DNA of 64,000 nt from Candidatus Bathyarchaeota archaeon (GTDB lineage Archaea; Thermoproteota; Bathyarchaeia; Bathyarchaeales; Bathycorpusculaceae): contig OY970280.1 of the NCBI GenBank assembly GCA_963715865.1, positions 224,001-288,000 of the forward strand, in the 5' to 3' direction. The translations under genes and the position numbers were made by a program. Of the stretch, positions 1 to 64,000 are shown piece after piece (the first letter of the stretch is position 1; every line of letters starts with the position of its first letter). Below the pieces are notes generated by a model, which had not been told where the DNA came from, searched no databases, and worked only from the letters and a program-made list of their open reading frames with translations.

Positions 1-17
1 CCCTAATGAGGTGATTC

Positions 18-155
18 TCAACTCTGGCGCAACTGTTCAATGGCATACTCAATAGCATGAGTTCGATTCGCGAATCTTTTCGTTTTAATTTGGGAATCAA
101 TCCATGTCAATAGTTCTTCGTCCAGAGCAACGGATGTTTTGATTTTTTTACCCAC
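18..155 (-). CDS. Ribbon-helix-helix (CopG/Arc-like) regulator, 45 aa, not in the ORF track
   Basis: Manual translation from GTG gives MGKKIKTSVALDEELLTWIDSQIKTKRFANRTHAIEYAIEQLRQS: a beta strand followed by two helices with an F-x-N-R-T-H-A-I pattern. Confidence 0.75.
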   Translation of the reverse strand: MGKKIKTSVALDEELLTWIDSQIKTKRFANRTHAIEYAIEQLRQS

Positions 156-236
156 TATACCGCCAAATACCCCATAGCACCAAAACACATAAATAAGTAT
201 CTTACCCTAATTCAGTATAATGGGGTATAATAGGGT

Positions 237-560
237 ATGACATTACAGAAAAATGCGCAATTCGCGGCGATTTACGTTTCCCAAGAAGCAAAACAAGAAG
301 TCAGCATCTCTAAGCAAGTAGAGGCTTGTCAGAATTTTCTTAGCGAAAAGGGCTTCATATTTTCAGGAGATCTTTTTCTAAAAAAAGAAGGGACTGACCA
401 TATTGATGAACTTGTAAGGGCTCGAGCACGGTCGCAAAGATTTGATTATTTGGCAAGTTATCTCTTATGCCCTAGCAAATCACCGGGCTTTTCTATAGGA
501 ATGATAGTCGGTTGGAATGTCCAAAACTTCCTAAGAAAGCCTATTCAAGCATTAAGGTGA
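237..560 (+). pseudogene. Degenerate resolvase/serine-recombinase N-terminal-like ORF
   Basis: AAIYVSQ...SISKQVEACQNF resembles the serine recombinase start (AAIYxRxS...SixxQ), but the catalytic R-x-S is missing and the ORF is short. Confidence 0.45.
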
Positions 561-567
561 CGAAAAA

Positions 568-1371
568 ATGGAGAAAAGACTCATTGAGAACACTGCAAAC
601 AGGAAAACATTCCAAATAATGAAAAAAGAAAATGATCAGCAAACAACTAACACTCGGACCGAAACATTAGCCCTCCTCGATTATGTCTGCGTTCAGATTG
701 CAGATCGATACGACCTTTTCTCAAAGGGTCAACCACGAAAAGCCGCAATAATAGAAGTGCTAGCAAGAAATACCTGCATTGCCTGCATAGACAAAGAACT
801 GCGAGCCAAAAGCTTCCAGCGTATTGACAACATGTACACGGAGCTTCACCAACTAGCTTGCAGCATGCTTGTTGAAGAGCTATATGACCAATTAGTCAAG
901 AATGGCCGCACCGTAACGATCACCACGGAAGAAAACATAAAATACGGAAAAATCGACGTTTTCATAATCCCTTCCAACTTTGGCCTCAGCTTACACTCAA
1001 ACCAAGTGGAAATTGCCGTTGAAGTCAAAACAGGTTTCTCCCTATCGCTTCCACAACTCCTCAGATACATGATTGACAACGACCGCCGATCGCTCATTTT
1101 ATGGCGAATAAGAAACGAACAGGTACTTCTCTTTGAAGGAACCGAAATCAAGCAATTACTTGTACAATTCACAAAAATGGTAATCTCCCGAGCCGACAGA
1201 CTCCTATCATCGCCTGAACCACAATGCAAGCATACTACCGAACGTAAAAGTTGGTCACCAAATCAACAGCAACTTCAAGAAACTTTTTCTGATTTTTCAA
1301 AAGGAATCACAAAGACCTTACCAATGATAATAGAAAAAGTGATAGCCAAACTGGAAATGGAGATGAATTAA
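568..1371 (+). CDS. Hypothetical protein with a PD-(D/E)XK nuclease-like motif
   Basis: 267 aa; YGKIDVFII...IAVEVKTG fits the D...(D/E)xK pattern. Confidence 0.5.
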   Translation: MEKRLIENTANRKTFQIMKKENDQQTTNTRTETLALLDYVCVQIADRYDLFSKGQPRKAAIIEVLARNTCIACIDKELRAKSFQRIDNMYTELHQLACSMLVEELYDQLVKNGRTVTITTEENIKYGKIDVFIIPSNFGLSLHSNQVEIAVEVKTGFSLSLPQLLRYMIDNDRRSLILWRIRNEQVLLFEGTEIKQLLVQFTKMVISRADRLLSSPEPQCKHTTERKSWSPNQQQLQETFSDFSKGITKTLPMIIEKVIAKLEMEMN

Positions 1372-1528
1372 CAACGACTAATCAAAGCTTAGACGACCAT
1401 GCTAATTCAGAAAACTCAATCATAACTACAACAGATAATCGCCAAACAAACACTTGCCGATCAGCTATCTTTATTCGCGTAGGGCAAACAAATGAGAAAA
1501 ACGCGTGCATGATTAGAGATGCTCTATT

Positions 1529-2476
1529 ATGAGAAATAAAGTGGAAAAGCCCAAAACCAAAAAGAAAAAGAATGCTGCCATCTACGCGAGGACGTCCTCG
1601 TTTAGCAAGTTTAGTTACAGCATTAAGGAACAAGTGAGCAGTTGTTGGAAATACTGTGAGGAACGGGGCTGGAACGTAAAATACGTTTTTGTTGACGAAG
1701 GAAAGAGTGGAGAAAATACTGAAAGACCGAAGTTTCAATTCATGCTTGAGCAGGCAAAGCAGGGAGAATTCGATGTGGTCATATCCTGGAAACTCGACCG
1801 CATTTGCCGATCATTAATCGACTTGGTAACTACGGAAAAAAACCTGCGAAAATTAGGGATAGGCCTCTGCAGCGCAACCGAGTACATAGACACAACCACA
1901 TCGCTTGGTCGATTCAATTTCCGAAACTTAGCATCATACTCTGAACTTGAAAGGGAAATAATCGGGGAAAGGTCAAAAATGGGCTTATACGCTCTTGCCA
2001 AGGAACATAAATGGCCAAACGCCAATCCACCATTAGGCTATAACAGAAGCAGCGATGGGTGCCTCCGCCCTAATGCTGCCGAAGTCAACTTAGTAAACAA
2101 AATCATCGGTTTATACGTGAAATCAAAGTCGTTTCCGCACACGGCATTCTTGCTGAACAAACAGGGAATAAAAACCAAGAAAGTTAAGGAATGGAACGCC
2201 CGGGCGGTACGAGACATCGTCACGAACCAACTGTATGTCGGAAGATTCAACGTCGCAGGATTCCAAGACTTCGTAAGAGAGTACAAAATCGTTGACACAA
2301 AACTCTTCAAAAAAGCAAATACGACCCGGACAAGATACACAAAAGGAAAAGCCAAAAGACCACCCATGCCAAAGGACAGAAAAACACTGAAAATAGAGAA
2401 AATCTTCAATCGATACACCGAACTCTTGGAACAGCCAGACCACACAAACGCTCCAACCATAACAATAAAACATTGA
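1529..2476 (+). CDS. Serine recombinase (resolvase plus recombinase domain)
   Basis: Motifs AAIYARTSS, DEGKSG, VISWKLDRICRS and ERE.I.ER, plus PPLGY. Confidence 0.9.
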   Translation: MRNKVEKPKTKKKKNAAIYARTSSFSKFSYSIKEQVSSCWKYCEERGWNVKYVFVDEGKSGENTERPKFQFMLEQAKQGEFDVVISWKLDRICRSLIDLVTTEKNLRKLGIGLCSATEYIDTTTSLGRFNFRNLASYSELEREIIGERSKMGLYALAKEHKWPNANPPLGYNRSSDGCLRPNAAEVNLVNKIIGLYVKSKSFPHTAFLLNKQGIKTKKVKEWNARAVRDIVTNQLYVGRFNVAGFQDFVREYKIVDTKLFKKANTTRTRYTKGKAKRPPMPKDRKTLKIEKIFNRYTELLEQPDHTNAPTITIKH

Positions 2477-2486
2477 GGAAGACCAA

Positions 2487-3338
2487 ATGACTCAACAAAA
2501 AGCGGCGGTGAAAACCACCCTCACAAAACTCATCAAATGCCCTAACTGTGGAAGCAAGCAACTGTCTCAATACGGCAAGAAAATGGTGTGCTCAAACTGC
2601 AGTTTCGTTATAGATCCAAACAGCACCAAAAACAGACCAAGGAAACGCATTAGGCAAAGCAGTCTCCAAATCAGCCAAGAAAATCCCTCAGTTCATTTGG
2701 ATCTTAGCGAAAAAAGCTCTAGAAAATGGCAAAAGTTGCTCAGAGTATCAGACTCAACCGAAGAGAGTTTAGCGACTGTCCTTCTCGAAATCACAAGAAT
2801 CAGCCAATGCATTTCTCTTCCAGAAGAGACGCTGAAACTCTCCCTAGGCGTTTACAAGACAATTATTCAAGCAAACCTGACAAAAAGAACCCCAGCAAAG
2901 GTGCTGGCAGCAACGATTATTTACATCGCGTGCAGACAAACCGGTATTGCACGATCACTAAACGAGATAGCACACATAGCAAACATCAGCGCTGGAAAAA
3001 TGCGACACACCCACAACACTCTAACCAAACAACTAACCTCAATGTCCAGACCAACAACGCCCAGCACGTACGTCAGAAAGCTATCAACCAGCCTCTTCGA
3101 ACAAGAAAAAACCATAGAGGCTGCAGAAAAAATCATGCAGTGCTTAAAAGACCAAAATTTCGTTCAAGGAAAAAATCCCGTCGGCTTAGCCGCTTCCGTC
3201 TGTTACATCGCCTCAATCCTAACTGGAGAAAAGAAAACACAACGAGAAATAGCCGAAATAGCTCGGGTAACCGAGGCAACATTGCGAACCAGGCACAAAC
3301 AGATTGCTAAGAGTCTTCTATTCAAGGTTTCATTTTAA
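2487..3338 (+). CDS. tfb: Transcription initiation factor IIB (TFB) family protein, element-encoded
   Basis: Zn ribbon CPNCG..VCSNC, two cyclin repeats (AATIIYIACR, GKNPVGLAAS) and C-terminal TQREIAEIARVTEATLR. Confidence 0.88.
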   Translation: MTQQKAAVKTTLTKLIKCPNCGSKQLSQYGKKMVCSNCSFVIDPNSTKNRPRKRIRQSSLQISQENPSVHLDLSEKSSRKWQKLLRVSDSTEESLATVLLEITRISQCISLPEETLKLSLGVYKTIIQANLTKRTPAKVLAATIIYIACRQTGIARSLNEIAHIANISAGKMRHTHNTLTKQLTSMSRPTTPSTYVRKLSTSLFEQEKTIEAAEKIMQCLKDQNFVQGKNPVGLAASVCYIASILTGEKKTQREIAEIARVTEATLRTRHKQIAKSLLFKVSF

Positions 3339-3383
3339 TCCGAAAGAATTGTAAAAAAAACAATTATCATTCGACAAGAGTAA

Positions 3384-4985
3384 TTATTTCTTTTCTTCTT
3401 CGCCTTCTATGCCTTCTTTTTTGCAGTTTTCCTTTAGCAAGCGTTCAATATCTGCGTCCTTCAGTTTCTTGCTAGTTCGTCTGAATTTCTTCAGCAGTTT
3501 AACTAGGGCGTGCACTTTTTCGTCACGTTTAAAGAACCATTCTCTGATTTTTTGAAGCTCAGTCATCTTTACAGGGTTGAGGTGGCTTCCATCTCGAGGA
3601 CAGATGTAATCAGAGCCACCGTTGCCCTTCATCACGCCTTTGCAACGTGGACAGAGGACAGCTACATTAGGCAGAAAATCCAATACCTCAGGGCCAAAAG
3701 CTTCCACAAGTTCTTCCAGAGGTTTCTTGCGAGGCGAGTAGTTTGCATATTTTTCTTTGATTATTATTTGCACCTTTTCGAACGTAGCTTCGGTGATGTA
3801 AGCTAAACGAACGTCGGGAACGAACACTTTTCCAAATTTTTTCTCGACAACGTCGCCAGAGAATTGCGGCTTTCCAAAGTAAACAGGGTTCTCCAAAATC
3901 TGTCTAACCTGTTGTCGCGTTAATGGGGTCACCAGAAAATTTCTAAACTGATCATTAACGATACTCGTAACAAGGGCATAGTTTCCATATTTGATGAAGA
4001 GCGTAAATATCTGGCTTATTACAGGATCCCAACCAGGCGTTTTTTCTATCCAATGGCGTTTCTTTTGGTAGCCTATGGGATAGTCAAGATTCCATCGACG
4101 ATGCTGAAAAGCTTGAACTTTGGACCTTAGAGCATAATAGCCCCTGTTGTCATTTTGTTCCTCGGCGCCGAAGGCTTTCGCGGTGGTAATTATAAAATCC
4201 CCAATCTTCTTCAAATCAAGTTCCCCGTTAGGAGTAACGATTACTACACCATAACCCCTGAGCTGCAACAAGAAACCAAGCAGATTAAGTGACTTCCTAC
4301 CGACCCTATCAATTTCCGAAACAATCAATTTATCTATTTTCCCTACTGCGGCTAATGCAAGAATGGTGCTCAGCTTTCTGCCGCTGAAGTCTCTACCGCT
4401 CTTACCTGCATCTACAAGCCAAATGATACGAGCTGCTCCCATTCGCTTAGCCATTGCACGCAGTTCATTTTCCTGTGCCTCAAGGCTATCTCCTTCAACA
4501 GCCTGTCTAACAGTGCTGACTCGCAAGTATGCAACTACCGTGATTCCCGTTCTTGCAATAACTTCTATCCAGTCTATAGCTGGATAGAGAAACAGCAGAA
4601 TATCGTCTTTTCCCTTTCCTTTTCTCTTCTTTGGCTTTTTAGGCTCTTCTTTGTCCTTTTCGTCCTCATTAGAATCACCATTTGGCTCTACATCACGTGT
4701 GGGTTTATTGGAAGTCAGTCCAACGAATAGTACGGAGAACAAAGGTGAAAGAATCGCACTGCTCGATGGTAAAACATGGAAATTTGCAGCAAAAATACCC
4801 GGTAATGCAAACCATGATGCGGCAGATCCAATATAAAGAAGCCCATCGGAGAGGGTGCTTAGATTAACAACTTTTCCATAAGTTTTTAAGGATTTCATGA
4901 TGCGGGTAGGCAAGACCTGCCGCCACATGTTTTTCATATGGACTTTGCGCAAAGTTCTTATTGCATATGGAAGAAAAATGGTCAA
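3384..4985 (-). CDS. Large serine recombinase with Zn ribbon and a long N-terminal extension (true start uncertain)
   Basis: Motifs VVAYLRVST, DAGKSG, VSEIDRVGR, YPIGY, and CPRC..CPRD. Confidence 0.85.
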   Translation of the reverse strand: MTIFLPYAIRTLRKVHMKNMWRQVLPTRIMKSLKTYGKVVNLSTLSDGLLYIGSAASWFALPGIFAANFHVLPSSSAILSPLFSVLFVGLTSNKPTRDVEPNGDSNEDEKDKEEPKKPKKRKGKGKDDILLFLYPAIDWIEVIARTGITVVAYLRVSTVRQAVEGDSLEAQENELRAMAKRMGAARIIWLVDAGKSGRDFSGRKLSTILALAAVGKIDKLIVSEIDRVGRKSLNLLGFLLQLRGYGVVIVTPNGELDLKKIGDFIITTAKAFGAEEQNDNRGYYALRSKVQAFQHRRWNLDYPIGYQKKRHWIEKTPGWDPVISQIFTLFIKYGNYALVTSIVNDQFRNFLVTPLTRQQVRQILENPVYFGKPQFSGDVVEKKFGKVFVPDVRLAYITEATFEKVQIIIKEKYANYSPRKKPLEELVEAFGPEVLDFLPNVAVLCPRCKGVMKGNGGSDYICPRDGSHLNPVKMTELQKIREWFFKRDEKVHALVKLLKKFRRTSKKLKDADIERLLKENCKKEGIEGEEEKK

Positions 4986-5338
4986 TTCTTAATTCTCCTT
5001 GACAACTTTAGCCATACGCCGACTTTCGCGAAAAACTCCGCCTGCTCGAGAAAATCCTGTTCCGTTACAATCACCTCGTATATTGCAGAATCTTTATGGT
5101 AATTGGCGGAAACGAATGTCTTAAGGGGGCGAATGTCAATTGTAGCGTTGTTCTCACAAGTGTTTCGAGGACTGCATGTTTCAGCGATGTCGGCACTCTG
5201 AAGCTTTTGATTTTGGGTTAGCGAAAAAGCTTTGGTTGCACGGGATTTGTCAACTTTTCTCGTTTCTTTAAGCACTTTTGCTGCCGTGGTTATTTCTGAT
5301 GGGTTGATTGTTGGAACTTTGTTCAAATTACTCAGCAA
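4982..5338 (-). CDS. Hypothetical protein
   Basis: 118-aa ORF that overlaps the recombinase start by 4 bp. Confidence 0.6.
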   Translation of the reverse strand: MLSNLNKVPTINPSEITTAAKVLKETRKVDKSRATKAFSLTQNQKLQSADIAETCSPRNTCENNATIDIRPLKTFVSANYHKDSAIYEVIVTEQDFLEQAEFFAKVGVWLKLSRRIKN

Positions 5339-5402
5339 GAATATAACGAAGGGGCGGAAGTGATAAAAAGAATCATGCGCATGTAACTATAGATGATTCC
5401 GA

Positions 5403-5786
5403 ATGAGCTTGGGTGGTAGACCAAAAATAGGAAGTGGCCATGAACCTCTTAATATATCGATAGAATCGGGTATACTTAAAAAACTTGAGAAAGTACCAAA
5501 CAAGTCTGATTTTATCGAGAAATCAATCATTCCACTTCTAAACCAATTAGATCCAGGTCCTTCATGCGCTTTTTTAAATGCCGTTGACAACATAGCCCAG
5601 CAAGAGCTTCATAAGGCAACAATAAAAAAAGACTATGAGAAGATTTCGACGATCGGATCAATGATGGCTTCATGGGGGGACTACCGATTGCTTTGCGTAG
5701 AAAATAGAGCAGAAGGTAATGGTACTTGCCCGCTCCCCAAAAAGTTAGAGGGCCTCAGTACATGTCTAACCGGTTCTAATGAGTAG
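5403..5786 (+). CDS. Hypothetical protein with an RHH-like N-terminus
   Basis: GRPK...NISIESGILKKLEKVPNKSDFIEKSI resembles an RHH fold. Confidence 0.55.
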   Translation: MSLGGRPKIGSGHEPLNISIESGILKKLEKVPNKSDFIEKSIIPLLNQLDPGPSCAFLNAVDNIAQQELHKATIKKDYEKISTIGSMMASWGDYRLLCVENRAEGNGTCPLPKKLEGLSTCLTGSNE

Positions 5787-6077
5787 GCTCATGGCTAAAT
5801 ATATGGTGAGTGTTCTCCTTGGTTAGCTAGCATATGCTATTAATTCCTAACTTCAAGTGCATATGTTCGTTTTGCGCATCCGCAGGTAATGGCAACAAAA
5901 AAAGAAAGCGGTGGCAAGCGGCCACAACGGCAGATAGCTTGGCAGCTGCGCATTGGTACTTTTTTCCTCTTTGGGTGAAAAAATAAGTTTGTTATCATAT
6001 GTTGTCCGTTATCAATATCTTTGACTGATCAGCCCTGCGAAAATTGGAATGAGCTAAGCACGAACGAAGACCTCTGA

Positions 6078-7367
6078 TTAGCCTAAAGGGTTTGAGTTCA
6101 TTCTAATAACAACTTTGTTGTCGGAAAGTTTCGCAACATACTCCCATCCCTTAGCCAGGTAATCATTTGCCTCATCTACTGTGACTACCTTCTGCTTAGC
6201 GCCATTCGTTGTCTGCATGCTTATAGGTTTCTTCCTTAGAATTTCATGAAATTCCTCGTCGCTTAATGCGGGCAAGTCCATCTTTTCGATTTCATTCTGT
6301 TTGAAACCTGCCACCAGTAGAAGTTGTTTTCTGAGGGCCTGAGCCAGCTTTTCCTCGCTTGTTTCCTTGCTCTTTGTGGTTTGTAGATATTCCTGGCTTC
6401 TTTCGTAGGCTTGACGCATGTCAGTGATTACGCTTTCCGGAAGCCTACGCTTGTTAGTAGTGTACCTATTCTCGATGTCGCCCTTGTGGCCCATCCAGAA
6501 CTGCCTGTAATCTCTTAGGACCATACCTTTCGATTCTGCTAGCATCAACTGCGTGTCAAAGTAAGACCTTAAAACGTAGGGTCTCCACCGAAAACCAGCC
6601 TGCCTAATGGCACCTCTCATTATGTCACCTATGTTGATTGTTCTAATGAAAGGCTTTTTTCTCTGCTTAGGCGTAATTATCGGAGAAGCGGAAGTTAGGT
6701 CTTCTCCCTCTCTCATTCTCTCTTCCAAGTAGTCCTTAAGGTACTCGCAGCCTTCCTCGCTGAGAAACGTGAAATACTGGTGTCTCGCCTTGCTGAGCTC
6801 ATTCCGAACAATGACGAGCGCAGGCACATTGGAAAAAGCAACGCTACTGCCTTCAATCTTGAGCTCGGGCAAGTCTCCGATTCTCAAGCCATCTTGGCCC
6901 ATATAATCGCCCAAAGCCTGCAAGCGTAACCCGCTGTGAGCAACAAACACGCACGCTGTTCTGGCCTTTGAGTCACCTGACAGAAATATTCGTTTCAGCT
7001 CGTTGAGCGTTGGGACTCGCTCATCCTTGAGCGTTGGGGTCTCGTCGACTCCTTTGATTTTTATCTTGACTTTTAATTCCCTGTTATTGTGCGCGAGCCA
7101 GGACTTTAGGGCTTTAATTGTTGAACTTATGTAGTTTCCTGCGTAGCCTTTCTTTTCCGCCGCTGAAACGTAGTCCATCAGCATGTTGTCCAATTCACGC
7201 TCTGACAGAGAAGCAAATTCTCTAGGAGTGACTTTGTTTGATTCGCAAAAACTTCCAAGCCGACGCAGACACACATCGGCAGTAATTCTGGAACCTCGCG
7301 CAGTGTTTTCATACCAACGTCTGACATCTGGATCTTCAAACAAATAAGCATACTTCGCGCGTCTCAT
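6078..7367 (-). CDS. Tyrosine recombinase/integrase
   Basis: Catalytic-type motifs HSGLR, YVLRSYF, WMGH and RY; adjacent to the tRNA. Confidence 0.9.
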   Translation of the reverse strand: MRRAKYAYLFEDPDVRRWYENTARGSRITADVCLRRLGSFCESNKVTPREFASLSERELDNMLMDYVSAAEKKGYAGNYISSTIKALKSWLAHNNRELKVKIKIKGVDETPTLKDERVPTLNELKRIFLSGDSKARTACVFVAHSGLRLQALGDYMGQDGLRIGDLPELKIEGSSVAFSNVPALVIVRNELSKARHQYFTFLSEEGCEYLKDYLEERMREGEDLTSASPIITPKQRKKPFIRTINIGDIMRGAIRQAGFRWRPYVLRSYFDTQLMLAESKGMVLRDYRQFWMGHKGDIENRYTTNKRRLPESVITDMRQAYERSQEYLQTTKSKETSEEKLAQALRKQLLLVAGFKQNEIEKMDLPALSDEEFHEILRKKPISMQTTNGAKQKVVTVDEANDYLAKGWEYVAKLSDNKVVIRMNSNPLG

Positions 7368-7424
7368 ATATCAGAGTTATCCATTTTCGTTTATAAGCCT
7401 AACGGTGGTTCTGAACCCAAAAGA

Positions 7425-7502
7425 TGGTGGGGCTGGAGAGATTTGAACTCTCGTCTATAGCGCCCGAGGCTACAAGCCTAGACCAAGCTAGCCGACAGCC
7501 CC
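7425..7502 (-). tRNA. tRNA-Pro(CGG) with encoded CCA
   Basis: Reverse complement is GGGGCTG...GTAGC-CT CGG GC-GCTAT...GAGAG TTCAAAT CTCTC CAGCCCC A CCA; acceptor, anticodon and T stems pair. Confidence 0.95.
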
Positions 7503-7611
7503 CTTCCAGATTGGTTTGGCAGCTATTTTTTGCGGGTTCATAAAATAATGTTGGCTTAGGCTTTAAACTTTAACGGTTAACAATATCATAGTCGTTATTG
7601 AAGAAAAATGG

Positions 7612-8226
7612 TTAAGCCGTTTCATCGGTTGCCGCAGTCTCAGTTGGTGAGGTTGCAGTTGCAGGTTCTGTTTTTGGGGCTTTGGCGACTCGCCTATGGT
7701 ACAATCTTGCGGCTATGCACAATGCGGCTGCTACTATTGCCAGCCAGAAGGGCAATTGAAAACTTCCTGAAACTAAAACGCTAATGCTAGCACCCATAGG
7801 GAGGAATTGTGTCGGCAACATTAGGTTTTTTGAACCGATAAGTGGAATGCTCATGCCAAGCAATCCAGCAATTGATGTTATTACTAGTAGACCAGCCACA
7901 AAAGTTATCAACACATATAATGGCTTCTTGTACGAAAAGCCAAGCAAATGTTTAGAGTAAGATTTAGTCGGAATAAACGAGTAAATCAGCATTACTATAC
8001 CACTGGCAGTAAACGTTAGTATGCTTACAAGGTTCAACGCCCAAATCAACGGTATCGTGAACTGTGTACCAAGTAAACCAAAATTTGTGTTAACGGGAGA
8101 AGCATTAACTTCCATAAGGTTTTCGCCAACCGTTAACTGCCACCAAGGGACATACAAAGAAATAACAAGCACTATTAAAGTGATAATTCCAGCAGCAAGA
8201 CCAAACCAGTTTATTTTCCGATTCAT
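7612..8226 (-). CDS. Hypothetical multi-pass membrane protein
   Basis: Four hydrophobic segments; overlaps the upstream gene by 4 bp. Confidence 0.75.
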   Translation of the reverse strand: MNRKINWFGLAAGIITLIVLVISLYVPWWQLTVGENLMEVNASPVNTNFGLLGTQFTIPLIWALNLVSILTFTASGIVMLIYSFIPTKSYSKHLLGFSYKKPLYVLITFVAGLLVITSIAGLLGMSIPLIGSKNLMLPTQFLPMGASISVLVSGSFQLPFWLAIVAAALCIAARLYHRRVAKAPKTEPATATSPTETAATDETA

Positions 8227-8762
8227 CCTGTTCCCCCTGGCAACGGAATCGACCCAGCATCAAGCTCGTCCAAATGCACCTTGATGCCTCCAACAACAAC
8301 ATTCACGTTTTCAAGGGCAACGTTGATATTACTACTTCCTGAATATTGAGCTTTAAGTTGATTTATTGCATCTTGACTCAGGCTTCCAGTAGCGTTTATG
8401 ATAGCATTTTCACCGGGACTAATCTTGATTGGTTGATCTATTGATATGTTGCCTAACAGGGCATTATTGTCTTTACATTTTATCTCTGCTGATAGTTGAT
8501 CGATTGAAATTTCATTTGTCAATGGGTTAGTAAAGTTGAAGGATAAACTAAGTGCTCCAGTATCTGGATTATATTGTGGCTCGCTTGCAAGGGCTGGCGG
8601 TTGAAACTGTGACTCAGTAAAATTGCCATTCACCAAACTGTTAACTTGGGGAGGAACCACTAAACCAAGCAAGTTATCCCGGTAAGCAAACACTACACCA
8701 GCGATAGGACCTACAATAATTACTATTGAAAGTACCGTTAAAGCTATCTTTACTTTATCCAT
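8223..8762 (-). CDS. Hypothetical membrane-anchored protein
   Basis: N-terminal TM segment followed by a beta-rich domain. Confidence 0.75.
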   Translation of the reverse strand: MDKVKIALTVLSIVIIVGPIAGVVFAYRDNLLGLVVPPQVNSLVNGNFTESQFQPPALASEPQYNPDTGALSLSFNFTNPLTNEISIDQLSAEIKCKDNNALLGNISIDQPIKISPGENAIINATGSLSQDAINQLKAQYSGSSNINVALENVNVVVGGIKVHLDELDAGSIPLPGGTG

Positions 8763-8835
8763 ACCAGTCGCATTGTTGTTAGTTGCTGTTACTGCTTTTA
8801 ATTTTTTTGTATATTATCAGAATCTGAAATTAAAG

Positions 8836-9567
8836 CTAAGGTTCTAAACACGTTTTATCCTTGTAAGGTGTACTTAAAACCTCTTTCACTTTATTGGTTA
8901 TCACGGGCCCAAGACCGTGCACAGCTTTCGACCAGTCATCCACATTGATTAATGCGTTTAACGGTGTTTGATAAGAATCCAGTATGGCTGTGGCTTTTTC
9001 TCTTCCAACATTAGGCAAACTAGCAATAAAATAAACTTGAGCATCAGATAGGGTTTCGCATTTTTTGAAGGCATGCACCACTGGGCTTCTTTTCTCAACA
9101 ATTTGCTCCTGCCGAGCCGCTACATAAAGGAAATCAATGGTTTCTTTGTACGATGCCGTGTTAACTAATGCAATTCCGTTTTTTGCTAAATTAAACATTG
9201 CTCCCCAAATTGCGCTGGGCTGGACATGGCTGAACTTGTAGATTATGGGCAGGTAACCCTCAAGTATGATAAGCGATTTCGGATAAGCGTCTTTAAGTCT
9301 GAAAAGCTGCTCGAAAAGGTACCGCCTAGTTAGGGTATAAACAAAATCTTGAACAGTTTTACGTTCCACCGCACACTGGTCAGAGAGAATGTAGTCGCCT
9401 TTCTCTAATAATTCAGTTTTTACGTTGACTCCTCTTTCAATTAAGCCTTTAACAATCTTTTCTGCGCTACTTGCTTCTCGGCTATCCACTATTATGGTGG
9501 GTTCTTCGCCGTTCTTCTTTTTTTCATTCATGAAGGGAATTAACGTTTCAGTTCCAGACATAACCAT
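8836..9567 (-). CDS. ERCC4-domain (XPF/Hef-type) nuclease with HhH motifs
   Basis: IIVDSRE, GDY, VERKT..DF motifs; C-terminal LPNVGREKA and GLGP. Confidence 0.9.
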   Translation of the reverse strand: MVMSGTETLIPFMNEKKKNGEEPTIIVDSREASSAEKIVKGLIERGVNVKTELLEKGDYILSDQCAVERKTVQDFVYTLTRRYLFEQLFRLKDAYPKSLIILEGYLPIIYKFSHVQPSAIWGAMFNLAKNGIALVNTASYKETIDFLYVAARQEQIVEKRSPVVHAFKKCETLSDAQVYFIASLPNVGREKATAILDSYQTPLNALINVDDWSKAVHGLGPVITNKVKEVLSTPYKDKTCLEP

Positions 9568-9603
9568 AACCCTACAGTTTCGGTTACGTTTTCCATGTTT
9601 ATG

Positions 9604-9756
9604 TCACTTTCGTTTCCTAAAGTATTGTGTGCCATCGGGGTCGCTGCTCACAAATTCAAAGCCCAATTCAATCAATGATAGTTTTTCTTCTTTTGTGGTG
9701 CTGCCATTAACTAGCAAACTTGGCAATCTACTCTTAACTCTATCAGCGTCAACCAT
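9604..9756 (-). CDS. Small protein (50 aa), not in the ORF track
   Basis: GGAGG SD precedes ATG. Sequence MVDADRVKSRLPSLLVNGSTTKEEKLSLIELGFEFVSSDPDGTQYFRKRK. Shares its N-terminus with the ORF at 11335. Confidence 0.7.
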   Translation of the reverse strand: MVDADRVKSRLPSLLVNGSTTKEEKLSLIELGFEFVSSDPDGTQYFRKRK

Positions 9757-9915
9757 GCTGGAAGCCTCCAAAAAAAGAGGAAAGGCGCGGAGCTGGTGGC
9801 ATCACCAACCCTTAGGAAACTAAGTCAAGCTAATCTGCCGTTTCTATGCTTTCTATAAAGTAAGAGGAAATAAAACAAGATTTGAAGCTAAATCCCCATT
9901 CGGAAAACTAAAATT

Positions 9916-10158
9916 TCATCTTCTGTGAAATAACAAAAAGCTGGGCTGAGAATCTCTGTATTCTTTGAAGTGCTTGTCAACAATAGCTTGTGCTTTTTGG
10001 GGTACTTTCAAATCTGGATTTTTGCTTGAAAGTTTATACCTTATTATTTTTGACTCATAATTGTAATCAGTTATTGCAAAGTCCACTTCAAGATTCTTGG
10101 CACTTAGTTTATTTGCAATCTCCTTTTTAGTGGTTCTCAAGTCAGAAGGTAAGGTCAA
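9916..10158 (-). CDS. Hypothetical protein or gene fragment
   Basis: 80-aa TTG-start ORF with no recognisable motif. Confidence 0.35.
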   Translation of the reverse strand: MTLPSDLRTTKKEIANKLSAKNLEVDFAITDYNYESKIIRYKLSSKNPDLKVPQKAQAIVDKHFKEYRDSQPSFLLFHRR

Positions 10159-10247
10159 AATCGCTTCTCCATCAATTCCATTTTATATGTTCTCTCTGAA
10201 TTTATTTACTTTGGGACGTGGGTGCCATTATCAAAAAGAAAGCGCGG

Positions 10248-11018
10248 TTAGACAGCCCAAACATTTGAACTAGTAAGCTGCCAGGTGATGATTAGTTCCA
10301 TCTCAGGGTTAGTATAAAATTCAATATGGGTTAAGCTATCGAGCATTCCTGTTTGCTTATCGAAATAGACACCCATAAAGTCGTCGCGCATCGTGTTGCC
10401 TGTTGGATCGTTAGTATCGACAAATTGGTTTTCTATTGACCAATAGTTTCTTACCCTGCTAGAAGTAGCAAATGTTTGAGTGTCTGTGCTGTTAACGATG
10501 AACCCATCAGTTCCCTTAGGGTGAAGCAGGTCATTTACATTTAGGTTTGAAGGATAAATAGCCCAAAATCCATTTGGATCAGCTTTCGCTCCATTTGATA
10601 TATCAATTATTTGCGGGCTGGTGACTTCCGTTCCATTATTGAATCGCCACAGTGTGTCAAGCGAGACTGTAGAGCCATTGATTCCTGTTATGGTAACTTG
10701 GTAGTAGTCTGTATTGTTATACTGCAAGAGCTCGTCTGGAGTCACAGCATCTGCACTACCTAAAACTGAGACACCTGTCAGTTTGTAAGTAAAAATGTCA
10801 CCAACATTGAGGTTGTCTCCCTGCAAAACTGTTCCGTTAGTTGGCGTGGGAGTTAGAGTTTGAAGTGGTGCACCTGACAATGGAGTTGGAGTAGGGGTTG
10901 AAACTCTATCGAAAAGACCACTATAGAAACCCGCTACTAAAGCTATTAGCATTATTACTATCACTGCAACAGCAATTCCAATATTTCTGTTCAAATGCAG
11001 ATTCTTTCGAGTTGTCAC
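10248..11018 (-). CDS. Membrane-anchored or secreted hypothetical protein
   Basis: N-terminal TM segment, PT-rich linker and an Asn/Thr-rich extracellular domain. Confidence 0.8.
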   Translation of the reverse strand: MTTRKNLHLNRNIGIAVAVIVIMLIALVAGFYSGLFDRVSTPTPTPLSGAPLQTLTPTPTNGTVLQGDNLNVGDIFTYKLTGVSVLGSADAVTPDELLQYNNTDYYQVTITGINGSTVSLDTLWRFNNGTEVTSPQIIDISNGAKADPNGFWAIYPSNLNVNDLLHPKGTDGFIVNSTDTQTFATSSRVRNYWSIENQFVDTNDPTGNTMRDDFMGVYFDKQTGMLDSLTHIEFYTNPEMELIITWQLTSSNVWAV

Positions 11019-11131
11019 TTATCCCGCTCTATGAAGGTACTTCTTTGTTTTGTCTATGGATTTAAAATTTTCTGGTGAGATGCATAGCTGTTAAATCCAC
11101 ACATTTTTTTAAAAAACTTTTCCAAAGGCGT

Positions 11132-11335
11132 TTAGGGATTAACGGCTTTTTCTAACTCAGATAAATCAGCTACAACCTTATTCGTTAAAGTGTTAAATTT
11201 CTCAGGATTCGGCTTCTTTAACTGCTCAAGCCGATAACGATAACGCATAAAGACTCTCCAGCCCTTCTTACTATTAGTGCTACCATCCAAGAGCAAAGAA
11301 GGTAGTTTACGCTTAACCCTATCAGCGTTAACCAC
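11132..11335 (-). CDS. Small protein (67 aa), N-terminal paralog of 9604-9756
   Basis: GGAGG SD then GTG; begins VVNADRVKRKLPSLLLDGST. Confidence 0.6.
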   Translation of the reverse strand: MVNADRVKRKLPSLLLDGSTNSKKGWRVFMRYRYRLEQLKKPNPEKFNTLTNKVVADLSELEKAVNP

Positions 11336-11584
11336 GCTAGAAGCCTCCGAAAAAAGAAAAAGGGAATTGTGCGCGGGTGATATCGCCACTACACAGTTCC
11401 AGACATACAGTCAACTCGTAATACGTAACCATAACTGCATGTTTATTTTACTTGCGCTTCCCAAAATCATTAATTTAAAAAATATAATCAAAACAACCAA
11501 GGGCTGGAAAATTTCCAAGCTTTCCAGTAAACGAACAAGAGAAGAAACTAAAGTTAAACTAATCGTAGCTCTTATAATTGCGAT

Positions 11585-11749
11585 TTATTCATATCTTGTT
11601 AGGAATAATGGTTTTTTTGCTGCTTTGCGCCTATCTTCTAGCGGCACATCTTTCAATGATACAAACTCAAGCTTTCCGCCTAAGCTTTCCCTTTTAGCCT
11701 TATCAAAATTCTTTTTGAAGACCCCGGATTTCTCATTTGGATAATCCAT
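11585..11749 (-). CDS. Small basic protein (54 aa), not in the ORF track
   Basis: Strong SD GGTGAGG; sequence MDYPNEKSGVFKKNFDKAKRESLGGKLEFVSLKDVPLEDRRKAAKKPLFLTRYE. Confidence 0.6.
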   Translation of the reverse strand: MDYPNEKSGVFKKNFDKAKRESLGGKLEFVSLKDVPLEDRRKAAKKPLFLTRYE

Positions 11750-11953
11750 TAACCCTCACCTTAAGTTAAGGTGACTCTCCATCATAGGATATATACACTT
11801 GTGACTGTCGCAACACTACAACAATAGTCTTTTTCATTTAAATGAAACAAGATAAAAACTGAATATTCTAATCCAGTTACAACTGGAGTAACAGCAAATT
11901 ATAGTTAAAAAGATGCCTTTTTTTAATTAAACAAAAAAATAAAATGGAAGGGT

Positions 11954-13258
11954 TTACGGTCCCTTTTTCGTGATTTCTTTCACGACGCCCGCAGCTACTG
12001 TTGTGCCCATGTCTCTGATTGCAAAGCGTCCGAGCTCTGGAAAGTCCTGATAAGTCTCTATGGCTATGGGGTGCAATGGCTCCATTTTCACCCAAGCTGC
12101 GTCGCCAGTTTTGAGAAAGCTAGGTTTCTCTTCGGTTACTTGGCCTGAGCGTGGGTCGATTTTCTTTACGAGTTCGGTGAATCTGCATGCGATTTGTCCT
12201 GTGTGATAGTGGAGTACTGGTGTGTATCCTGCTGCGATGGCGGTTGGGTGGTAAATCACTATGATTTGGCCGATGAATTCTTTAGCTACTGTTGGTGGAT
12301 TGTCAACTGATCCTGCTACGTCTCCTCGGTGGATGTCGGTTCTTGCGATGCCTCTTACGTTCATGCCGATGTTGTCGCCTGGTTCAGCTACTGGAATGTT
12401 GGTGTGGTGCATTTCTATTGATTTAACTTCGCCTGTTTTGTTGCTTGGCATGAAAATTATGTTTTGGCCTGCTTTGAGAGTACCTGTTTCGACTCTGCCG
12501 ACTGGAACTGTGCCGATGCCTGTGATGCTGTAAACGTCTTGAATTGGAACGCGTAAGGGCTTGTTAGTTGGTTTAGCTGGTACTTCTAATAGGTCTAGTG
12601 CCTCAATTAAGGAAGGACCATTGTACCATGGCATTTTATCGCTTTTCTTGATCAGGTTGTCGCCTGTCCAGCCTGAGACGGGTATAAAGTTGATTTTTTC
12701 GACTTTGAAACCCACCATTCGAAGCATTCTTGAAACTTCATTCTTTATTTCTTCGTATCTATCCTTGCTCCAGTTAACGGATATATCATCCATTTTGTTA
12801 ACTGCAACGATTAGTTGGCGAATACCTAAAGTGAATGCTAGAAACGCGTGCTCGCGTGTTTGACCACCCGGACCGATGCCTGCTTCAAACTCGCCTTTTT
12901 TAGCTGAACAGAAGAGCACGGCAGCATCGGCTTGACTTGCGCCTGTAATCATGTTTTTGACGAAGTCTCTGTGTCCCGGTGCGTCGATGACTGTGTAGTT
13001 GAATTTCCTGGTTTCGAATTTCAGGAATCGCAGGTCGATTGTGACTCCTCTTTCTCGTTCTTCCTTGAGGTTGTCGAGTACCCAAGCGTACTTGAATGTG
13101 CCTTTGCCCATTTTTTCGGCTTCTTCTTCAAAGGCTTTGATTGTTCTCTCGTCGATTGCGCCTGCTAAGTATAGAAGGTGCCCTGTGGTTGTTGATTTTC
13201 CGTGGTCAACGTGCCCCATGATTATGAGGTTTAAGTGGGGTTTTTCGCTTTTGCTCAT
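11954..13258 (-). CDS. tuf: Translation elongation factor aEF-1 alpha
   Basis: [29 protein letters not shown] and GRFAIRDMG motifs. Confidence 0.98.
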
Positions 13259-13471
13259 TTTTTCATCCTCTATTAATCTTACCTAATTTATGAATTCGTT
13301 AACACATCAGTCCTTCCAATTATTTTAAGTTTATGATGTTGCTTCCGCTTGTAATATGACTGAAAAACCCAAGGACCCATGAAAAGTCAGAACACTAATG
13401 TTCAAATCAAATTTTAGGCTAATTTTTGCAGGCAATATAACTTATAACTTCTGAGACGACTATGGCTACTC

Positions 13472-14131
13472 ATGAGTGTCGGCAACGAAATGGGTCAGGG
13501 CATATCCGTAGTAACAACGACTTGGAATGAAAGAGAAAACATTAAGGAATTGATTCTTAAAGTTAGGTCAGCCCTTCGAGATTTCCCGCATGAAATCGTT
13601 GTTGTTGACGATAGCTCTTCGGATGGAACCCTTGATGTTGCTAAGTGCTTTGCAGATTTGGCGGTTGCAAAAGTTCGAGAAGGGCAAACTAAAGGCTTAT
13701 TGTATGGAATGAAACTAACCAAGTTTCCCGTAATAGTAACAATAGATGCCGACTTGGAAAACAATCCTGACTGCATACCTACCCTTATCACAAAACTCAG
13801 CGAATTCGATTTAGTGGTGGCATCGCGAACGGTTCTTCCCAGAATTTCAGAGAGGCTGGCTTCCAAAACGTTAGGTAAAATGTTCGGGGTCTCGGATTTT
13901 TTCTCAAATTTTAGGGTTTACAAGAAAGAAACAATAGCCCATTATTTGAGAGGCGGAGAAACCTTTGGCGGTGAATTATTGGTTATTGCTAAAAAGAATG
14001 GTTTCAAGATTGGCGAAGTAATGTATGAACCGCCGCTTAGGCGCAGCAACCCCCGGATTGGCGGCAAAATTAGAGCTAACTTGAGGATAATCGTTGCTTT
14101 GTTGAAGTGCTTTATTATTTATTTAGCTTAA
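13472..14131 (+). CDS. GT2 glycosyltransferase (Dol-P-Man synthase-like)
   Basis: TWNERENI, VVVDDSSSDGT and DAD motifs. Confidence 0.85.
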   Translation: MSVGNEMGQGISVVTTTWNERENIKELILKVRSALRDFPHEIVVVDDSSSDGTLDVAKCFADLAVAKVREGQTKGLLYGMKLTKFPVIVTIDADLENNPDCIPTLITKLSEFDLVVASRTVLPRISERLASKTLGKMFGVSDFFSNFRVYKKETIAHYLRGGETFGGELLVIAKKNGFKIGEVMYEPPLRRSNPRIGGKIRANLRIIVALLKCFIIYLA

Positions 14132-14226
14132 GGCTTTTAGGCGCCTTAATGGTGACTTGCTTGGTTTTCAGGCTTTTAAGGTTAAGATTATTAGTTGGAG
14201 TTCTTTAATTTTTTAGGGTATAAATT

Positions 14227-16740
14227 GTGGCTAATTTTGAGTTATCCTTGAATGGTTCATGGAAGTTCAATGGTTTTGCCGAATGCAACGGTGAAGAATT
14301 AGGAGCCTATAAACTCGAATACGATGATGACGGTTGGCTTCCAGCGAAGGTTCCTGGAACCGTTCACTTAGACTTATTGGCTAACAATGTTATTCCTGAC
14401 CCGTTCAAGGGCTTAAGCGAGGAAAAGGTTCAATGGGTAACTGAAAATGAGTGGTGGTATCGCAGAGAATTTGACCTCCTGCAGGATTTTTTGGGCAGGC
14501 ATGCGGTTGAGCTTGTTTTTGACGGTTTAGACACTTTTGCCACTGTCTGGGTGAACGACGTAAAAGTCGGCGAAGCAGATAACATGTTTACGCCTTGGCG
14601 ATTCAACATTAACAAAGCAGTAAAAGTAGGTAAGAATGTTATCGCAGTTTGCTTCAAACCCATATACAAAGTTGCCCTTGAATTAGAACGCAAATACGGC
14701 GGCAAGTATGGCTATTTGCATGCTGAGAACTTTTCAGCCAGACCATACGTGCGCAAAGCTCAATATTCTTTCGGCTGGGATTTGGGGCCAACCTTGCCAA
14801 CGGCTGGAATATGGCGGAACTCAAGAGTAATTGCTTATGACAAGGCAAAGTTGGGTTATCTAGCAGCTTTACCCTTGCAAGTTTCAGAGGACAAAGCAAA
14901 AATCAAAACCACCGCCGAAGTTTATGCCGCAGAACCTTGTTGCGTCAAGGCTAAGTTCGTTATGGAAGGGTTTGGGCAGAGAATTGAAAAACAAATAAGC
15001 AAGCAAATCGCATCGGGACAAAGTTGTCTTGAAAGCGAGTTTGAAATTGCTAAGCCGCGTCTTTGGTGGCCCAGAGGTTATGGTGCGCAGAATCTTTATG
15101 ATGTTTCAGTGGAGCTTTGTTGTGACGAGGTATTTTTAGAAAAGGCAGCGGTTAAATGTGGAATTAGAAGTGTAAAGCTTCTGCAGGAGCCTGATGACGA
15201 AGGCAAATGCTTCATTTTCGCAATCAATGGTTTGCCGGTTTTTTGTAAGGGTGCCAACTGGGTGCCTGCTGACTCCTTCCTACCCAGAGTTACTGCAGAC
15301 CGCTATGAGAAACTTCTAGATATGGCAGCGGAAGCGAACTTTAATATGCTTAGGGTTTGGGGTGGCGGAATCTATGAAGATGATGCTTTTTACGATTTTT
15401 GTGATAAGCTTGGGATAATGGTTTGGCAAGATTTCATGTACGCAAGCTCTGCTTACCCAGAAGACGACTGGTTCCTTAAGGAAGCGGAAAGAGAAGCGGA
15501 TGAGGTTGTGCGGCGTTTGCGAGGGCATGCTTGTATAGTTGTTTGGTGCGGCAATAACGAGGTCCAATGGCAATACAAGGCTTTGTGGAAAGATATGTCT
15601 CGACTTTTTGGGTTGCAAATATTTGATGATATACTGCCGAGCGTTCTAGGCAGATTTGATGGTACACGTCCTTACCGGCCAAGCACCCCATATGATAGTG
15701 ACGAACCCAACAATGAACGTGAAGGCAGTAGGCATAACTGGACCGTTTGGAGTAAACGAGTGGATTACCCAGCGTATCTTGAGGATAAGGGGCGTTTTTT
15801 GGCAGAGTTCGGCTGGCAAGCTCCTCCAGCACTTGACCTCTTAAGAGAATATTTTGATGACGCTGACTTGAATCTTGGTTCGCCAGCGTTTAAGGCTCAT
15901 GAGAAGCAGGTTGATGGCTTAAAAATACTACGTACATTACTATCCTTGCACCACCCTGTGCCTGAAGATTTCAAGCGGTTTACGCTTTATGCGCAGTTGA
16001 ATCAGGGTGAAGCATTAAAGACAGCGGTAACTCATTGGAGAAGCCGCATGTTCAAAACCAGCGGATGCCTAATATGGCAACTCAATGATTGCTGGCCAGT
16101 CATAAGTTGGAGCCTAGTTGACTATGGCTTGAACGCGAAGGCAGCGTACTTTTTTGTCAAGCGTGCCTTTCAACCGATCATTGCACCCTTAATCATCAAG
16201 GAAGGCAAAGCACACGTTTATGTTGTTAATGAGACAGAAGATTCTTTGGAGTCAACGCTTAAGTTCCAAGTAATGACCTTTAACGGTGAAGTATTATACA
16301 GCCAACATGCAAAAACGGTCACACCAGCTTACACCTCGAAGCTAGTTCTAGAAAACGCTTTAGAAACGCTGCCGTTGAAAGACAACTGCATTTTCGCGGT
16401 AATCCTTGAAGGTGAAGGCACCTTACTGTATGAAGATGCCAAAACGATTCAAGAGCCTAAAAACATGAAACTCCCAACCCCACAAGTAAAAATCGAAACA
16501 AAAAAGTTGGACGCAGCCAACTTTGAGATTATGCTGGAATCAAACGTTTACGCCAAAGCAGTTTTTCTGAAACTGGAAGAAATCAAAGGCGAATTTAACG
16601 ACAACTTTTTTGACTTGATACCACAGAGACCAAGAATTATCAAGTGCCTGCTGGAAAGAGACGTAAGCCAGCAAGAGTTTGAAAAGGCATTGTTGCTTGA
16701 GGTTTATCCTTATGAAAAAGAGCTAACCCCCTCTCCATAA
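14227..16740 (+). CDS. GH2 beta-mannosidase-like glycoside hydrolase
   Basis: RKAQYSFGWD, GANWVP, MLRVWGGG, WCGNNE and AEFG motifs. Confidence 0.92.
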   Translation: MANFELSLNGSWKFNGFAECNGEELGAYKLEYDDDGWLPAKVPGTVHLDLLANNVIPDPFKGLSEEKVQWVTENEWWYRREFDLLQDFLGRHAVELVFDGLDTFATVWVNDVKVGEADNMFTPWRFNINKAVKVGKNVIAVCFKPIYKVALELERKYGGKYGYLHAENFSARPYVRKAQYSFGWDLGPTLPTAGIWRNSRVIAYDKAKLGYLAALPLQVSEDKAKIKTTAEVYAAEPCCVKAKFVMEGFGQRIEKQISKQIASGQSCLESEFEIAKPRLWWPRGYGAQNLYDVSVELCCDEVFLEKAAVKCGIRSVKLLQEPDDEGKCFIFAINGLPVFCKGANWVPADSFLPRVTADRYEKLLDMAAEANFNMLRVWGGGIYEDDAFYDFCDKLGIMVWQDFMYASSAYPEDDWFLKEAEREADEVVRRLRGHACIVVWCGNNEVQWQYKALWKDMSRLFGLQIFDDILPSVLGRFDGTRPYRPSTPYDSDEPNNEREGSRHNWTVWSKRVDYPAYLEDKGRFLAEFGWQAPPALDLLREYFDDADLNLGSPAFKAHEKQVDGLKILRTLLSLHHPVPEDFKRFTLYAQLNQGEALKTAVTHWRSRMFKTSGCLIWQLNDCWPVISWSLVDYGLNAKAAYFFVKRAFQPIIAPLIIKEGKAHVYVVNETEDSLESTLKFQVMTFNGEVLYSQHAKTVTPAYTSKLVLENALETLPLKDNCIFAVILEGEGTLLYEDAKTIQEPKNMKLPTPQVKIETKKLDAANFEIMLESNVYAKAVFLKLEEIKGEFNDNFFDLIPQRPRIIKCLLERDVSQQEFEKALLLEVYPYEKELTPSP

Positions 16741-17032
16741 ATTTAATCTGTCATTACTGGCGCTTTTATAATCATTCCGCTTGCTATGCTACTTTTGATT
16801 AAAGATTTAGCGCTTATCCACTCGGCAAGCGGAAAGCACGATTGACGATTTTAAAATTTACATAACTGCTTTGGAAGGTTCTTACAAAAATGTTGATGGC
16901 GATTTTGACAAAGCGGTTGCTCAGCCTGCAGAAAAAGAAGCTGAAGCCAAAGATAAAGAGGAAGAAGAAAGATCCAAAGCTATAGAGGAATACAGCAAAA
17001 AAGTTAGACCCAGATTCTACGAGTAAAAAAGC

Positions 17033-17419
17033 TTATTTTCGCTCAATCAACTCAATAAGGGTTCCATCTGGATCCTCAATAAAAGCAATCGTTGTACCTG
17101 TTGCAAGCTTGAAAGGTTCATCAGTAATCGTTACATTTTCCTTCCGCAAAGCAGCAATAGTCATTTTCATGTCTGCAACTTCAAACCCTAAATGGTCAAA
17201 CAGGCGCTCTTCATACTCAGGCTGAGTGAATTTCTTTTGGTTACGGTAGAAGGTTAATTCAAGCGTGCAGCCCTTGCCCTGTGGGTCTTGAAGGAAAGCG
17301 ATTTCAGCGTTGTTCTGCTTGATTTCTCGGCGACTCAAAAGGTTTAGGCCTAGAAGTCTGGTGTAAAAGTCAATAGATTTCTCCATGTTGCTTGTGCGAA
17401 TGCTCGCATGAACAAACAT
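17033..17419 (-). CDS. gloA: VOC-family protein, lactoylglutathione lyase-like
   Basis: HASIR, LELT, DHLGF and FIEDPDG..IELIE motifs. Confidence 0.8.
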   Translation of the reverse strand: MFVHASIRTSNMEKSIDFYTRLLGLNLLSRREIKQNNAEIAFLQDPQGKGCTLELTFYRNQKKFTQPEYEERLFDHLGFEVADMKMTIAALRKENVTITDEPFKLATGTTIAFIEDPDGTLIELIERK

Positions 17420-17539
17420 AATGTGTCACTCTAAAAGTTCATTGTGGGGGTTTGTTATAATTCTTTAGCTACAAGCGTCTTCTTGATCGGAACACAGCCA
17501 AAGATTAGAAGAGAGATAGCTTAGTCAAGCGGTTATGCC

Positions 17540-18859
17540 TTAAACCATTTGCTCTTCATTTTCCTGTTTCTTCTTTTTCCTCTTAATCACTAGTGGCTCT
17601 GGTAGCTGAGTACTTTCGGCTTTAGGCTCTTTTTGCTCGTTATCGATTGCTAGGTCTTGCATAGGAAGTTTTTCTTGAATAATACAATCCACTCCCGTGC
17701 AAATTCCAACATATGTATCGTTAATTTGGGATTGCAGTTTCCTTCTTTCCTTCCATAGGCGTGTGTGTGCTTTTTCCTCGCTATCCTGAAGATCAGCCGC
17801 TTTCTGGTAGATGTCGCGCAATTTTTCTACAGTGGAAGCGAATTCTGGGCTTCTTATATAATCGTATAATTTTGATTCTTTGTTTTCCCTGTCCTTTCTG
17901 CTTTCCGATTGCTTACAAATTTCAATAATGGCTCTTCTTATCTGTCTGGCAACATCAACCACTATACATGGGTGGCATAGTAAAATCCCTTCCTTTTCAC
18001 CGAATAAGCCGTTCTTTACATATTTCTTAGGCAGGTTCTTTGAAACTATAATAACATAATCGGTGCCGTGAACATCTTTGTACTTCTTGGCTTTTTCTAC
18101 ATCTTTAGCAGTTACACTTTGGGCTTGTTTGTTATCATAAACGATTGGAGTCTCCAACGATGCATAGGTTGTCCTAATTATCTGTACAATGTCGCCCATG
18201 GCTGTACCTCTTTTCTGCCTAGTGAAGAAGTCTTGGTCAAAGGCCTGTGTAAGGCGAGCGTATAGGTCTATTTCTCCAATTTCACCCATTGCCTCCGATT
18301 GGCTTTGCTGCAATTGCCTCCTAAGCTCGTCCGCATCTCGCTTGAATCGCTCAATTTGGAGTTCCTTTTCTTTTATCTCGTTTCCTAATCGGGTCATTTC
18401 AACTTCAGCGTTAGCCTTGCCCTTGTTAAAAGCAATCTTTTCCAGACGAGTTTGTTCTTTTCTTAAAGCAACTAGCTGTTTTTCCTTATCCTGAAGCTCT
18501 TTTTTGCTATCAGCCTTCAGTTTTTTTCCGAGCGCTGCAAAAGTCCTTTGGTTATCTTTACCAAGCTTGTCATAAGTCTTTTTGAGTGCAGCAAGTTGTT
18601 GCTTGTAACTGCCCTCCATTTCTGTTTTGAGCGTCTTGTTTTGTTCAAGGAAGGAACTTTTCAAGCCAGCGATTTCTTCTTTATGCGACTTGTTTATTTG
18701 CCCAAGTTTTTCTTCAAATTCTAGCTTAGCCTTCTTGTTCTGTTCACCGTATGTTTCTGAAACCTTCTTTTTTAGCTCCTCAATTGCTTGGTAATAATCG
18801 TCACTTTCAAGAGAAGAATGACAAAGAGGACATTTAAACTCTGGAAGATCATTTTTCAA
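17540..18859 (-). CDS. DUF2130-like coiled-coil protein with a nuclease-like C-terminal domain
   Basis: CPLC, a long coiled coil, and GEIGE..L...L..AF..D and GDIVQ..IVYDNK motifs. Confidence 0.7.
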   Translation of the reverse strand: MKNDLPEFKCPLCHSSLESDDYYQAIEELKKKVSETYGEQNKKAKLEFEEKLGQINKSHKEEIAGLKSSFLEQNKTLKTEMEGSYKQQLAALKKTYDKLGKDNQRTFAALGKKLKADSKKELQDKEKQLVALRKEQTRLEKIAFNKGKANAEVEMTRLGNEIKEKELQIERFKRDADELRRQLQQSQSEAMGEIGEIDLYARLTQAFDQDFFTRQKRGTAMGDIVQIIRTTYASLETPIVYDNKQAQSVTAKDVEKAKKYKDVHGTDYVIIVSKNLPKKYVKNGLFGEKEGILLCHPCIVVDVARQIRRAIIEICKQSESRKDRENKESKLYDYIRSPEFASTVEKLRDIYQKAADLQDSEEKAHTRLWKERRKLQSQINDTYVGICTGVDCIIQEKLPMQDLAIDNEQKEPKAESTQLPEPLVIKRKKKKQENEEQMV

Positions 18860-18957
18860 ACCTTAAATCCCCTATAGACTGCAATAATAGGCGATAAGCT
18901 GGAATTATATCGAACTTAACTTAAGCTTTATGAAGCGAACGTATAGCAATTTCTTCA

Positions 18958-19383
18958 CTAAGTAAAAGCTCTGGATTCTTCATCTAAAGTCTTATTCACA
19001 AGCGCGTCTGCCTGCTGAATATACGGATTAGTTCTTGGGGCATTAACAAAACTTATAGTTTTAAAGCGGGCTCTCAACTCTTGCGCTCTTAGCCAAAGCT
19101 TTTGCAACTCAAAATTTTTGACAGCATATTCCCCGTTAAGCTGTTTTGCGACTAATTCGCTGTCAAGGTGGCAAACGACTTCTTCAACTTTAACCGCTAT
19201 GGCAAACTCCAATGCCGCTATCAACGCGTTGTATTCTGACTGGTTATTAGTGTGTATTCCTATGAAGCGTGAATCCGCTTTTACGACTTCGCCTTTTTCT
19301 GTTAATGCCAAATAAGCTATGGCTGCTGGTCCAGGATTTCCTCTTGCTCCACCATCAGAATAAAGCAGTAGTCGCTTGTACAT
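18958..19383 (-). CDS. rnhA: Ribonuclease HI family protein
   Basis: SDGGARGNPG, TNNQSEY, DSELV and ADAL motifs. Confidence 0.92.
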   Translation of the reverse strand: MYKRLLLYSDGGARGNPGPAAIAYLALTEKGEVVKADSRFIGIHTNNQSEYNALIAALEFAIAVKVEEVVCHLDSELVAKQLNGEYAVKNFELQKLWLRAQELRARFKTISFVNAPRTNPYIQQADALVNKTLDEESRAFT

Positions 19384-19539
19384 TGTGTTCTTCGCTTCTT
19401 ATCCATGTAAGCCGTGTTTTATTATTTAAAGCGTTAAGAAGGCAATCGCAAATTTGACTGATTGTTATTGCTGATGTACAATCACATTCGTTTATGAGCT
19501 AAAGAAGCCTTAAATAAAATTAAACATGGGGAAAGTAAC

Positions 19540-19887
19540 TTGACAAGCAGTTTACTGGGAGCAACAAAATTAAATTCGCAAGAACTTCAGTTTGCTCTCT
19601 TAAAACATGACAGGGAATGGAATATTGCTAAAGGCTCTAGAAGAGGAAAATTGGATATTACAGCTGAGATTTTGCTTTTCTGCGAGCAACAAAAAACCAA
19701 AACCAGCATAATGTACAATGCAAACCTAAATTATTCCCAACTCAAAAGCCACATCAACGCTTTAACTTCTCAGGGTTTACTTGAGAAAAAACTGAACAAG
19801 TACGTTACAACCGAAAGAGGTTACCGTTTTCTTGAAATATTCGCTCAACTCAATGATTTACTAGATGAATTTACTAACCTCAAGTGA
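19540..19887 (+). CDS. Winged-helix DNA-binding protein (archaeal HTH_45-like)
   Basis: RRGKLDI..EIL...KTSIMYNANLNY..L...L...GLL...Y..TERG pattern. Confidence 0.8.
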   Translation: MTSSLLGATKLNSQELQFALLKHDREWNIAKGSRRGKLDITAEILLFCEQQKTKTSIMYNANLNYSQLKSHINALTSQGLLEKKLNKYVTTERGYRFLEIFAQLNDLLDEFTNLK

Positions 19888-19943
19888 GTTTCCGATTTTC
19901 CCAAGCAGCCTTCAATTCAGCAACAAAGCCTGCTTCATCTTCT

Positions 19944-20080
19944 GCCAAGCGTCATCAAATACGCAGGATTAGAATACATCACGGCTTTAGCGAAAACCGC
20001 CACACAAATCGCTCCTGTGCCGTTATCGATACATCTTGACCATGGAGAAGATTTCGATACAGCCGCGAAATGCGTTAATG
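19944..20080 (+). repeat. 137-bp direct repeat; internal fba fragment (second copy at 30274-30410)
   Basis: GCCAAGCGTCATCAAATAC...TGCGTTAATG matches the fba gene with 5 mismatches by manual alignment. Confidence 0.95.
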
Positions 20081-20241
20081 TTTCAGATTTGTCAGTAATC
20101 GAAAAGTACTCTACTTCTGAATTCGTCTTTGGAATCATTAGTATGGCGAATAAGTCCGAAGACAAATATCACAAGTACCATGGAAGTGAGATACACAAAG
20201 CAGATATTCTCTTCTAATAATAACCTGTTGATTGAACTGAT

Positions 20242-21369
20242 ATGTCTGGCTCGAGCATCGATGAGGTTTACAAGAGATATGAGTTTAACAAGACTGAACC
20301 CGAGACATTGATGGGGCTGGTCAAGCAAGCTATACAAACAGGTGACGGGGTAAAAGATGAACTGAAGAGATTCAGAGAGATCACAGAAAAAGTGGCAAAG
20401 CTTTTGGAGAAGAAGGGGGTCTTCAGAGTCTTGGACCCCTCGAAAATTGAGAACATAGAGTTCTTCCGAAATGTTTGCGCCGTTGGAATAGACGGAAGTC
20501 TTCAACCAATCGAAGGATTTGGCGGTTATTGGTTCGTACCTACAAGCTGTGCGAGAGTAACATTCGAGAAGGGTCCGAACTCCGCTACCAAAGTCGACGT
20601 CACAGCAAATATCGAGAAAATAAAAGAACATGATTACTATGGCGTTGGCGGTGAAGCCGAACTCCGTATGATGAAATCGGAGACAAAGGCGATAATGGAT
20701 TGGGCAGAGCAGCATGATGCTTCTATTAGAAGTATTATGTTTATCGATGGACCAATCGTTGACCCCCCTAGCGTTGTTGACAAAGATTACGTTAAATACA
20801 GGTGCAAAGCACTGGAAAAATGTATCAAGAAGAACATTCTAGTTATTGGATGTGTAAAAAGGATGAAAGCCAGTATATTGTTGGATTTCATTATGAAAAA
20901 CGTTTTCAAAAACGAAACCAACATGGACCTCAAAGAAAGGTTCGCTTGGGACCTTAATTTGGTAACGGCAATATTTACCAAACTCGTTGTTGAAGGAGCT
21001 AAAGGAGTCTTGAGCACTGTCCCAATCTGTGTCAGCGAGACAGATGCGGCACAAAAAGCGTACCGTGATCAAGGTATTATTGTAAATTCCCTTTATATCC
21101 AGAAAGATCCCACAGGTCGACCAATAAGAGTGGACTTCCCAATTCTGAAGAGTTGCGAGGAAAGTATTGAAGCGATAGGGGAAAAAATCATAAGTACCGT
21201 ATACGCATGGTCGTATCCTGGCATGGACATTCCACTGCCAGTTTTCTTGGCTCATAACAAATGTGAAGTCAGAAAAGGATGTGCTGATGTTTTGTACGCC
21301 GAAATAATTACGCGTTCAAAAAGTAAAGACCCATTTGAAAACATATTAAACGAAAAACTGAAGAGGTGA
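20242..21369 (+). CDS. NurA-family nuclease
   Basis: AVGIDGS, FIDGP, GCVKR and PLPVFLAHN motifs. Confidence 0.85.
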   Translation: MSGSSIDEVYKRYEFNKTEPETLMGLVKQAIQTGDGVKDELKRFREITEKVAKLLEKKGVFRVLDPSKIENIEFFRNVCAVGIDGSLQPIEGFGGYWFVPTSCARVTFEKGPNSATKVDVTANIEKIKEHDYYGVGGEAELRMMKSETKAIMDWAEQHDASIRSIMFIDGPIVDPPSVVDKDYVKYRCKALEKCIKKNILVIGCVKRMKASILLDFIMKNVFKNETNMDLKERFAWDLNLVTAIFTKLVVEGAKGVLSTVPICVSETDAAQKAYRDQGIIVNSLYIQKDPTGRPIRVDFPILKSCEESIEAIGEKIISTVYAWSYPGMDIPLPVFLAHNKCEVRKGCADVLYAEIITRSKSKDPFENILNEKLKR

Positions 21370-21374
21370 GTTGA

Positions 21375-23018
21375 TTGGTCAGTAGAAATCCTATAGGTGT
21401 GGTTCTAACAGGGGCAACAACCCAAAAAGCAGCGTGCCAACTTTTCGAATCTTCAGAAAGAGGCGGTGTCAGAGAAGGGAAATTCCTCCTGATTGAAAGC
21501 ATGCCAGGCAAGCGACAAATAATGGTTCGAGTGGCCTCCATCGTTCCTCAAAACGATTTCTACAGTCCAGGCGATGCTTGGACTGAGGCTCGAAGAAAAC
21601 AAGTAGAGATACCTGGCCAACTCGCAAGACAGTACGAAATTTGCGAGCTCGATTTACTTGCTGAGATGCCAGGGGCCAAGCCAATCGTAGTTCCACCTTT
21701 TCCAAATGACAAGATCTACGAAATGAAATTACCAGAAGAGGCTGAGAACGTATTCGGAGTGTCTAACAAGAGTCAAGGGATAATATGGTATGGAACTATG
21801 ACCGGTTATCAAAACGCGCCCATTCCTCTTAATGTCGAAAGCATACCAATGCACATTGGAATTTTTGGAACTACAGGTAGTGGAAAATCATATGATACTG
21901 GAGCTTTGATAGAAAAGCTTGTTACGATCTATGATAAAGAGGACAGAATTCTTTCATTTCCGATTCTTGTAATTGACGCTAACGGCGACTATCTTGATTA
22001 TGTCAAGTTCTTTGAAGATCACGAGAGGTTCGGTGCGGCATCAGCAGTCACGAGGTATGTCTTTCCCGGTTCTCCAGAGCTAAGTAAGATAAATGTAAGG
22101 CCTATAGCCATAGATTTGAATCTCATGTCGAAACGGGAGATAGCTGAAGCTATTAATCTCTACTATTCGGGAGGAGAGAAAACGGAGCTCCAAGTGTCTG
22201 GGTTGGAGAAACTGTTTGCTCATATGGAAGATACATCTCTAATATCGGAGGGAAACTACCAGAGCATCTTTACTGACGATGATAGGTTTGAAGATGCTAA
22301 AGGGGCTCTTGCTAACCTGAGTCTTCATTCCGGAACTGTGGCTGCAGTTCTGCGTGCTCTTGAAAAATTCAAGGAAGTTGAAGACAGTTATAGTCTTCTG
22401 TCAGAGGCGCTAAAGCTTGATAGAAACTTCGTGGATACCCTTACAAAGAATCGTGAAATTGCCATAATAGACTTTTCTGCTGCAGGGGCTCCGGGAGTTG
22501 ATCCCCGACTTAAACAATTCGTGATGTCTTATTTGGCTTCCATTCTTTTTAGGGTATTCACGGAGTACAAGATGGAAGGTCAAGAACGGTATATGCTATT
22601 CATAATAGAGGAGGCTCAGAACTATTGTCCCAATCTTTCGACCTACAACATCGGATATAGTCTTGCTCGCGAGAAACTGGCAGCTATAGCCACGCAGGGC
22701 CGTAAGTTCGGGCTCAGTCTCTGCCTCATTTCCCAAAGACCATCTTTTGTTGATCAGGTCGTTTTGTCAATGTGTAACAGTTTCTTTCTGCACAGAATCT
22801 CGCCAGAGGATGTCTCATTCGTGAAGAGGGTTACAGGAGGCTTACCTTTATCGTTGGAGCGGAGGCTGACTATTCTCGCCAATGGTGAGCTCATAGTGAG
22901 CGGGCAGATGCTGACACTGCCATTTCCAATGCTTATTAAAGTCCCTCCGAGAGAAGTCCCGCAGACTACTGGCAAAACCGACGTTTTAGGTGCTTTGAGG
23001 AGTCTGGCTACAAAATGA
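21375..23018 (+). CDS. HerA-like ATPase/DNA translocase
   Basis: N-terminal HAS-barrel-like region, HIGIFGTTGSGKS, FIIEEAQNY and QGRKFG....ISQRPS. Confidence 0.92.
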   Translation: MVSRNPIGVVLTGATTQKAACQLFESSERGGVREGKFLLIESMPGKRQIMVRVASIVPQNDFYSPGDAWTEARRKQVEIPGQLARQYEICELDLLAEMPGAKPIVVPPFPNDKIYEMKLPEEAENVFGVSNKSQGIIWYGTMTGYQNAPIPLNVESIPMHIGIFGTTGSGKSYDTGALIEKLVTIYDKEDRILSFPILVIDANGDYLDYVKFFEDHERFGAASAVTRYVFPGSPELSKINVRPIAIDLNLMSKREIAEAINLYYSGGEKTELQVSGLEKLFAHMEDTSLISEGNYQSIFTDDDRFEDAKGALANLSLHSGTVAAVLRALEKFKEVEDSYSLLSEALKLDRNFVDTLTKNREIAIIDFSAAGAPGVDPRLKQFVMSYLASILFRVFTEYKMEGQERYMLFIIEEAQNYCPNLSTYNIGYSLAREKLAAIATQGRKFGLSLCLISQRPSFVDQVVLSMCNSFFLHRISPEDVSFVKRVTGGLPLSLERRLTILANGELIVSGQMLTLPFPMLIKVPPREVPQTTGKTDVLGALRSLATK

Positions 23019-26000
23019 GTGAGAAAAGTGATAAAATCGGTTCCATGTATTCCAGACTCCCAACGGGCCCTGGAGTTCCCACCGCAAGTCTCACAGGCTT
23101 TTCGTTCGCGATTATTGAAAGCAGAAAACCTGTGGAGAAACAGCTACGAGATTTCATGACTTTTTGCAGAAGAGATGCGCTATCGGTTAACGTTAAGATT
23201 CTGAAAGCTGAATGGGGCGAAGGAAAAACTGATGCATACGAACGGTATATTCATCCAGAAGCCGAGACGAGCGGAGATGCTTGCTATTTCGCATCGACAT
23301 CAACTATTGCAGATAGAATAAACAGATTTCACGATATTTTCTCAACAACGAGCTATGTCCCAAGCTCAAAATTCCTTGCATCCGTTTTCGTATCGATAAT
23401 TGACGAGGCGACTCATCAAAAGATCGGCGTTAAGGGTTTTCCAAATGTTTTAGATTTCCAGAATGATCCACTAAAATTCATAGAAACAACTCTAGAGAAC
23501 CATCGAAGAATTGGCTGCAAAAAGATATTCGTCTTCATTGACGAATTTGAAGAACTGCTTATTCAAGATAGCAAAGTCCAAAAAGAAATAATTTCAGGGT
23601 TGAAGGAGCTCATTAATGGACAGTTGGGTCTTGTCCATGAAGGCGGGTCTAGTCAGGGAATGCTCCATTTCTTCATAGCTTGTACGCCATATGCGTACAT
23701 TCGAATCATGGAAGACGTCGAGCTTGCCCAGATTACTGGCTCAGTCAAGTCTCGGTTGACAACACTGACCTTACCTGAAGTTACTCATAAAGAGGCGTTG
23801 CAGTTCCTAATAGACTTAACCAGATACAGTTATGGTGACATTCTGCCCGAAGCCTTTCCCTTCCGTAGTCTGGGTCCTTTGAACGGCATATACGCTATTT
23901 CCCACGGTAACCTAAGAGAAATGATCAAACTCTTTGTCAAGCTTATGTCAACTGCGGCAGATGAGAAAACCAAACAGTTTCATCTGATTGATGCAAATCA
24001 CTTTGTGTCATCATTAAGAGATGAGGATATTTCAGTTTATGGAGCCAGCGGAAAAGCCATAGATGATGAGTTACTAGATAAGGTAAATGTTAATCTGAAG
24101 AGAATCAGCAGAGGAGAAGAGTGCTTAGCCGTTTTTAACCTGCTAATGGGTGAATACCAGCCCTTCAACATCGACGAGATGGGCAAAAGATTGGGGCTCC
24201 CGAAAGACGAAATTCATCAACTTGTCTCCGCTGTAAACACGGAACTGCAAAAGATGGGGATAGACAAGGCAATTTCGGCACTTTTTCCTCTTAATGAGGG
24301 AAAGACGTTCGAGACAGTCAAGAATCGACTTCAGATTGTTCAAGACCGTATAATCATCGGAAACGCGAAGATCCCAATTAAGAAATTCAAGGAGAAGCTT
24401 TTTGCCTACACATTTCATGCAGATGGAAAACTTTCAGAGACTCTTCTGCTTCCCAAGGAGCCAAGAGATCTTGAATTGCTGTTTGAGAATATCACCGAAG
24501 AAGAGACCGGAGAACTCACGTCAGAAGAGGCTGAAAAACTGCATCATGCAATAAAGGAAGACTTTGATCAAGCGGCGGCAAAACGGTATTACGTATTATC
24601 TCAAGACATAATTAATCAAGTTTTTCCGTCTCCCTTGTGGTTACTGATGGACTTCGTAAAAGACAGAGCAAAAAGGATGGATCTATGGCGAAAGGCGAGT
24701 AAAGAATATTTTGAGTCTGTCAAGGAATTAAGAACTGGACTGCTAAGTCTAATTGAACATAACGGTATCGGCAAGTTCGAATCGAAAGAGACCAATGGAG
24801 GGAAATACTACAAATTTGATTATGAACTTCAAGACAAGGCAATTCCAATTTCTGCATACGCATATGTTAGCGCTGGCAACATTACTGAACAAGATATTGA
24901 AGAGATACGTGATGACGTGAAGAGCCGTAGACCCAATCTCGTTCTTCTGGTCTACAGTGGTGAAATTGATGCAAATTTGCCAACAGAAATCGGGGGCATC
25001 GAAACACCTATTCTCCAGATTCATTTGAGAAAAATTAGAGCCCTTCAACTAATAGTTGCTCAACTAGCTCGCCCTCTCACGGAAATCGACCCGAAAATCT
25101 TGGAAAAGAGGTTTGCTGAAGTATCCGATGAGGCTGAAATTCAGAAGAGATTCGCTGAGTGGTACAATAAATGCACGAGTGAAGGAATCGTTGTTGATGA
25201 TCCTTACACGAATTACGCTGATAGCGGTGGCAAGCTCGCTGGAATATTAAAATACTACATCAATTTCTTGGGTGAAAGAAAAACATCTTCAGAAGTCTTT
25301 GAAGATTACGAAAAAACTCTTAAGAACATCAAATTCTTCGGTGACAAGGAAGTTCCTTTTGCCCCCGTTGATATAGAAACTACAGGCGAATTTACAAAGT
25401 TCGAGGATGAACTGGTTAGAAACGGCTTTCTATCCAAGCAGAGTGCGGGTACAGTTTGCGTTGAGAATACACCCGTTGAACTGCGGATCACGTCAATTAC
25501 CAAGAGATATCCAAAGGTGGAAGTCAAGCAACTTAAGCAGTTTTTCATAAATGCTGCCCAAGCTGAAAGCGTACTTGAAAGAGTTTACCTTCCGATCTTG
25601 ATTCACAAAGGTGTCCTTACTATTGATGAGGACAACATAATTAAGAAAGAACCACAGCTGCTGCGAAAAGAATTGGAGAACGATTTTGCTACATATGAGG
25701 CAAATGCGAGAAGCAAGTCTAACAGCTGGAAAAGCTTCGCGCATATTTGTGTATCAAAGGGGCGGAAAGAAGAAAAGGGAATGATAATCATTGACCTTAG
25801 CTACGTAGACCAGTTGCTCAGATACAAGAAGAAAGAAATTGACGATGAACATGACGAGAACCTCTTGCTTCAAAAGATTCAACTATTCAAACTTATCATG
25901 AACTATTATTATGAAAAACTGGAACCCAAGATAGACATTGCGATAGCGGCTGCGAGTCAGCTAAAGAGAGAAACACACTCTGAAACAGAATCATTGAAAA

Positions 26001-27298
26001 ACGCGCTGAACAAGGTACTAGAAACCTACAACTCTTATTGTCAAGACAAGACCTATTCTTTGGAAGAGATTGAAGAATACAGCAAAATTTTGGGACACAA
26101 AAAGGACGTGGATGCCACATTTGACCAAACATTTTCCATTGATGAGCTAAATCGATACCGCAACCAAGTTAAGTGGGAGGAATATCATTTCGGTCGAGAC
26201 GCGAGAGAAGCCCACTACTTCAACCTGAAGTTTGCAATGCTTGAGAAATCCCGCCATGAACTGACTAGCGCCATTGGTGCAATCAGCACTGTAATTACAG
26301 AAGCTCAAGATCTGATTTCCAGAACAGAGGAACTAAAAAAGCAAATACACAAAGAATCATCAGTGTACAAGATACCCGCCAACTACAAAATCAGCACGAA
26401 AATTCTTGATGAACTGCATAAATACCATGCTAAACCGGCACACGCTCAGTCAGCATTGCCAAGGATTCGGGTTGGCATGATGAAAGAGTTTTTCAGTTCG
26501 CTCGAGAAGCAGTTGGGTCGAGATCAGTCTCGAGTTCAAGGTGTACTCGAGAAAGCTGAAGAGGTTAGAAAATCTGAGAAAGCCTTTCTTGAAAGCGAAT
26601 TACAGGCGTGCGTAGAAAACGCGCGAAAGTTCTTCCAGATTCCTTACGAAGAAAAATTCAAGAATGTGGAAGATTCGCTGAAATTGGCCACTGAAGAGTA
26701 CACAGAGTTGTGCGCGCAGACCGCAGAGAAATCACTAAAATCCCTTGACGATCTTTACCAGCTAGCTAACTCTGCAGGAAAGAAGTTTAAGGATTCAATA
26801 AACGAAAAAATGATTCAAGCTGAGAATGCTATTGGCCAAGTTTTTGACGAAGCAGAGAGAGGCTTGGAGAAGGTTCGGAACGAAGTTGACAGTTTCGCCA
26901 GAGTTCTCAAAAATGCATTTGGAGAAAAAGTGGCGCCTGTTTGCGAAAAATACGTTGAACATTTTGAAGATGAAATTAGGATCACACAAGGGGCGATACA
27001 AACTGTAAAACAAGGTCATGAGACAGGCTATACCTGGGCTGAGCGACAAAAGGATTTGGGCGAAGTGCGTGAGAAGTTCTTCAAAGATCTAAAACCTATA
27101 ATGCCCCCTCAAGAAGGAGCTATACTCTTGGAGATTGTGCGTATAATAAGTGAAAATCAATCTCAATGGATGAATGTGCAAGATCTTGTCTCCCAGTTAA
27201 AAGTACGACTTAGTAAATCCGACGAGGAAATCGAACAGACCTTAAAGAGACTGGTTGATTTGAATTTGGTAAGAACAGGTGCCTCGTTGCCGATATGA
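23015..27298 (+). CDS. Large P-loop (AAA+-like) ATPase with coiled coil and C-terminal winged helix
   Basis: Walker A AEWGEGKT and Walker B VFIDEFEE; helical C-terminal half; ATGA overlap with herA. Confidence 0.8.
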   Translation: MSEKSDKIGSMYSRLPTGPGVPTASLTGFSFAIIESRKPVEKQLRDFMTFCRRDALSVNVKILKAEWGEGKTDAYERYIHPEAETSGDACYFASTSTIADRINRFHDIFSTTSYVPSSKFLASVFVSIIDEATHQKIGVKGFPNVLDFQNDPLKFIETTLENHRRIGCKKIFVFIDEFEELLIQDSKVQKEIISGLKELINGQLGLVHEGGSSQGMLHFFIACTPYAYIRIMEDVELAQITGSVKSRLTTLTLPEVTHKEALQFLIDLTRYSYGDILPEAFPFRSLGPLNGIYAISHGNLREMIKLFVKLMSTAADEKTKQFHLIDANHFVSSLRDEDISVYGASGKAIDDELLDKVNVNLKRISRGEECLAVFNLLMGEYQPFNIDEMGKRLGLPKDEIHQLVSAVNTELQKMGIDKAISALFPLNEGKTFETVKNRLQIVQDRIIIGNAKIPIKKFKEKLFAYTFHADGKLSETLLLPKEPRDLELLFENITEEETGELTSEEAEKLHHAIKEDFDQAAAKRYYVLSQDIINQVFPSPLWLLMDFVKDRAKRMDLWRKASKEYFESVKELRTGLLSLIEHNGIGKFESKETNGGKYYKFDYELQDKAIPISAYAYVSAGNITEQDIEEIRDDVKSRRPNLVLLVYSGEIDANLPTEIGGIETPILQIHLRKIRALQLIVAQLARPLTEIDPKILEKRFAEVSDEAEIQKRFAEWYNKCTSEGIVVDDPYTNYADSGGKLAGILKYYINFLGERKTSSEVFEDYEKTLKNIKFFGDKEVPFAPVDIETTGEFTKFEDELVRNGFLSKQSAGTVCVENTPVELRITSITKRYPKVEVKQLKQFFINAAQAESVLERVYLPILIHKGVLTIDEDNIIKKEPQLLRKELENDFATYEANARSKSNSWKSFAHICVSKGRKEEKGMIIIDLSYVDQLLRYKKKEIDDEHDENLLLQKIQLFKLIMNYYYEKLEPKIDIAIAAASQLKRETHSETESLKNALNKVLETYNSYCQDKTYSLEEIEEYSKILGHKKDVDATFDQTFSIDELNRYRNQVKWEEYHFGRDAREAHYFNLKFAMLEKSRHELTSAIGAISTVITEAQDLISRTEELKKQIHKESSVYKIPANYKISTKILDELHKYHAKPAHAQSALPRIRVGMMKEFFSSLEKQLGRDQSRVQGVLEKAEEVRKSEKAFLESELQACVENARKFFQIPYEEKFKNVEDSLKLATEEYTELCAQTAEKSLKSLDDLYQLANSAGKKFKDSINEKMIQAENAIGQVFDEAERGLEKVRNEVDSFARVLKNAFGEKVAPVCEKYVEHFEDEIRITQGAIQTVKQGHETGYTWAERQKDLGEVREKFFKDLKPIMPPQEGAILLEIVRIISENQSQWMNVQDLVSQLKVRLSKSDEEIEQTLKRLVDLNLVRTGASLPI

Positions 27299-27448
27299 TT
27301 CATCGACCTCTTTGTGTTTCTTGAATCTTTGGCACAGGGTGTGAATCCGTGTTAGACGAAGGGCAAAGAGATAAGCTTATAGGAACATACTTGGTAATCC
27401 AGGAATAATGTTTCTTGGGTCATAAGGAAAAGTAAAAAGGGGACAAAT

Positions 27449-28225
27449 ATGAATAAAGCAGAGCTTTACGAGGCAATTTCGGCGAGAAAAGGGAATGGCG
27501 TGCAGATAAGACAGGAATTATGCTTTTATGACCCTGAAGATGTCTATAGAGGCTTAACATCCAACAACAAAATAATGAAATGGTTGAAATTCGTTTCAAA
27601 CCATTACTTACCTCCTTCGGACAAGAAAGTGCTTCTAATTTATCCGTGTTCGACCGAAAAACCATATCACGCATCACGATCATACAAGCGCTTGTTCAAG
27701 ACGTTAAATAACCTTGGAGACGAAAGACGGAGAATTCATGTGGTAACAATATCCGAACCGTTTGGTCTTGTACCCGAAGAGTTTTACGGCATAGAGAATC
27801 CGTGGCATGATTGGAAGAATGAATGGTATGACTGCCCGGGTCTCTTTGAATGGTGGTGTAGCAAGTATAAGCAAGCATACTCGCAAGAATTTCTCGACAA
27901 GAGCATAGAATGTCTGTCTGATTATGTTGCTAGATTTCTAACCAAGGTTCAGAAAAACAATTGCTATGAGGAAAAGATTGCATTTGTACGATCTTACACT
28001 GCACAGCTAAAAACCAAAAAAGATCATACTCACCGAAGAATTATTGAGCGGGCTGCTGCAATCTCAGATGTCAAGGTGAAAATCCTTCCCTCCAAAGATT
28101 TGGTATCAAAAATCGTCAGAAGCAATGGAAGTATGGCTTGGGACATGTATGGAGTATCCCATCCTTTGGCTCAAGAGTATCTTCTGAGATACTTGAAGGG
28201 GATCCTACATATTGAAACCAACTGA
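27449..28225 (+). CDS. Stand-alone DUF5591 / archaeosine synthase (ArcS)-like domain protein
   Basis: LLIYPCSTEKPYHASRSY, HVVTISEPFGLVPEE and YD motifs. Confidence 0.75.
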   Translation: MNKAELYEAISARKGNGVQIRQELCFYDPEDVYRGLTSNNKIMKWLKFVSNHYLPPSDKKVLLIYPCSTEKPYHASRSYKRLFKTLNNLGDERRRIHVVTISEPFGLVPEEFYGIENPWHDWKNEWYDCPGLFEWWCSKYKQAYSQEFLDKSIECLSDYVARFLTKVQKNNCYEEKIAFVRSYTAQLKTKKDHTHRRIIERAAAISDVKVKILPSKDLVSKIVRSNGSMAWDMYGVSHPLAQEYLLRYLKGILHIETN

Positions 28226-29237
28226 GACACCATTTCTTTTGCTGAGCCAACTTGTAAACGGTTCTCCAAAGCCATGGAAGCATTTCAAAATAGACGGGCT
28301 AATGGTTAATGCTTACGAAATTCTGCAGAAAAATAAAACTCACGAAACGGTCTGTAGAGAAGGGATTCATGAATATTTAGGATACCATGGGCGCGTAGGA
28401 ATGGACTCTGGTGGATTTCTATTTATGCGAAAGAAATCGTTGGGTGTCCATCCCCAACAAATCTTGGATCTATATGAATCTAGCAAGCCTAATTTGGCAG
28501 TGGTATTGGACCATCCGCTTGAACCTTGCCTATCTATGTCACAGAGAAAGAAGCGCCAACTGAAGACCTTAGAAAACACGATGTATATGCTAAGTTCCAG
28601 AACAAGTGAAAATCCGTTGCTTATGCCAGTTATTCATGGGTATTCTTTGCAGACAGTGAGATGGTACATAAGGGCACTTGCCAAAATAGGCGATTTTGAA
28701 ACGTATGGAATTGGAAGTCTGGTACCATCGGTATTTAATGCCAAGGGGATTGGAGGCATCTACAACGTTTTGAGAATTGTCTCCTATGTCAGAAAACTTC
28801 TCCCAAATAAGAAAATCCATGTCTTTGGAATTGGGAGTACATTAACAATGCATTTGATGTTTTATGTTGGTGCAAATTCCGTCGACAGCTCCGGTTGGAG
28901 AACAAAAGCAGCGTTCGGCGCTATTCAACTTCCTGGTATCGGTGACAGATACATAACCACGAGAGAAAGAAAAAAGAACTACAGGGATCTTTCTGAGGCT
29001 GATAAGGAGATTTTGGCTCAATGCCGTTGCCCTGTGTGTGAGAAAAAAGGATTGGAAAAACTGAGGACAAGCTTTGAGGATAGAGCCTTGCATAACTCGT
29101 GGGTTTTTCAGAAGGAAATCGAGAAAATTCGATTATTAACGAGAGAGGAGGCATATGAGAGTTATGTTGAGGAAGTTCTCACAAAGTCTTCCTTCTGTAG
29201 AGCCTTTGCTTTTGCCAAGCAAATCAAGAATTCCTAG
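28212..29237 (+). CDS. Queuine/archaeosine tRNA-guanine transglycosylase (TGT)-fold enzyme without PUA domain
   Basis: MDSGGF, VLDHP, IGSLVP, HVFG, SVDSSGW and the Zn site CRCPVC...HN. Confidence 0.88.
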   Translation: MKPTETPFLLLSQLVNGSPKPWKHFKIDGLMVNAYEILQKNKTHETVCREGIHEYLGYHGRVGMDSGGFLFMRKKSLGVHPQQILDLYESSKPNLAVVLDHPLEPCLSMSQRKKRQLKTLENTMYMLSSRTSENPLLMPVIHGYSLQTVRWYIRALAKIGDFETYGIGSLVPSVFNAKGIGGIYNVLRIVSYVRKLLPNKKIHVFGIGSTLTMHLMFYVGANSVDSSGWRTKAAFGAIQLPGIGDRYITTRERKKNYRDLSEADKEILAQCRCPVCEKKGLEKLRTSFEDRALHNSWVFQKEIEKIRLLTREEAYESYVEEVLTKSSFCRAFAFAKQIKNS

Positions 29238-29243
29238 AAATTT

Positions 29244-29648
29244 TCATTGCAGTATTTTCACCAATAATGAAGGGATAACATCTTTGAAAACAGAACCACC
29301 GACAACAAAAAAAGTCTTGGACTTAACTAAATTCTTGAAAGTATGTTGCCACGCTCTACGTGGAGTTTCAGTCAGCACTATAAGAGCAACAGCCTTGTTT
29401 TGCAATACATAATCTACTCCTCTTCGTTCCCATTTCTCATAGGAGTTACTCGTAAGGTTATGACCCAGTTCGGACTCTATCAGCAGCCCTCTTTCATTTG
29501 CTGGATTGATGATGTAGATGTCAGGACCGGTTTTGTGCTCTCTCGCTAAGTTGATTTCTTTTATTATATAGCCCAGCGACTCCGCCACGGCATAAGTATA
29601 ATCTAACGAGAAGTCATGAAGCGTTTGATGAGTATACGTATCGCTCAT
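29244..29648 (-). CDS. Small PD-(D/E)XK-like protein
   Basis: GPDIYI...LLIESE; convergent with the tgt-like gene. Confidence 0.5.
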   Translation of the reverse strand: MSDTYTHQTLHDFSLDYTYAVAESLGYIIKEINLAREHKTGPDIYIINPANERGLLIESELGHNLTSNSYEKWERRGVDYVLQNKAVALIVLTETPRRAWQHTFKNLVKSKTFFVVGGSVFKDVIPSLLVKILQ

Positions 29649-29698
29649 ATCTAATTTATATTGCGTTGTAGCTTTAAGTGGTTTCCCTTGATTAAATG

Positions 29699-29974
29699 TT
29701 AATCAATGGCTGAACTATTTTGTCGATCCTGCGAACCTTCATGTGGAAAACTATAGGCCCTTGGTAATTCAACTATGAGAACGATTTTCTCTGAAAATGT
29801 TGCTTCGTCCTCTGCCAAGCGTTTTTTAACTTGCCTCCAAACCGCTGGGCAATCCGTGTAATCTGAACCTATAATGCTGCGAATGACATTGTCAACTTCT
29901 TTTCTGTTTTGGCGTGTTACCTCTATTCCTGCTTTCTTAAAAGTCGCTTCAAGATGACGGAAATAACAAGTCAC
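29699..29974 (-). CDS. Hypothetical small protein, possibly with a foreign C-terminal tail
   Basis: MTCYFRHL...CPAVWRQVKKR reads as a compact protein, and the tail runs into the island end. Confidence 0.6.
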   Translation of the reverse strand: MTCYFRHLEATFKKAGIEVTRQNRKEVDNVIRSIIGSDYTDCPAVWRQVKKRLAEDEATFSEKIVLIVELPRAYSFPHEGSQDRQNSSAID

Positions 29975-30127
29975 AGCGCTTCACCAAAAAACATCATAGT
30001 TACAGCACTTAGTAAATTTATTGATGCAGGTTGCTTGCTCGTTTGAGAAGTATTAAATAGTAATAATAATCGTATATTTTGGTATCATGTTATTGTCTAA
30101 CGTTTAAAATGGAGTGGAAAAAACAAA

Positions 30128-31045
30128 GTGCTTGTAACAAACAAGGATTTAATGGTTCCAGCCAGAAAAAACGGTTACGCCGTTGCAGCATTCAACATCC
30201 AAAACATGGAAAGCATGAAAGCCGTTGTGGAAGCAGCAACCGAAGAAAAATCCCCAGCCATCATGCAAATAACGCCAAGCGTCATCAAATACGCAGGATT
30301 AGAATACATCACGACTTTAGCGAAAACCGCCACACAAATCGCTCCTGTGCCAATAGCGATACATCTTGACCACGGAGAAGATTTCGATACAGCCGCGAAA
30401 TGCGTTAATGCCGGGTTTAGTTCAGTGATGATTGATGGCTCGTTTTTAAGTTTCAACGAAAACGTCGCTGTCACTAAACGAGTAGTAGATGTTGCTCATC
30501 CAAAGGGCGTTTCTGTTGAAGCTGAACTGGGCAAACTTGCGGGTGTCGAAGAACGCAGCGTGGAAGAAAGAGAAGCCATACTAACTGACCCGCAAAGTGC
30601 AGTAGAATTCGTGGAGAAAACCGGCGTTGACACACTTGCCGTAGCAATCGGCACATCGCATGGGGCTTACAAGTTTAAAAGCCAAGCAAAAATAGACCTT
30701 GAACGCTTAAAAATCATCAGCCAAAAAATCAGCATCCCACTTGTACTGCACGGCGCATCAAGCGTGCCTGCATGGATAGTTGAGAAAGCAGTCAAATACG
30801 GGGCAACACTAGATGGAGCAAAAGGCGTATCAGAAGACCAATTGCAACAAGCGATTAAGCTGGGCATTGCAAAAATCAACATTGACACTGACTTGCGCTT
30901 AGCCTTCACCGCAACAGTACGCGAAGTCTTAACCAACTCGCCAAAGGAATTTGACCCAAGAAAAATCCTTGGTCCAGCAAAAGACGCTATGAAAGAAGTG
31001 GCTAAGGGCAAAATGCGCCTGTTCGGAAGTTCAGGAAAAGCCTAA
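30128..31045 (+). CDS. fba: Class II fructose-1,6-bisphosphate aldolase
   Basis: HLDHG, SVMIDGS, EAELG, GTSHGAYK, LVLHGAS and KINIDT motifs. Confidence 0.95.
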   Translation: MLVTNKDLMVPARKNGYAVAAFNIQNMESMKAVVEAATEEKSPAIMQITPSVIKYAGLEYITTLAKTATQIAPVPIAIHLDHGEDFDTAAKCVNAGFSSVMIDGSFLSFNENVAVTKRVVDVAHPKGVSVEAELGKLAGVEERSVEEREAILTDPQSAVEFVEKTGVDTLAVAIGTSHGAYKFKSQAKIDLERLKIISQKISIPLVLHGASSVPAWIVEKAVKYGATLDGAKGVSEDQLQQAIKLGIAKINIDTDLRLAFTATVREVLTNSPKEFDPRKILGPAKDAMKEVAKGKMRLFGSSGKA

Positions 31046-31452
31046 ACAACCAACCTCAACCCCCTTTTCATTTGGTTTATAAAAACCTAACAGAATACCT
31101 GCCATGTTAGCGGCAGGATGAAATGCGCACTTTCTAACGGCTTTCTCTGCACCAGGGCTTCCTTTGCCAGGCTGGATTGTTTGAACAAAACTTTTACGCG
31201 ATCGAACATATGTCACTAGCTTTTTAATCTCCGCCAACCGTTCACTTAGGAAAACCGCCAGCTATCATAAACCAATAGTTGCGACTAAAAAATCTAGGGC
31301 TAAGCTGCTTCCAATTATTTCATACATTTGTTATCTCTAGCGCTCGGAAAATCAATAGCCTCTTTATTTGAAGCAACCAATGATTCAGAGGGCTTGCGTT
31401 ATTTCTGGTTAAAGCTTTAACCTGATTGTTACTCCAGCAACTTAGTTTTCTC

Positions 31453-31833
31453 TTATTTCAGCGATTCTTTTAGGGCTGAAAAGTAAGATAGAACCTGCTC
31501 AATTTGCTCTTCAGACATGGACAGAATAGTTTTAACTGCCGCTTTCTGCTTTGGCGATGAAGAAACCGCAAATGTTGCCAAGGCATAATCTAAGCTTGTG
31601 AAGAGTTGTTCCCATGGAATGTTAACTCGTTTACCTTTCAGGTTGTATAAGGCAAGGACGAATGCGCTGGCTCGGCTTAGGCTGTCTTTGAAAGCTTGAA
31701 TTGCTCCACCGATAGCTATAGCATCGTAGTCTTTTCCTGAAAGAAAACTCTTGATTACCCTATAATTTTGTTCTAAATTTTGAATTTCGGCAAAAAGATC
31801 TTGCTTAATTCTTGCTTCTGTATTATCCGGCAT
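31453..31833 (-). CDS. Hypothetical helical protein
   Basis: 126-aa ORF with ATG and an AT-rich upstream region. Confidence 0.7.
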   Translation of the reverse strand: MPDNTEARIKQDLFAEIQNLEQNYRVIKSFLSGKDYDAIAIGGAIQAFKDSLSRASAFVLALYNLKGKRVNIPWEQLFTSLDYALATFAVSSSPKQKAAVKTILSMSEEQIEQVLSYFSALKESLK

Positions 31834-32151
31834 GCTTCATCGCTTTCCTGCATGTAGAAATCAAGTACATAAGACTTTTTTCAAATATTTACTTAATTGT
31901 TTGGTCCTATCTAGGAAAGTAGAGATTAATCCGTTTTTGAACCTATGAACAACGCATTGAACAGGAATGGAGAAATAGGAGTGAAGGGCTTATGATGTCT
32001 TTTAGTCTGTTGATTTTTTAGTCAAGCCCTAGCGTCAAAAGTATGATTACGTTTCCGTCTCCTTAATTTAGTGTTCTTTATCTGAGAAGTTTCGCTTGTA
32101 AAGCTAACCTCAGATTTTCCGTCCATAAAGTTAAAGAGAACAAACTCCGAA

Positions 32152-32484
32152 ATGAATACTGAAAGCAGTCTCAAGGAAATTGAGAGCATGCAAAGGTCAC
32201 TGGAAAATTTAAGGCAGGAGCTTCAAATCTTGAAGCCTACGCTTAAGAAACGCTTTAAAGTTGAAACCATAGACATTTTCGGCTCGTATGCCCGTGGAGA
32301 ACAGACAGAAAAAAGCGACTTGGACCTCCTCGTAACGTGGTCTATTCCAGAAGACTTATTCTTGATATACGATTTACGGCAGTACCTAAAAAGAAAACTC
32401 CATTTGAAAGTGGATATTATAGCTAAAGAATTCCTCAATAAACATATAAAAGAACAGGTAATAGAGGAAGCTGTTCCAGTGTGA
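32152..32484 (+). CDS. Minimal nucleotidyltransferase (MNT) antitoxin
   Basis: FGSYARGEQTEKSDLD matches GSx10DxD. Confidence 0.9.
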   Translation: MNTESSLKEIESMQRSLENLRQELQILKPTLKKRFKVETIDIFGSYARGEQTEKSDLDLLVTWSIPEDLFLIYDLRQYLKRKLHLKVDIIAKEFLNKHIKEQVIEEAVPV

Positions 32485-32849
32485 AGAGAGATCATCTAGA
32501 AAGAGACCCCAAACTCTACTTATCAGAAATCACAGAGTTTATCCAAAGGATTAAAGAATACACCCAAGGGATGACCTACGAGGATTTCCTTAAAAACAGA
32601 CAGACAATTGACGCTGTAGATACAAACGTGCGAAATATAGGTGAGGCAGTTCGTGTCCTCTCAAAAAACAGACAAATCCGCAATCTATTTTACCACTACC
32701 ACATCCCATTCAAAAAACTCTCGGGCATGAGAACAGACCTTACCCACGAATATTTTGCCATGAGCACTAGGGCATTGTGGATTACTGCTACACGCGACTT
32801 AATCAACCTCAAGCTTCAATTCGAAAAAGTCTTACAAGAACTGCAATAA
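32481..32849 (+). CDS. HEPN/DUF86 RNase toxin (HepT-like)
   Basis: YL..I...I, IGEA and R-TDLT-H (Rx4H); overlaps MNT by 4 bp. Confidence 0.88.
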   Translation: MKRDHLERDPKLYLSEITEFIQRIKEYTQGMTYEDFLKNRQTIDAVDTNVRNIGEAVRVLSKNRQIRNLFYHYHIPFKKLSGMRTDLTHEYFAMSTRALWITATRDLINLKLQFEKVLQELQ

Positions 32850-32966
32850 GCAACTTTACACGACAACAGGAAACAGGTGACACGGTTTGTATTCCACCGA
32901 GACGCTTAGATAAAATGTGTAACGTTAGAAAGTTGACTTTACATAAAGGAAAACTCTTAATAGCCT

Positions 32967-35870
32967 ATGAACTTAATCACAAGTTTCATGAGCCAAACCA
33001 AGCAAATCGAGCAGAAATGGCAAGCCAAATGGGAAGCCGCCCACATTTTTGAGGCTGACCCAGACCCGAAAAGAAAGAAAATAATGGTAACTTTCCCATA
33101 CCCATACATGAATGGCCCATTACATGTTGGGCACACTTTTACAGCTTCGCGGGTTGACGCTTACGCTAGGTTCAAGCGGATGCAAGGTTACAATGTGCTT
33201 TGGCCTTGGGCTTGGCATTGGACTGGCCAACCGCTTCTAGGAGCCAGCCAGCGCGTAGCGAGAGGTGACGAAGCTTACATTCGAGTTCTCAGAGAAGTTG
33301 ACGACGTTCCAGAATCGGAACTTAAGAAATTCATTGATCCCTTATACATGGCTCAATATTACACTAATGAGGGGCGCTTAGCCGTTAAAAGCATAGGTTT
33401 CTCAGTGGACTGGCGAAGAGAATTCACCACTGTAATGCCGACTTACCAGAAATTTATCGAATGGCAATACAAAAACCTCAAAGAAAAAGGCTACGTCACA
33501 CGGGGAACGCACCCAGTGGTGTGGTGTCCAAAAGACCAAAGCCCAACAGGAGACCATGACCGCCAAGTAGGCGAAGGCGTCACCCCGGAAGAATACACAC
33601 TAATCAAATACAAGCTGGATGAGCACACGTTTTTGCCAGCGGCAACTTTCCGCCCAGAAACAATCTACGGCATAACAAACATGTGGATAAACCCTGACGC
33701 TACCTATGTTGAAGCAACCGTCAACGGAGAAAACTGGATAATCAGCCAAGAAGCCGCTGAGAAACTCAAAGAGCAAGAAAAGAAAGTACAAGTCAAACGC
33801 TCGTTTAAAGGCAAGGAACTTATTGGCAAAATTTTTGAAAACCCTCTTACGAAAGGCAAGTTTCCAATTTTGCCAGGCTGGTTCGTTGACCCAAAAACAG
33901 CTACAGGCGTCGTTTACAGCGTACCCGCCCATGCACCGTACGATTGGTTAGCGCTTAAGGATTTGCAAGAAAAGCCTGAGGTTCTCAAGGATTTTGGCAT
34001 TGATCCAGAAGCCGTTAAGCGGATTAAGCCTATCTCCATCATTAAAGTCGATGGATTCGGCGAGTACCCAGCAGTTGAAATAGTTGAACAAATGGGCATC
34101 AAAGACCAGCATGACCCCAAAGCGGATGAAGCAACAAAGGCATTATACAAGAAAGAATTCCACAGCGGAATCCTAAAGCAGAATTGCGGACCGTACACTG
34201 GAAAAACCGTTCGAGAAGTTAAAGACACGCTTATTGCAGATTTCCGTAAGCTCGGCGTTGCCGACAGCATGTACGATTTGCCAGAGCAGGTGGTTTGCCG
34301 ATGCATGACCCAGTGCATAGTAAAGATACTTTCAGATCAGTGGTTCCTTGATTATTCTGACCAGCAGTGGAAGGCGAAAGCTAAAGAAGTAGTGGCTCAA
34401 ATGGCGATTTACCCTGACTCAGCCAAGCAATGGTTCAACGTTGTTATTGACTGGCTTAAAGAGTGGGCTTGCGCCAGAACCACAGGTTTCGGAACCCCAT
34501 TGCCCTGGGGAAAAGGCTGGATAATCGAGACGCTAAGCGATTCCACAATTTATATGGCATTTTACACCATAAACAAGCACATAAAACAAAGCGGAATTAA
34601 GCCTGAAGCGTTAAAGCCTGAAGTATTCGATTACATTTTCTACGGCAAAGGCAACCCTGCCGAACTCGAAAAAGCAGTTGGAATAAACGTTGATTTACTA
34701 GATGCAATGCGAGAGGAATTCTTGTACTGGTACCCCTTTGACCTTAGAAACTCAGCCAAAGAACTAGTGCCAAACCATTTGACCTTCTGCATCTTCCACC
34801 ACGCTGTCCTGTTTCCACCCGAACACTGGCCCAAAGCCATAGGCGTAAACGGCATGCTGATGGTTGAAGGAAAACAAATGCACAAGAGCAAAGGCAACTT
34901 CATAACAATGAAAGGCGCCGTTGAAAAGTATGGCGCTGACGCCACTCGCTGCGCGTTGTTACTGGGTGCAGAGGGCATGGATGACCCTGACTGGCGAGCA
35001 GAAAACGTAAGCGACTTGAAAAGCAAGTTTGAAGCACTATCTGGTTTCGCAAGCGGAATAGTCGCTTCTGCCAAAAACCAAGAAGACACGACACTGGAGC
35101 GGTGGCTGCTAAGTAAACTTCAACATCGAATAAAAGAAGTCACAATAAGCCTAGACGAGCTTAAAACTCGAACCGCCTTGCAGATTGCATTGTTTGAAAC
35201 TTGGAATGACCTGCGCTGGTACATCCAACGAAAGGGCAGCAATGATGCTAAAGCGCTGGGTGAAGCGGTGAAAGTTTGGCTTAAAATGCTCGCACCTTTC
35301 GCGCCTTTCCTTTGCGAGGAACTTTGGAGCCAAACTGGCGAGACAGGCTTCATTAGCATTGCTTCTTGGCCCGCGTTTGATGAAGCAAAAGTGGATGTGG
35401 CTGCTGAGGAGCAGGAAAACCTAATAATCGACGTCATGTCAGACACCTCCAATATTCTAAAAGCAATGAAGATTACGCCCAAACGCTTATGCTACTACAC
35501 GGCTGCATCATGGAAGTGGCAGGTGTACCTAAAAGTTTTAGATAAAACCTTAGCTGGAGAAGCAAAAATTAACGAGTTAATGAAAGAATTCGCGGCAGAC
35601 AAGGATTTGAAGCCGCACATGAAGGATATTGCAGGCATGGTTCCCAGAATGATGAAGGCTTTAACTAAACTGCCAAGTGAGAGAAAGGCTAACATGTTAA
35701 AGATTAAAGCTGTGGATGAGAAAGAAATCCTAGCGAGTGCGCTTGGCTTTTTGAAGGAACGCTTCAACGCTGAAGTATCCGTTTACAGCGAAGACGACCA
35801 GAAACGTTATGACCCTAAGCATCGCGCAGTGATGGTTATGCCTTATCAGCCAGCAATTTACATCGAGTAA
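32967..35870 (+). CDS. leuS: Leucyl-tRNA synthetase (archaeal type)
   Basis: PYMNGPLHVGH, CP1 editing domain and QMHKSKGN. Confidence 0.96.
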   Translation: MNLITSFMSQTKQIEQKWQAKWEAAHIFEADPDPKRKKIMVTFPYPYMNGPLHVGHTFTASRVDAYARFKRMQGYNVLWPWAWHWTGQPLLGASQRVARGDEAYIRVLREVDDVPESELKKFIDPLYMAQYYTNEGRLAVKSIGFSVDWRREFTTVMPTYQKFIEWQYKNLKEKGYVTRGTHPVVWCPKDQSPTGDHDRQVGEGVTPEEYTLIKYKLDEHTFLPAATFRPETIYGITNMWINPDATYVEATVNGENWIISQEAAEKLKEQEKKVQVKRSFKGKELIGKIFENPLTKGKFPILPGWFVDPKTATGVVYSVPAHAPYDWLALKDLQEKPEVLKDFGIDPEAVKRIKPISIIKVDGFGEYPAVEIVEQMGIKDQHDPKADEATKALYKKEFHSGILKQNCGPYTGKTVREVKDTLIADFRKLGVADSMYDLPEQVVCRCMTQCIVKILSDQWFLDYSDQQWKAKAKEVVAQMAIYPDSAKQWFNVVIDWLKEWACARTTGFGTPLPWGKGWIIETLSDSTIYMAFYTINKHIKQSGIKPEALKPEVFDYIFYGKGNPAELEKAVGINVDLLDAMREEFLYWYPFDLRNSAKELVPNHLTFCIFHHAVLFPPEHWPKAIGVNGMLMVEGKQMHKSKGNFITMKGAVEKYGADATRCALLLGAEGMDDPDWRAENVSDLKSKFEALSGFASGIVASAKNQEDTTLERWLLSKLQHRIKEVTISLDELKTRTALQIALFETWNDLRWYIQRKGSNDAKALGEAVKVWLKMLAPFAPFLCEELWSQTGETGFISIASWPAFDEAKVDVAAEEQENLIIDVMSDTSNILKAMKITPKRLCYYTAASWKWQVYLKVLDKTLAGEAKINELMKEFAADKDLKPHMKDIAGMVPRMMKALTKLPSERKANMLKIKAVDEKEILASALGFLKERFNAEVSVYSEDDQKRYDPKHRAVMVMPYQPAIYIE

Positions 35871-36053
35871 GCTGCCACTTTTCTCTATTTTGCCTAGTTA
35901 ACAATCGAATGTTGACTTTTATTTTGAGTTGATTTCGCAAATTTAGTTAACTTGCTTTCTTTAAAGAAAACCAGACTTGACTTTTTTGCGAATTTTGCTT
36001 TTCAAAAAAACTTTTATTCGTTTTAAAAATACGTTTGCTTAACAAGCAAAAGG

Positions 36054-37250
36054 TTGCTCGCTATGGATTTTGACCAGAGAGGAATTGCGAAAATTCACGA
36101 TTTCAACATGGACTTCAACACTATGAGCGCTCAGCTTAGAAATTTAGCTCAAGATTATCCCTCAGGCTTAATTATACCCATCATTGAATCTGACTTAAAA
36201 AGCCAAGTGCTAGCGCGAATGGTTAGCGAATTAAACGAGTGCGATTATCTTAAGAAGGTGTTCATTGCTCTTTCGGCTAAGAATCAAGAAAGTTACGAGG
36301 AAGCTGATAGGATATTTGGGAGATTCAAGGTTCCTTGTGATATTATTTGGTGTAATAAGCCTGAAGTTACCTTTGTTCTGGAAGAACTGAAAAAGAAGGG
36401 GCTTGATGTTACTGGTTTATCGGGGAAGGGCAAAGATTTATGGATTGCTATGGGCATCGCTTCGCTGGAACTTCATGCTTTCGCTGTACACGATGCTGAC
36501 ATTCTATATTACTCGCGGATGTTGCCGACTAAAATGCTCTACCCGGTGGTTGAGCCTAAACTTGATTTTTTCTTCGCCAAAGGTTACTATGCAAGAATAA
36601 ATCTTGAGAGCCGAAAAATGTACGGTCGCATATCACGGCTATTTATGAATCCAATTCTTGAGGCTATGCAGGAGAAACTGCTTCACCAATCAAGGTTTGT
36701 TAGCTACTTGCAGTCGTTTAGTTATCCGTTGTCAGGAGAAATCGCCATTTACAGTGACTTAGCCATGAGGCTTAGAATTCCTTGCGATTGGGGCTTTGAA
36801 GTAGGATTGCTATCTGAACTCTACCGGAACACATCTTATGAGCGTATTTGCGAAGTTGATTTGGGCTTCTACGACCATAAACATAAGGAAGTAATAGCCA
36901 ACGGGTTAGTCAGCACAGCTGAAGACAGCCTAGTTACTCTTCTTAGAACGCTGACGGAAATGGACGGCATTGAAGTCTCTCAGCCTTTCCTCCAAAGCCT
37001 ACAGGTAATGTACCGCAAGATAGCTCAAGACAAAATACGGCAGTACCACGCTGACGCAACATGCAACAATTTGGACTATGACAGGCATCAAGAGGAATGC
37101 AGTGTAGATTCCTTATCTGAAGCCATTATTGCTGCTGGAAAAAAGTATTTGGTAGACCCAGCGAAGACGCAATTGCCTGATTGGTTGCGAACAAAGGCAG
37201 CCATGCCTGGCATTAGAGAAAGATTAAGGGAGGCTGTAATTGACGACTAA
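36054..37250 (+). CDS. gpgS: Glucosyl-3-phosphoglycerate synthase
   Basis: GKGKDLW, HDADI, KGYYAR, GRISRL, YPLSGE and DWGFEVG motifs. Confidence 0.8.
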   Translation: MLAMDFDQRGIAKIHDFNMDFNTMSAQLRNLAQDYPSGLIIPIIESDLKSQVLARMVSELNECDYLKKVFIALSAKNQESYEEADRIFGRFKVPCDIIWCNKPEVTFVLEELKKKGLDVTGLSGKGKDLWIAMGIASLELHAFAVHDADILYYSRMLPTKMLYPVVEPKLDFFFAKGYYARINLESRKMYGRISRLFMNPILEAMQEKLLHQSRFVSYLQSFSYPLSGEIAIYSDLAMRLRIPCDWGFEVGLLSELYRNTSYERICEVDLGFYDHKHKEVIANGLVSTAEDSLVTLLRTLTEMDGIEVSQPFLQSLQVMYRKIAQDKIRQYHADATCNNLDYDRHQEECSVDSLSEAIIAAGKKYLVDPAKTQLPDWLRTKAAMPGIRERLREAVIDD

Positions 37251-38007
37251 AACGGTAGTTTTCGCCGATTTAGACGGCACATTCCTTAATGACAAGTACA
37301 ATTACCAAGATACTAAGCCAATAGTTAGTCAACTTGCAGCTTTAGGTGGGTCAATCGTTTTTTGTAGCAGCAAAACCAGAAGCGAAATTGAAGTCTATCG
37401 TAAAGCAGTAGGCATTAACGAGCCGTTTATCGCTGAGAATGGTGCAGCCATTTTTATCCCCAAAGGCTATTTCCCTTTCGGTTACGCTTGCACCAAAACC
37501 GCACGTTACAACATCATTAGATTAAGTACTTCATATGCCACTTTGAGGGAGAAATTGGCTCAAATAAAGCGGAAAACCGCTTCTAAAATTATTGGTTTTG
37601 GAGATATGACTCTTGGAGAATTAGCCCGTGACGCTGGGTTAACGTTGAAGTTGGCTAAATTAGCTAAAAAACGAGAGCATGATGAGCCATTTCGTATAGT
37701 TGAGGGAAACAAAACAAGTATTCTAAACGCCATAAGAAACGAGGGATTACATTGCATTGAAGGCGGCAGATACTTGCATCTCACAGGAAACACGGATAAA
37801 GGAAAAGCAGTAGCTATCTTGAATAACCTATACTGCCAAATGTTTGGAAAGGTTGATACAGTTGGGATAGGCGATGGACCCAACGACTTGACAATGTTGA
37901 AAGTGGTTGATAGACCATTTTTTATTAAGAAAAAAGCTGGCGTAAACTCAAGTTTTATTGCATGGAAGAGAATCCTGCAGCTCATTGGCAGTAAAGCTAT
38001 TGCCTAA
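37240..38007 (+). CDS. mpgP: Mannosyl/glucosyl-3-phosphoglycerate phosphatase (HAD IIB)
   Basis: DLDGT, CSSKT, ENGA, GGRYLH, DKGKA and GDGPND motifs. Confidence 0.85.
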   Translation: MTTKTVVFADLDGTFLNDKYNYQDTKPIVSQLAALGGSIVFCSSKTRSEIEVYRKAVGINEPFIAENGAAIFIPKGYFPFGYACTKTARYNIIRLSTSYATLREKLAQIKRKTASKIIGFGDMTLGELARDAGLTLKLAKLAKKREHDEPFRIVEGNKTSILNAIRNEGLHCIEGGRYLHLTGNTDKGKAVAILNNLYCQMFGKVDTVGIGDGPNDLTMLKVVDRPFFIKKKAGVNSSFIAWKRILQLIGSKAIA

Positions 38008-38118
38008 TTTTCTCCACCTTTTTGGCAGACAAAGGCACGGCGTCCAGACCTCGAGCAAGCGTCAAAACTTAAAAGGGAACAACATAACATTTAGATTGTT
38101 TAACAGAAGATTCGTGCA

Positions 38119-38418
38119 ATGAAGACGTTAGAGGAAATAAAGGCTCAGTTAGAAGAGCTTAAGCCAATTCTTAAAGAAAGGTTTCAAGTGGAAACCATAG
38201 GGGTATTCGGATCTTATTCCCGTGAAGAACAGAAGAAGAAAAGTGACGTAGACATTCTCGTTACTTTTGTTGAGCCAAATGATATTGACCTTTTGGATTT
38301 CATTGAAATTAAGCAGTTCTTAAGACGAAAACTGAATACGAAAGTTGACTTGGTAACGAAGAACGCCTTAAAGCCCAGAATTAGAGATAAAATTCTTCAA
38401 GAGACGATTTACGTTTGA
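38119..38418 (+). CDS. MNT nucleotidyltransferase antitoxin (orphaned)
   Basis: FGSYSREEQKKKSDVD motif. Confidence 0.9.
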   Translation: MKTLEEIKAQLEELKPILKERFQVETIGVFGSYSREEQKKKSDVDILVTFVEPNDIDLLDFIEIKQFLRRKLNTKVDLVTKNALKPRIRDKILQETIYV

Positions 38419-38552
38419 CCAGAGACATTAAACTCTACCTCGAAGACATCTCTAACGCCATTAAAGAACGCCATGTTCTTGTTCGGTTATGGTTTAGCCT
38501 TTCCTTCCAGCCATACGTCTCGCATGCTATGATAATTCAGGTTAACTGTTAA
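38415..38552 (+). pseudogene. Truncated HEPN/DUF86 toxin remnant
   Basis: TTG overlapping the MNT stop gives MTRDIKLYLEDISNAIKE (compare RDPKLYLSEI at 32481), then unrelated sequence and a stop; no Rx4H motif. Confidence 0.7.
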
Positions 38553-38618
38553 AATTGGTTTTGCCACTCTGGATTGAAATTAAGTTGTAAATAGGCGGTC
38601 AGTTTCAAGTGCTGACGT

Positions 38619-39017
38619 TTAATTGCTTACTTCGGCTGGTTCTTCCCGGTTTTTCATTTTCTCTTCCAGAAGCATCAGCAGTTCCTGAGGCTTCACAGGT
38701 TTAACCAAGTAAGCATCTGCGCCTTCGTCAAGTGCTTTAACGCCGGTTTCTAGGGATGGGAAACCAGTAATCATTATTTTCACGGTGTGCTGAAGTTGCC
38801 TTTTGAGTTTAGCAAGTAAATCTGTGCCATCCATGTCTGGAAGCCTAATGTCAACCAATGCAAAGTCATAATTATGATTTTCAGCTTTTTCCACGGCTTC
38901 TTTTCCAGTTTCCGCAACATCAATTTCATAGCCGCTTTTTTGAAGAATACGCGTGAACGTTCGAAGTATCGACTTGTCATCGTCAACAACAAGTATTGTT
39001 TTCTTTGATGCTGCCAC
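38619..39017 (-). CDS. Stand-alone response regulator receiver domain
   Basis: VVDDD, LVDIRLPDMDG, ITG and KP motifs. Confidence 0.92.
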   Translation of the reverse strand: MAASKKTILVVDDDKSILRTFTRILQKSGYEIDVAETGKEAVEKAENHNYDFALVDIRLPDMDGTDLLAKLKRQLQHTVKIMITGFPSLETGVKALDEGADAYLVKPVKPQELLMLLEEKMKNREEPAEVSN

Positions 39018-39376
39018 TTTAACACACTCCTTTTCTCAATTTGACCGCTGGCTTTCTTCAACCTTCGCTTAAGGTTAGTTATTATAAGGCATCAGCGGCA
39101 TTGCGACGCCAAACCAAACTTGTCGTGATTGATTTGGCAACAAAGACTTACCCTTGACCTTTGGGTAATTCTACAAATGTTTTTCGAGACTAATAAACGC
39201 TATCCCCTTTGAAAACGCTCCAATGTCAACTAATAATTACAAATATGGACAGAGACAAGAAATTTTACATACCTTGGGGTGCACACTTGGAAATTTTTGT
39301 TAGATCTTGTGCGTTAACAATAAAGTTATAAAAAGGAGTAACGTTTGAATAAAGTGCGAAGGTCTGAAAACGATAA

Positions 39377-40831
39377 ATGACCGAACCTGTTTCTTACAAA
39401 ATCACTCCACAAGTACCACCAAGCTACATGCAAAAACTATTCGATTACATATATACTAAATATTTGCTTCCTCAAAAACAGAGATTTACTAATATTTCGC
39501 GCGAAACATCAACCCAAGGCGATTTCCTCTCATATACAATTGTTAATGCACAAGGAAAGCAACTTCTTAAGGTTGAAGTTAAAAGTGGTAATCCTATAGA
39601 ACTTAAACTAACGCCTCTTGATCCAGCAGTTTCACCCAAAGTAATTGAAGAGGCAAAACAGGATATTATAATTTCCACGCAAATATTCAAGGAAAATGCT
39701 AGAAAAGCAACGGTTTATTTTGCATGGAGAGAAGGAGAAGAAATAATTCCAGAAGCATACACAAAACCAGAGAAATCTTTCAACCGTCTCTTCCTTGAAA
39801 CTCAAGTGCTGTTTTTCATTGTCTTCATTGTTTTCGGCATGGCAATTTTCATCTCATTAACAGCCTTTTACCCCCAAGCCTTCTGGATTGCACCTATAGT
39901 TCTCATTGGCATACAGTTTATTTTTGTTTTTTTCTCCAACAATTTCATCGCCAGAACAGCCGACTGGTACATTACAAAAGACAATCCCATCATACATCTC
40001 CTAGAGTATTACTTGCCAATAAGCGAAGAAAACGATTTCAAAAAAAAGTATTCCCGAGACCAACTTTTAGCCATAAAAAAAGAAATTTACGACGAAATAC
40101 TAGCTAAACAAGGCGAAGTTGATCCTGAAGAAGCCCAAAAAATCTTCCTCAAACATGGCGTCCCATGTCAGCTGGAAAATTTGAAGGCTAAAAAAGTTAA
40201 CGTTTACGAGCTTGTAAAAAATATCGCTGACAGATTCCGTTTCCCAATGCCTAAAATTGTTGTTTCAAACACTATGGTTCCAAACGCAGCGACATCAGGG
40301 GCAAGTCCGAGCCGCGGGTTGGTTTTGATAACAACTGGGCTTCTTGTTCAGCTTGATGAAAACGAGATTCTCAGCGTTCTAGGCCACGAATTCGGTCACC
40401 TCAAAGGCAGAGACCCGCTCATCCTGTACGGGTTAGTTTCCGCAGAGTTTCTCTTCAGGTTCTACGTGTTATTTCCACTTTTCCCCTTGATTTTCTCGAC
40501 TTTCCTGTTCTTCGTTTACTTCTGGGCTGTCATGGTGGTAATATTCTTCATTGCAAAATTCTTTGAAGCCCGAGCTGATTTAGTCTCCGCCATTATGGTT
40601 GGGACCCCACAAGTTTTAGCTGGTTCTCTTGAAAAAATCGGTTTCCAGCGGTTGCTATATGAGCGGACGCCTTCATTCCGTGTTCAAGAATGGCTAGGTT
40701 TAGATCCTCATCCGCCCATATATTTTAGAGTGGACCGCTTAGAGAAGCTTTCACCTGAGAAAATAAGGCATCCGTTGCTTCAATCAATTAAAGATGTTAT
40801 TAAAGGATTTATTGCCGCCTTGAAAAGTTAA
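39377..40831 (+). CDS. M48 (HtpX-like) membrane zinc metalloprotease
   Basis: PNA, HEFGH, FEARAD and HPP motifs with TM segments. Confidence 0.88.
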   Translation: MTEPVSYKITPQVPPSYMQKLFDYIYTKYLLPQKQRFTNISRETSTQGDFLSYTIVNAQGKQLLKVEVKSGNPIELKLTPLDPAVSPKVIEEAKQDIIISTQIFKENARKATVYFAWREGEEIIPEAYTKPEKSFNRLFLETQVLFFIVFIVFGMAIFISLTAFYPQAFWIAPIVLIGIQFIFVFFSNNFIARTADWYITKDNPIIHLLEYYLPISEENDFKKKYSRDQLLAIKKEIYDEILAKQGEVDPEEAQKIFLKHGVPCQLENLKAKKVNVYELVKNIADRFRFPMPKIVVSNTMVPNAATSGASPSRGLVLITTGLLVQLDENEILSVLGHEFGHLKGRDPLILYGLVSAEFLFRFYVLFPLFPLIFSTFLFFVYFWAVMVVIFFIAKFFEARADLVSAIMVGTPQVLAGSLEKIGFQRLLYERTPSFRVQEWLGLDPHPPIYFRVDRLEKLSPEKIRHPLLQSIKDVIKGFIAALKS

Positions 40832-40928
40832 ATTCTTGCTTCTGCTCCCTTTTTGCATTTCTTCGCGAAAGGCTTATCCGTCTGTTTAAGTTCTAATTTA
40901 CAAGTCAATTTCTGGAGATGTTTACATA

Positions 40929-41873
40929 GTGAGCTATTCCGTGCAGTTAATTGGTCCTGAAGAAAAAGACAGCCTCTTCGAAACTTACGTGCCCAGATTG
41001 CTTTATACAAGCAAAGCTGAAATTTACGGTTGCTGCATTAAATTATTAACAGAGTCTGAAGAGACTAGAACTAAATGGGAAGACAACTTTTACACGGCAA
41101 ACGAAAACACTCGGTCTCATGGACGACTTATAGTAATTAATGAGCCAGGTCAACCTTTAAGCGTAAAATATGACCCGTACACTAAGACCGCTTTTTTGGT
41201 TAACGTTGACTACTACGGGTGGATAAAAAGCATCGCCCTTGCAGTCGCCGGCGACGTTTTAGAGGATGAACACAGGATCTACTCCGTACATGGCGCCGCG
41301 ATAGACGTTGGTTGTTTAGGAGTCTCAATAATTGCTCCTTCAGGCACGGGTAAAACAACGCATTCATGGGGCTTATTGCTTACCAAAAATGCTAGGTTAA
41401 TTTCGGATGATTGGTATTTCGTTAGGCTTTCCAGTCAATTGCCATTAGCGTTTGGTTCCGAAAAAAACTGCTACATTGAAGCGGACATAGGCAAAATATG
41501 GAACACGTACGAACAATTAGTTGATAAAGCGCAGTTCGACCAAAGAGGCAGGGCAGTAGTGAATGTACGGTGGATTGTAGGCAGCGGCGGCGTGATTCCG
41601 ATGGCAACATTACAAAAAATAATCCTGTTGAAGAGAGACCCCCAAGACAAGAACATCGTGACCCCCTTGAATGTGAATGAAGCATTGCAGTTCATGTTAG
41701 AGCGCAACTTTTGCAATCCGCACCAACTAGTAAGAGATGATAGAAAAATCGAGCTTAGAAAAAACTTCTTTCGAAGGCTCTTCGAACAAACCGACGTTTA
41801 CCTTGTGAACACAACTGGAACCCCGCAGGCTACGCAAGATGAGATTAGAAGGGTTCTTTCAGTGAAAAAGTAA
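40929..41873 (+). CDS. HPr-kinase/PEPCK-like P-loop protein
   Basis: VHGAA, APSGTGKTT, LISDDW and NPH motifs. Confidence 0.7.
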   Translation: MSYSVQLIGPEEKDSLFETYVPRLLYTSKAEIYGCCIKLLTESEETRTKWEDNFYTANENTRSHGRLIVINEPGQPLSVKYDPYTKTAFLVNVDYYGWIKSIALAVAGDVLEDEHRIYSVHGAAIDVGCLGVSIIAPSGTGKTTHSWGLLLTKNARLISDDWYFVRLSSQLPLAFGSEKNCYIEADIGKIWNTYEQLVDKAQFDQRGRAVVNVRWIVGSGGVIPMATLQKIILLKRDPQDKNIVTPLNVNEALQFMLERNFCNPHQLVRDDRKIELRKNFFRRLFEQTDVYLVNTTGTPQATQDEIRRVLSVKK

Positions 41874-41943
41874 CATTTCAATGCAAAAAAATAATAAAGC
41901 TTCACAACCGAGTTAGCTCTCACTTGAAGGAGGCAAAAACTGT

Positions 41944-43221
41944 TTGAAGTTAATTTACGTTGTAATAGACGGAATGGGAGATTTACCAATCAAAGCTTTA
42001 GGCAACAAAACCCCCTTGGAGGCAGCTGAAACTCCGAACATGGACGCTCTTGCCAGAAATGGAAAAACTGGCTTGATGTACTCAGTAAAGAAGGGTGTTG
42101 CGCCAGAGAGCGACGTAGCTGTTATTTCGCTTTTAGGTTATGACCCTTTCAAGTACAGCACAGGCAGAGGCGTTATCGAAGCCGCGGGAGCAGGCTTAAA
42201 AATGAAGGATGGCGACTTAGCGTTAAGGTGCAACTTTGCAACTTTAGGCCAAAGAAAAACCATAATTGACCGCCGAGTTGCAAGAAGCTTAACCACCGAA
42301 GAAGCCACTGAGCTAAGTGAGGCTGCTAACGAGAAAGTTAAGCTTGAATCTTATCCTGCCACGTTTGAGTTCAGGAACACGCAGGGGCACAGGGCAGTTC
42401 TATTAATAAAAAGCAAGGGGAAGCCTCTTTCAAGCAACATAACAAACAGCGACCCAGCTTACACAATAGTTAACGGGATTGGAGTGGCGCGGGCTAAGGT
42501 TGAAATGGTGCTTAAAACCTGCGAACCCACTGATAATACTGAAGAAGCAAAAGTATCCGCAGCGCTAGTAAACGAGTTTATTGAGAAGGCCCATAAATTG
42601 TGGGAAAATCACCCTGTGAACTTGAAGCGTGCGGCTGAGGGCAAGCTTAAGGCAAACGTTGTTTTAACTCGAGACGCAGGACATCTGTTGCCAAAGTTCT
42701 TCAATATTAACAAGCGGTACCATGTTAATTTTGCAGCTTTGTCGGATATGCATGCTGAACGCGGCATAGCGCAACTTGCAGGCATGAACTCCATGCTTTT
42801 GCCGCCGCCTTCAGATAACCTCCAAAAAGACTGTGAAGTAAGAGTCAAAGCCTTGCTCGATGTGCTGCCTAAGCATGATTGTTTCTACATTCACCTTAAA
42901 GGTCCAGACGAACCGGGGCATGATGGCAACTGCATCTTAAAAACGCAGATTATCTCAGCCATCGACAAATACTTCTTTGGACCATTGCTAAAGCAGATTT
43001 CTCTCGAAGACAACCTTATCTGCATAACCACCGACCATGCGACGCCTTGCTCACTAAAAGTGCACAGTGACACACCTGTTCCCGTGTTAATTTCAGGCGA
43101 CAAAGTAGACGACGGCAAAGCTTGCAAGTTCTCTGAGAAAGAATGCGCGAAAGGAAGCTTAGGCATTTTAGAACGTGGATGCGAATTATTGCCAAAACTT
43201 ATGGGGATGCTGAAAAACTAA
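41944..43221 (+). CDS. apgM: 2,3-BPG-independent phosphoglycerate mutase (archaeal)
   Basis: DGMGD, PESD, GRG..EA, KGPDEPGHDG and DHATP motifs. Confidence 0.93.
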   Translation: MKLIYVVIDGMGDLPIKALGNKTPLEAAETPNMDALARNGKTGLMYSVKKGVAPESDVAVISLLGYDPFKYSTGRGVIEAAGAGLKMKDGDLALRCNFATLGQRKTIIDRRVARSLTTEEATELSEAANEKVKLESYPATFEFRNTQGHRAVLLIKSKGKPLSSNITNSDPAYTIVNGIGVARAKVEMVLKTCEPTDNTEEAKVSAALVNEFIEKAHKLWENHPVNLKRAAEGKLKANVVLTRDAGHLLPKFFNINKRYHVNFAALSDMHAERGIAQLAGMNSMLLPPPSDNLQKDCEVRVKALLDVLPKHDCFYIHLKGPDEPGHDGNCILKTQIISAIDKYFFGPLLKQISLEDNLICITTDHATPCSLKVHSDTPVPVLISGDKVDDGKACKFSEKECAKGSLGILERGCELLPKLMGMLKN

Positions 43222-43356
43222 AGCTGCAAAATTAATTTCAAACTAAAGATATTGCAGAAATTCAGAACGTATGTTTCCAAGCGGAGACTAAGCAACAGCA
43301 TCAAAGTAAAGTTAACCTTTAAGTATTTTAGCAAATAATCTTTATTTGGTGTCGTT

Positions 43357-44136
43357 TTGACGGAATTAAATGCTAATTTACTCCGTTTTGGAAACATCGC
43401 TGCTTTCATTGTAACGCTTGCAATTAATGGCTTAGCAAACACTACAGTGCTTAATGGCAGAACAACCGGTCAAGTTTCGAATTTGTACCCAACCTTGGTT
43501 ACGCCCGCAGGCTACGTTTTCGCTATTTGGGGCATAATCTATGTTCTTCTGTTAGCGTTCGTTATTTACCAAGCCTTGCCAAGCCAAAAAGATAAGCTGT
43601 TTCAAAAGCAAATCGGATTGATTTTTATTTTAAGCAGCTTATTTAACTGTGTCTGGCTTTTTCTCTGGCAGTACGACTTCATCACTGTGTCAGTAATTGT
43701 AATGTTCGCGCTTTTGGCAACATTAATTGCCATTTACTTGCGCTTGAATATTGGAAAAGCAAAGGTTTCATTGAAAGAGAAATTATTAGTGCATCTGCCG
43801 TTCAGCGTTTATCTTGGCTGGATAACCATTGCAGCCATCGCCAACGTTGCATCAGCACTGGTCTCTGTAAATTGGGATGGTTTTGGCTTAAGCCCTGAAA
43901 TATGGGCAGTAACCATGCTAATCGTTGCCTTGGTTGTAACGTTGGCAGTTATAGTTAAGCGAAGAGACATAGCCTACAGCCTAGTGATTGTTTGGGCGCT
44001 CGGGGGCATCGCAGTAAAACAAAATACTAGCCAAAACATCGTTACAACCGCTGAAATAGCCATCGGTGTTATCCTGATTGCTTTAGCACTTGCAATAGCA
44101 ATCTACAGATTAAGATATAGAAAAAAAGCTGTTTGA
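43357..44136 (+). CDS. TspO/MBR-related tryptophan-rich membrane protein
   Basis: TPAGYVFAIWGIIY, PFSVYLGWITIA and multiple TM segments. Confidence 0.75.
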   Translation: MTELNANLLRFGNIAAFIVTLAINGLANTTVLNGRTTGQVSNLYPTLVTPAGYVFAIWGIIYVLLLAFVIYQALPSQKDKLFQKQIGLIFILSSLFNCVWLFLWQYDFITVSVIVMFALLATLIAIYLRLNIGKAKVSLKEKLLVHLPFSVYLGWITIAAIANVASALVSVNWDGFGLSPEIWAVTMLIVALVVTLAVIVKRRDIAYSLVIVWALGGIAVKQNTSQNIVTTAEIAIGVILIALALAIAIYRLRYRKKAV

Positions 44137-44336
44137 AAATCGAAAGCTTACAGGAAGTATTCAGAAAAACTCGCTTGGATTTCAACTGTTTCTTAATCAT
44201 TTAGGCCTTGCATTATCTTTAATTTTTACTCAATGCAAGCGCCGATATTCCAAACTAATTTCAGGGGCTATGCGGAATTCCAAAGTAATACCATGTACCT
44301 TTAATAAAAGCTGATACTAAAGAATGGGGAAGAAAC

Positions 44337-44672
44337 ATGGCTTACTTGCGAGAAGAAAAAGAGAACCTTGAAGTCTCATACCCTCTTAACGCGATTTGGG
44401 AAGCTATTCCAAAAGTAATCGCTAAGCTTGATTGGAAAATACAAGAAACAAGCGAAGAGACACATCACCTTAAAGTTAAAACTAAAGGCGGCTTCATATC
44501 CTACCCCTCAACGCTCAAAATTGACTTGTCAGCGATAGATGAGAAGACGACGCGAATGTCTATTGCGGTGGAGACTCCTGTGACTACGATTACTTCAGTG
44601 GCAGATTATGGCAGGACAAGAGAACGCACTGAACAGTTCGTGACAACACTTGCCAAGCTAATGAGCGGCTAA
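44337..44672 (+). CDS. Hypothetical protein
   Basis: 111-aa ORF with a good start context. Confidence 0.7.
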   Translation: MAYLREEKENLEVSYPLNAIWEAIPKVIAKLDWKIQETSEETHHLKVKTKGGFISYPSTLKIDLSAIDEKTTRMSIAVETPVTTITSVADYGRTRERTEQFVTTLAKLMSG

Positions 44673-44680
44673 AGCGTTTT

Positions 44681-45637
44681 TTATTCAAGTATCTGAGATC
44701 TCTTTAGCGCAATCCAAGCGATGAATAGGAAGACAAAGATGTACACGAATGCTACACCTAACGCTCTTAGGGCAATTAGTGAGGTTGGTTCAGTGTAGAG
44801 TACCCCAGTGGTTGGCAGCGTTGTTTGTCCTGCTTGGATTGCTTGCAGGTTTATTTTGCTAAAGGTAACGTTTCCTGAAGGATAAAGTACATAGTTCACT
44901 ATGTTAACGCCTATATTATCTGTACCAGTGCTTATCGACATTGTTGTGTTGCCAACAAGCATTGATCCGCCTGCACCGCTTCCAGGCAGATAATTTAGAG
45001 ATTGAGAAGGACCTGCAAACACTGAAACGATTGGTAGAGCTATGAACAGGGCTAAAAACAAGCCCAAAGCTACTAGAACGGTAATGATGGTGTTTTTTGT
45101 TAGGGAACCCATTGCCAATAGTAATGAGACCCATATGAATGTGCTTATTAGGTTTCCAAGCAGGACTAGAGGTACAAGTTGAAGGTTGTTTTGTGGTCCG
45201 TAGACAAAGATCGAACCGACTGTAGTGTAAGTAAATAATATCGCATATGAAATAAGAATGATTACAAATGCTGCAAAGAGTTTACCTAAGAAAACCATCG
45301 TCCGCGAGACAGGTTTTGTTAACAATGGCACGATAGTGCCGCTTTCAAACTCGCTTGAGATGCTGTTCATGGCTGTAGCAAGGGCAAAGAGGAAAAATCC
45401 GAAGCTGCTGGCGCCATAAGTTATTGCAAAGTTTGGGTCAGCCGTTATTGCTGTTCCGGTTGTTGAACTGAGGATAGATGGCAATACTAAGCCTAATGTG
45501 GCTAAGACAAATGCTATTATAATGACGCCTATGAATTTCTTTTTTCTGATATTCCAGAGCATTTCATATCTTACTATCGCCCAGAAACGCGTGAACCAGC
45601 TTGGGCGTGTTCCAGTGGCTTGTTGCATTGCGGTCAT
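44681..45637 (-). CDS. ABC-2 type transporter permease
   Basis: SISSEFESGTI..LLTKPVSR..VFLGK and about 6 TM segments. Confidence 0.9.
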   Translation of the reverse strand: MTAMQQATGTRPSWFTRFWAIVRYEMLWNIRKKKFIGVIIIAFVLATLGLVLPSILSSTTGTAITADPNFAITYGASSFGFFLFALATAMNSISSEFESGTIVPLLTKPVSRTMVFLGKLFAAFVIILISYAILFTYTTVGSIFVYGPQNNLQLVPLVLLGNLISTFIWVSLLLAMGSLTKNTIITVLVALGLFLALFIALPIVSVFAGPSQSLNYLPGSGAGGSMLVGNTTMSISTGTDNIGVNIVNYVLYPSGNVTFSKINLQAIQAGQTTLPTTGVLYTEPTSLIALRALGVAFVYIFVFLFIAWIALKRSQILE

Positions 45638-46584
45638 TGTGGTTTTTCTCCTTTGTCTTTACTGACAAGTTGAATAAAGATGTCTTCTAAGTTTGATGTT
45701 TTTTGGCTCATGCCCACAATCACTCCGCCAGCCCCTGTTATTTCTTTGGAAACCTGCGCCCGCACATCATCATAGGTGGTTACCTGAATATACAAGGTGC
45801 TACCTGTTTTCCAAGTGCCTGAGACAAAAGGCAACTTCTTTACTGCCGCAATAACCTCATTCGAAAGGTTAGCTAATTCAATATGCATCATGGCGGGTCC
45901 AAGTGCACCTGAAATGTTCTGAAGAGTATCAGATGCTAGAACTGAGCCCTTATTGATGATGGTAACATGATCGCAGATTTGCTCAACCTCAAAAAGCAAG
46001 TGTGATGACAGGAAAACGGTCACGCCCTCTTTTGAAATAGTTTTCATGAGTTCTCGGACTTCAACCATGCCAACCGGGTCTAAACCAATGCTTGGCTCAT
46101 CCAAAATAACCAGTTCCGGATTATTTAGCAGTGCTTGGGCGATGCCGATGCGTTGCTGCATGCCCTTGCTGTATTTTCCGATGAGGTCGTTTTCTCTGCC
46201 TTTTAAGCCGACTGATTCGATTAGTTTGGGGATTTGTTCTGCCCTTTGCTGCTGTGTCATGCCGTACATTCGCCCGTAAATATCGAGCAATTCGGCGCCT
46301 TTCAGGTGCTTGGGGAACTTGGGCAGCTCAGGCATGTAACCGATATTTAAGCGTGAATCTGCTTGGTCAGCGTGCACTTCTTGCCCTAACACTTTAACTG
46401 AACCTTCAGTGGGTTTTAGTAGGCCGACTAGGATTTTTATGGTGGTTGTTTTTCCAGCGCCGTTTGGACCTAGAAAGCCGTGGATAGTGTTTTTTTGCAC
46501 TTTGAGGCTTAGCTTGTTTACTGCTGTTAAGGAACCGAAGTTTTTTGTTAGATTTTCTGTTTCGATGGCGTAATCCATGGGCAA
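45634..46584 (-). CDS. ABC transporter ATP-binding protein
   Basis: GPNGAGKTT, YSKGM, LDEP and SSH motifs. Confidence 0.95.
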   Translation of the reverse strand: MPMDYAIETENLTKNFGSLTAVNKLSLKVQKNTIHGFLGPNGAGKTTTIKILVGLLKPTEGSVKVLGQEVHADQADSRLNIGYMPELPKFPKHLKGAELLDIYGRMYGMTQQQRAEQIPKLIESVGLKGRENDLIGKYSKGMQQRIGIAQALLNNPELVILDEPSIGLDPVGMVEVRELMKTISKEGVTVFLSSHLLFEVEQICDHVTIINKGSVLASDTLQNISGALGPAMMHIELANLSNEVIAAVKKLPFVSGTWKTGSTLYIQVTTYDDVRAQVSKEITGAGGVIVGMSQKTSNLEDIFIQLVSKDKGEKPQ

Positions 46585-46732
46585 GTGCTCCTTTTCAATG
46601 CCTTTAGGTAGGCGTTTTAATATAAGCTTTGACTAGCCCTGCCTTCTTTTGGTTTTAGAGAAAGAATAGCTTAAACCCGATAAGATTAGTGTAAAAAGTT
46701 ATATGAATTCTTCGGTCTGATTAATCCATTAC

Positions 46733-47152
46733 TTGACGGTGTACTGCATGAGTAACAAGCATAACCCAATCACTTACAAAGGCAGAAGCTTAGGCATTAT
46801 TGTTTTAACTGCCGCTCAACTGCTTATTGGCGCCATACATGTTTTCTTCGGGTTACTACTTCTTGCGTTCGAGGCATCGATTTTGCAGGCAACAGTGACC
46901 TATGATATTTATACGGTGGTTTTCGGTTTGTTGGTTTTAGTTTTTGCCGTGTTTGTTTGGCAGGGCAAAAAAGCAGGATGGATTGGCACCGTTGCAGTTT
47001 CATTATTCGTCATTGCGGCAGATACTTTAACGGTGTTGGATCTGCCAAGCATCCCGGGAATTCCAAAGTCAGCAGCGTTAACTGAGATAGCGTATAGCAT
47101 GTTGATTGTAATTTACTTGTCTGCGGGTCATGTTAGAAAGAAATTTTTGTGA
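46733..47152 (+). CDS. Hypothetical membrane protein
   Basis: Four TM segments. Confidence 0.7.
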   Translation: MTVYCMSNKHNPITYKGRSLGIIVLTAAQLLIGAIHVFFGLLLLAFEASILQATVTYDIYTVVFGLLVLVFAVFVWQGKKAGWIGTVAVSLFVIAADTLTVLDLPSIPGIPKSAALTEIAYSMLIVIYLSAGHVRKKFL

Positions 47153-47156
47153 TAAG

Positions 47157-47906
47157 TTAAGGGTTTGTTGAAGTCCTCTTCATCCAATCGTGCCCAAAAA
47201 TTTCAGCTTCCCCACTTTCAATGCCCTCAACTATCCGTTGCGCTGTGTACTCTGGCGGGTCCGCTTTCTTGAACGCTTCCTGCGCTTCAGGCGTTTCTTC
47301 ATGCCCTTGAACTGAAGCGTCTTTGATGGTGTTCTTATCAAAATCAGTAAGTGTAATGTACGGATAAACAACGCTGACAATTATGTTGTCTTTTTCAAGT
47401 TCTTCTCTTGCAGTTAAGCTGATGTGAGCTAACGCCCGCTTTAACCCTGAATATGGACCGTTATTAGGCAAGTACATCAAGGCAGTTCCTGAGCTTACGT
47501 TAATGATTGTTCCTCCACCATGCTTACGCATAAGCGGAATAGCTTCTTTCATGGCAACCACTGGACCGACAACATCCAAATCAAAAATATAATGGAAAAT
47601 CTCAATATCCGTCCGCTCTACTGGCACATCGTACCCGCGACCAGCATTATTTATCAAAATGTCAACCCTTCCAAAGTGCTCATACGCCTGCTTAACCATG
47701 TTCTTAACATCTTCAACCTTAGAAATATCCGCAATAACCGCAAACGCATCGGGCAGTTCCTTGGCAAGCTGCTCAAGCTTGTCTTTTGAGCGGGCGACCA
47801 AAACCAGCTTGGCGCCTTTGCTGGAAAGAAGTTTAGCTGTGGCTAATCCGATGCCTGAAGATGCCCCAGTTACAATGGCAACTTTCCCTTTGACGTCCAT
47901 ATCCAT
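47157..47906 (-). CDS. Short-chain dehydrogenase/reductase
   Basis: TGASSGIG, NNAG and YSGLK motifs. Confidence 0.92.
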   Translation of the reverse strand: MDMDVKGKVAIVTGASSGIGLATAKLLSSKGAKLVLVARSKDKLEQLAKELPDAFAVIADISKVEDVKNMVKQAYEHFGRVDILINNAGRGYDVPVERTDIEIFHYIFDLDVVGPVVAMKEAIPLMRKHGGGTIINVSSGTALMYLPNNGPYSGLKRALAHISLTAREELEKDNIIVSVVYPYITLTDFDKNTIKDASVQGHEETPEAQEAFKKADPPEYTAQRIVEGIESGEAEIFGHDWMKRTSTNP

Positions 47907-48165
47907 AAAACTTCCATTGTATAGGGAGATCAGGGGTTTATAAAAACAATTCTCTGGCAGAAAAGGTCAAAAAGGCTTGTTTGAGAAGCCACTGGTCAGG
48001 GGGATAACCTCTTTTTTGACATAGTTCTCCTAGCTAAAAAGATATCTACCCGGTCAATTTAGATGGAAAAATCCATCAACAAAATTGATCTACCCTACCC
48101 TTCTCCGCCGAACGCTGAAAAATCCCTCTGAAGAATCAACTATGTAATTGTCTGGAAAGCATCAA

Positions 48166-48576
48166 TTACATGATTTTCTCCTGAAGTGTTTTCAAATATG
48201 AAGTCAAGCTTTCAATGCATTGGATTTCTCGACCAACCAACGCTTGCAACTCCCGCCAAAACCTTGTATTCGCTTTAATTTTTGCCGGTTCCAAGTTATG
48301 TTTCAGGCGCACGGTGCCTTCTTTGCCTCTTCTGTCAAAGTCTAAGAGAAGAATAACTTCTTGGGCGCCAAGTTTTTCTATTTCTGCGGTTGCTTCTATG
48401 AAGGATTTGCCGCCAGTTTTCGCCGTCAATATTTTGCCGTTAACGCCTAACTCGCGGAGGGCTTGGGCGTCTTTTTTGCCCTCAACAATTATCGGCTTTC
48501 CCTTTGCTGACTCTTCAGTTAATGCAGCTATGACGCGCTGGATTTTTTCTTCTTTCTCTTTAAACTTTGTTGACAA
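48166..48576 (-). CDS. Small TOPRIM-domain protein
   Basis: IIVEGKKD and LLDFDRRG motifs. Confidence 0.85.
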   Translation of the reverse strand: MSTKFKEKEEKIQRVIAALTEESAKGKPIIVEGKKDAQALRELGVNGKILTAKTGGKSFIEATAEIEKLGAQEVILLLDFDRRGKEGTVRLKHNLEPAKIKANTRFWRELQALVGREIQCIESLTSYLKTLQEKIM

Positions 48577-48581
48577 ACATT

Positions 48582-49670
48582 TTACCTTGTAACTTTAGCT
48601 TGCCGCACAGTCTCCAAACAATCTTTCGCTTCCATGTTATTTACAAAGTAACGTCTAACAGGCTCCAATATGCCTGCGAGTTCGGTTGCAACGCTGTTTT
48701 TCAGGTCTTGAGGATGCAGTTTACCCTGCGCATATGCGGATTCGAGTTCTTGGAAGCTTTGGAACTCTATGTTTCCTCCGAATTTTGCTGGGCGCTCGAT
48801 TTTGAATACTGGTTTTTCTCTGAAGATTATGTATTTGCAGATGTCCAGTACTGGGTTGAATTTTACGGTTTTTTCTGGACAGAAAGCTTTCGCCATTTTT
48901 TGCTTTATTTCCTCGGGGGTGTCGTATATGAAAATGCATGTTCCAGGCTTGCTTTTTGACATCTTGGCTGAAGCCACAGCTTCTTTTTCCTGTCCCTCTG
49001 GAATCGGCCAGAGTTTAGGCTTCTCCAAACCTTGCAGTAAATGATGGTGAACGCAGACGGGTTTCCAGCACCCGATTTTTTCGCCTATCTCTCGGGCAAC
49101 AACGTTTGCTTTTCGCTGGTCCATGCCTAACTGGCAAATTTTTACTTTCATGTGGAAAATGTCTGCAACTTGCATGGGCGTATACAGGTAATCTGAAACA
49201 TAATGGGCTTCAGCCTCTTTTCTCCCCGCAATCTCCAGCGTTCGGGTGGTTCTGGCAATGGTTAAGTTTTTTGCGATTATGACTGTTTTAGCCCAATAAT
49301 CAATGTCTCTATATAGTTCATCAGAATAAATGAACTCAACTTTGTCACCGGGCACGCCGAGGGCAAGCCACGAGTGCCTAAAAAGGTCTGCGGCTTTGCG
49401 GATAAGCGTTAAATCTCCGCCTAACTTGTTGTTTAACCATGCGTGCCACGTTGCCAAAAACGCTTTGAAGTGTACGCCTGCTTCTGCGAAGTCTTTCATT
49501 TTGTAAGCGCAAATAACGCCTGTTCCCAAATGGGCTAAGCCTGAGGGTTCCCAGCCGTTATATGCGATGGGATGTTCCTCAGTTTCTAATAGTTTCCTTA
49601 AGTCTTCTGTGGTTACCACTTCTTCTGTAGGTGGTCTGCTGATTAACTCGATTTTCTTTTCTATGTCCAA
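48582..49670 (-). CDS. tyrS: Tyrosyl-tRNA synthetase
   Basis: GWEPSGLAHLG, YTPMQVAD, GMDQRK and KMSKS motifs. Confidence 0.95.
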   Translation of the reverse strand: MDIEKKIELISRPPTEEVVTTEDLRKLLETEEHPIAYNGWEPSGLAHLGTGVICAYKMKDFAEAGVHFKAFLATWHAWLNNKLGGDLTLIRKAADLFRHSWLALGVPGDKVEFIYSDELYRDIDYWAKTVIIAKNLTIARTTRTLEIAGRKEAEAHYVSDYLYTPMQVADIFHMKVKICQLGMDQRKANVVAREIGEKIGCWKPVCVHHHLLQGLEKPKLWPIPEGQEKEAVASAKMSKSKPGTCIFIYDTPEEIKQKMAKAFCPEKTVKFNPVLDICKYIIFREKPVFKIERPAKFGGNIEFQSFQELESAYAQGKLHPQDLKNSVATELAGILEPVRRYFVNNMEAKDCLETVRQAKVTR

Positions 49671-49755
49671 ATTGCACCAGCTTCTCAGTGTTTCATAGCT
49701 TTAATGTGGGTGTTGAACTTAAAAATTTAGTATGTTTTTCCTTGATTTATGAGGT

Positions 49756-50061
49756 TTAGGGCTTGATTCTTTTTGTGAAACGTATCATGTACGTTTTCTC
49801 GTCGATATTTTTTGTACGGCTGTCAATTAGCCCCTGTTTTATTGCTTCGTTTATGGCTTGGTTGAATGACACGGGCTGAGGATTTGCGGCTTTTTTGTTT
49901 TTTATGATTATCCAGATTTCATGATGCTTGTCTTTGTTTTCTTCGAAAAACCGTTTAAGCTCTGATATGTTTTGGGGTTCAAAAGTTACAGATTCAGCCA
50001 TAGCTTGCCTCTTTTCTTTAGCTTTCTTCGCGGGCTGTTTGTTTCCCACGTAACCTAACAC
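49756..50061 (-). CDS. YdeI/OmpD-associated family N-terminal domain (short)
   Basis: EIWIII.K...V....A..EA...G.IDS......Y..RFT.R pattern. Confidence 0.65.
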   Translation of the reverse strand: MLGYVGNKQPAKKAKEKRQAMAESVTFEPQNISELKRFFEENKDKHHEIWIIIKNKKAANPQPVSFNQAINEAIKQGLIDSRTKNIDEKTYMIRFTKRIKP

Positions 50062-50318
50062 TTAACCGCATAGCTGAGCGTCGCTTTAAGCTTGGCTAAG
50101 CTCTCTCGGCGTGGGACTTTGTGCCCGGCCCACCGTGTCCCATGTTTGGGTGAACCCGCCATCACAGCAACGCAAGCTTTGTGTTTCTTGCAGCTTCCGT
50201 TGGGTCCGTCGGCATGGATTTATCCAGTGGGATAAAACATTACAGTAAACTGAAGAGTTAAATATTGCTATGAAAGAACGCAAATACAAGCCTGATTTTT
50301 AATCAACATTTGTTTTTG

Positions 50319-51998
50319 TTAACTTTTGGTCTTACTTTCCGTAGCCTCTGGGTGTAGCTCGAAGCCGCAGAATGGGCAGAAGTTTTTGGTCATATGAAGT
50401 TGGTTGCCGCAGTTAGGGCAGAACATAACTTTTGGTTGTTCAGCGTCTATTTGAGGAGAGGTTTCGGCTGCCATTTTGTATATCGGGCTTTTTGCTCCAC
50501 TGGGGGTCATCGACTGCTCTCTCGGGGGCATAGCCGGGGGTTCGTAAATCTGTGGCTGGATTAGTTCTTTTTTTCTGCGCTTGGCAATGATAACGGCAAT
50601 TGCAACTATCACTATAGCTATTGCCACTACAAGAACCACTAGAAGTATAGGTTGGTCTATAAGCTCGCTTAGGGGCGAAGTATTTGCTGTTGTTTGTGTC
50701 CACCACTGGTTTACTGAAGCTGGGTTGAACGTCGAAATGTCAGATTGCAAGTTTTGTTCGGTAAACCCGCTTTGTTGTCCTGACGGAAGCGTCAGCATCT
50801 GGTTACTCTGTATAGTTACTGTGTTGTTTGTGACGGGGTCAATGAATACTACTGGACCGCTAATAACTTGAACTGTGGTTGTTCCGTCGGAAGAAACATT
50901 CACAACGTACTCAGTGTTTTCACCTGCCAACGCTCCTTGAGGCACAGCTACTAGATGTGACACAGTTTCTTTGATGTATGCGACTCCATTGGGTATTAGA
51001 AAAGCTCCGCCTTCAACAAACAGTGAAACAGCTGCGGCTTGTCCAAGAGGTTCACTGAAAACCAGTACTGCAATTGCAATTTCTAACGGTATGGATATTC
51101 GCATTTCTTTTAATTGTTCTATGCCGTTTGGAAAAATAACCCCGCTTGTCACTGGGGGATAGATTGAGTATACAATTTGGTTATCGGGAGCAGGTTGCGA
51201 AGTAAGAGCTACCCACCCTGCATCACTATTTGCACCGAGATACACAGTTCCACCCTGATCAGGAGGGGTGAAAGCGACAATCGCGTTATCTCCAGTCAGA
51301 ATTTCTGTGCCACTGTATATTTGGCCTGAAGACAGTGATGTTTTCCCGTTCGCATCATTAGTCCACGCTGGTCCTTTGACTGATCCTATGTTACCAAAAT
51401 AGCGGTTTGTTGGCTGATTCGTCGTCGACGGAGTAGACGTGGGACTTAGAGTTGGCCCCGTGGTTGGTGAGCTAGTTCTCATTACAACTATGCCATTTTG
51501 ATTTGTTGTTTCGGAAGTTCCACTAAGTGTTGCGGTTATAATGTCGGTGGTGAATGTGCCGACTAAGTGTTCCTGAGTCAATTGGCTTCCTTGCTCATCA
51601 GCCGTAAAACTTGCACTTGAAACTGTTCCCGTAAATTCAATAGCGCCACCGCCTACAGGAGGAACGCCGGAAAAGCCGTATTCTTGCCAGTACGCGTTGT
51701 CTGTGACCCAACTTGTCGGGTTCAAATACAATATTATGGTTATTTGACTGCCCTGTTGAGTTATGTCCATAGCAAACGTGGCAGTTATATCGTTCATGCG
51801 AGTGCTCGAATCGGACGGATCCATGTCATAATACATGCCAGAGGCTGAGTTTTGCCAAGTTCCCGTTAAATCTCTAGCAGGGGTTAGCTGAGCATACAGC
51901 GGCGTTACCTGTGCTGCGGACAATAATAAAACGCAAATTAGTAGAGTAGCTGGTTTATTCAAAAAAAAGAATAAGTTGGTAACTTTTCCTTTTTGCAT
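50319..51998 (-). CDS. Exported/membrane protein with a C-terminal double-CxxC zinc ribbon
   Basis: Signal peptide, T/P linker, TM segment and CPNCG...CPFCG. Confidence 0.8.
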   Translation of the reverse strand: MQKGKVTNLFFFLNKPATLLICVLLLSAAQVTPLYAQLTPARDLTGTWQNSASGMYYDMDPSDSSTRMNDITATFAMDITQQGSQITIILYLNPTSWVTDNAYWQEYGFSGVPPVGGGAIEFTGTVSSASFTADEQGSQLTQEHLVGTFTTDIITATLSGTSETTNQNGIVVMRTSSPTTGPTLSPTSTPSTTNQPTNRYFGNIGSVKGPAWTNDANGKTSLSSGQIYSGTEILTGDNAIVAFTPPDQGGTVYLGANSDAGWVALTSQPAPDNQIVYSIYPPVTSGVIFPNGIEQLKEMRISIPLEIAIAVLVFSEPLGQAAAVSLFVEGGAFLIPNGVAYIKETVSHLVAVPQGALAGENTEYVVNVSSDGTTTVQVISGPVVFIDPVTNNTVTIQSNQMLTLPSGQQSGFTEQNLQSDISTFNPASVNQWWTQTTANTSPLSELIDQPILLVVLVVAIAIVIVAIAVIIAKRRKKELIQPQIYEPPAMPPREQSMTPSGAKSPIYKMAAETSPQIDAEQPKVMFCPNCGNQLHMTKNFCPFCGFELHPEATESKTKS

Positions 51999-52458
51999 GT
52001 GTGCTCGTTTTCCGCAGTGCGCTAAGCAACCTGCGGTCTTAATGTCTAGTGACGTAAATATAAGATTTATCCATAGAGCGGTATTGCCACAGGCAAGGGA
52101 TTCAGTGCAGACAAGAATTGCATCGTCATAAAAGCGACTGGTGACTTGGTGGCTTTATCCAAGTAGTGTTACAGATCAGTCAATTTCTTGTTTTTTATCC
52201 ATAATAGTTATAGGTTGAGTGTGAAATCAACATTTAATGGCAAGCTTAAGAAAATCCCACGTATGGCTCATAATTGCCCTAACTTTGCTAATCGTTTTGC
52301 CCATTTTTGCTCAGGCTATAACGAGTTACTCTGCAAGTTTTTAAGAATTGCGTAACTGCTGATTTGTTGAAGCCCGGAACAGTTTAGGGGTTAAGCACAG
52401 ACTTTGACGGGTAAAGATTTAAGTGTGACAATCATGCTTTATCAGCAAGGTGCATTAA

Positions 52459-52620
52459 ATGCCAACTCACGGTTCACTATCTAAAGCTGGAAAAGTCCGC
52501 TCTCAAACGCCGAAAATCCAGGCGCAGCAAAAAACAGCGCCAAGCCCAAAAAACCGAAACAGACGCAACTACGAGAAACGCGTGATTCTGCAACGGAAAC
52601 CTGGGCAAAACTGGATGTAA
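52459..52620 (+). CDS. rps30e: 30S ribosomal protein S30e, not in the ORF track
   Basis: [19 protein letters not shown]...RRNYEKR. Confidence 0.95.
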
Positions 52621-52703
52621 GCGTAAAGCAAAACGTTTTTTTCAAGACTAAACAACTCTTTAACGTTAGTGTAGTTTATCTATCACTTAACTAAAATCAT
52701 ATT

Positions 52704-54320
52704 TTGGTACCTTCAACCTTGAAAGACAAAAACGCCTTACATGAAATCATAAACACTCTAATGGAAATGCCGAATCCGACGCGTGAAGAAGCAAACCGCC
52801 TAAAAATAAAAACCGCAGCCAAATACCAACTCCAAGAGGTACCGTCAAACGCTGATTTAATAAGCCTTTTAACGCCAAAAGAAACAAAGCGCCTTTTACC
52901 CATCTTGCGAAGAAAAACCACACGCACAATCTCAGGCGTAACAGTAGTCGCCACAATGACCAAGCCCTACCCATGCCCACAGCCAGAACCATGCGCTTAC
53001 TGCCCAGGAGGACCAACCCAAGGCTCTCCGCAAAGTTACACGGGACATGAACCAGCAGCTATGCGCGGAACCCAAAACAATTTCGACCCGTACCTGCAAG
53101 TCAGAAGCCGCATCGACCAACTCACAGCCATTGGGCACAAAGTAGACAAAATCGAGCTAATCATCATGGGAGGAACATTCCCCGCCACACCCATGCAGTA
53201 CCAAACATGGTTCATCCAACGCTGCCTAGACGCAATAACCGGCAAAGACTCAGCAAGCCTAGAAGAGGCAAAAGCAAACGCTGAAACAAGCAAAACCCGC
53301 AACGTAGGCATAACCGTAGAAACACGTCCAGACTGGGCAAAACAGCAACACGTTGACGCAATGCTTGACATGGGAGTAACACGCATCGAACTTGGCGTAC
53401 AAAACCCAGATGACGAAATCTACCGCTTAGTTGGCAGAACACATACTGTAGCCGACGTAGAAGAAGCAACACGCGCAGCAAAGGATTCAGGATTAAAAAT
53501 CGTTTACCACTTAATGCCTGGAATGCCAGGCTCCAACCCGCAAAAAGACATTGCCGCGTTCAAACGAGTTTTCACAGATTCAGCCTTCAAACCGGACATG
53601 ATAAAAATTTACCCGTGCCTGTGCATAGCAGGCACAAAAGCCTACGGCTGGTACCAAAAAGGCACATACAAACCTTACACAACAGAACAAGCCACAGAAC
53701 TCATCGCTGAAATCAAAAAATTCATCCCGCCATGGGTAAGAGTAATGCGTGTTCAACGCGACATTCCAGCAAGACTCATTTTGGCTGGCGTTAAAAAAAG
53801 CAACCTTCGCCAACTTGTCCATGAGCAACTCAAGGCGCAAGGCTACAAGTGCCAATGCATCCGATGCAGAGAAGTTGGACACCGAATGACAGTCGACCAC
53901 ATCAAACCAGACTTAGAAAAAGTAAAAATCCAATCCATCTGCTATGACGCTTCGGAAGGCAAGGAAATCTTCATTTCAGCCGAAGACCAAGAAAACAAAA
54001 TCCTAATAGGCTACTTACGCTTGCGCGTTCCCTCAGCAAAGGCTCATAGGCCAGAAATCACCGCTATGCCATCCGCCATTGTACGGGAACTTCACGTTTA
54101 CGGTCCACTCGTGCCAGTAGGAAAGCACTCTGCAGGCGCATGGCAGCATAAAGGTTTTGGCGCAGATTTGCTTAAAGAAGCGGAACGGTTGGCACGTGAG
54201 GATTATGATTTGAAAAAGCTTTTAGTTATAAGTGCGTTAGGAACAAGAAGGTATTACATGCGTTTCGGTTACGAGCGCGATGGAGTTTACGTATCCAAAA
54301 AACTGGAGAACCCACTATGA
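52704..54320 (+). CDS. elp3: Elp3 tRNA uridine(34) acetyltransferase (radical SAM plus GNAT)
   Basis: CAYCPGG, ETRPD, ELGVQ, HLMPG, RELHVYG and QHKGFG motifs. Confidence 0.95.
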   Translation: MVPSTLKDKNALHEIINTLMEMPNPTREEANRLKIKTAAKYQLQEVPSNADLISLLTPKETKRLLPILRRKTTRTISGVTVVATMTKPYPCPQPEPCAYCPGGPTQGSPQSYTGHEPAAMRGTQNNFDPYLQVRSRIDQLTAIGHKVDKIELIIMGGTFPATPMQYQTWFIQRCLDAITGKDSASLEEAKANAETSKTRNVGITVETRPDWAKQQHVDAMLDMGVTRIELGVQNPDDEIYRLVGRTHTVADVEEATRAAKDSGLKIVYHLMPGMPGSNPQKDIAAFKRVFTDSAFKPDMIKIYPCLCIAGTKAYGWYQKGTYKPYTTEQATELIAEIKKFIPPWVRVMRVQRDIPARLILAGVKKSNLRQLVHEQLKAQGYKCQCIRCREVGHRMTVDHIKPDLEKVKIQSICYDASEGKEIFISAEDQENKILIGYLRLRVPSAKAHRPEITAMPSAIVRELHVYGPLVPVGKHSAGAWQHKGFGADLLKEAERLAREDYDLKKLLVISALGTRRYYMRFGYERDGVYVSKKLENPL

Positions 54321-55678
54321 GTCAACTTGAAAATTCAGGTTACAAGGGCTCCGCATTAGAAGCCCTAAAAAAGGCAGACTGCGAAGTTGGCGACATCATA
54401 CGAGTCACCAGCAAAGGCAAAACCTACGAAGGCATCCTTATTCCACGCTCAGAACTAGGCGAAGGCACAAACGTCATCGTTAAAATGAAAAGCGGCTACA
54501 ACATAGGCATCCGCATAACACCAGACGTTAAAATTGAAAAAATTGGAAAAGGAACAAAACCCGCCTTTGCTTCGCCGCCCCTGCCAAAACAGAACCCAGC
54601 TTTGCCCCATGTTGTGATAATGAGCACTGGCGGAACAATCGCCAGCCGAGTTGACTACCGCACAGGAGCAGTACGCTCCGCGCTTTCCGCAAGCGACCTC
54701 TACGGTGTTGTTCCTGAACTTTCTGATGTTGCTCAGGTTGACACCGAGATTGTTTTTAGTTTATACAGTGAAAACATAACCCAAAAGCATTGGAAAGAAC
54801 TTGCAGAAACAGTAGCGAAGCGCATAGAAGCAGGCGTTGATGGCGTGGTGATTGCACATGGCACAGACACGATGGCTTACACTTCGGCTGCACTGAGCTT
54901 CGCACTGCAAAACCTGCCTGTTCCAGTAGTAGTTGTTGGCGCTCAACGTTCCTCTGACCGACCGAGCAGTGACGCAGCAACAAACCTGATTGGCGCAGTG
55001 AAAGCCGCTGGAGAGGCACCGTTCGCCGAAGTGGCCTTAGCCATGCATGAAAACGTTTCCGACACCGCTATTGCCCTTCACAGGGGAACAAAAGTCCGCA
55101 AATGCCACACAAGCCGAAGAGACACATTCAAATCCATCAACGGCTTCCCAATCGCAAGAGTAAAAGACCAACAAATAACCATGCTAACAAACGAGTACCA
55201 GCACCGCGACGCCTCAAAAAAGCTAATTCTCAAACCAAATTTCAGCGAAAAAGCCGCTTTAATCAAGTTTTACCCTGGGCTTGACCCAGCAATCATCGAC
55301 TATTATGTTGACAAAGGCGCAAAGGGCATTTTGCTTGAAGGTTCAGGTTTGGGTCACGTGAGCAAATACTGCTTTGACAGCATCAAAAATGCTGTGGCAA
55401 AAGGCGTCGTCGTTGCGTTGGCTTCCCAATGCATTTGGGGACGTGTCAACATGAACGTGTATGATACAGGCAGAGATTTGTTATCCTTCGGTGTAATCCC
55501 ATTGGATGACATGTTCCCTGAAACAGCACTTGTTAAACTCATGTGGGTTTTAGGACAAACCAAAGATGCAAAAGAAGCCATTAAGCTTCTGAAAACTAAC
55601 ATTGCAGGAGAATTCTCGCCGAGAACGCTTCCTCAAGAAAACATCTTTGAAGGAGGAGAAAAAACCGTTGGCAATTGA
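54317..55678 (+). CDS. gatD: Glu-tRNA(Gln) amidotransferase subunit D
   Basis: TGGTIASRVDY, HGTDT and QRSSDRPSSD motifs. Confidence 0.96.
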   Translation: MSQLENSGYKGSALEALKKADCEVGDIIRVTSKGKTYEGILIPRSELGEGTNVIVKMKSGYNIGIRITPDVKIEKIGKGTKPAFASPPLPKQNPALPHVVIMSTGGTIASRVDYRTGAVRSALSASDLYGVVPELSDVAQVDTEIVFSLYSENITQKHWKELAETVAKRIEAGVDGVVIAHGTDTMAYTSAALSFALQNLPVPVVVVGAQRSSDRPSSDAATNLIGAVKAAGEAPFAEVALAMHENVSDTAIALHRGTKVRKCHTSRRDTFKSINGFPIARVKDQQITMLTNEYQHRDASKKLILKPNFSEKAALIKFYPGLDPAIIDYYVDKGAKGILLEGSGLGHVSKYCFDSIKNAVAKGVVVALASQCIWGRVNMNVYDTGRDLLSFGVIPLDDMFPETALVKLMWVLGQTKDAKEAIKLLKTNIAGEFSPRTLPQENIFEGGEKTVGN

Positions 55679-57563
55679 CTACGCTAAAGTAGGGTTAAAA
55701 GTCGGTTTAGAAATTCACCAGCAATTAAACGCTAAAACAAAACTGTTCTGCAGTTGCCCATGTGAACTCTTTAAAGAAGAGCCAGAAATTACTTTTCTGC
55801 GCAGGCTGAGACCAACTCAAAGCGAACTAGGCCAAATTGACCCAGCAGCCTATTTTGAATTCCAAAAAGGCGTAAAAATCCTCTACGAAGCAAACAAAAC
55901 AAGCGCATGCCTTGTGGAAATGGATGAGGAACCGCCACACCCCATAAACATGGACGCTGTTGAGGTGGTTTTAACTGCTTCGTTAATGATGAATATGCAA
56001 CCGGTTGATGAAGTTCATGTTATGCGCAAAACCGTCATAGATGGCTCCAACACCACCGGTTTCCAGCGTACATGCATTATTGCATTGGATGGTTGGATTA
56101 AGGTCGGAGAAAAAACCATTCTAATCCAAGCGGCAAGCTTGGAAGAGGACGCAGCACGCAAAACAGGAACGCAAGACGAGGGGAAAACCATTCGTTACCG
56201 CATTGACCGTTTAGGAATACCGCTCATTGAAGTTGCAACTGCACCAGTAATCTACTCGCCAATGGAAGCGCAAGAAGTAGCGTTCGCCATCGGCAGGATT
56301 CTACGTGATACGGGCAAAGTCATGCGTGGTTTAGGCACGATACGTCAGGACTTGAACGTGTCCTTGCCAAATGGCGCTTTGATTGAGATTAAAGGTGTCC
56401 AAGAGCTTGAGTTGATTTCGAAAGTTGTGGAGTATGAGGTTCAACGCCAACTTGGGCTTATCGCCGTGAAGGAAGAACTGCAAAAAAGAGGCGTTAAAGC
56501 CGAGGACTTAAAAGGAGCCTTTGTTGACATCACAGAAGTTTTCAAGCAAACAAAATGCAAAGTCATCCGTAAAGCGGTAGATAAAAACCAGAAAGTCATG
56601 GCTGTTAAACTGCCAAAGTTCGGTGGACTCTTAAAACGTGAGCTTATGCCTGACTTTCGCGTTGGAACCGAGCTTTCGGACAGGGCAAAGTTCTGGGGCA
56701 GAGTTGGCGGAATATTCCACACTGACGAAATGCCAAATTACGGTATCACCGCTGAAGAAGTAGGCGCATTGCAAAAAGCGGTCGATGCAGGCGAATTGGA
56801 TGCTGTAGTTTTCGTGGCTGATACAGCAGAAAACGTTTTGGATGCCTTAAAAGCCGTTGTTGAACGTGCACAAGAAGCAGTTACAGGTGTTCCAGCTGAA
56901 ACTCGCACTGCAAAAGACGATGGAACAACACGGTACATGCGCCCAAGACCTGGCGCAGCAAGAATGTACCCTGAAACCGACATCCCGCCAACATTGATAA
57001 CTGACGAATTAGTAGAGAAAGTTCGGAAGAATTTGCCTGAACCTGCAGAAAAGAAACTCTCACGCTTGATTAAGCAGTACGGTTTGAATGAAAAGTTAGC
57101 CAAGCAACTTGCCGACTCAGAATATAACCTTCTTTTCGAAGACATAGCGAAGGAAACTGCCGTTCAAGCTTCAACAATTGCAGCGTTTTTAACTGAAACT
57201 TTAAAGGCTCTAAAACGAGAAGGAGTCCAAGTGGAGAAAGTCGAAGAAGACCAAATAAAAAGTATTTTCAAAGTTGTCGGTTCAGGAGAACTCGCCAAAG
57301 AAGCTGTAGCAGACGTTTTCAGTTGGCTTTCAAAGAACGAAGATAAAAGCGTGCAAGATGCTGTAGACGCTTTAGGCTTGAAAATGTACACCGAAACTGA
57401 ACTGGCGCCGATTGTTGACCGCGTGGTCGCAGCTAACAAGCAATCAGTTGACAAGACGGGTAAGAACGCTTACGGAATGCTTATGGGCGCTGTAATGAAG
57501 GAAGTCCGAGGAAAAGCTAATCCTGAATTAGTCGCCAAACTTTTAAGGGAACGCCTCAAATAA
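55668..57563 (+). CDS. gatE: Glu-tRNA(Gln) amidotransferase subunit E (start moved to TTG 55668 after a GGAGG SD)
   Basis: GLEIHQQL, DGSNTTGFQRT, RLGIPLIE and RMYPETD motifs. Confidence 0.95.
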   Translation: MAIDYAKVGLKVGLEIHQQLNAKTKLFCSCPCELFKEEPEITFLRRLRPTQSELGQIDPAAYFEFQKGVKILYEANKTSACLVEMDEEPPHPINMDAVEVVLTASLMMNMQPVDEVHVMRKTVIDGSNTTGFQRTCIIALDGWIKVGEKTILIQAASLEEDAARKTGTQDEGKTIRYRIDRLGIPLIEVATAPVIYSPMEAQEVAFAIGRILRDTGKVMRGLGTIRQDLNVSLPNGALIEIKGVQELELISKVVEYEVQRQLGLIAVKEELQKRGVKAEDLKGAFVDITEVFKQTKCKVIRKAVDKNQKVMAVKLPKFGGLLKRELMPDFRVGTELSDRAKFWGRVGGIFHTDEMPNYGITAEEVGALQKAVDAGELDAVVFVADTAENVLDALKAVVERAQEAVTGVPAETRTAKDDGTTRYMRPRPGAARMYPETDIPPTLITDELVEKVRKNLPEPAEKKLSRLIKQYGLNEKLAKQLADSEYNLLFEDIAKETAVQASTIAAFLTETLKALKREGVQVEKVEEDQIKSIFKVVGSGELAKEAVADVFSWLSKNEDKSVQDAVDALGLKMYTETELAPIVDRVVAANKQSVDKTGKNAYGMLMGAVMKEVRGKANPELVAKLLRERLK

Positions 57564-57652
57564 CCCTGTTTTTTCCTGCAAAAACCAGCGCTGAGACGCA
57601 AATCCTAAAAAGGCTTAACATAGCTTATAGCATAAAAGAGGCTTAACTCTTA

Positions 57653-58123
57653 ATGAAGCGCATTGAAGCACGCATAAAAACTCCTTTCGGAGAAGTCGTC
57701 ATCGAAGGCGAAAATCCCCAAGAAATCCTTGACATGCTTGAAACTATGCCAGAAAACTTTGTTGAGAAACTATCAGACTTTGTATCCAGCAGGCTAACAC
57801 CATCAGGAGCACAGTTAAAAGGCATCGTTGAACCCACAACCGCAGGCCCAGTAATAGTCACACGCGAAAACCTCACCCATTACGAAGCAGTAGGCTTAGT
57901 TCTATACGCTTCCGAAGAGCGAAAAAACACAGCAGCGCAAGTAACTAAGCTTTTGGAGTCCAGCGGAATAAAAAGCATGGTTCCCGCGCGATTGAATGAG
58001 ATGACTAAACGAGGGCAAGTGTTCAAGCCAGACCCGAATAAGCCGGAGTTCAAGCTTACAATTCAAGGAGAGAAATGGATTGAAGAAGAAGTTATCTCGA
58101 AGCTTAGAGGCAAAATGAGTTGA
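57653..58123 (+). CDS. Hypothetical protein with a winged-helix-like C-terminus
   Basis: 156-aa ORF; ARLNEM...G.V...........LT..GEKW pattern. Confidence 0.65.
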   Translation: MKRIEARIKTPFGEVVIEGENPQEILDMLETMPENFVEKLSDFVSSRLTPSGAQLKGIVEPTTAGPVIVTRENLTHYEAVGLVLYASEERKNTAAQVTKLLESSGIKSMVPARLNEMTKRGQVFKPDPNKPEFKLTIQGEKWIEEEVISKLRGKMS

Positions 58124-58632
58124 GCGAAAAACCAGAAAAAATCCAAGTTCAAATCAAATATAAAGAAATTGAGCAACAGTTTTCCGCTGACCCGCAAGAC
58201 GCATGGCTTCTGATAAACCAGTTCTTCAAAGACTTTATTCCCTCATTTGAAATTGCCCAAAAACTTTGGCTCAGCATCGACCTTCAACAACTCGCCAAAG
58301 ACCTAAATGGCATAGCGGCTTTTTCAACCGACGGGGCAAGCTTGCTGGTGCCTAAGAACAAGTTAACAGATAATGAGACTTTATCGATTTGGCTAACAGC
58401 CTATTACCTTGGGCATAAACTAGGCATGGTCAACAGCGATTCTCTATCGAAAGATGAGTTGCAGATGAAGCTTGGGAAAAGCGGCAAAATAACCAGCACA
58501 CGCTTAGGTGAGCTAGCTAAAAATGGCATTGTGCTGAAGACTGCTGACGAAAGGTTTAGAATAACAACCTATGGCGTTGTCCAAACGCAAAAAGAAATTA
58601 TTCCAAGAATCAAATCAAAAATTAACGCCTAA
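58120..58632 (+). CDS. Hypothetical protein with a winged-helix-like C-terminus
   Basis: STRLGEL...G.V.......RITTYG pattern; overlaps the previous gene. Confidence 0.65.
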   Translation: MSEKPEKIQVQIKYKEIEQQFSADPQDAWLLINQFFKDFIPSFEIAQKLWLSIDLQQLAKDLNGIAAFSTDGASLLVPKNKLTDNETLSIWLTAYYLGHKLGMVNSDSLSKDELQMKLGKSGKITSTRLGELAKNGIVLKTADERFRITTYGVVQTQKEIIPRIKSKINA

Positions 58633-58708
58633 ATTTTTTTCGGGCTTAACTGTATAGAAAAAATATATTACTTACTTGCTACACACTTTTTCTTGAGGTT
58701 CACTAAAA

Positions 58709-58963
58709 ATGAATTCTGCAATCTTAATGTCGATAATTTATTCTATTCTAAGCAGCTTGGGACTTCCCTCCGGATTTGACCTAACTTTCCTAATCATTCT
58801 AGTCATAATTGGCTTGATAATTGTAATTCTCATAAAGCTGTTTCTGGTTCTGATTCCTGCAATTCTCGTTGCTGTCGTCGTGTATTTCCTCACGGGCGAT
58901 CTCTTTTGGACTGGCATTGCCTTCTTAGTAGTTGCAGCCTTATCGATTCTATCCAAACTCTGA
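58709..58963 (+). CDS. Small membrane protein
   Basis: Almost entirely hydrophobic, about 3 TM segments. Confidence 0.65.
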   Translation: MNSAILMSIIYSILSSLGLPSGFDLTFLIILVIIGLIIVILIKLFLVLIPAILVAVVVYFLTGDLFWTGIAFLVVAALSILSKL

Positions 58964-59165
58964 AACACCACTAAAAATCATTTCTTTTCTTTTTATTTAA
59001 CCACTTAAGTTGACGAACGCTTTTCCTCACTTTATTCTCTAAAGAAGCCTGATTTTAGATCTTACAATCAAGGTCTTTTTATGTTCGGTTGCAGGTCTTT
59101 CATAAGACTTTTATATTGGGTAGGGGGTTTTGGATATTACAAGAATTGGACTAGGACACGGTAAT

Positions 59166-59408
59166 ATGATGGAACCAAGCAAGAAACCGTTGAACGTTCT
59201 CATAAAACAGTTGCACGGAAATATTGAAGTTGTTCTCAAAAATGGGTATGAATATAAGGGAAAAATGATAAAATGTGATGGGCACATGAATATTCTTCTT
59301 GAAGGCGCAAACGAATGCAAAGATGAGCAATTGATGACAAATTACGGCAATGTGCTGCTCCGCGGAAACAACATCCTCTACATTGTGCTAGACGCCGACA
59401 AGCATTAA
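59166..59408 (+). CDS. LSm/Sm-like RNA-binding protein
   Basis: V.LKNG..Y.G.M..CDGHMNI.L and LLRGNNI motifs. Confidence 0.92.
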   Translation: MMEPSKKPLNVLIKQLHGNIEVVLKNGYEYKGKMIKCDGHMNILLEGANECKDEQLMTNYGNVLLRGNNILYIVLDADKH

Positions 59409-60304
59409 ATAGCCAAGCTTCTGGCTTTTCCAGTTACGTAATCGCAGGCTTCCTTAGCCACCACTTTTACATTGAACTTGCGATTGAAAAAAGTAAGTAT
59501 ATTTTTAAGGTCGCGCTCAAGCAATTCCTCAGCATTCGCGTGATCAATCGTTACGTATTGTGGCCAGTCAATGATGAGGATGTGCCCATCAGGTTTTAGG
59601 ATGATGTTGTATTCGCTGAGGTCTGCGTGGATAACGTGCGCTTTCAAGTAAGTCTTCCTTACATTGCGCAGAACTTCTTTTAGGATTTTTTCAGGTTTTG
59701 GTATTTCTTTGTATTTGGATAATTCTGCTCCTTCAATCATTCCCATAGCTATTACATGCCTGTTTTGGCTTATGGGCTCTGGCACTGAAACGCCGTTTTT
59801 GTAAACAAGTTGCATTGCTTGGAACTCTTTCTCTGCTGCTAAATGCGATTGGAAAAGCCAAGTGGAGTGTTCTCTTGTGTAGCCTCTTTTTCTTCTTGTT
59901 TGCCTAAAGCTTATTCTTCCTATCCTGTGAAATTTTACTGCTATGCGTCTGCCGTCGGAGCTTAATGCGTCATAAACATCTGCTTCTTTTCCTACACCTA
60001 AGGTTTGCCCGAAAGATTCGATTACTCCTGCTTTGACAAGCGTGTTTATTGCTAAGCAATCGTAGCCTGCATAGTTCAATGTGTGCCCAATATAGGCTCC
60101 TTTTGTTTGGTAGATTAAGCCTAGCTTGTTTAGTTTGCTCAATGTAAAGTCTATGCGGTCCATGGGAAGTTTTGCGTATTTTTGTATTTGTTCTGTTGGT
60201 ACAAATTCGCGTTTGCTCATTGCTGCTTCGATAATGTTGAGTATTCTGAAATCTTCGCTTTCCAGTTTGCGGAATACTTGGACTGCTACTTCAGCACTTG
60301 ACAT
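59405..60304 (-). CDS. rio2: RIO2-type serine/threonine kinase with N-terminal winged helix
   Basis: GVGKEADVY, VKFHR, HADLSEYNI and IIDWPQ motifs. Confidence 0.92.
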   Translation of the reverse strand: MSSAEVAVQVFRKLESEDFRILNIIEAAMSKREFVPTEQIQKYAKLPMDRIDFTLSKLNKLGLIYQTKGAYIGHTLNYAGYDCLAINTLVKAGVIESFGQTLGVGKEADVYDALSSDGRRIAVKFHRIGRISFRQTRRKRGYTREHSTWLFQSHLAAEKEFQAMQLVYKNGVSVPEPISQNRHVIAMGMIEGAELSKYKEIPKPEKILKEVLRNVRKTYLKAHVIHADLSEYNIILKPDGHILIIDWPQYVTIDHANAEELLERDLKNILTFFNRKFNVKVVAKEACDYVTGKARSLAI

Positions 60305-60461
60305 ACCTATGATATAGGTTGCTTTTCACTATTAAGATTGTTTTTCCTATCATTATCAGAGTTTTTTGGGTTGGACTTATATGGGAGTATTATGTTTATG
60401 GTGCTATATGTCAAAACCGTCCATCATTTACATGTTTAATTGTAACACTAGGTTTTGAAAC

Positions 60462-61184
60462 ATGGCAGTAGATCAAGAAAACATTTCGAAGGTACTTTCA
60501 ATCCTTTCGCATCCATTGCGAAGGGAAATATTACTAAACCTTAGCGAAAATAGCGAGTCATCTTTCACTGACCTGCTGAACTTGCTAAAGGTTGATACTG
60601 GAAAGCTGAGTTTCCACCTTCGCTCGTTAGCGGCTTTCATAGAGCAAACCCCTACGGGCAAGTACAAGTTAAGCAGGGCTGGTGAAAGCGCCGTAAGAGT
60701 TATTCATGATGTCGAAGGTTGGGCAGAAGTTGCGGATGTGCAAAGAAGAGAAAGCCAACTTCCGCTTGCTTCTTTTAAAAAGAGAGTTTTAGCTTTTGTG
60801 ATTGATTTCGCGTTGATGTTAGCAATTACGATGGCAATTACTTATCTTCCAGAGGTGCTTTCTCTTTCTATTGCAGATTTCTTGGGCAGGGGAGCTAGCG
60901 AGGTGATTTTCATTACGGTCGGTCTTCTTTGGCTTTACTCCACTTTGCTTGAAGGATTCAACGGTCAAAGCTTAGGCAAACGCATTATGGGTCTAAAGGT
61001 CGTTAGAACTGACGGAAAGAAAATGTCCTATGACCATGCAGCAGTGAGGAACTTTGGGAAAGTTTTACCCTTGTTGCCCTTTGACTTAATTGTTGGGTGG
61101 CGACTGAAAAACTGCACATTCATGAGGTACTTTGACAAGTTCGCTGGTACAACCGTTATTGACTTGCGTTTTCATCTCCGCTAA
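60462..61184 (+). CDS. ArsR-type HTH fused to an RDD domain
   Basis: LSHPLRREIL..L, then KRVLAFVID...GQSLGKRIMGLKVV...RN. Confidence 0.8.
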   Translation: MAVDQENISKVLSILSHPLRREILLNLSENSESSFTDLLNLLKVDTGKLSFHLRSLAAFIEQTPTGKYKLSRAGESAVRVIHDVEGWAEVADVQRRESQLPLASFKKRVLAFVIDFALMLAITMAITYLPEVLSLSIADFLGRGASEVIFITVGLLWLYSTLLEGFNGQSLGKRIMGLKVVRTDGKKMSYDHAAVRNFGKVLPLLPFDLIVGWRLKNCTFMRYFDKFAGTTVIDLRFHLR

Positions 61185-61257
61185 GTTGTTCCCTTTCATT
61201 TTTAATGTAAAATCTTATTTGCTGCAGATGCAATAGCCTTCTACTGGAGAAATTCAC

Positions 61258-61722
61258 ATGAGCGACAAGGAACTTCGGGTTTCAAAAATCAAAGACGGCA
61301 CCGTCATTGATCATATTAGGGGCGGATACGCGTTGGATGTTATTAAGATTTTAGGGATAACAGGTAAGGAGAAACGGGTTATTACTATTGCCATTAATGT
61401 TCCAAGCAAACGTTTCGGAGTTAAGGATATTTTGAAGATTGAGGGTCGAGCGCTTAACTCGCAGGAAGTTAACAAGATTGCTTTGGTTGCTCCTCACGCA
61501 TCAATTAACATTATTCATAATTACACGGTTGTTGAAAAGTTGGAGGTTAAATTGCCGAAGGCTATTGAAGGGATAGTTAAATGCGTAAATCCTTGTTGTA
61601 TAAGTAACAGTGATGAACCTGTCGTTTCAAAATTTTACGTTAAGAGTGAGGAACCTTTATTGTTGAAGTGCCATTATTGCGGTATTACTTTGGAACAGGC
61701 TGATGTTCTCCAGCAACTCTAA
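61258..61722 (+). CDS. pyrI: Aspartate carbamoyltransferase regulatory chain
   Basis: GTVIDHI, KDILKIE and C.NP.C...C.YC motifs. Confidence 0.95.
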   Translation: MSDKELRVSKIKDGTVIDHIRGGYALDVIKILGITGKEKRVITIAINVPSKRFGVKDILKIEGRALNSQEVNKIALVAPHASINIIHNYTVVEKLEVKLPKAIEGIVKCVNPCCISNSDEPVVSKFYVKSEEPLLLKCHYCGITLEQADVLQQL

Positions 61723-61731
61723 CAATGAGCT

Positions 61732-62157
61732 TTATCCCAATCTTTCTTGCGCCAGTTCAAACAACTTTTTAAAATCTTTTTCCTGAACCACTTTTCCCTG
61801 ATTTATTCCCGGGCACTCAAGCGTAAAATCAAAAATATGCAGCAACTTGTCTTTGTCAAATTTTAATTCAAACGGGTAAAACGCGCAAATCAAAGGTCTT
61901 AACTGGTAAATGCTGCATCGGTTGTCTTTTAAGAAGACGCATTTGCCTTCACTTGTCTTTTTTATCTCATAAGCGTAAGGAAACTTATCCTTAATTTCCA
62001 TTGAAAAATCAGGAATAGACAGGGAAGTTTGTGAGGAAATTTTTTTGGCTTCGGTTTCTAACAGGAGAATGCGCCTTGTTTTTTGTTTGGTGTCACCGCA
62101 GCATAAACCACATCTGTTGCAATCGAACCGTATATTAGCAGGATAGGTAAAGTCCAC
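61732..62157 (-). CDS. YkgJ-family Fe-S/Zn cluster protein
   Basis: CNRCGLCC, CVFL...C.IY..RP.IC..YP and CPG motifs. Confidence 0.85.
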   Translation of the reverse strand: MDFTYPANIRFDCNRCGLCCGDTKQKTRRILLLETEAKKISSQTSLSIPDFSMEIKDKFPYAYEIKKTSEGKCVFLKDNRCSIYQLRPLICAFYPFELKFDKDKLLHIFDFTLECPGINQGKVVQEKDFKKLFELAQERLG

Positions 62158-62228
62158 TTTTGTTCAACATGTTATAGTTTAGAGGAGTGCCATAAAAACT
62201 TCTTGAGCTAACTTTTATTTTCTTCAGG

Positions 62229-62537
62229 CTATTTGTTGCGATGTCCTTCTCCATACTGGAAAGGACGGTTAAGGTTTTTCTCAAGTTTTCTCTGGAATAC
62301 TTCGTCCATGTTCACTGTTGGGCATGCTAAGCGGCTTGCATCTAAAACGTAAAAGACGACATCGATTAGTTCTTCAGCTATTTTTTCCTCAGGCAAACCT
62401 TTTTTCCAAGCGTCACTAGCTTCGCCTAGCTCTATGAAGGCAAAAAGCAGTTTTCTAGGAATATCTTCAGGCTTATTATAGAACCCTTTCGCAATGACAA
62501 GAGATTCAATTTCCTTCTTCATTTCTTCTAAATGCAA
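62229..62537 (-). CDS. MazG-like nucleotide pyrophosphohydrolase
   Basis: ELGEA.DA.KK...EELID motif. Confidence 0.8.
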   Translation of the reverse strand: MHLEEMKKEIESLVIAKGFYNKPEDIPRKLLFAFIELGEASDAWKKGLPEEKIAEELIDVVFYVLDASRLACPTVNMDEVFQRKLEKNLNRPFQYGEGHRNK

Positions 62538-62695
62538 TTAGTTTTTCTCCTCAGGTGCTTACAAAAAACTTAGCTCCCGTATTTATAGTTAAATCTTGGC
62601 AGCGGAAGCTTGCAACGCTTCTTGTGACTGTTGGGGCACTACCACAAATTTTTATTTTCCTTTAAATGAAGTAGGATATTGTCGATGCAGAAAAC

Positions 62696-62822
62696 GAGTC
62701 GTTTGGCAGGCAAACCTGCTGTCGTGATATGGCTCTGTCCCAAACGACACTATGGGGCTTAGGCTCCCAAATGTGCGTTTTTGGGCATCCTATAGACAGT
62801 TAGAGAGTCTGCCAAACGGCAC
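62696..62822 (+). ncRNA. Candidate structured RNA (riboswitch-like leader or sRNA)
   Basis: 12-bp terminal stem (62698-62709 with 62809-62820), internal hairpins, TTTAAA at 62661 upstream and a T-rich tract downstream. Confidence 0.5.
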
Positions 62823-63037
62823 CCAATCAAAATTTTAATTTAATTTTTTATTGCTTCTGACGGCAGTGATAGCTTTAAGGCTGAACAGACCCGAAAAAAA
62901 CCAGAGCCATAACCATGCTAGCAAGATAGCAAAATTAACACAAACCAATCGATTTAGCAACAAGCTGGCACGCTTAATCTTTAATAGGCGCTGCCGTAAA
63001 CTATGCTTTTGACAACTATTTTGCGGTTGTTGATTCG

Positions 63038-64000
63038 ATGGCGGATAACCAAGAGCTTTTGTCCCTGCCTGTTGACGACGTTCTAGCTCGGCTGAAGACG
63101 TCCCAGTCTGGGCTATCCTCGCAGGAAGTTCAGAGCCGCCTTGCAACGTACGGACCGAACGAACTGGCTGAGAAGCAGAAACGCACTGGGTTTGTTGAGA
63201 TTCTGTATCACCTGAGAAATCCGCTTGTGCTTATCCTTCTGATTGCGGGTTTGATCTCTGGGTTTGTGGGGGACGTAACGGACGCGATTATAATTTTCTT
63301 GATCGTGCTTCTCAGCATTGTTCTTGATGTGTATCAAGAATCTAAGGCTCAGAACGCCGCCGAAGCGCTTAAAGAAAGAGTGATCACAAAGGCGACGGTT
63401 CTCAGAAATGGCGTTAAACAAGAGGTGAAGCTTTCTGAAATCGTTCCGGGCGACATAGTGTATCTCACAGCGGGAGACCTTGTTCCTGCTGATTCTAGAT
63501 TAATCAGCGCCAAGGACTTGAACCTTAACCAGTCAGCGTTGACGGGCGAAGCATTTCCGGTTGAAAAGAATGCTGCTCCGCTTTCAGCTGTGACGTCTGA
63601 GCTGACGGACTGGAGTAACTACGTTTTCTTGGGAACCTCGGTGGTAAGCGGAACCGGAACCGCAGTCGTGGTGAAGACCGGGAGATTAACCGAGTACGGG
63701 GAAATCGCCAAAGAACTTGTGGCTAAGGCACCTGAAACCGAGTTTGAGAAGGGGCTTAGGCGGTTCGGAGCTTTAATGACTGAAGTCACGCTTTTCCTTG
63801 TGGTTTTCGTCTTTTTTGTGAACGCGTTTTTCTATTCAGGCACCCGCAGCATTTTGCAATCGCTGCTTTTCGCGGTGGCTCTTGCGGTGGGCTTGACGCC
63901 GGAGCTTTTGCCCATGATAATGTCCATTAACCTGTCCAGAGGCGCCGTGGCGATGTCCAAAAAGGGCGTTATCGTGAAACGGCTGGTCTCCATTCAGAAC
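63038..64000 (+). CDS. mgtA: P-type ATPase, MgtA-like Mg2+ transporter (runs off the window; not in the ORF track)
   Basis: Manual translation MADNQELLSLP...YGPNEL...VPGDIV...GDLVPAD...LTGEAFPVEK...ALAVGLTPELLPMI...IVKRL. Confidence 0.9.
   Translation, partial: MADNQELLSLPVDDVLARLKTSQSGLSSQEVQSRLATYGPNELAEKQKRTGFVEILYHLRNPLVLILLIAGLISGFVGDVTDAIIIFLIVLLSIVLDVYQESKAQNAAEALKERVITKATVLRNGVKQEVKLSEIVPGDIVYLTAGDLVPADSRLISAKDLNLNQSALTGEAFPVEKNAAPLSAVTSELTDWSNYVFLGTSVVSGTGTAVVVKTGRLTEYGEIAKELVAKAPETEFEKGLRRFGALMTEVTLFLVVFVFFVNAFFYSGTRSILQSLLFAVALAVGLTPELLPMIMSINLSRGAVAMSKKGVIVKRLVSIQN

What the first reader, a model, noticed from the sequence alone, without database searches (positions are those of the whole stretch)
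20242..29648. Candidate new defence system: NurA + HerA + giant ATPase + DUF5591 + TGT + PD-(D/E)XK-like protein
Seen: tightly coupled nurA-herA-ATPase genes (5-bp gap, ATGA overlap), then DUF5591 overlapping a TGT-fold gene, then a convergent small nuclease-like gene, all inside a repeat-bounded cassette. No mre11 or rad50 is present. Established: housekeeping HerA-NurA usually works and clusters with Mre11/Rad50; HerA paralogs power several antiviral systems; the TGT paralog DpdA inserts 7-deazaguanines into DNA in Dpd restriction-modification systems; ArcS acts after ArcTGT in archaeosine synthesis. Inference: TGT plus DUF5591 mark self DNA with a preQ0- or archaeosine-type base drawn from the host pathway (no que or folE genes here), while HerA, NurA and the ATPase degrade unmarked DNA. 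I know of no named system with this composition.
Basis: partly seen in the sequence, partly recalled or inferred. Interest (0 to 1): 0.92.

Follow-up and report, generated by a model that had tools for sequence, protein, structure and literature searches.

The report
Archaeal deazaguanine-marking NurA-HerA defence island
A 10-kb inserted island carries five genes (NurA nuclease, HerA motor, a 1427-residue BrxC-like ATPase, an ArcS-core enzyme and a DpdA-like transglycosylase) that stay together across many archaeal and some bacterial phyla; they most likely form an undescribed restriction-modification-like defence system that marks its own DNA with a 7-deazaguanine base.

Summary
Its own refutation test, "the genes do not co-occur elsewhere", fails clearly.

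**Conservation.** NurA, HerA, the 1427-aa ATPase and a PUA-less TGT occur together in the window and in 24 other non-redundant loci that have enough flank.
- The loci span Bathyarchaeia, Nitrosopumilus, Methanomethylicia, Korarchaeia, Asgard, Aenigmatarchaeota, Archaeoglobales, Thermoplasmata, Bacillota, Chloroflexota and Bacteroidota.
- Gene order and strand vary between loci.
- The TGT is always paired with a CxxxK-motif enzyme. In 21-22 loci this is DUF5591, the ArcS2-like core. In 4 loci it is DUF6884, a distant relative of the DpdC family.

**The parts.**
- The ATPase has an ORC/Cdc6-type AAA+ head and a BrxC-like domain order. It matches no Pfam or PADLOC model.
- The TGT keeps all catalytic residues and lacks tRNA-binding domains. 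It branches apart from housekeeping ArcTGTs, on the side of the viral DpdAs.

**The host and the island.**
- The host has separate housekeeping NurA-HerA and TGT genes.
- It has no QueC or QueD, but it does have QueT, so the precursor is salvaged.
- The island is missing from relatives, which show the empty site.

**Caveats.** The sixth gene is accessory. DNA modification and defence are inferred, not shown. I found no published description of this system. The scan's other notes on this stretch come from the same first-stage reading.

The parts
19944..20080 (+). Left boundary scar: a 137-nt copy of an internal fba segment (fba nt 147-283), preceded by a 13-nt piece resembling orf29699.
   Evidence: Direct repeat, 96% identical to 30274-30410. 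Positions 19931-19952 match 29801-29822 at 20 of 22 bases and join the fba fragment through the shared GCCAAGCGT.
20242..21369 (+). NurA-family nuclease (375 aa), a paralogue of the housekeeping NurA.
   Evidence: 22 of 23 orthologues match Pfam NurA. Atlas score 0.97. Invariant D84-G, E147, D169-G, D237 and D298; nearly invariant S86 and D174. A second NurA lies at G000:C1:723278-723673.
21375..23018 (+). HerA/FtsK-type hexameric ATPase (547 aa).
   Evidence: Pfam DUF87 4e-25 and PADLOC HerA 5e-35. Best PDB matches are antiphage HerA 8xau at 8e-20 and Sulfolobus HerA 4d2i at 2e-18. Walker A G165-S172 and E412-E413 are conserved.
23015..27298 (+). Signature 1427-aa ATPase. It has an ORC/Cdc6-type AAA+ head, wHTH domains, a restriction-endonuclease-like alpha/beta domain without a conserved catalytic motif, a long helical or coiled-coil region and a C-terminal wHTH. 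This is the BrxC-like domain order.
   Evidence: Models have pLDDT 88 and 84.6. Foldseek matches ORC2/Cdc6 at 2e-8, and atlas Cdc6 and BrxC/D clusters at TM 0.56-0.60. Weak REase-fold hits. Invariant Walker A EWGEGKTD and Walker B FxDEFEE. No Pfam, NCBIfam or PADLOC hit. Only 260 representatives among 1.84 billion proteins.
27449..28225 (+). Free-standing DUF5591 protein (258 aa), the ArcS catalytic core and ArcS2-like.
   Evidence: Pfam DUF5591 8e-14 and NCBIfam ArcS 2e-14, below the cut-off. Motif PCSTEKPYHASRSY, with C67, K71, P72, S76, E103 and P104 invariant in 16 orthologues.
28212..29237 (+). DpdA-like transglycosylase (341 aa): the catalytic TIM barrel only, with no C1, C2 or PUA domains.
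   Evidence: Pfam TGT 1.6e-21 and PADLOC DpdA 1.8e-14. Aligns to ArcTGT residues 44-328 at 5e-20. 30% identical to the DpdA of STSV1 and STSV2. Invariant D65-S-G-G, D100, H142 and D225. Separate from 24 housekeeping ArcTGTs in the tree.
29244..29648 (-). Accessory 134-aa gene, possibly PD-(D/E)XK-like. It is not part of the conserved core.
   Evidence: A homologue occurs only in L010, again convergent with the TGT gene. Atlas leads to PDDEXK_3, PDDEXK_11 and MunI clusters score 0.91-0.93. No Pfam or PADLOC hit.
30274..30410 (+). Right copy of the 137-nt repeat, inside the intact fba gene (30128-31045).

Best explanation
The locus is a five-gene, horizontally moving, restriction-modification-like defence system.

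**Modification arm (inferred).**
- The DpdA-like transglycosylase exchanges guanine in the cell's own DNA for preQ0. In this host the preQ0 is salvaged through QueT.
- The ArcS2-like CxxxK enzyme converts the DNA-bound nitrile into an archaeosine-type derivative, such as dG+ or a lysine adduct.

**Restriction arm (inferred).**
- The BrxC-like ORC/Cdc6 ATPase uses its wHTH domains, inactive-REase-like domain and coiled-coil arms to bind DNA and read whether it is marked.
- It then engages the HerA hexamer, which feeds unmarked DNA into the NurA dimer for degradation.

**What is shown and what is not.**
- Shown: the gene families, the conserved catalytic residues, strict co-occurrence, patchy distribution, insertion as an island, and separate housekeeping paralogues.
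- Inferred: the DNA substrate, the chemical identity of the mark, the coupling of the two arms, and the defence phenotype.
For: 1. **Co-occurrence.**
   - The window plus 24 other non-redundant loci with enough flank all carry NurA, HerA, the ATPase and the TGT.
   - 22 of these loci were found starting from the ATPase and 3 starting from the TGT.
   - The modification pair changes place and strand relative to the NurA-HerA-ATPase trio. L110 has the order HerA-ATPase-NurA. Shared selection explains this better than shared ancestry of one operon.
2. **The TGT.**
   - The three aspartates (D65, D100, D225) and H142 are invariant, and the zinc site is kept in most members. In S. Montevideo DpdA the matching Asp95 and Asp256 are needed for guanine exchange in DNA (PMC10164549).
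   - It ends after the catalytic barrel, with no tRNA-binding domains.
   - It is separated from 24 housekeeping ArcTGTs (SH-aLRT 95-96), with viral DpdAs on its side of the tree.
3. **The partner enzyme.**
   - It is always a CxxxK enzyme: DUF5591, or DUF6884 in bacterial loci.
   - Vibrio phage nt-1 DpdA2 plus ArcS2 makes dG+ in DNA in E. coli (PMC10516641).
   - DUF6884 is a distant relative of YaaA/PF03883 (PMC11701544). That is the family of DpdC (PMC12839542).
4. **Precursor supply.**
   - QueT lies beside the system in L008 and L010, and an ECF S-component-like gene in L005, L011 and L014.
   - The host has QueT but no QueC or QueD.
5. **Extra copies.** The host has separate housekeeping NurA-HerA and TGT-DUF5591 genes.
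6. **Island behaviour.**
   - The ATPase was found in 0 of 10 same-genus and 0 of 25 same-family genomes sampled, and in 11 of 401 genomes in the phylum.
   - Three relatives show the empty site.
   - Integrases or recombinases are nearby in L011, L018, L026, L030, L031 and L108.
   - Defence genes are neighbours in L077 (pAgo and a DUF1156-DUF499-SNF2 set) and L078 (GmrSD).
7. **The ATPase.**
   - It has an ORC/Cdc6 AAA+ head and the BrxC domain order.
   - HerA combined with an ORC-like ATPase and a nuclease is a described theme of anti-invader 'capture' systems (PMC12839542).
8. **Rates of change.** The ATPase diverges fast (26-32% identity where the TGT keeps 54-57%), as expected for a sensor under an arms race.
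Against: - No experiment or read-level signal shows modified DNA or a defence phenotype.
- The host cannot make preQ0. Marking would therefore depend on salvage, which might be too scarce for genome-wide protection.
- The trio could restrict DNA without reading any mark.
- Two orthologues (L005, L014) have lost the zinc-site cysteines.
- Distant relatives of the ATPase (about 24% identical) sit alone in a housekeeping neighbourhood in Ignicoccus and other Desulfurococcales. The protein family is therefore not exclusively tied to defence.
- Bacterial DpdA needs the DpdB ATPase, and no DpdB is present here.
Confidence: 0.55

Rival explanations
1. A defence system in which the transglycosylase is a weapon, not a marker. 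The TGT and its CxxxK partner attack invading DNA. They might excise guanine, or excise a 7-deazaguanine base from modified viral genomes, or force in a bulky base. The resulting abasic or covalent lesions are then processed by HerA-NurA under control of the ORC-like ATPase.
For: - TGT chemistry passes through base excision and a covalent enzyme-nucleic acid intermediate (PMC10164549).
- Archaeal viruses carry DpdA plus ArcS2. A host system aimed at such DNA is therefore conceivable.
- Co-occurrence fits this reading as well as the main one.
Against: - QueT or ECF S-component genes beside the system in five loci point to consumption of a precursor base, not only excision.
- The constant pairing with an enzyme that elaborates the preQ0 nitrile fits product formation.
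- Every DpdA tested so far inserts preQ0 (PMC10516641).
Confidence: 0.12
2. A selfish module of an integrated mobile element. The TGT pair modifies the element's DNA to escape host restriction, as in viruses. The ORC-like ATPase, HerA and NurA serve the element's replication, transfer or DNA processing.
For: - The cassette is an insertion with integrases nearby in several loci.
- HerA/FtsK ATPases also pump DNA in conjugation-like systems. NCBIfam CedD matches at 72 bits, below the cut-off.
- ORC/Cdc6 proteins are replication initiators.
Against: - The window cassette holds only these genes. It has no integrase, capsid, replication or transfer genes.
- The ATPase was not found in 2.9 million viral contigs or in 72,556 plasmids.
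- The same five genes recur in unrelated flanks, as defence cassettes do.
Confidence: 0.1
3. A DNA-marking system with no restriction role. A 7-deazaguanine mark would serve regulation, stability or repair signalling, and NurA-HerA and the ATPase would process or repair the exchange sites.
For: - NurA-HerA are end-resection repair enzymes in archaea (PMC3326311).
- Base exchange in double-stranded DNA may need strand opening and repair. Bacterial DpdA needs the DpdB ATPase (PMC10164549).
Against: - The patchy, island-like distribution and defence-island neighbours are not expected for a regulatory or repair function.
- The ATPase diverges quickly.
Confidence: 0.08
4. Chance adjacency of housekeeping genes: DSB-repair NurA-HerA next to split archaeosine tRNA-modification genes.
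For: All four families have housekeeping roles in archaea.
Against: - The genome has separate housekeeping copies of both sets.
- The TGT lacks tRNA-binding domains.
- The set is absent from relatives.
- The set is conserved as a unit across phyla, including bacteria.
Confidence: 0.02

Closest known systems
Bacterial Dpd system (DpdA-K; dPreQ0/dADG restriction-modification)
   Same: - A TGT paralogue with the same catalytic residues.
- A second enzyme that acts on the preQ0 nitrile.
- ATPase and nuclease genes, all in a mobile island.
- The presumed logic of marking own DNA and restricting unmarked DNA.
   Different: - There is no DpdB and no DpdD-K, and no DpdC in the window.
- The TGT scores far below the DpdA equivalog cut-off (53 against 200 bits) and is closer to the archaeal TGT barrel.
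- The nitrile enzyme is DUF5591 or DUF6884, not DUF328.
- The restriction arm is NurA, HerA and a BrxC-like ATPase.
Viral DpdA + ArcS2 pairs (Sulfolobus viruses STSV1/STSV2, Vibrio phage nt-1)
   Same: - A PUA-less TGT next to, and overlapping, a free-standing DUF5591 gene.
- 30% identity between the TGTs.
- The nt-1 pair yields dG+ in DNA (PMC10516641).
   Different: - The viral pairs serve anti-restriction and have no NurA, HerA or ATPase.
- Gene order is reversed: TGT then DUF5591 in STSV2.
- P0004 has no detectable match in the phage collection.
BREX-Related Capture (BRC) system (PMC12839542)
   Same: It combines a HerA/FtsK translocase, a BrxC-like ORC/Cdc6 ATPase and, in a subset, a TGT proposed to mark own DNA. 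It is sparse and spans archaea and bacteria.
   Different: - BRC is built on PglZ, DUF6079, a STAND NTPase, DUF4007 and GNAT. None of these is present here.
- The BRC paper never mentions NurA, ArcS or archaeosine.
- The ATPase here matches no BrxC or DUF6079 model.
Archaeal HerA-NurA end-resection complex
   Same: The same two families, adjacent and tightly coupled. The nuclease and ATPase motifs are kept.
   Different: - It is not linked to mre11-rad50.
- It is an extra copy beside the housekeeping pair.
- It is patchy and carried on an island.
- It is always joined to the 1400-aa ATPase and a TGT.
DndFGH / HerA-anchored 'capture' systems and antiphage HerA systems (SIR2-HerA, DUF4297-HerA)
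   Same: HerA acts as the motor or scaffold for an effector, together with an ORC-like ATPase. The HerA here matches PADLOC antiphage HerA models.
   Different: The effector is NurA, and the mark is a 7-deazaguanine rather than phosphorothioate. NurA, TGT and deazaguanine do not occur in the main text of PMC10853773.

Membership tests
Dpd restriction-modification system | DpdA equivalog (NCBIfam NF041059, cut-off 200 bits) | tested here: not met
   53 bits. PADLOC DpdA 51 bits. PDB DpdA 7ui4 only E 0.047.
Dpd restriction-modification system | DpdB (ParB-like ATPase), DpdC (DUF328) and the DpdD-K helicase and nuclease genes in the cluster | tested here: not met
   No PADLOC or Pfam hit of these kinds among the six products or in the related loci.
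DNA-guanine transglycosylase (DpdA in the broad, functional sense) | TGT barrel with the three catalytic or recognition aspartates, the histidine and the zinc site | tested here: met
   D65, D100, H142 and D225 are invariant in 19 orthologues. CxCxxC...H is kept in most. Residue roles are taken from PMC10164549.
DNA-guanine transglycosylase (DpdA in the broad, functional sense) | No tRNA-binding C-terminal domains, and distinct from the tRNA enzyme of the same genome | tested here: met
   341 aa, aligning to ArcTGT residues 44-328 only. The housekeeping TGT is a separate 541-aa protein. The two form separate clades.
DNA-guanine transglycosylase (DpdA in the broad, functional sense) | Inserts a 7-deazaguanine into DNA | not testable with these tools
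   Needs LC-MS/MS or an exchange assay.
ArcS2 (free-standing ArcS core) | DUF5591 domain alone, encoded next to a DpdA-type gene | tested here: met
   Pfam 8e-14 and no other domain. 14-nt overlap with the TGT gene. The same pairing occurs in 21 loci.
ArcS2 (free-standing ArcS core) | Motif PC-x3-KPY-x2-S-x2-H (PMC10516641) | tested here: inconclusive
   The sequence is PCSTEKPYHASRSY. All positions fit except the last, which is Y instead of H. C, K, P and S are invariant in the family.
NurA nuclease | Pfam NurA domain with the acidic catalytic residues | tested here: met
   22 of 23 orthologues match PF09376, though the window protein itself does not. D84, E147, D169, D237 and D298 are invariant.
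Housekeeping HerA-NurA repair operon | Linked to mre11-rad50, and the main copy in the genome | tested here: not met
   No Mre11 or Rad50 in the cassette or in the related loci. A second NurA-HerA pair lies at G000:C1:721785-723673.
BREX / BrxC | BrxC/DUF6079 or BrxC_BrxD profile match, with PglZ and PglX in the locus | tested here: not met
   No Pfam hit for the ATPase or for any of its 21 relatives. No PglZ or methyltransferase is present. Only the fold and the domain order are BrxC-like.
BRC system (PMC12839542) | PglZ, DUF6079, STAND NTPase and DUF4007 around HerA | tested here: not met
   None of these families occurs in the window or in the related loci.

The most novel reading that the evidence does not exclude
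This would be the first chromosomal 7-deazaguanine DNA-marking immune system of archaea, and the first defence role for NurA. Own DNA would be marked with an archaeosine-type base made from salvaged preQ0. A BrxC-like ORC ATPase would read the mark and load HerA-NurA onto unmarked DNA. The system would have been exchanged between at least nine archaeal lineages and several bacterial phyla. The bacterial versions would have swapped the ArcS core for a DUF6884 enzyme. That swap would imply that DUF5591, DUF6884 and DpdC are one superfamily of nitrile-modifying enzymes acting on nucleic-acid-bound preQ0.
Probability: 0.42. Interest if true: 0.9.

Novelty: new variant of a known kind. Interest (0 to 1): 0.8.

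Why it matters
**DNA marking in archaea.** 7-Deazaguanine marks in cellular DNA are so far tied to the bacterial Dpd island, and in archaea only to viruses. A conserved host-side system in archaea would show that archaeosine chemistry was recruited from tRNA to DNA for self/non-self discrimination.

**New roles and families.**
- It would give NurA-HerA a second, immune role.
- It would add a new signature protein family: a 1400-aa BrxC-like ATPase with only about 260 representative clusters among 1.84 billion proteins.

**Dependence on scavenged precursor.** The system would tie immunity to scavenging of preQ0 from the environment, which is an unusual dependency.

**Testable enzymology.** It suggests that DUF6884 and DUF5591 do DpdC-like chemistry on DNA.

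**Practical test.** The five genes form a compact cassette that can be moved into a model host.

Tried and rejected
- **Complex prediction.** The TGT with the DUF5591 protein gave no verdict (score 0.24, mark 0.32). It is not used as evidence either way.
- **Sequencing runs.** Only three DNA holders with small shares were listed and no RNA holder.
- **PDB profile searches.**
  - The ATPase profile found only helical-bundle noise.
  - The NurA profile found nothing.
  - P0004 found nothing in PDB or in the phage collection.
- **hhalign.** The DUF5591 family against the bacterial small proteins was not significant (E 0.16). The link between the two rests on shared motifs and on Pfam's published note about DUF6884.
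- **Pfam scan of 21 ATPase relatives.** It gave only scattered weak hits, such as nSTAND_NTPase5, wHTH families and one Mrr_cat.
- **REase-like middle domain.** Support is weak (Foldseek E 6e-3; low atlas TM), and no catalytic motif is conserved. I treat the domain as probably inactive.
- **Viral or plasmid origin.** The ATPase was not found in viral contigs or plasmids.
- **Simple Campbell-type integration into fba.** Rejected, because the right repeat lies inside an intact, syntenic fba and the left copy is a rearranged fragment.
- **Literature.** Searches for NurA or HerA together with TGT, DpdA or archaeosine found no description of this system.

Full report
**1. The observation**

- nurA ends with TGA at 21367-21369. 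Five bases later herA starts with TTG.
- herA and the 1427-codon gene share ATGA at 23015-23018.
- After a 150-nt gap, the DUF5591 gene (27449-28225) overlaps the TGT gene (28212-29237) by 14 nt.
- A 134-codon gene converges on the TGT gene from the other strand.

Pfam, NCBIfam and PADLOC recognise three of the products:
- HerA: DUF87 at 4e-25 and PADLOC HerA at 5e-35.
- DUF5591: 8e-14.
- TGT: 1.6e-21. It also scores 96 bits to ArcTGT and 53 bits to DpdA, both far below the equivalog cut-offs.

The first gene has no Pfam hit of its own. However, 22 of its 23 aligned orthologues match Pfam NurA, best 8e-13. The acidic NurA residues are invariant: D84-G, E147, D169-G, D237 and D298.

The giant protein and the sixth protein match nothing in the three libraries.

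A 137-nt direct repeat (96% identical) brackets the cassette. It is a copy of an internal piece of the class II aldolase gene at 30128-31045.

**2.

*Starting from the giant ATPase.*
- A word-indexed search of 5.8 billion proteins found 22 full-length relatives, 81% down to 26% identical.
- A scan of 185,579 species genomes found 26 loci.
- An exhaustive profile search of 1.84 billion representatives found 260 hits, almost all about 1400 aa.

I read the neighbourhoods from precomputed Pfam tables. I also ran my own jackhmmer of the six window proteins over all locus ORFs.

*Starting from the TGT.* The search returned 293 clusters, and the 120 listed were 51% or more identical. I sampled three long contigs from it.

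*Result.*
- The window and 24 other non-redundant loci with enough flank all carry NurA, HerA, the ATPase and the TGT.
- 21 of them also have a clear DUF5591 gene, and one has a weak, short one.
- Shorter contigs agree as far as they reach.

*Carriers.*
- Archaea: Bathyarchaeia, Nitrosopumilus, Methanomethylicia, Methanodesulfokora, Asgardarchaeia, Aenigmatarchaeota, Archaeoglobales, Hydrothermarchaeum and Thermoplasmata.
- Bacteria: Bacillota, Chloroflexota and two Bacteroidota MAGs, with partial loci in Poribacteria and an actinobacterium.

*Arrangement.* The arrangement is not fixed.
- The DUF5591-TGT pair lies downstream on the same strand, downstream on the opposite strand, or upstream and divergent.
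- L110 has the order HerA-ATPase-NurA.
- In L078 the ATPase is split in two.

Linkage that survives such reshuffling across domains of life is strong evidence for a functional unit.

The sixth gene recurs only in L010. It is an accessory, not part of the core.

**3. The parts**

*(a) The transglycosylase.*
- Its best solved relative is the catalytic barrel of P. horikoshii ArcTGT (residues 44-328, 5e-20). It ends where the tRNA-binding C1, C2 and PUA domains would begin.
- Its best viral relatives are the DpdAs of Sulfolobus viruses STSV1, STSV2 and STSV4 (30% identity, 8e-17).
- In 19 orthologues D65-S-G-G, D100, H142 and D225 are invariant, and the CxCxxC...H zinc site is mostly kept.
- These residues correspond to Asp95, Asp130, His181 and Asp256 of Salmonella DpdA. 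Asp95 and Asp256 are required there for guanine exchange in DNA (PMC10164549).
- A motif specific to this family, W-R-x-K-A-x-x-G, follows the nucleophile.
- In a maximum-likelihood tree, 24 housekeeping ArcTGTs of the same phylum form one clade (SH-aLRT 96). The system TGTs lie on the other side together with the viral DpdAs. The viral branches are long, so their exact place is unsure.

*(b) The DUF5591 protein.*
- It is the ArcS catalytic core alone. This is the form named ArcS2 in viruses.
- Vibrio phage nt-1 DpdA2 alone puts dPreQ0 into plasmid DNA in E. coli. DpdA2 plus ArcS2 gives dG+ (PMC10516641).
- The motif here is PCSTEKPYHASRSY. C67, K71, P72, S76, E103 and P104 are invariant.
- STSV2 has the same overlapping pair in the reverse order.

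*(c) The bacterial variant.*
- Bacterial loci lack DUF5591. They carry a 156-167-aa DUF6884 protein instead (3e-8, 4.5e-6 and 7e-4). L110 has both proteins.
- Pfam's curators describe DUF6884 as a CxxxK / LSAxxG family with a DNA-binding cleft, distantly related to YaaA/PF03883 (PMC11701544).
- PF03883 is the family of DpdC, which converts dPreQ0 to dADG in DNA (as summarised in PMC12839542).
- The window protein has the same motif pattern (PCSTEK, ISEPFG).
- My hhalign between the two families was not significant. The proposed kinship is therefore a lead, not a result.
- The regularity itself is observed: every variant pairs the TGT with a CxxxK enzyme.

*(d) The giant ATPase.*
- An AlphaFold model of residues 1-470 (pLDDT 88) matches archaeal ORC2, Orc1 and Cdc6 (Foldseek 2e-8) and TnsC. 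It also matches Cdc6 and BrxC/D clusters of the ESM Atlas (TM 0.56-0.60).
- Walker A (EWGEGKTD) and Walker B (FxDEFEE) are invariant.
- A model of residues 471-1427 (pLDDT 84.6) shows four features in order:
  - an alpha/beta domain at about 586-685 with weak restriction-endonuclease-fold matches (AspBHI, MspJI, Mrr_cat and NA-iREase1 clusters), with no conserved D...ExK in the alignment;
  - winged helices;
  - some 380 residues of long helices;
  - a terminal winged helix.
- This order (AAA+, wHTH, alpha+beta, wHTH, coiled coil) is the one described for BrxC (PMC12839542). No BrxC, DUF6079 or DUF499 profile matches it.

*(e) HerA.* It keeps Walker A and the EE of Walker B. It is equally close to antiphage HerAs and to Sulfolobus HerA.

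**4. The host and the island**

*Housekeeping copies.* The genome is one contig of 2.35 Mb, phylum Thermoproteota. The phylum follows from Ignicoccus pacificus appearing among the same-phylum genomes.
- It has a second NurA-HerA pair at C1:721785-723673.
- It has a housekeeping 541-aa TGT with a fused C-terminal DUF5591 domain.

The cassette genes are therefore extra copies.

*Precursor.*
- The genome has no QueD/PTPS and no YhhQ.
- It has only PP-loop fragments in place of QueC.
- It has a clear QueT (1e-23).

So 7-deazaguanine must be salvaged, not made. In keeping with this, QueT lies beside the system in L008 and L010, the latter with a QueC fragment. An ECF S-component-like gene lies beside it in L005, L011 and L014.

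*Distribution.* The ATPase was found in 11 of 401 genomes of the phylum. It was found in none of 10 same-genus or 25 same-family genomes sampled.

*Empty site.* Three relatives have RNase H, the HTH gene, a small ORF and fba side by side with no cassette.

*Left junction.* It is a scar. 13 nt resembling the small ORF are joined through the shared GCCAAGCGT to the 137-nt fba fragment.

*Mobility and neighbours.*
- Elsewhere, integrases or serine recombinases are nearby in L011, L018, L026, L030, L031 and L108.
- Defence genes are neighbours in two loci. L077 has pAgo and a DUF1156-DUF499-SNF2 set. L078 has GmrSD.
- The ATPase was not found in 2.9 million viral contigs or in the plasmid collection.

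**5. Mechanism**

The best reading (0.55) is a restriction-modification-like system.
- The DpdA-like enzyme inserts salvaged preQ0 into the cell's own DNA.
- The CxxxK enzyme elaborates the nitrile. With DUF5591 the product would be archaeosine-type. With DUF6884 it may be something else.
- The BrxC-like ATPase binds DNA and reads the mark.
- HerA-NurA destroys DNA that lacks the mark.

Shown: the families, the catalytic residues, the linkage, the paralogy and the island behaviour. Inferred: the substrate, the product, the coupling of the two arms and the phenotype.

The uneven divergence fits a conserved enzymology paired with a fast-evolving sensor. The TGT keeps 54-57% identity where the ATPase keeps 26-32%.

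Rival readings, none excluded by computation:
- The TGT acts as a weapon on foreign DNA (0.12).
- The cassette is a selfish mobile-element module (0.10).
- The mark serves no restriction role (0.08).
- The adjacency of housekeeping genes is chance (0.02).

**6. Comparison and novelty**

The closest published systems are these:
- Dpd: the same kind of mark, entirely different partners.
- The viral DpdA-ArcS2 pairs: the same two enzymes, used for anti-restriction.
- The BREX-Related Capture system of PMC12839542: HerA plus a BrxC-like ATPase plus, sometimes, a TGT. It is built around PglZ, a STAND NTPase, DUF4007 and GNAT, with no NurA and no ArcS core.

Membership in each was tested and is not met; see the table. 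PADLOC has no model for the ATPase, the NurA or the DUF5591 protein. Full-text searches found no paper that joins NurA or HerA with TGT, DpdA or archaeosine in one system.

I therefore class it as a new variant of a known kind: modification-based immunity assembled from an unreported set of parts. The library does not cover subscription journals, so a prior description cannot be ruled out.

**7. Limits**

- No wet-lab or read-level evidence was available.
- The complex prediction gave no verdict, and no RNA run was listed.
- Most carriers are MAGs.
- The REase-like domain and the DUF5591-DUF6884-DpdC kinship are leads.
- Distant stand-alone relatives of the ATPase occur in Desulfurococcales. 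They sit next to DUF359 and rpoE in conserved synteny. The protein family is therefore older and broader than this system.

Noticed in passing
G000:C1:1151485-1153050 (locus L001:880-2505, minus strand); outside the window: The housekeeping tRNA transglycosylase of this genome is a 541-aa fusion of a full TGT barrel (1e-83) with a C-terminal DUF5591 (ArcS core) domain. Relatives across the phylum have single TGT frames of about 490-590 aa. ArcTGT and ArcS functions may be merged in one protein here.
   Followed up: partly
whole genome G000: No QueD/PTPS, no YhhQ and no true QueC were found in a 97.9%-complete single-contig genome. QueT is present at C1:2143374-2143811. The organism appears to depend on scavenged 7-deazaguanine precursors even for its tRNA.
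   Followed up: partly
L032:9744-13916 and L033:9980-14167 (Ignicoccus pacificus CP006868); also G118, G177, G253: Distant relatives of the giant ATPase (about 24% identical, about 1400 aa) stand alone. They have no NurA, HerA or TGT. They sit next to DUF359 and the Rpb7-like rpoE gene, in the same order in two Desulfurococcales. This looks like a vertically inherited chromosomal paralogue of unknown role.
   Followed up: partly
L017:14187-14657, L019:14174-14668, L034:11519-12022, L110:15756-16211: Bacterial versions of the system replace DUF5591 with a DUF6884 protein carrying CSKxK and LSDKYG motifs. One archaeal locus (L110) has both proteins. This suggests DUF6884 acts on DNA-bound preQ0, like DpdC.
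   Followed up: partly
L109:7368-9135: One variant inserts an ABC-type ATPase (AAA_15/AAA_21, 406 aa) and a PIN-like protein between the giant ATPase and the TGT pair. This may be an added effector module.
   Followed up: no
L008:14430-15701 and L011:14356-15699: Proteins of 423 and 447 aa with no Pfam family follow the giant ATPase in two Bathyarchaeia-type loci. They may be another accessory component. Whether the two are related was not checked.
   Followed up: no
window 32152-32849: A MNT/HepT (nucleotidyltransferase plus HEPN RNase) toxin-antitoxin pair lies just downstream of fba, between the island and leuS.
   Followed up: no
window 19931-20080: The left island junction is a composite scar. 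13 nt resembling the small ORF at 29699-29974 are fused through a 9-nt microhomology (GCCAAGCGT) to a 137-nt internal fba fragment. This implies a duplicated target that was later partly deleted.
   Followed up: partly
L077:1-1154 and 13520-21056: In a Methanomethylicia contig the system sits between a Piwi (pAgo) gene and a DUF1156 methylase, DUF499 ATPase and SNF2 helicase set. This is a dense defence island.
   Followed up: no
window 17540-18859: A 439-aa DUF2130 protein and an RNase H-like (RVT_3) gene lie directly left of the insertion site. Their function was not examined.
   Followed up: no

Follow-up and report, generated by a model that had tools for sequence, protein, structure and literature searches.

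The window analysed here is a stretch of 64,000 nucleotides from a member of the Bathyarchaeia, and near its middle lie two overlapping genes related to those of archaeosine synthesis. The question that this locus raises is what these two enzymes modify, in a genome that has another transglycosylase for its tRNA. The features of the locus are as follows.

19931..19952, no strand: left 22-bp direct repeat, at the junction with the 3' half of a split 74-aa ORF
19944..20080, + strand: 137-bp copy (96%) of part of an aldolase gene (30274-30410), at the left end of the insertion
20242..21369, + strand: NurA-family nuclease, 375 aa, conserved acidic residues D84, E147 and D169
21375..23018, + strand: HerA-type DNA translocase, 547 aa (DUF87 E 4e-25; PADLOC HerA E 5e-35)
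23015..27298, + strand: 1427-aa ATPase, N-terminal Orc1/Cdc6-type AAA+, C-terminal helical/coiled region (from motifs and fold)
27449..28225, + strand: ArcS2-like protein, stand-alone DUF5591 / ArcS C1 core, 258 aa (from Pfam and hhalign)
28212..29237, + strand: DpdA-like guanine transglycosylase (TGT), 341 aa, TTG start (from Pfam, alignment and model)
29244..29648, - strand: PD-(D/E)XK-like ORF, 134 aa, within the insertion, accessory (PDDEXK cluster matches 0.92-0.93)
29801..29822, no strand: right 22-bp direct repeat, at the junction with the 5' half of the split ORF

An earlier note, which had described a 258-aa ORF with DUF5591 only beside a 341-aa TGT ORF, is borne out by the coordinates and by Pfam. 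The two ORFs overlap by 14 bp, and DUF5591 (E 8e-14) and TGT (E 1.6e-21) are their sole matches above the Pfam cut-offs. In an alignment of 50 homologues the three catalytic Asp of the TGT (D65 in DSGGF, D100, and D225 in VDSS), H142 and the Zn ligands C271, C273 and H294 are invariant, confirming that both Asp motifs and the Zn site are kept; C276 is conserved in at least 90%, and Val171-Pro172, a preQ0-type pocket, is invariant or nearly so. The His for Gln previously seen in VIHG is H142, which aligns with Gln169 of P. horikoshii ArcTGT. The reported lack of a C-terminal PUA is found in Pfam, with no PUA match, and in the predicted structure (pLDDT 90), which is the barrel alone: it matches the ArcTGT barrel with Z 34.0 and an rmsd of 2.6 Å over 317 residues and stops where that barrel stops. 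In the DUF5591 protein, all of the ArcS motif PC-x3-KPY-x2-S-x2-H is kept except the last His, replaced by Tyr79, and this Tyr is conserved in the DUF5591 subclade. Its predicted substrate is preQ0 in DNA, whose nitrile it would convert.

A 150-bp gap upstream of the DUF5591 gene and a CTTATA at 27376 are both present, as had been noted, and the pair had been thought to have its own promoter on this basis. A separate promoter is not supported. A CTTATA-like hexamer arises in 28% of shuffled gaps, which is chance level, and it is not conserved, the corresponding gap being at most 26 bp in eight orthologous cassettes and the closest homologue having CTTAAA at the site. The sigma-70 promoter scan is inapplicable to archaea.

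The host genome (2.35 Mb, one contig, 98% complete) encodes a separate 541-aa housekeeping TgtA. This, together with the recent insertion of the locus described below, upholds the view that the pair stands outside housekeeping archaeosine synthesis; for the TGT, the case in which these would be the sole archaeosine genes of the genome does not arise. Of the separate tgtA and arcS genes that had been suggested as a check, a tgtA is present and a canonical ArcS was not detected. Nor were QueC, QueD, RaSEA, QueF, Vut_1 or type I FolE found in the host genome. QueT is present, and the lack of QueC, QueD and RaSEA makes the precursor supply dependent on uptake. No enzyme leading from preQ0 to archaeosine was found for the housekeeping TgtA, so the host lineage may stop at preQ0 or use another enzyme for this step. 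The C-terminus of TgtA is a DUF5591-like domain without the Cys, and no protein of the genome other than the DUF5591 protein studied here carries the ArcS Cys motif.

The housekeeping TgtA is itself without PUA, and its PUA part is a separate ORF elsewhere in the genome (the two lie at about 1151.4-1153.1 kb and 1898.0-1898.5 kb). The loss of PUA was therefore rejected as a marker of a DNA substrate and the earlier argument from it to a non-tRNA substrate fails, split ArcTGTs being known as well (PMC11298593). An own tRNA TGT is also present in all 16 other genomes that have a TGT of this clade, and canonical ArcS in 6 of these hosts.

The phylogeny that the earlier note had called for was conducted with quick LG+G4 trees. 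The ArcTGT and bacterial TGT rows, 30 in number, group as a single clade and all carry Gln; the window TGT falls outside, among His-bearing proteins, and shares its His with STSV2 DpdA and DpdA1. Grouping it with ArcTGT is rejected (AU p 0.00032). The same test does not reject grouping it with STSV2 DpdA (AU p 0.43), although such a clade was not recovered with support and the branches are long. A His is present at the pocket of Salmonella DpdA (His181; PMC10164549), and a conserved His of DpdA has been noted (PMC6884629). The bacterial DpdA rows sampled carry Gln, and so the His is not universal in DpdA and is not diagnostic alone.

Judged from sequence, the nearest characterised relatives of the pair are DpdA and ArcS2 of the Sulfolobus STSV viruses, of which it appears to be a cellular variant. 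The best phage matches of the TGT are DpdA of STSV1, STSV2 and STSV4, at about 30% identity; the only phage matches of the DUF5591 protein are STSV1 and STSV4, and it aligns with STSV2 ArcS2 at an hhalign probability of 99.3% (E 3e-20). In these viruses and in Vibrio phage nt-1, a transglycosylase without PUA is likewise adjacent to and overlapping a DUF5591-only gene (10.1101/2023.04.13.536721), and the pocket His and the PC-x3-KPY motif are common to both. The window pair differs in being cellular and coupled to NurA, HerA and the ATPase. Unlike STSV2 DpdA, its TGT has retained the Zn site, and its ArcS2 is 70 aa longer than the viral one, with Tyr for His. DpdA2 and ArcS2 of phage nt-1 generate dG+ in DNA, nt-1 ArcS2 being active although its motif is also degenerate, and dCDG is present in STSV2 DNA (10.1101/2023.04.13.536721). 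The earlier note had missed that such DNA-acting pairs were already known from viruses (10.1101/2023.04.13.536721).

It had also missed the conserved cassette of which the pair is one module, in the order NurA, HerA, ATPase, ArcS2, TGT. The NurA has acidic residues conserved in the family and is itself below Pfam detection; 7 of 8 cassette orthologues have a NurA Pfam match, the best with E 1e-12. The cassette HerA is distinct from the other HerA-like genes of the genome. The ATPase, unnamed by searches of Pfam, PADLOC, NCBIfam and PDB sequences, has the Walker A motif GEGKT and the Walker B motif FIDEFEE. Its structure was modelled up to residue 1000 and analysed mainly up to residue ~540; the model matches ORC2 with Z 14.3 and BrxC with Z 12.7 (rmsd 6.3 Å, 353 residues). 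The PDDEXK matches of the 134-aa ORF are Atlas feature hits and a lead only, and no relative of this ORF was found in the other cassette loci.

The cassette is a recent insertion of 9.85 kb (block 19953-29800) that lies between the direct repeats (pair D12, 91%) and splits the 74-aa ORF, as is evident from the congener G041, which has the ORF intact, no cassette, and flanks 93-98% identical. A search of 40 relatives did not turn up the TGT, and of 401 genomes of the class this one alone yielded the ATPase. At the left junction (window 19931-20080; 29801-30410) the split ORF meets the aldolase fragment through a shared 9-bp word, and the junction looks like a 610-bp duplication that later lost its middle. 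This suggests entry by a single crossover rather than by an integrase; none was found within the insertion block. Elsewhere in the window, putative serine-recombinase-like, TFIIB-like and tyrosine-integrase-like ORFs (237-7367) suggest a mobile element, and resolvase and TFIIB genes directly adjoin the cassette of another locus (L110). There are also putative nucleotidyltransferase and HEPN-like (DUF86-type) genes resembling a toxin-antitoxin system (32152-32849 and 38119-38418).

All five genes occur together in 10 GTDB loci, with different flanks each time, from Bathyarchaeia, Korarchaeota, Nitrosopumilus, Thermoplasmata, Hydrothermarchaeum, Archaeoglobales and one bacterial bin. Over all loci seen, the cassette takes at least 5 gene orders. 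The ATPase belongs to a family of at least 126 members. NurA and HerA are present in 6 of 8 loci selected by the ATPase, all 6 of which have the TGT; the other two contain distant ATPase relatives without NurA-HerA. In loci selected by the TGT, 6 of 16 are without the nuclease module. The loci are not independent samples, and these figures are counts with no statistic attached. QueC, QueT or Vut_1 genes flank several cassettes, and some have Cas1, Mrr or toxin-antitoxin genes as defence-island neighbours. A cassette 81% identical to that of the window is sited between Cas1 and QueC. Four genes were compared between the two cassettes, and in each of them most codon changes are synonymous; 11% and 21% of codons differ in the pair, against 49% and 56% in NurA and the ATPase. 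That the pair is so much more alike suggests that modules may be exchanged between cassettes. Two cassettes carry an STSV2-clade DpdA instead of the window-type TGT, one of them with an ATPase 55% identical to that of the window.

The pair is probably the self-marking module of a defence cassette resembling restriction-modification, in which a 7-deazaguanine in self DNA would protect it against a NurA-HerA restriction module. DNA would be the likeliest of the different substrates, DNA or a foreign RNA, that had been proposed earlier, although the argument from PUA and the separate promoter offered with that proposal did not stand. PreQ0 or a related 7-deazaguanine would be imported, here by QueT, as QueC and QueD were not found. 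From its conserved catalytic residues and its kinship, the TGT would swap selected guanines of double-stranded DNA for the 7-deazaguanine, as DpdA does. By the precedent of viral ArcS2, the DUF5591 protein with its Cys motif would turn the 7-nitrile into dG+ or a hydrolysis product (dADG, dCDG). The final base could be dG+, dCDG or dADG or, as no RaSEA was found, possibly a lysine adduct. The Orc/BrxC-like ATPase would find unmarked sites and recruit HerA-NurA, which would translocate along the unmarked DNA and degrade it.

This reading is drawn from the separate housekeeping TGT in this and 16 of 16 other hosts, the empty site in the congener, and a His-type TGT for which the ArcTGT clade is rejected and the STSV2 DpdA clade is not. 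It is also drawn from the linkage with NurA-HerA-ATPase kept through at least 5 gene orders, the two cassettes that use STSV2-clade DpdA instead, the precursor genes that flank several cassettes, and the pattern of essentiality in S. islandicus described below. Other findings count against it. By structure and HMM score the TGT is nearer to ArcTGT than to bacterial DpdA. His-type TGTs adjoin EF-2 in some genomes, and the bacterial DpdA sampled have Gln. The His of the ArcS motif is Tyr, and the genome yielded no QueC, QueD or RaSEA. Finally, the S. islandicus cassette is distant (TGT 27%), and essentiality fits an antitoxin as well.

In S. islandicus M.16.4, transposon insertions number one in M164_0019 (TGT) and zero in M164_0018 (DUF5591), which are essential, whereas HerA (24), the ATPase (17), a 229-aa ORF (9) and NurA (19) are non-essential (PMC6249222). 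S. solfataricus also has the cassette, and for S. acidocaldarius the Tn-seq table lists no orthologue. A Saccharolobus shibatae locus has the same six gene lengths, and its TGT cluster includes S. islandicus proteins; this Saccharolobus locus is stable across species. Against the window, its TGT is 27%, its DUF5591 protein 28%, its HerA 34% and its NurA 25% identical, and its ATPase is weakly matched. The S. islandicus cassette is a divergent homologue, a distant subtype in which homology of the ATPase is barely detectable. Polarity is unlikely to account for the essentiality of the pair, whose genes stand upstream of the dispensable ones. A modification that guards against a linked nuclease should give this pattern, which an antitoxin role would fit too.

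A rival reading is control at the level of protein, in which the TGT and the DUF5591 protein bind or modify a cassette protein and so restrain a NurA-HerA-ATPase toxin, with no mark on DNA. The Tn-seq pattern fits any antitoxin role, and there is a precedent in the deazaguanylation by Cap9/Cap10 of type IV CBASS, where the TGT-fold Cap10 is reported to bind a modified protein (10.1101/2025.04.06.647259). However, all base-exchange residues are invariant in the window TGT, which matches PADLOC DpdA with E 2e-14 and the CBASS TGT model with E 0.004, and the insertion has neither a CD-NTase nor a QueC-like Cap9; no QueC or cyclase is found in the window cassette. In the viruses, moreover, the pair stands by itself and dCDG is present in STSV2 DNA, and there are other loci that have the pair but no nuclease module. 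Protein-level control is unlikely on this evidence.

Modification-dependent attack, in which the TGT recognises or excises the 7-deazaguanines of viruses and HerA-NurA loads at the lesions, is more doubtful still. The pocket should, from its residues, bind 7-deazaguanines, archaeal viruses carry them, and the host lacks de novo preQ0 genes; but neither the essentiality of the pair in S. islandicus, nor the flanking precursor genes (QueC, QueT, Vut_1), nor the presence of ArcS2 would be explained. There is similarly little to be said for a DNA mark with a non-immune purpose, namely repair, recombination or the maintenance of a mobile element by addiction. Housekeeping HerA-NurA resects DNA ends, the locus is stable across Saccharolobus species, and recombinase or prophage genes adjoin some cassettes. 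Against this, a second NurA is encoded elsewhere in the genome, the cassette is without Mre11 and Rad50, and its distribution is patchy, with Cas1, Mrr and toxin-antitoxin neighbours. Addiction and defence are compatible roles. Finally, a second or substitute archaeosine pathway at tRNA G15 or on other RNA is likewise improbable even though the only ArcS-Cys-motif protein of the genome is in the cassette, canonical ArcS, RaSEA and QueF were not found in the host, PUA is reportedly dispensable for tRNA modification (a work cited in PMC11298593) and the best structural match of the TGT is ArcTGT, since the whole cassette is absent from the congener, the pair is present even in hosts whose TgtA and ArcS are complete, the tree rejects kinship with ArcTGT, and the linkage to DNA-processing genes would be left unexplained. 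ArcS2 might have a side activity on tRNA-preQ0.

The self-marking reading sets the cassette beside several known systems. With housekeeping ArcTGT and ArcS, acting at tRNA G15, it shares the barrel, the catalytic Asp, the Zn site, the Val-Pro preQ0 pocket and a homologous ArcS C1 core. It differs in the Gln to His change and the separate clade of its TGT, and in being mobile, rare and without C-terminal domains. Its scores fall far short of the family cut-offs, with 95.9 bits for the TGT under TIGR00432, where 350 are required, and 53 bits where 440 are required. Bacterial Dpd (dpdA-K; PMC10164549) is alike in three respects: a TGT paralogue of the DNA type whose catalytic triad and His are the same, a further enzyme that works on the nitrile, and a predicted restriction module. 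In contrast, none of the six cassette proteins matches PADLOC DpdB, DpdC or DpdD-K, the TGT scores 53 bits where the bDpdA equivalog cut-off is 200, and ArcS2 with NurA, HerA and the Orc-like ATPase is present instead. The cassette would work like Dpd but is not a member of it. BREX-related capture (BRC; PMC12839542) likewise combines a HerA/FtsK translocase, an Orc/Cdc6-type BrxC-like ATPase and a TGT, which is proposed to mark self DNA (PMC12839542). Unlike BRC, the bounded insertion has no PglZ, BrxA/DUF4007, second STAND NTPase or GNAT, and NurA and ArcS2 go unmentioned in the BRC paper (PMC12839542). A HerA/FtsK capture paper mentions neither NurA nor TGT.

A description of the cassette was not found in the literature searched, from which subscription journals are largely missing; there, 7-deazaguanine DNA marks belong to bacterial Dpd islands and viruses, not to archaeal chromosomes. 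The balance of evidence leans towards a widespread archaeal restriction-modification system with an archaeosine-type or carboxy 7-deazaguanine self mark, restriction by an Orc/BrxC-like ATPase with HerA-NurA, swapped marking modules, and capture or mimicry by STSV viruses. If so, a 7-deazaguanine serves archaea as an epigenetic mark of self, and HerA-NurA, a repair machine, has been made over into a restriction enzyme. This would explain two essential S. islandicus genes of unclear function, M164_0018 and M164_0019, and provide a source for the STSV2 DpdA-ArcS2 pair, whose modification was called puzzling. The system is testable in Saccharolobus, which is a genetic model.

In the STSV host species S. 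tengchongensis (CP146016; L118:9001-10444), the TGT and DUF5591 protein are 71% and 65% identical to STSV2 DpdA and ArcS2 (L067), and the pair sits within a HerA-ATPase-NurA cassette. These identities suggest that the STSV viruses may have captured a host pair for mimicry of the mark.

Other arrangements were seen among the loci. In two, DUF6884 follows the ATPase in the usual place of DUF5591 (L114:13192-13686 and L115:13276-13764) and may be an alternative second enzyme; as an ArcS2 homologue it is unsupported (hhalign probability 3.5%). Ignicoccus islandicus (L108:9001-13167) has a lone distant ATPase homologue, with no NurA, HerA or TGT within 9 kb. A separate clade of 337-aa His-type TGTs without PUA, each followed by a metallophosphoesterase-like gene (L026-L030), has EF-2 and ribosomal protein genes adjoining in two loci. 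Related His-type TGTs are found on haloarchaeal plasmids (L071:8860-11929), where that of Halomicrobium precedes an annotated BREX ATP-binding protein gene, with a restriction endonuclease and a second large TGT fusion nearby. An Aulosira plasmid (L070:647-8984) may hold a further variant linked to a nuclease, its His-type TGT being preceded by an exonuclease gene and a 1041-aa ORF.
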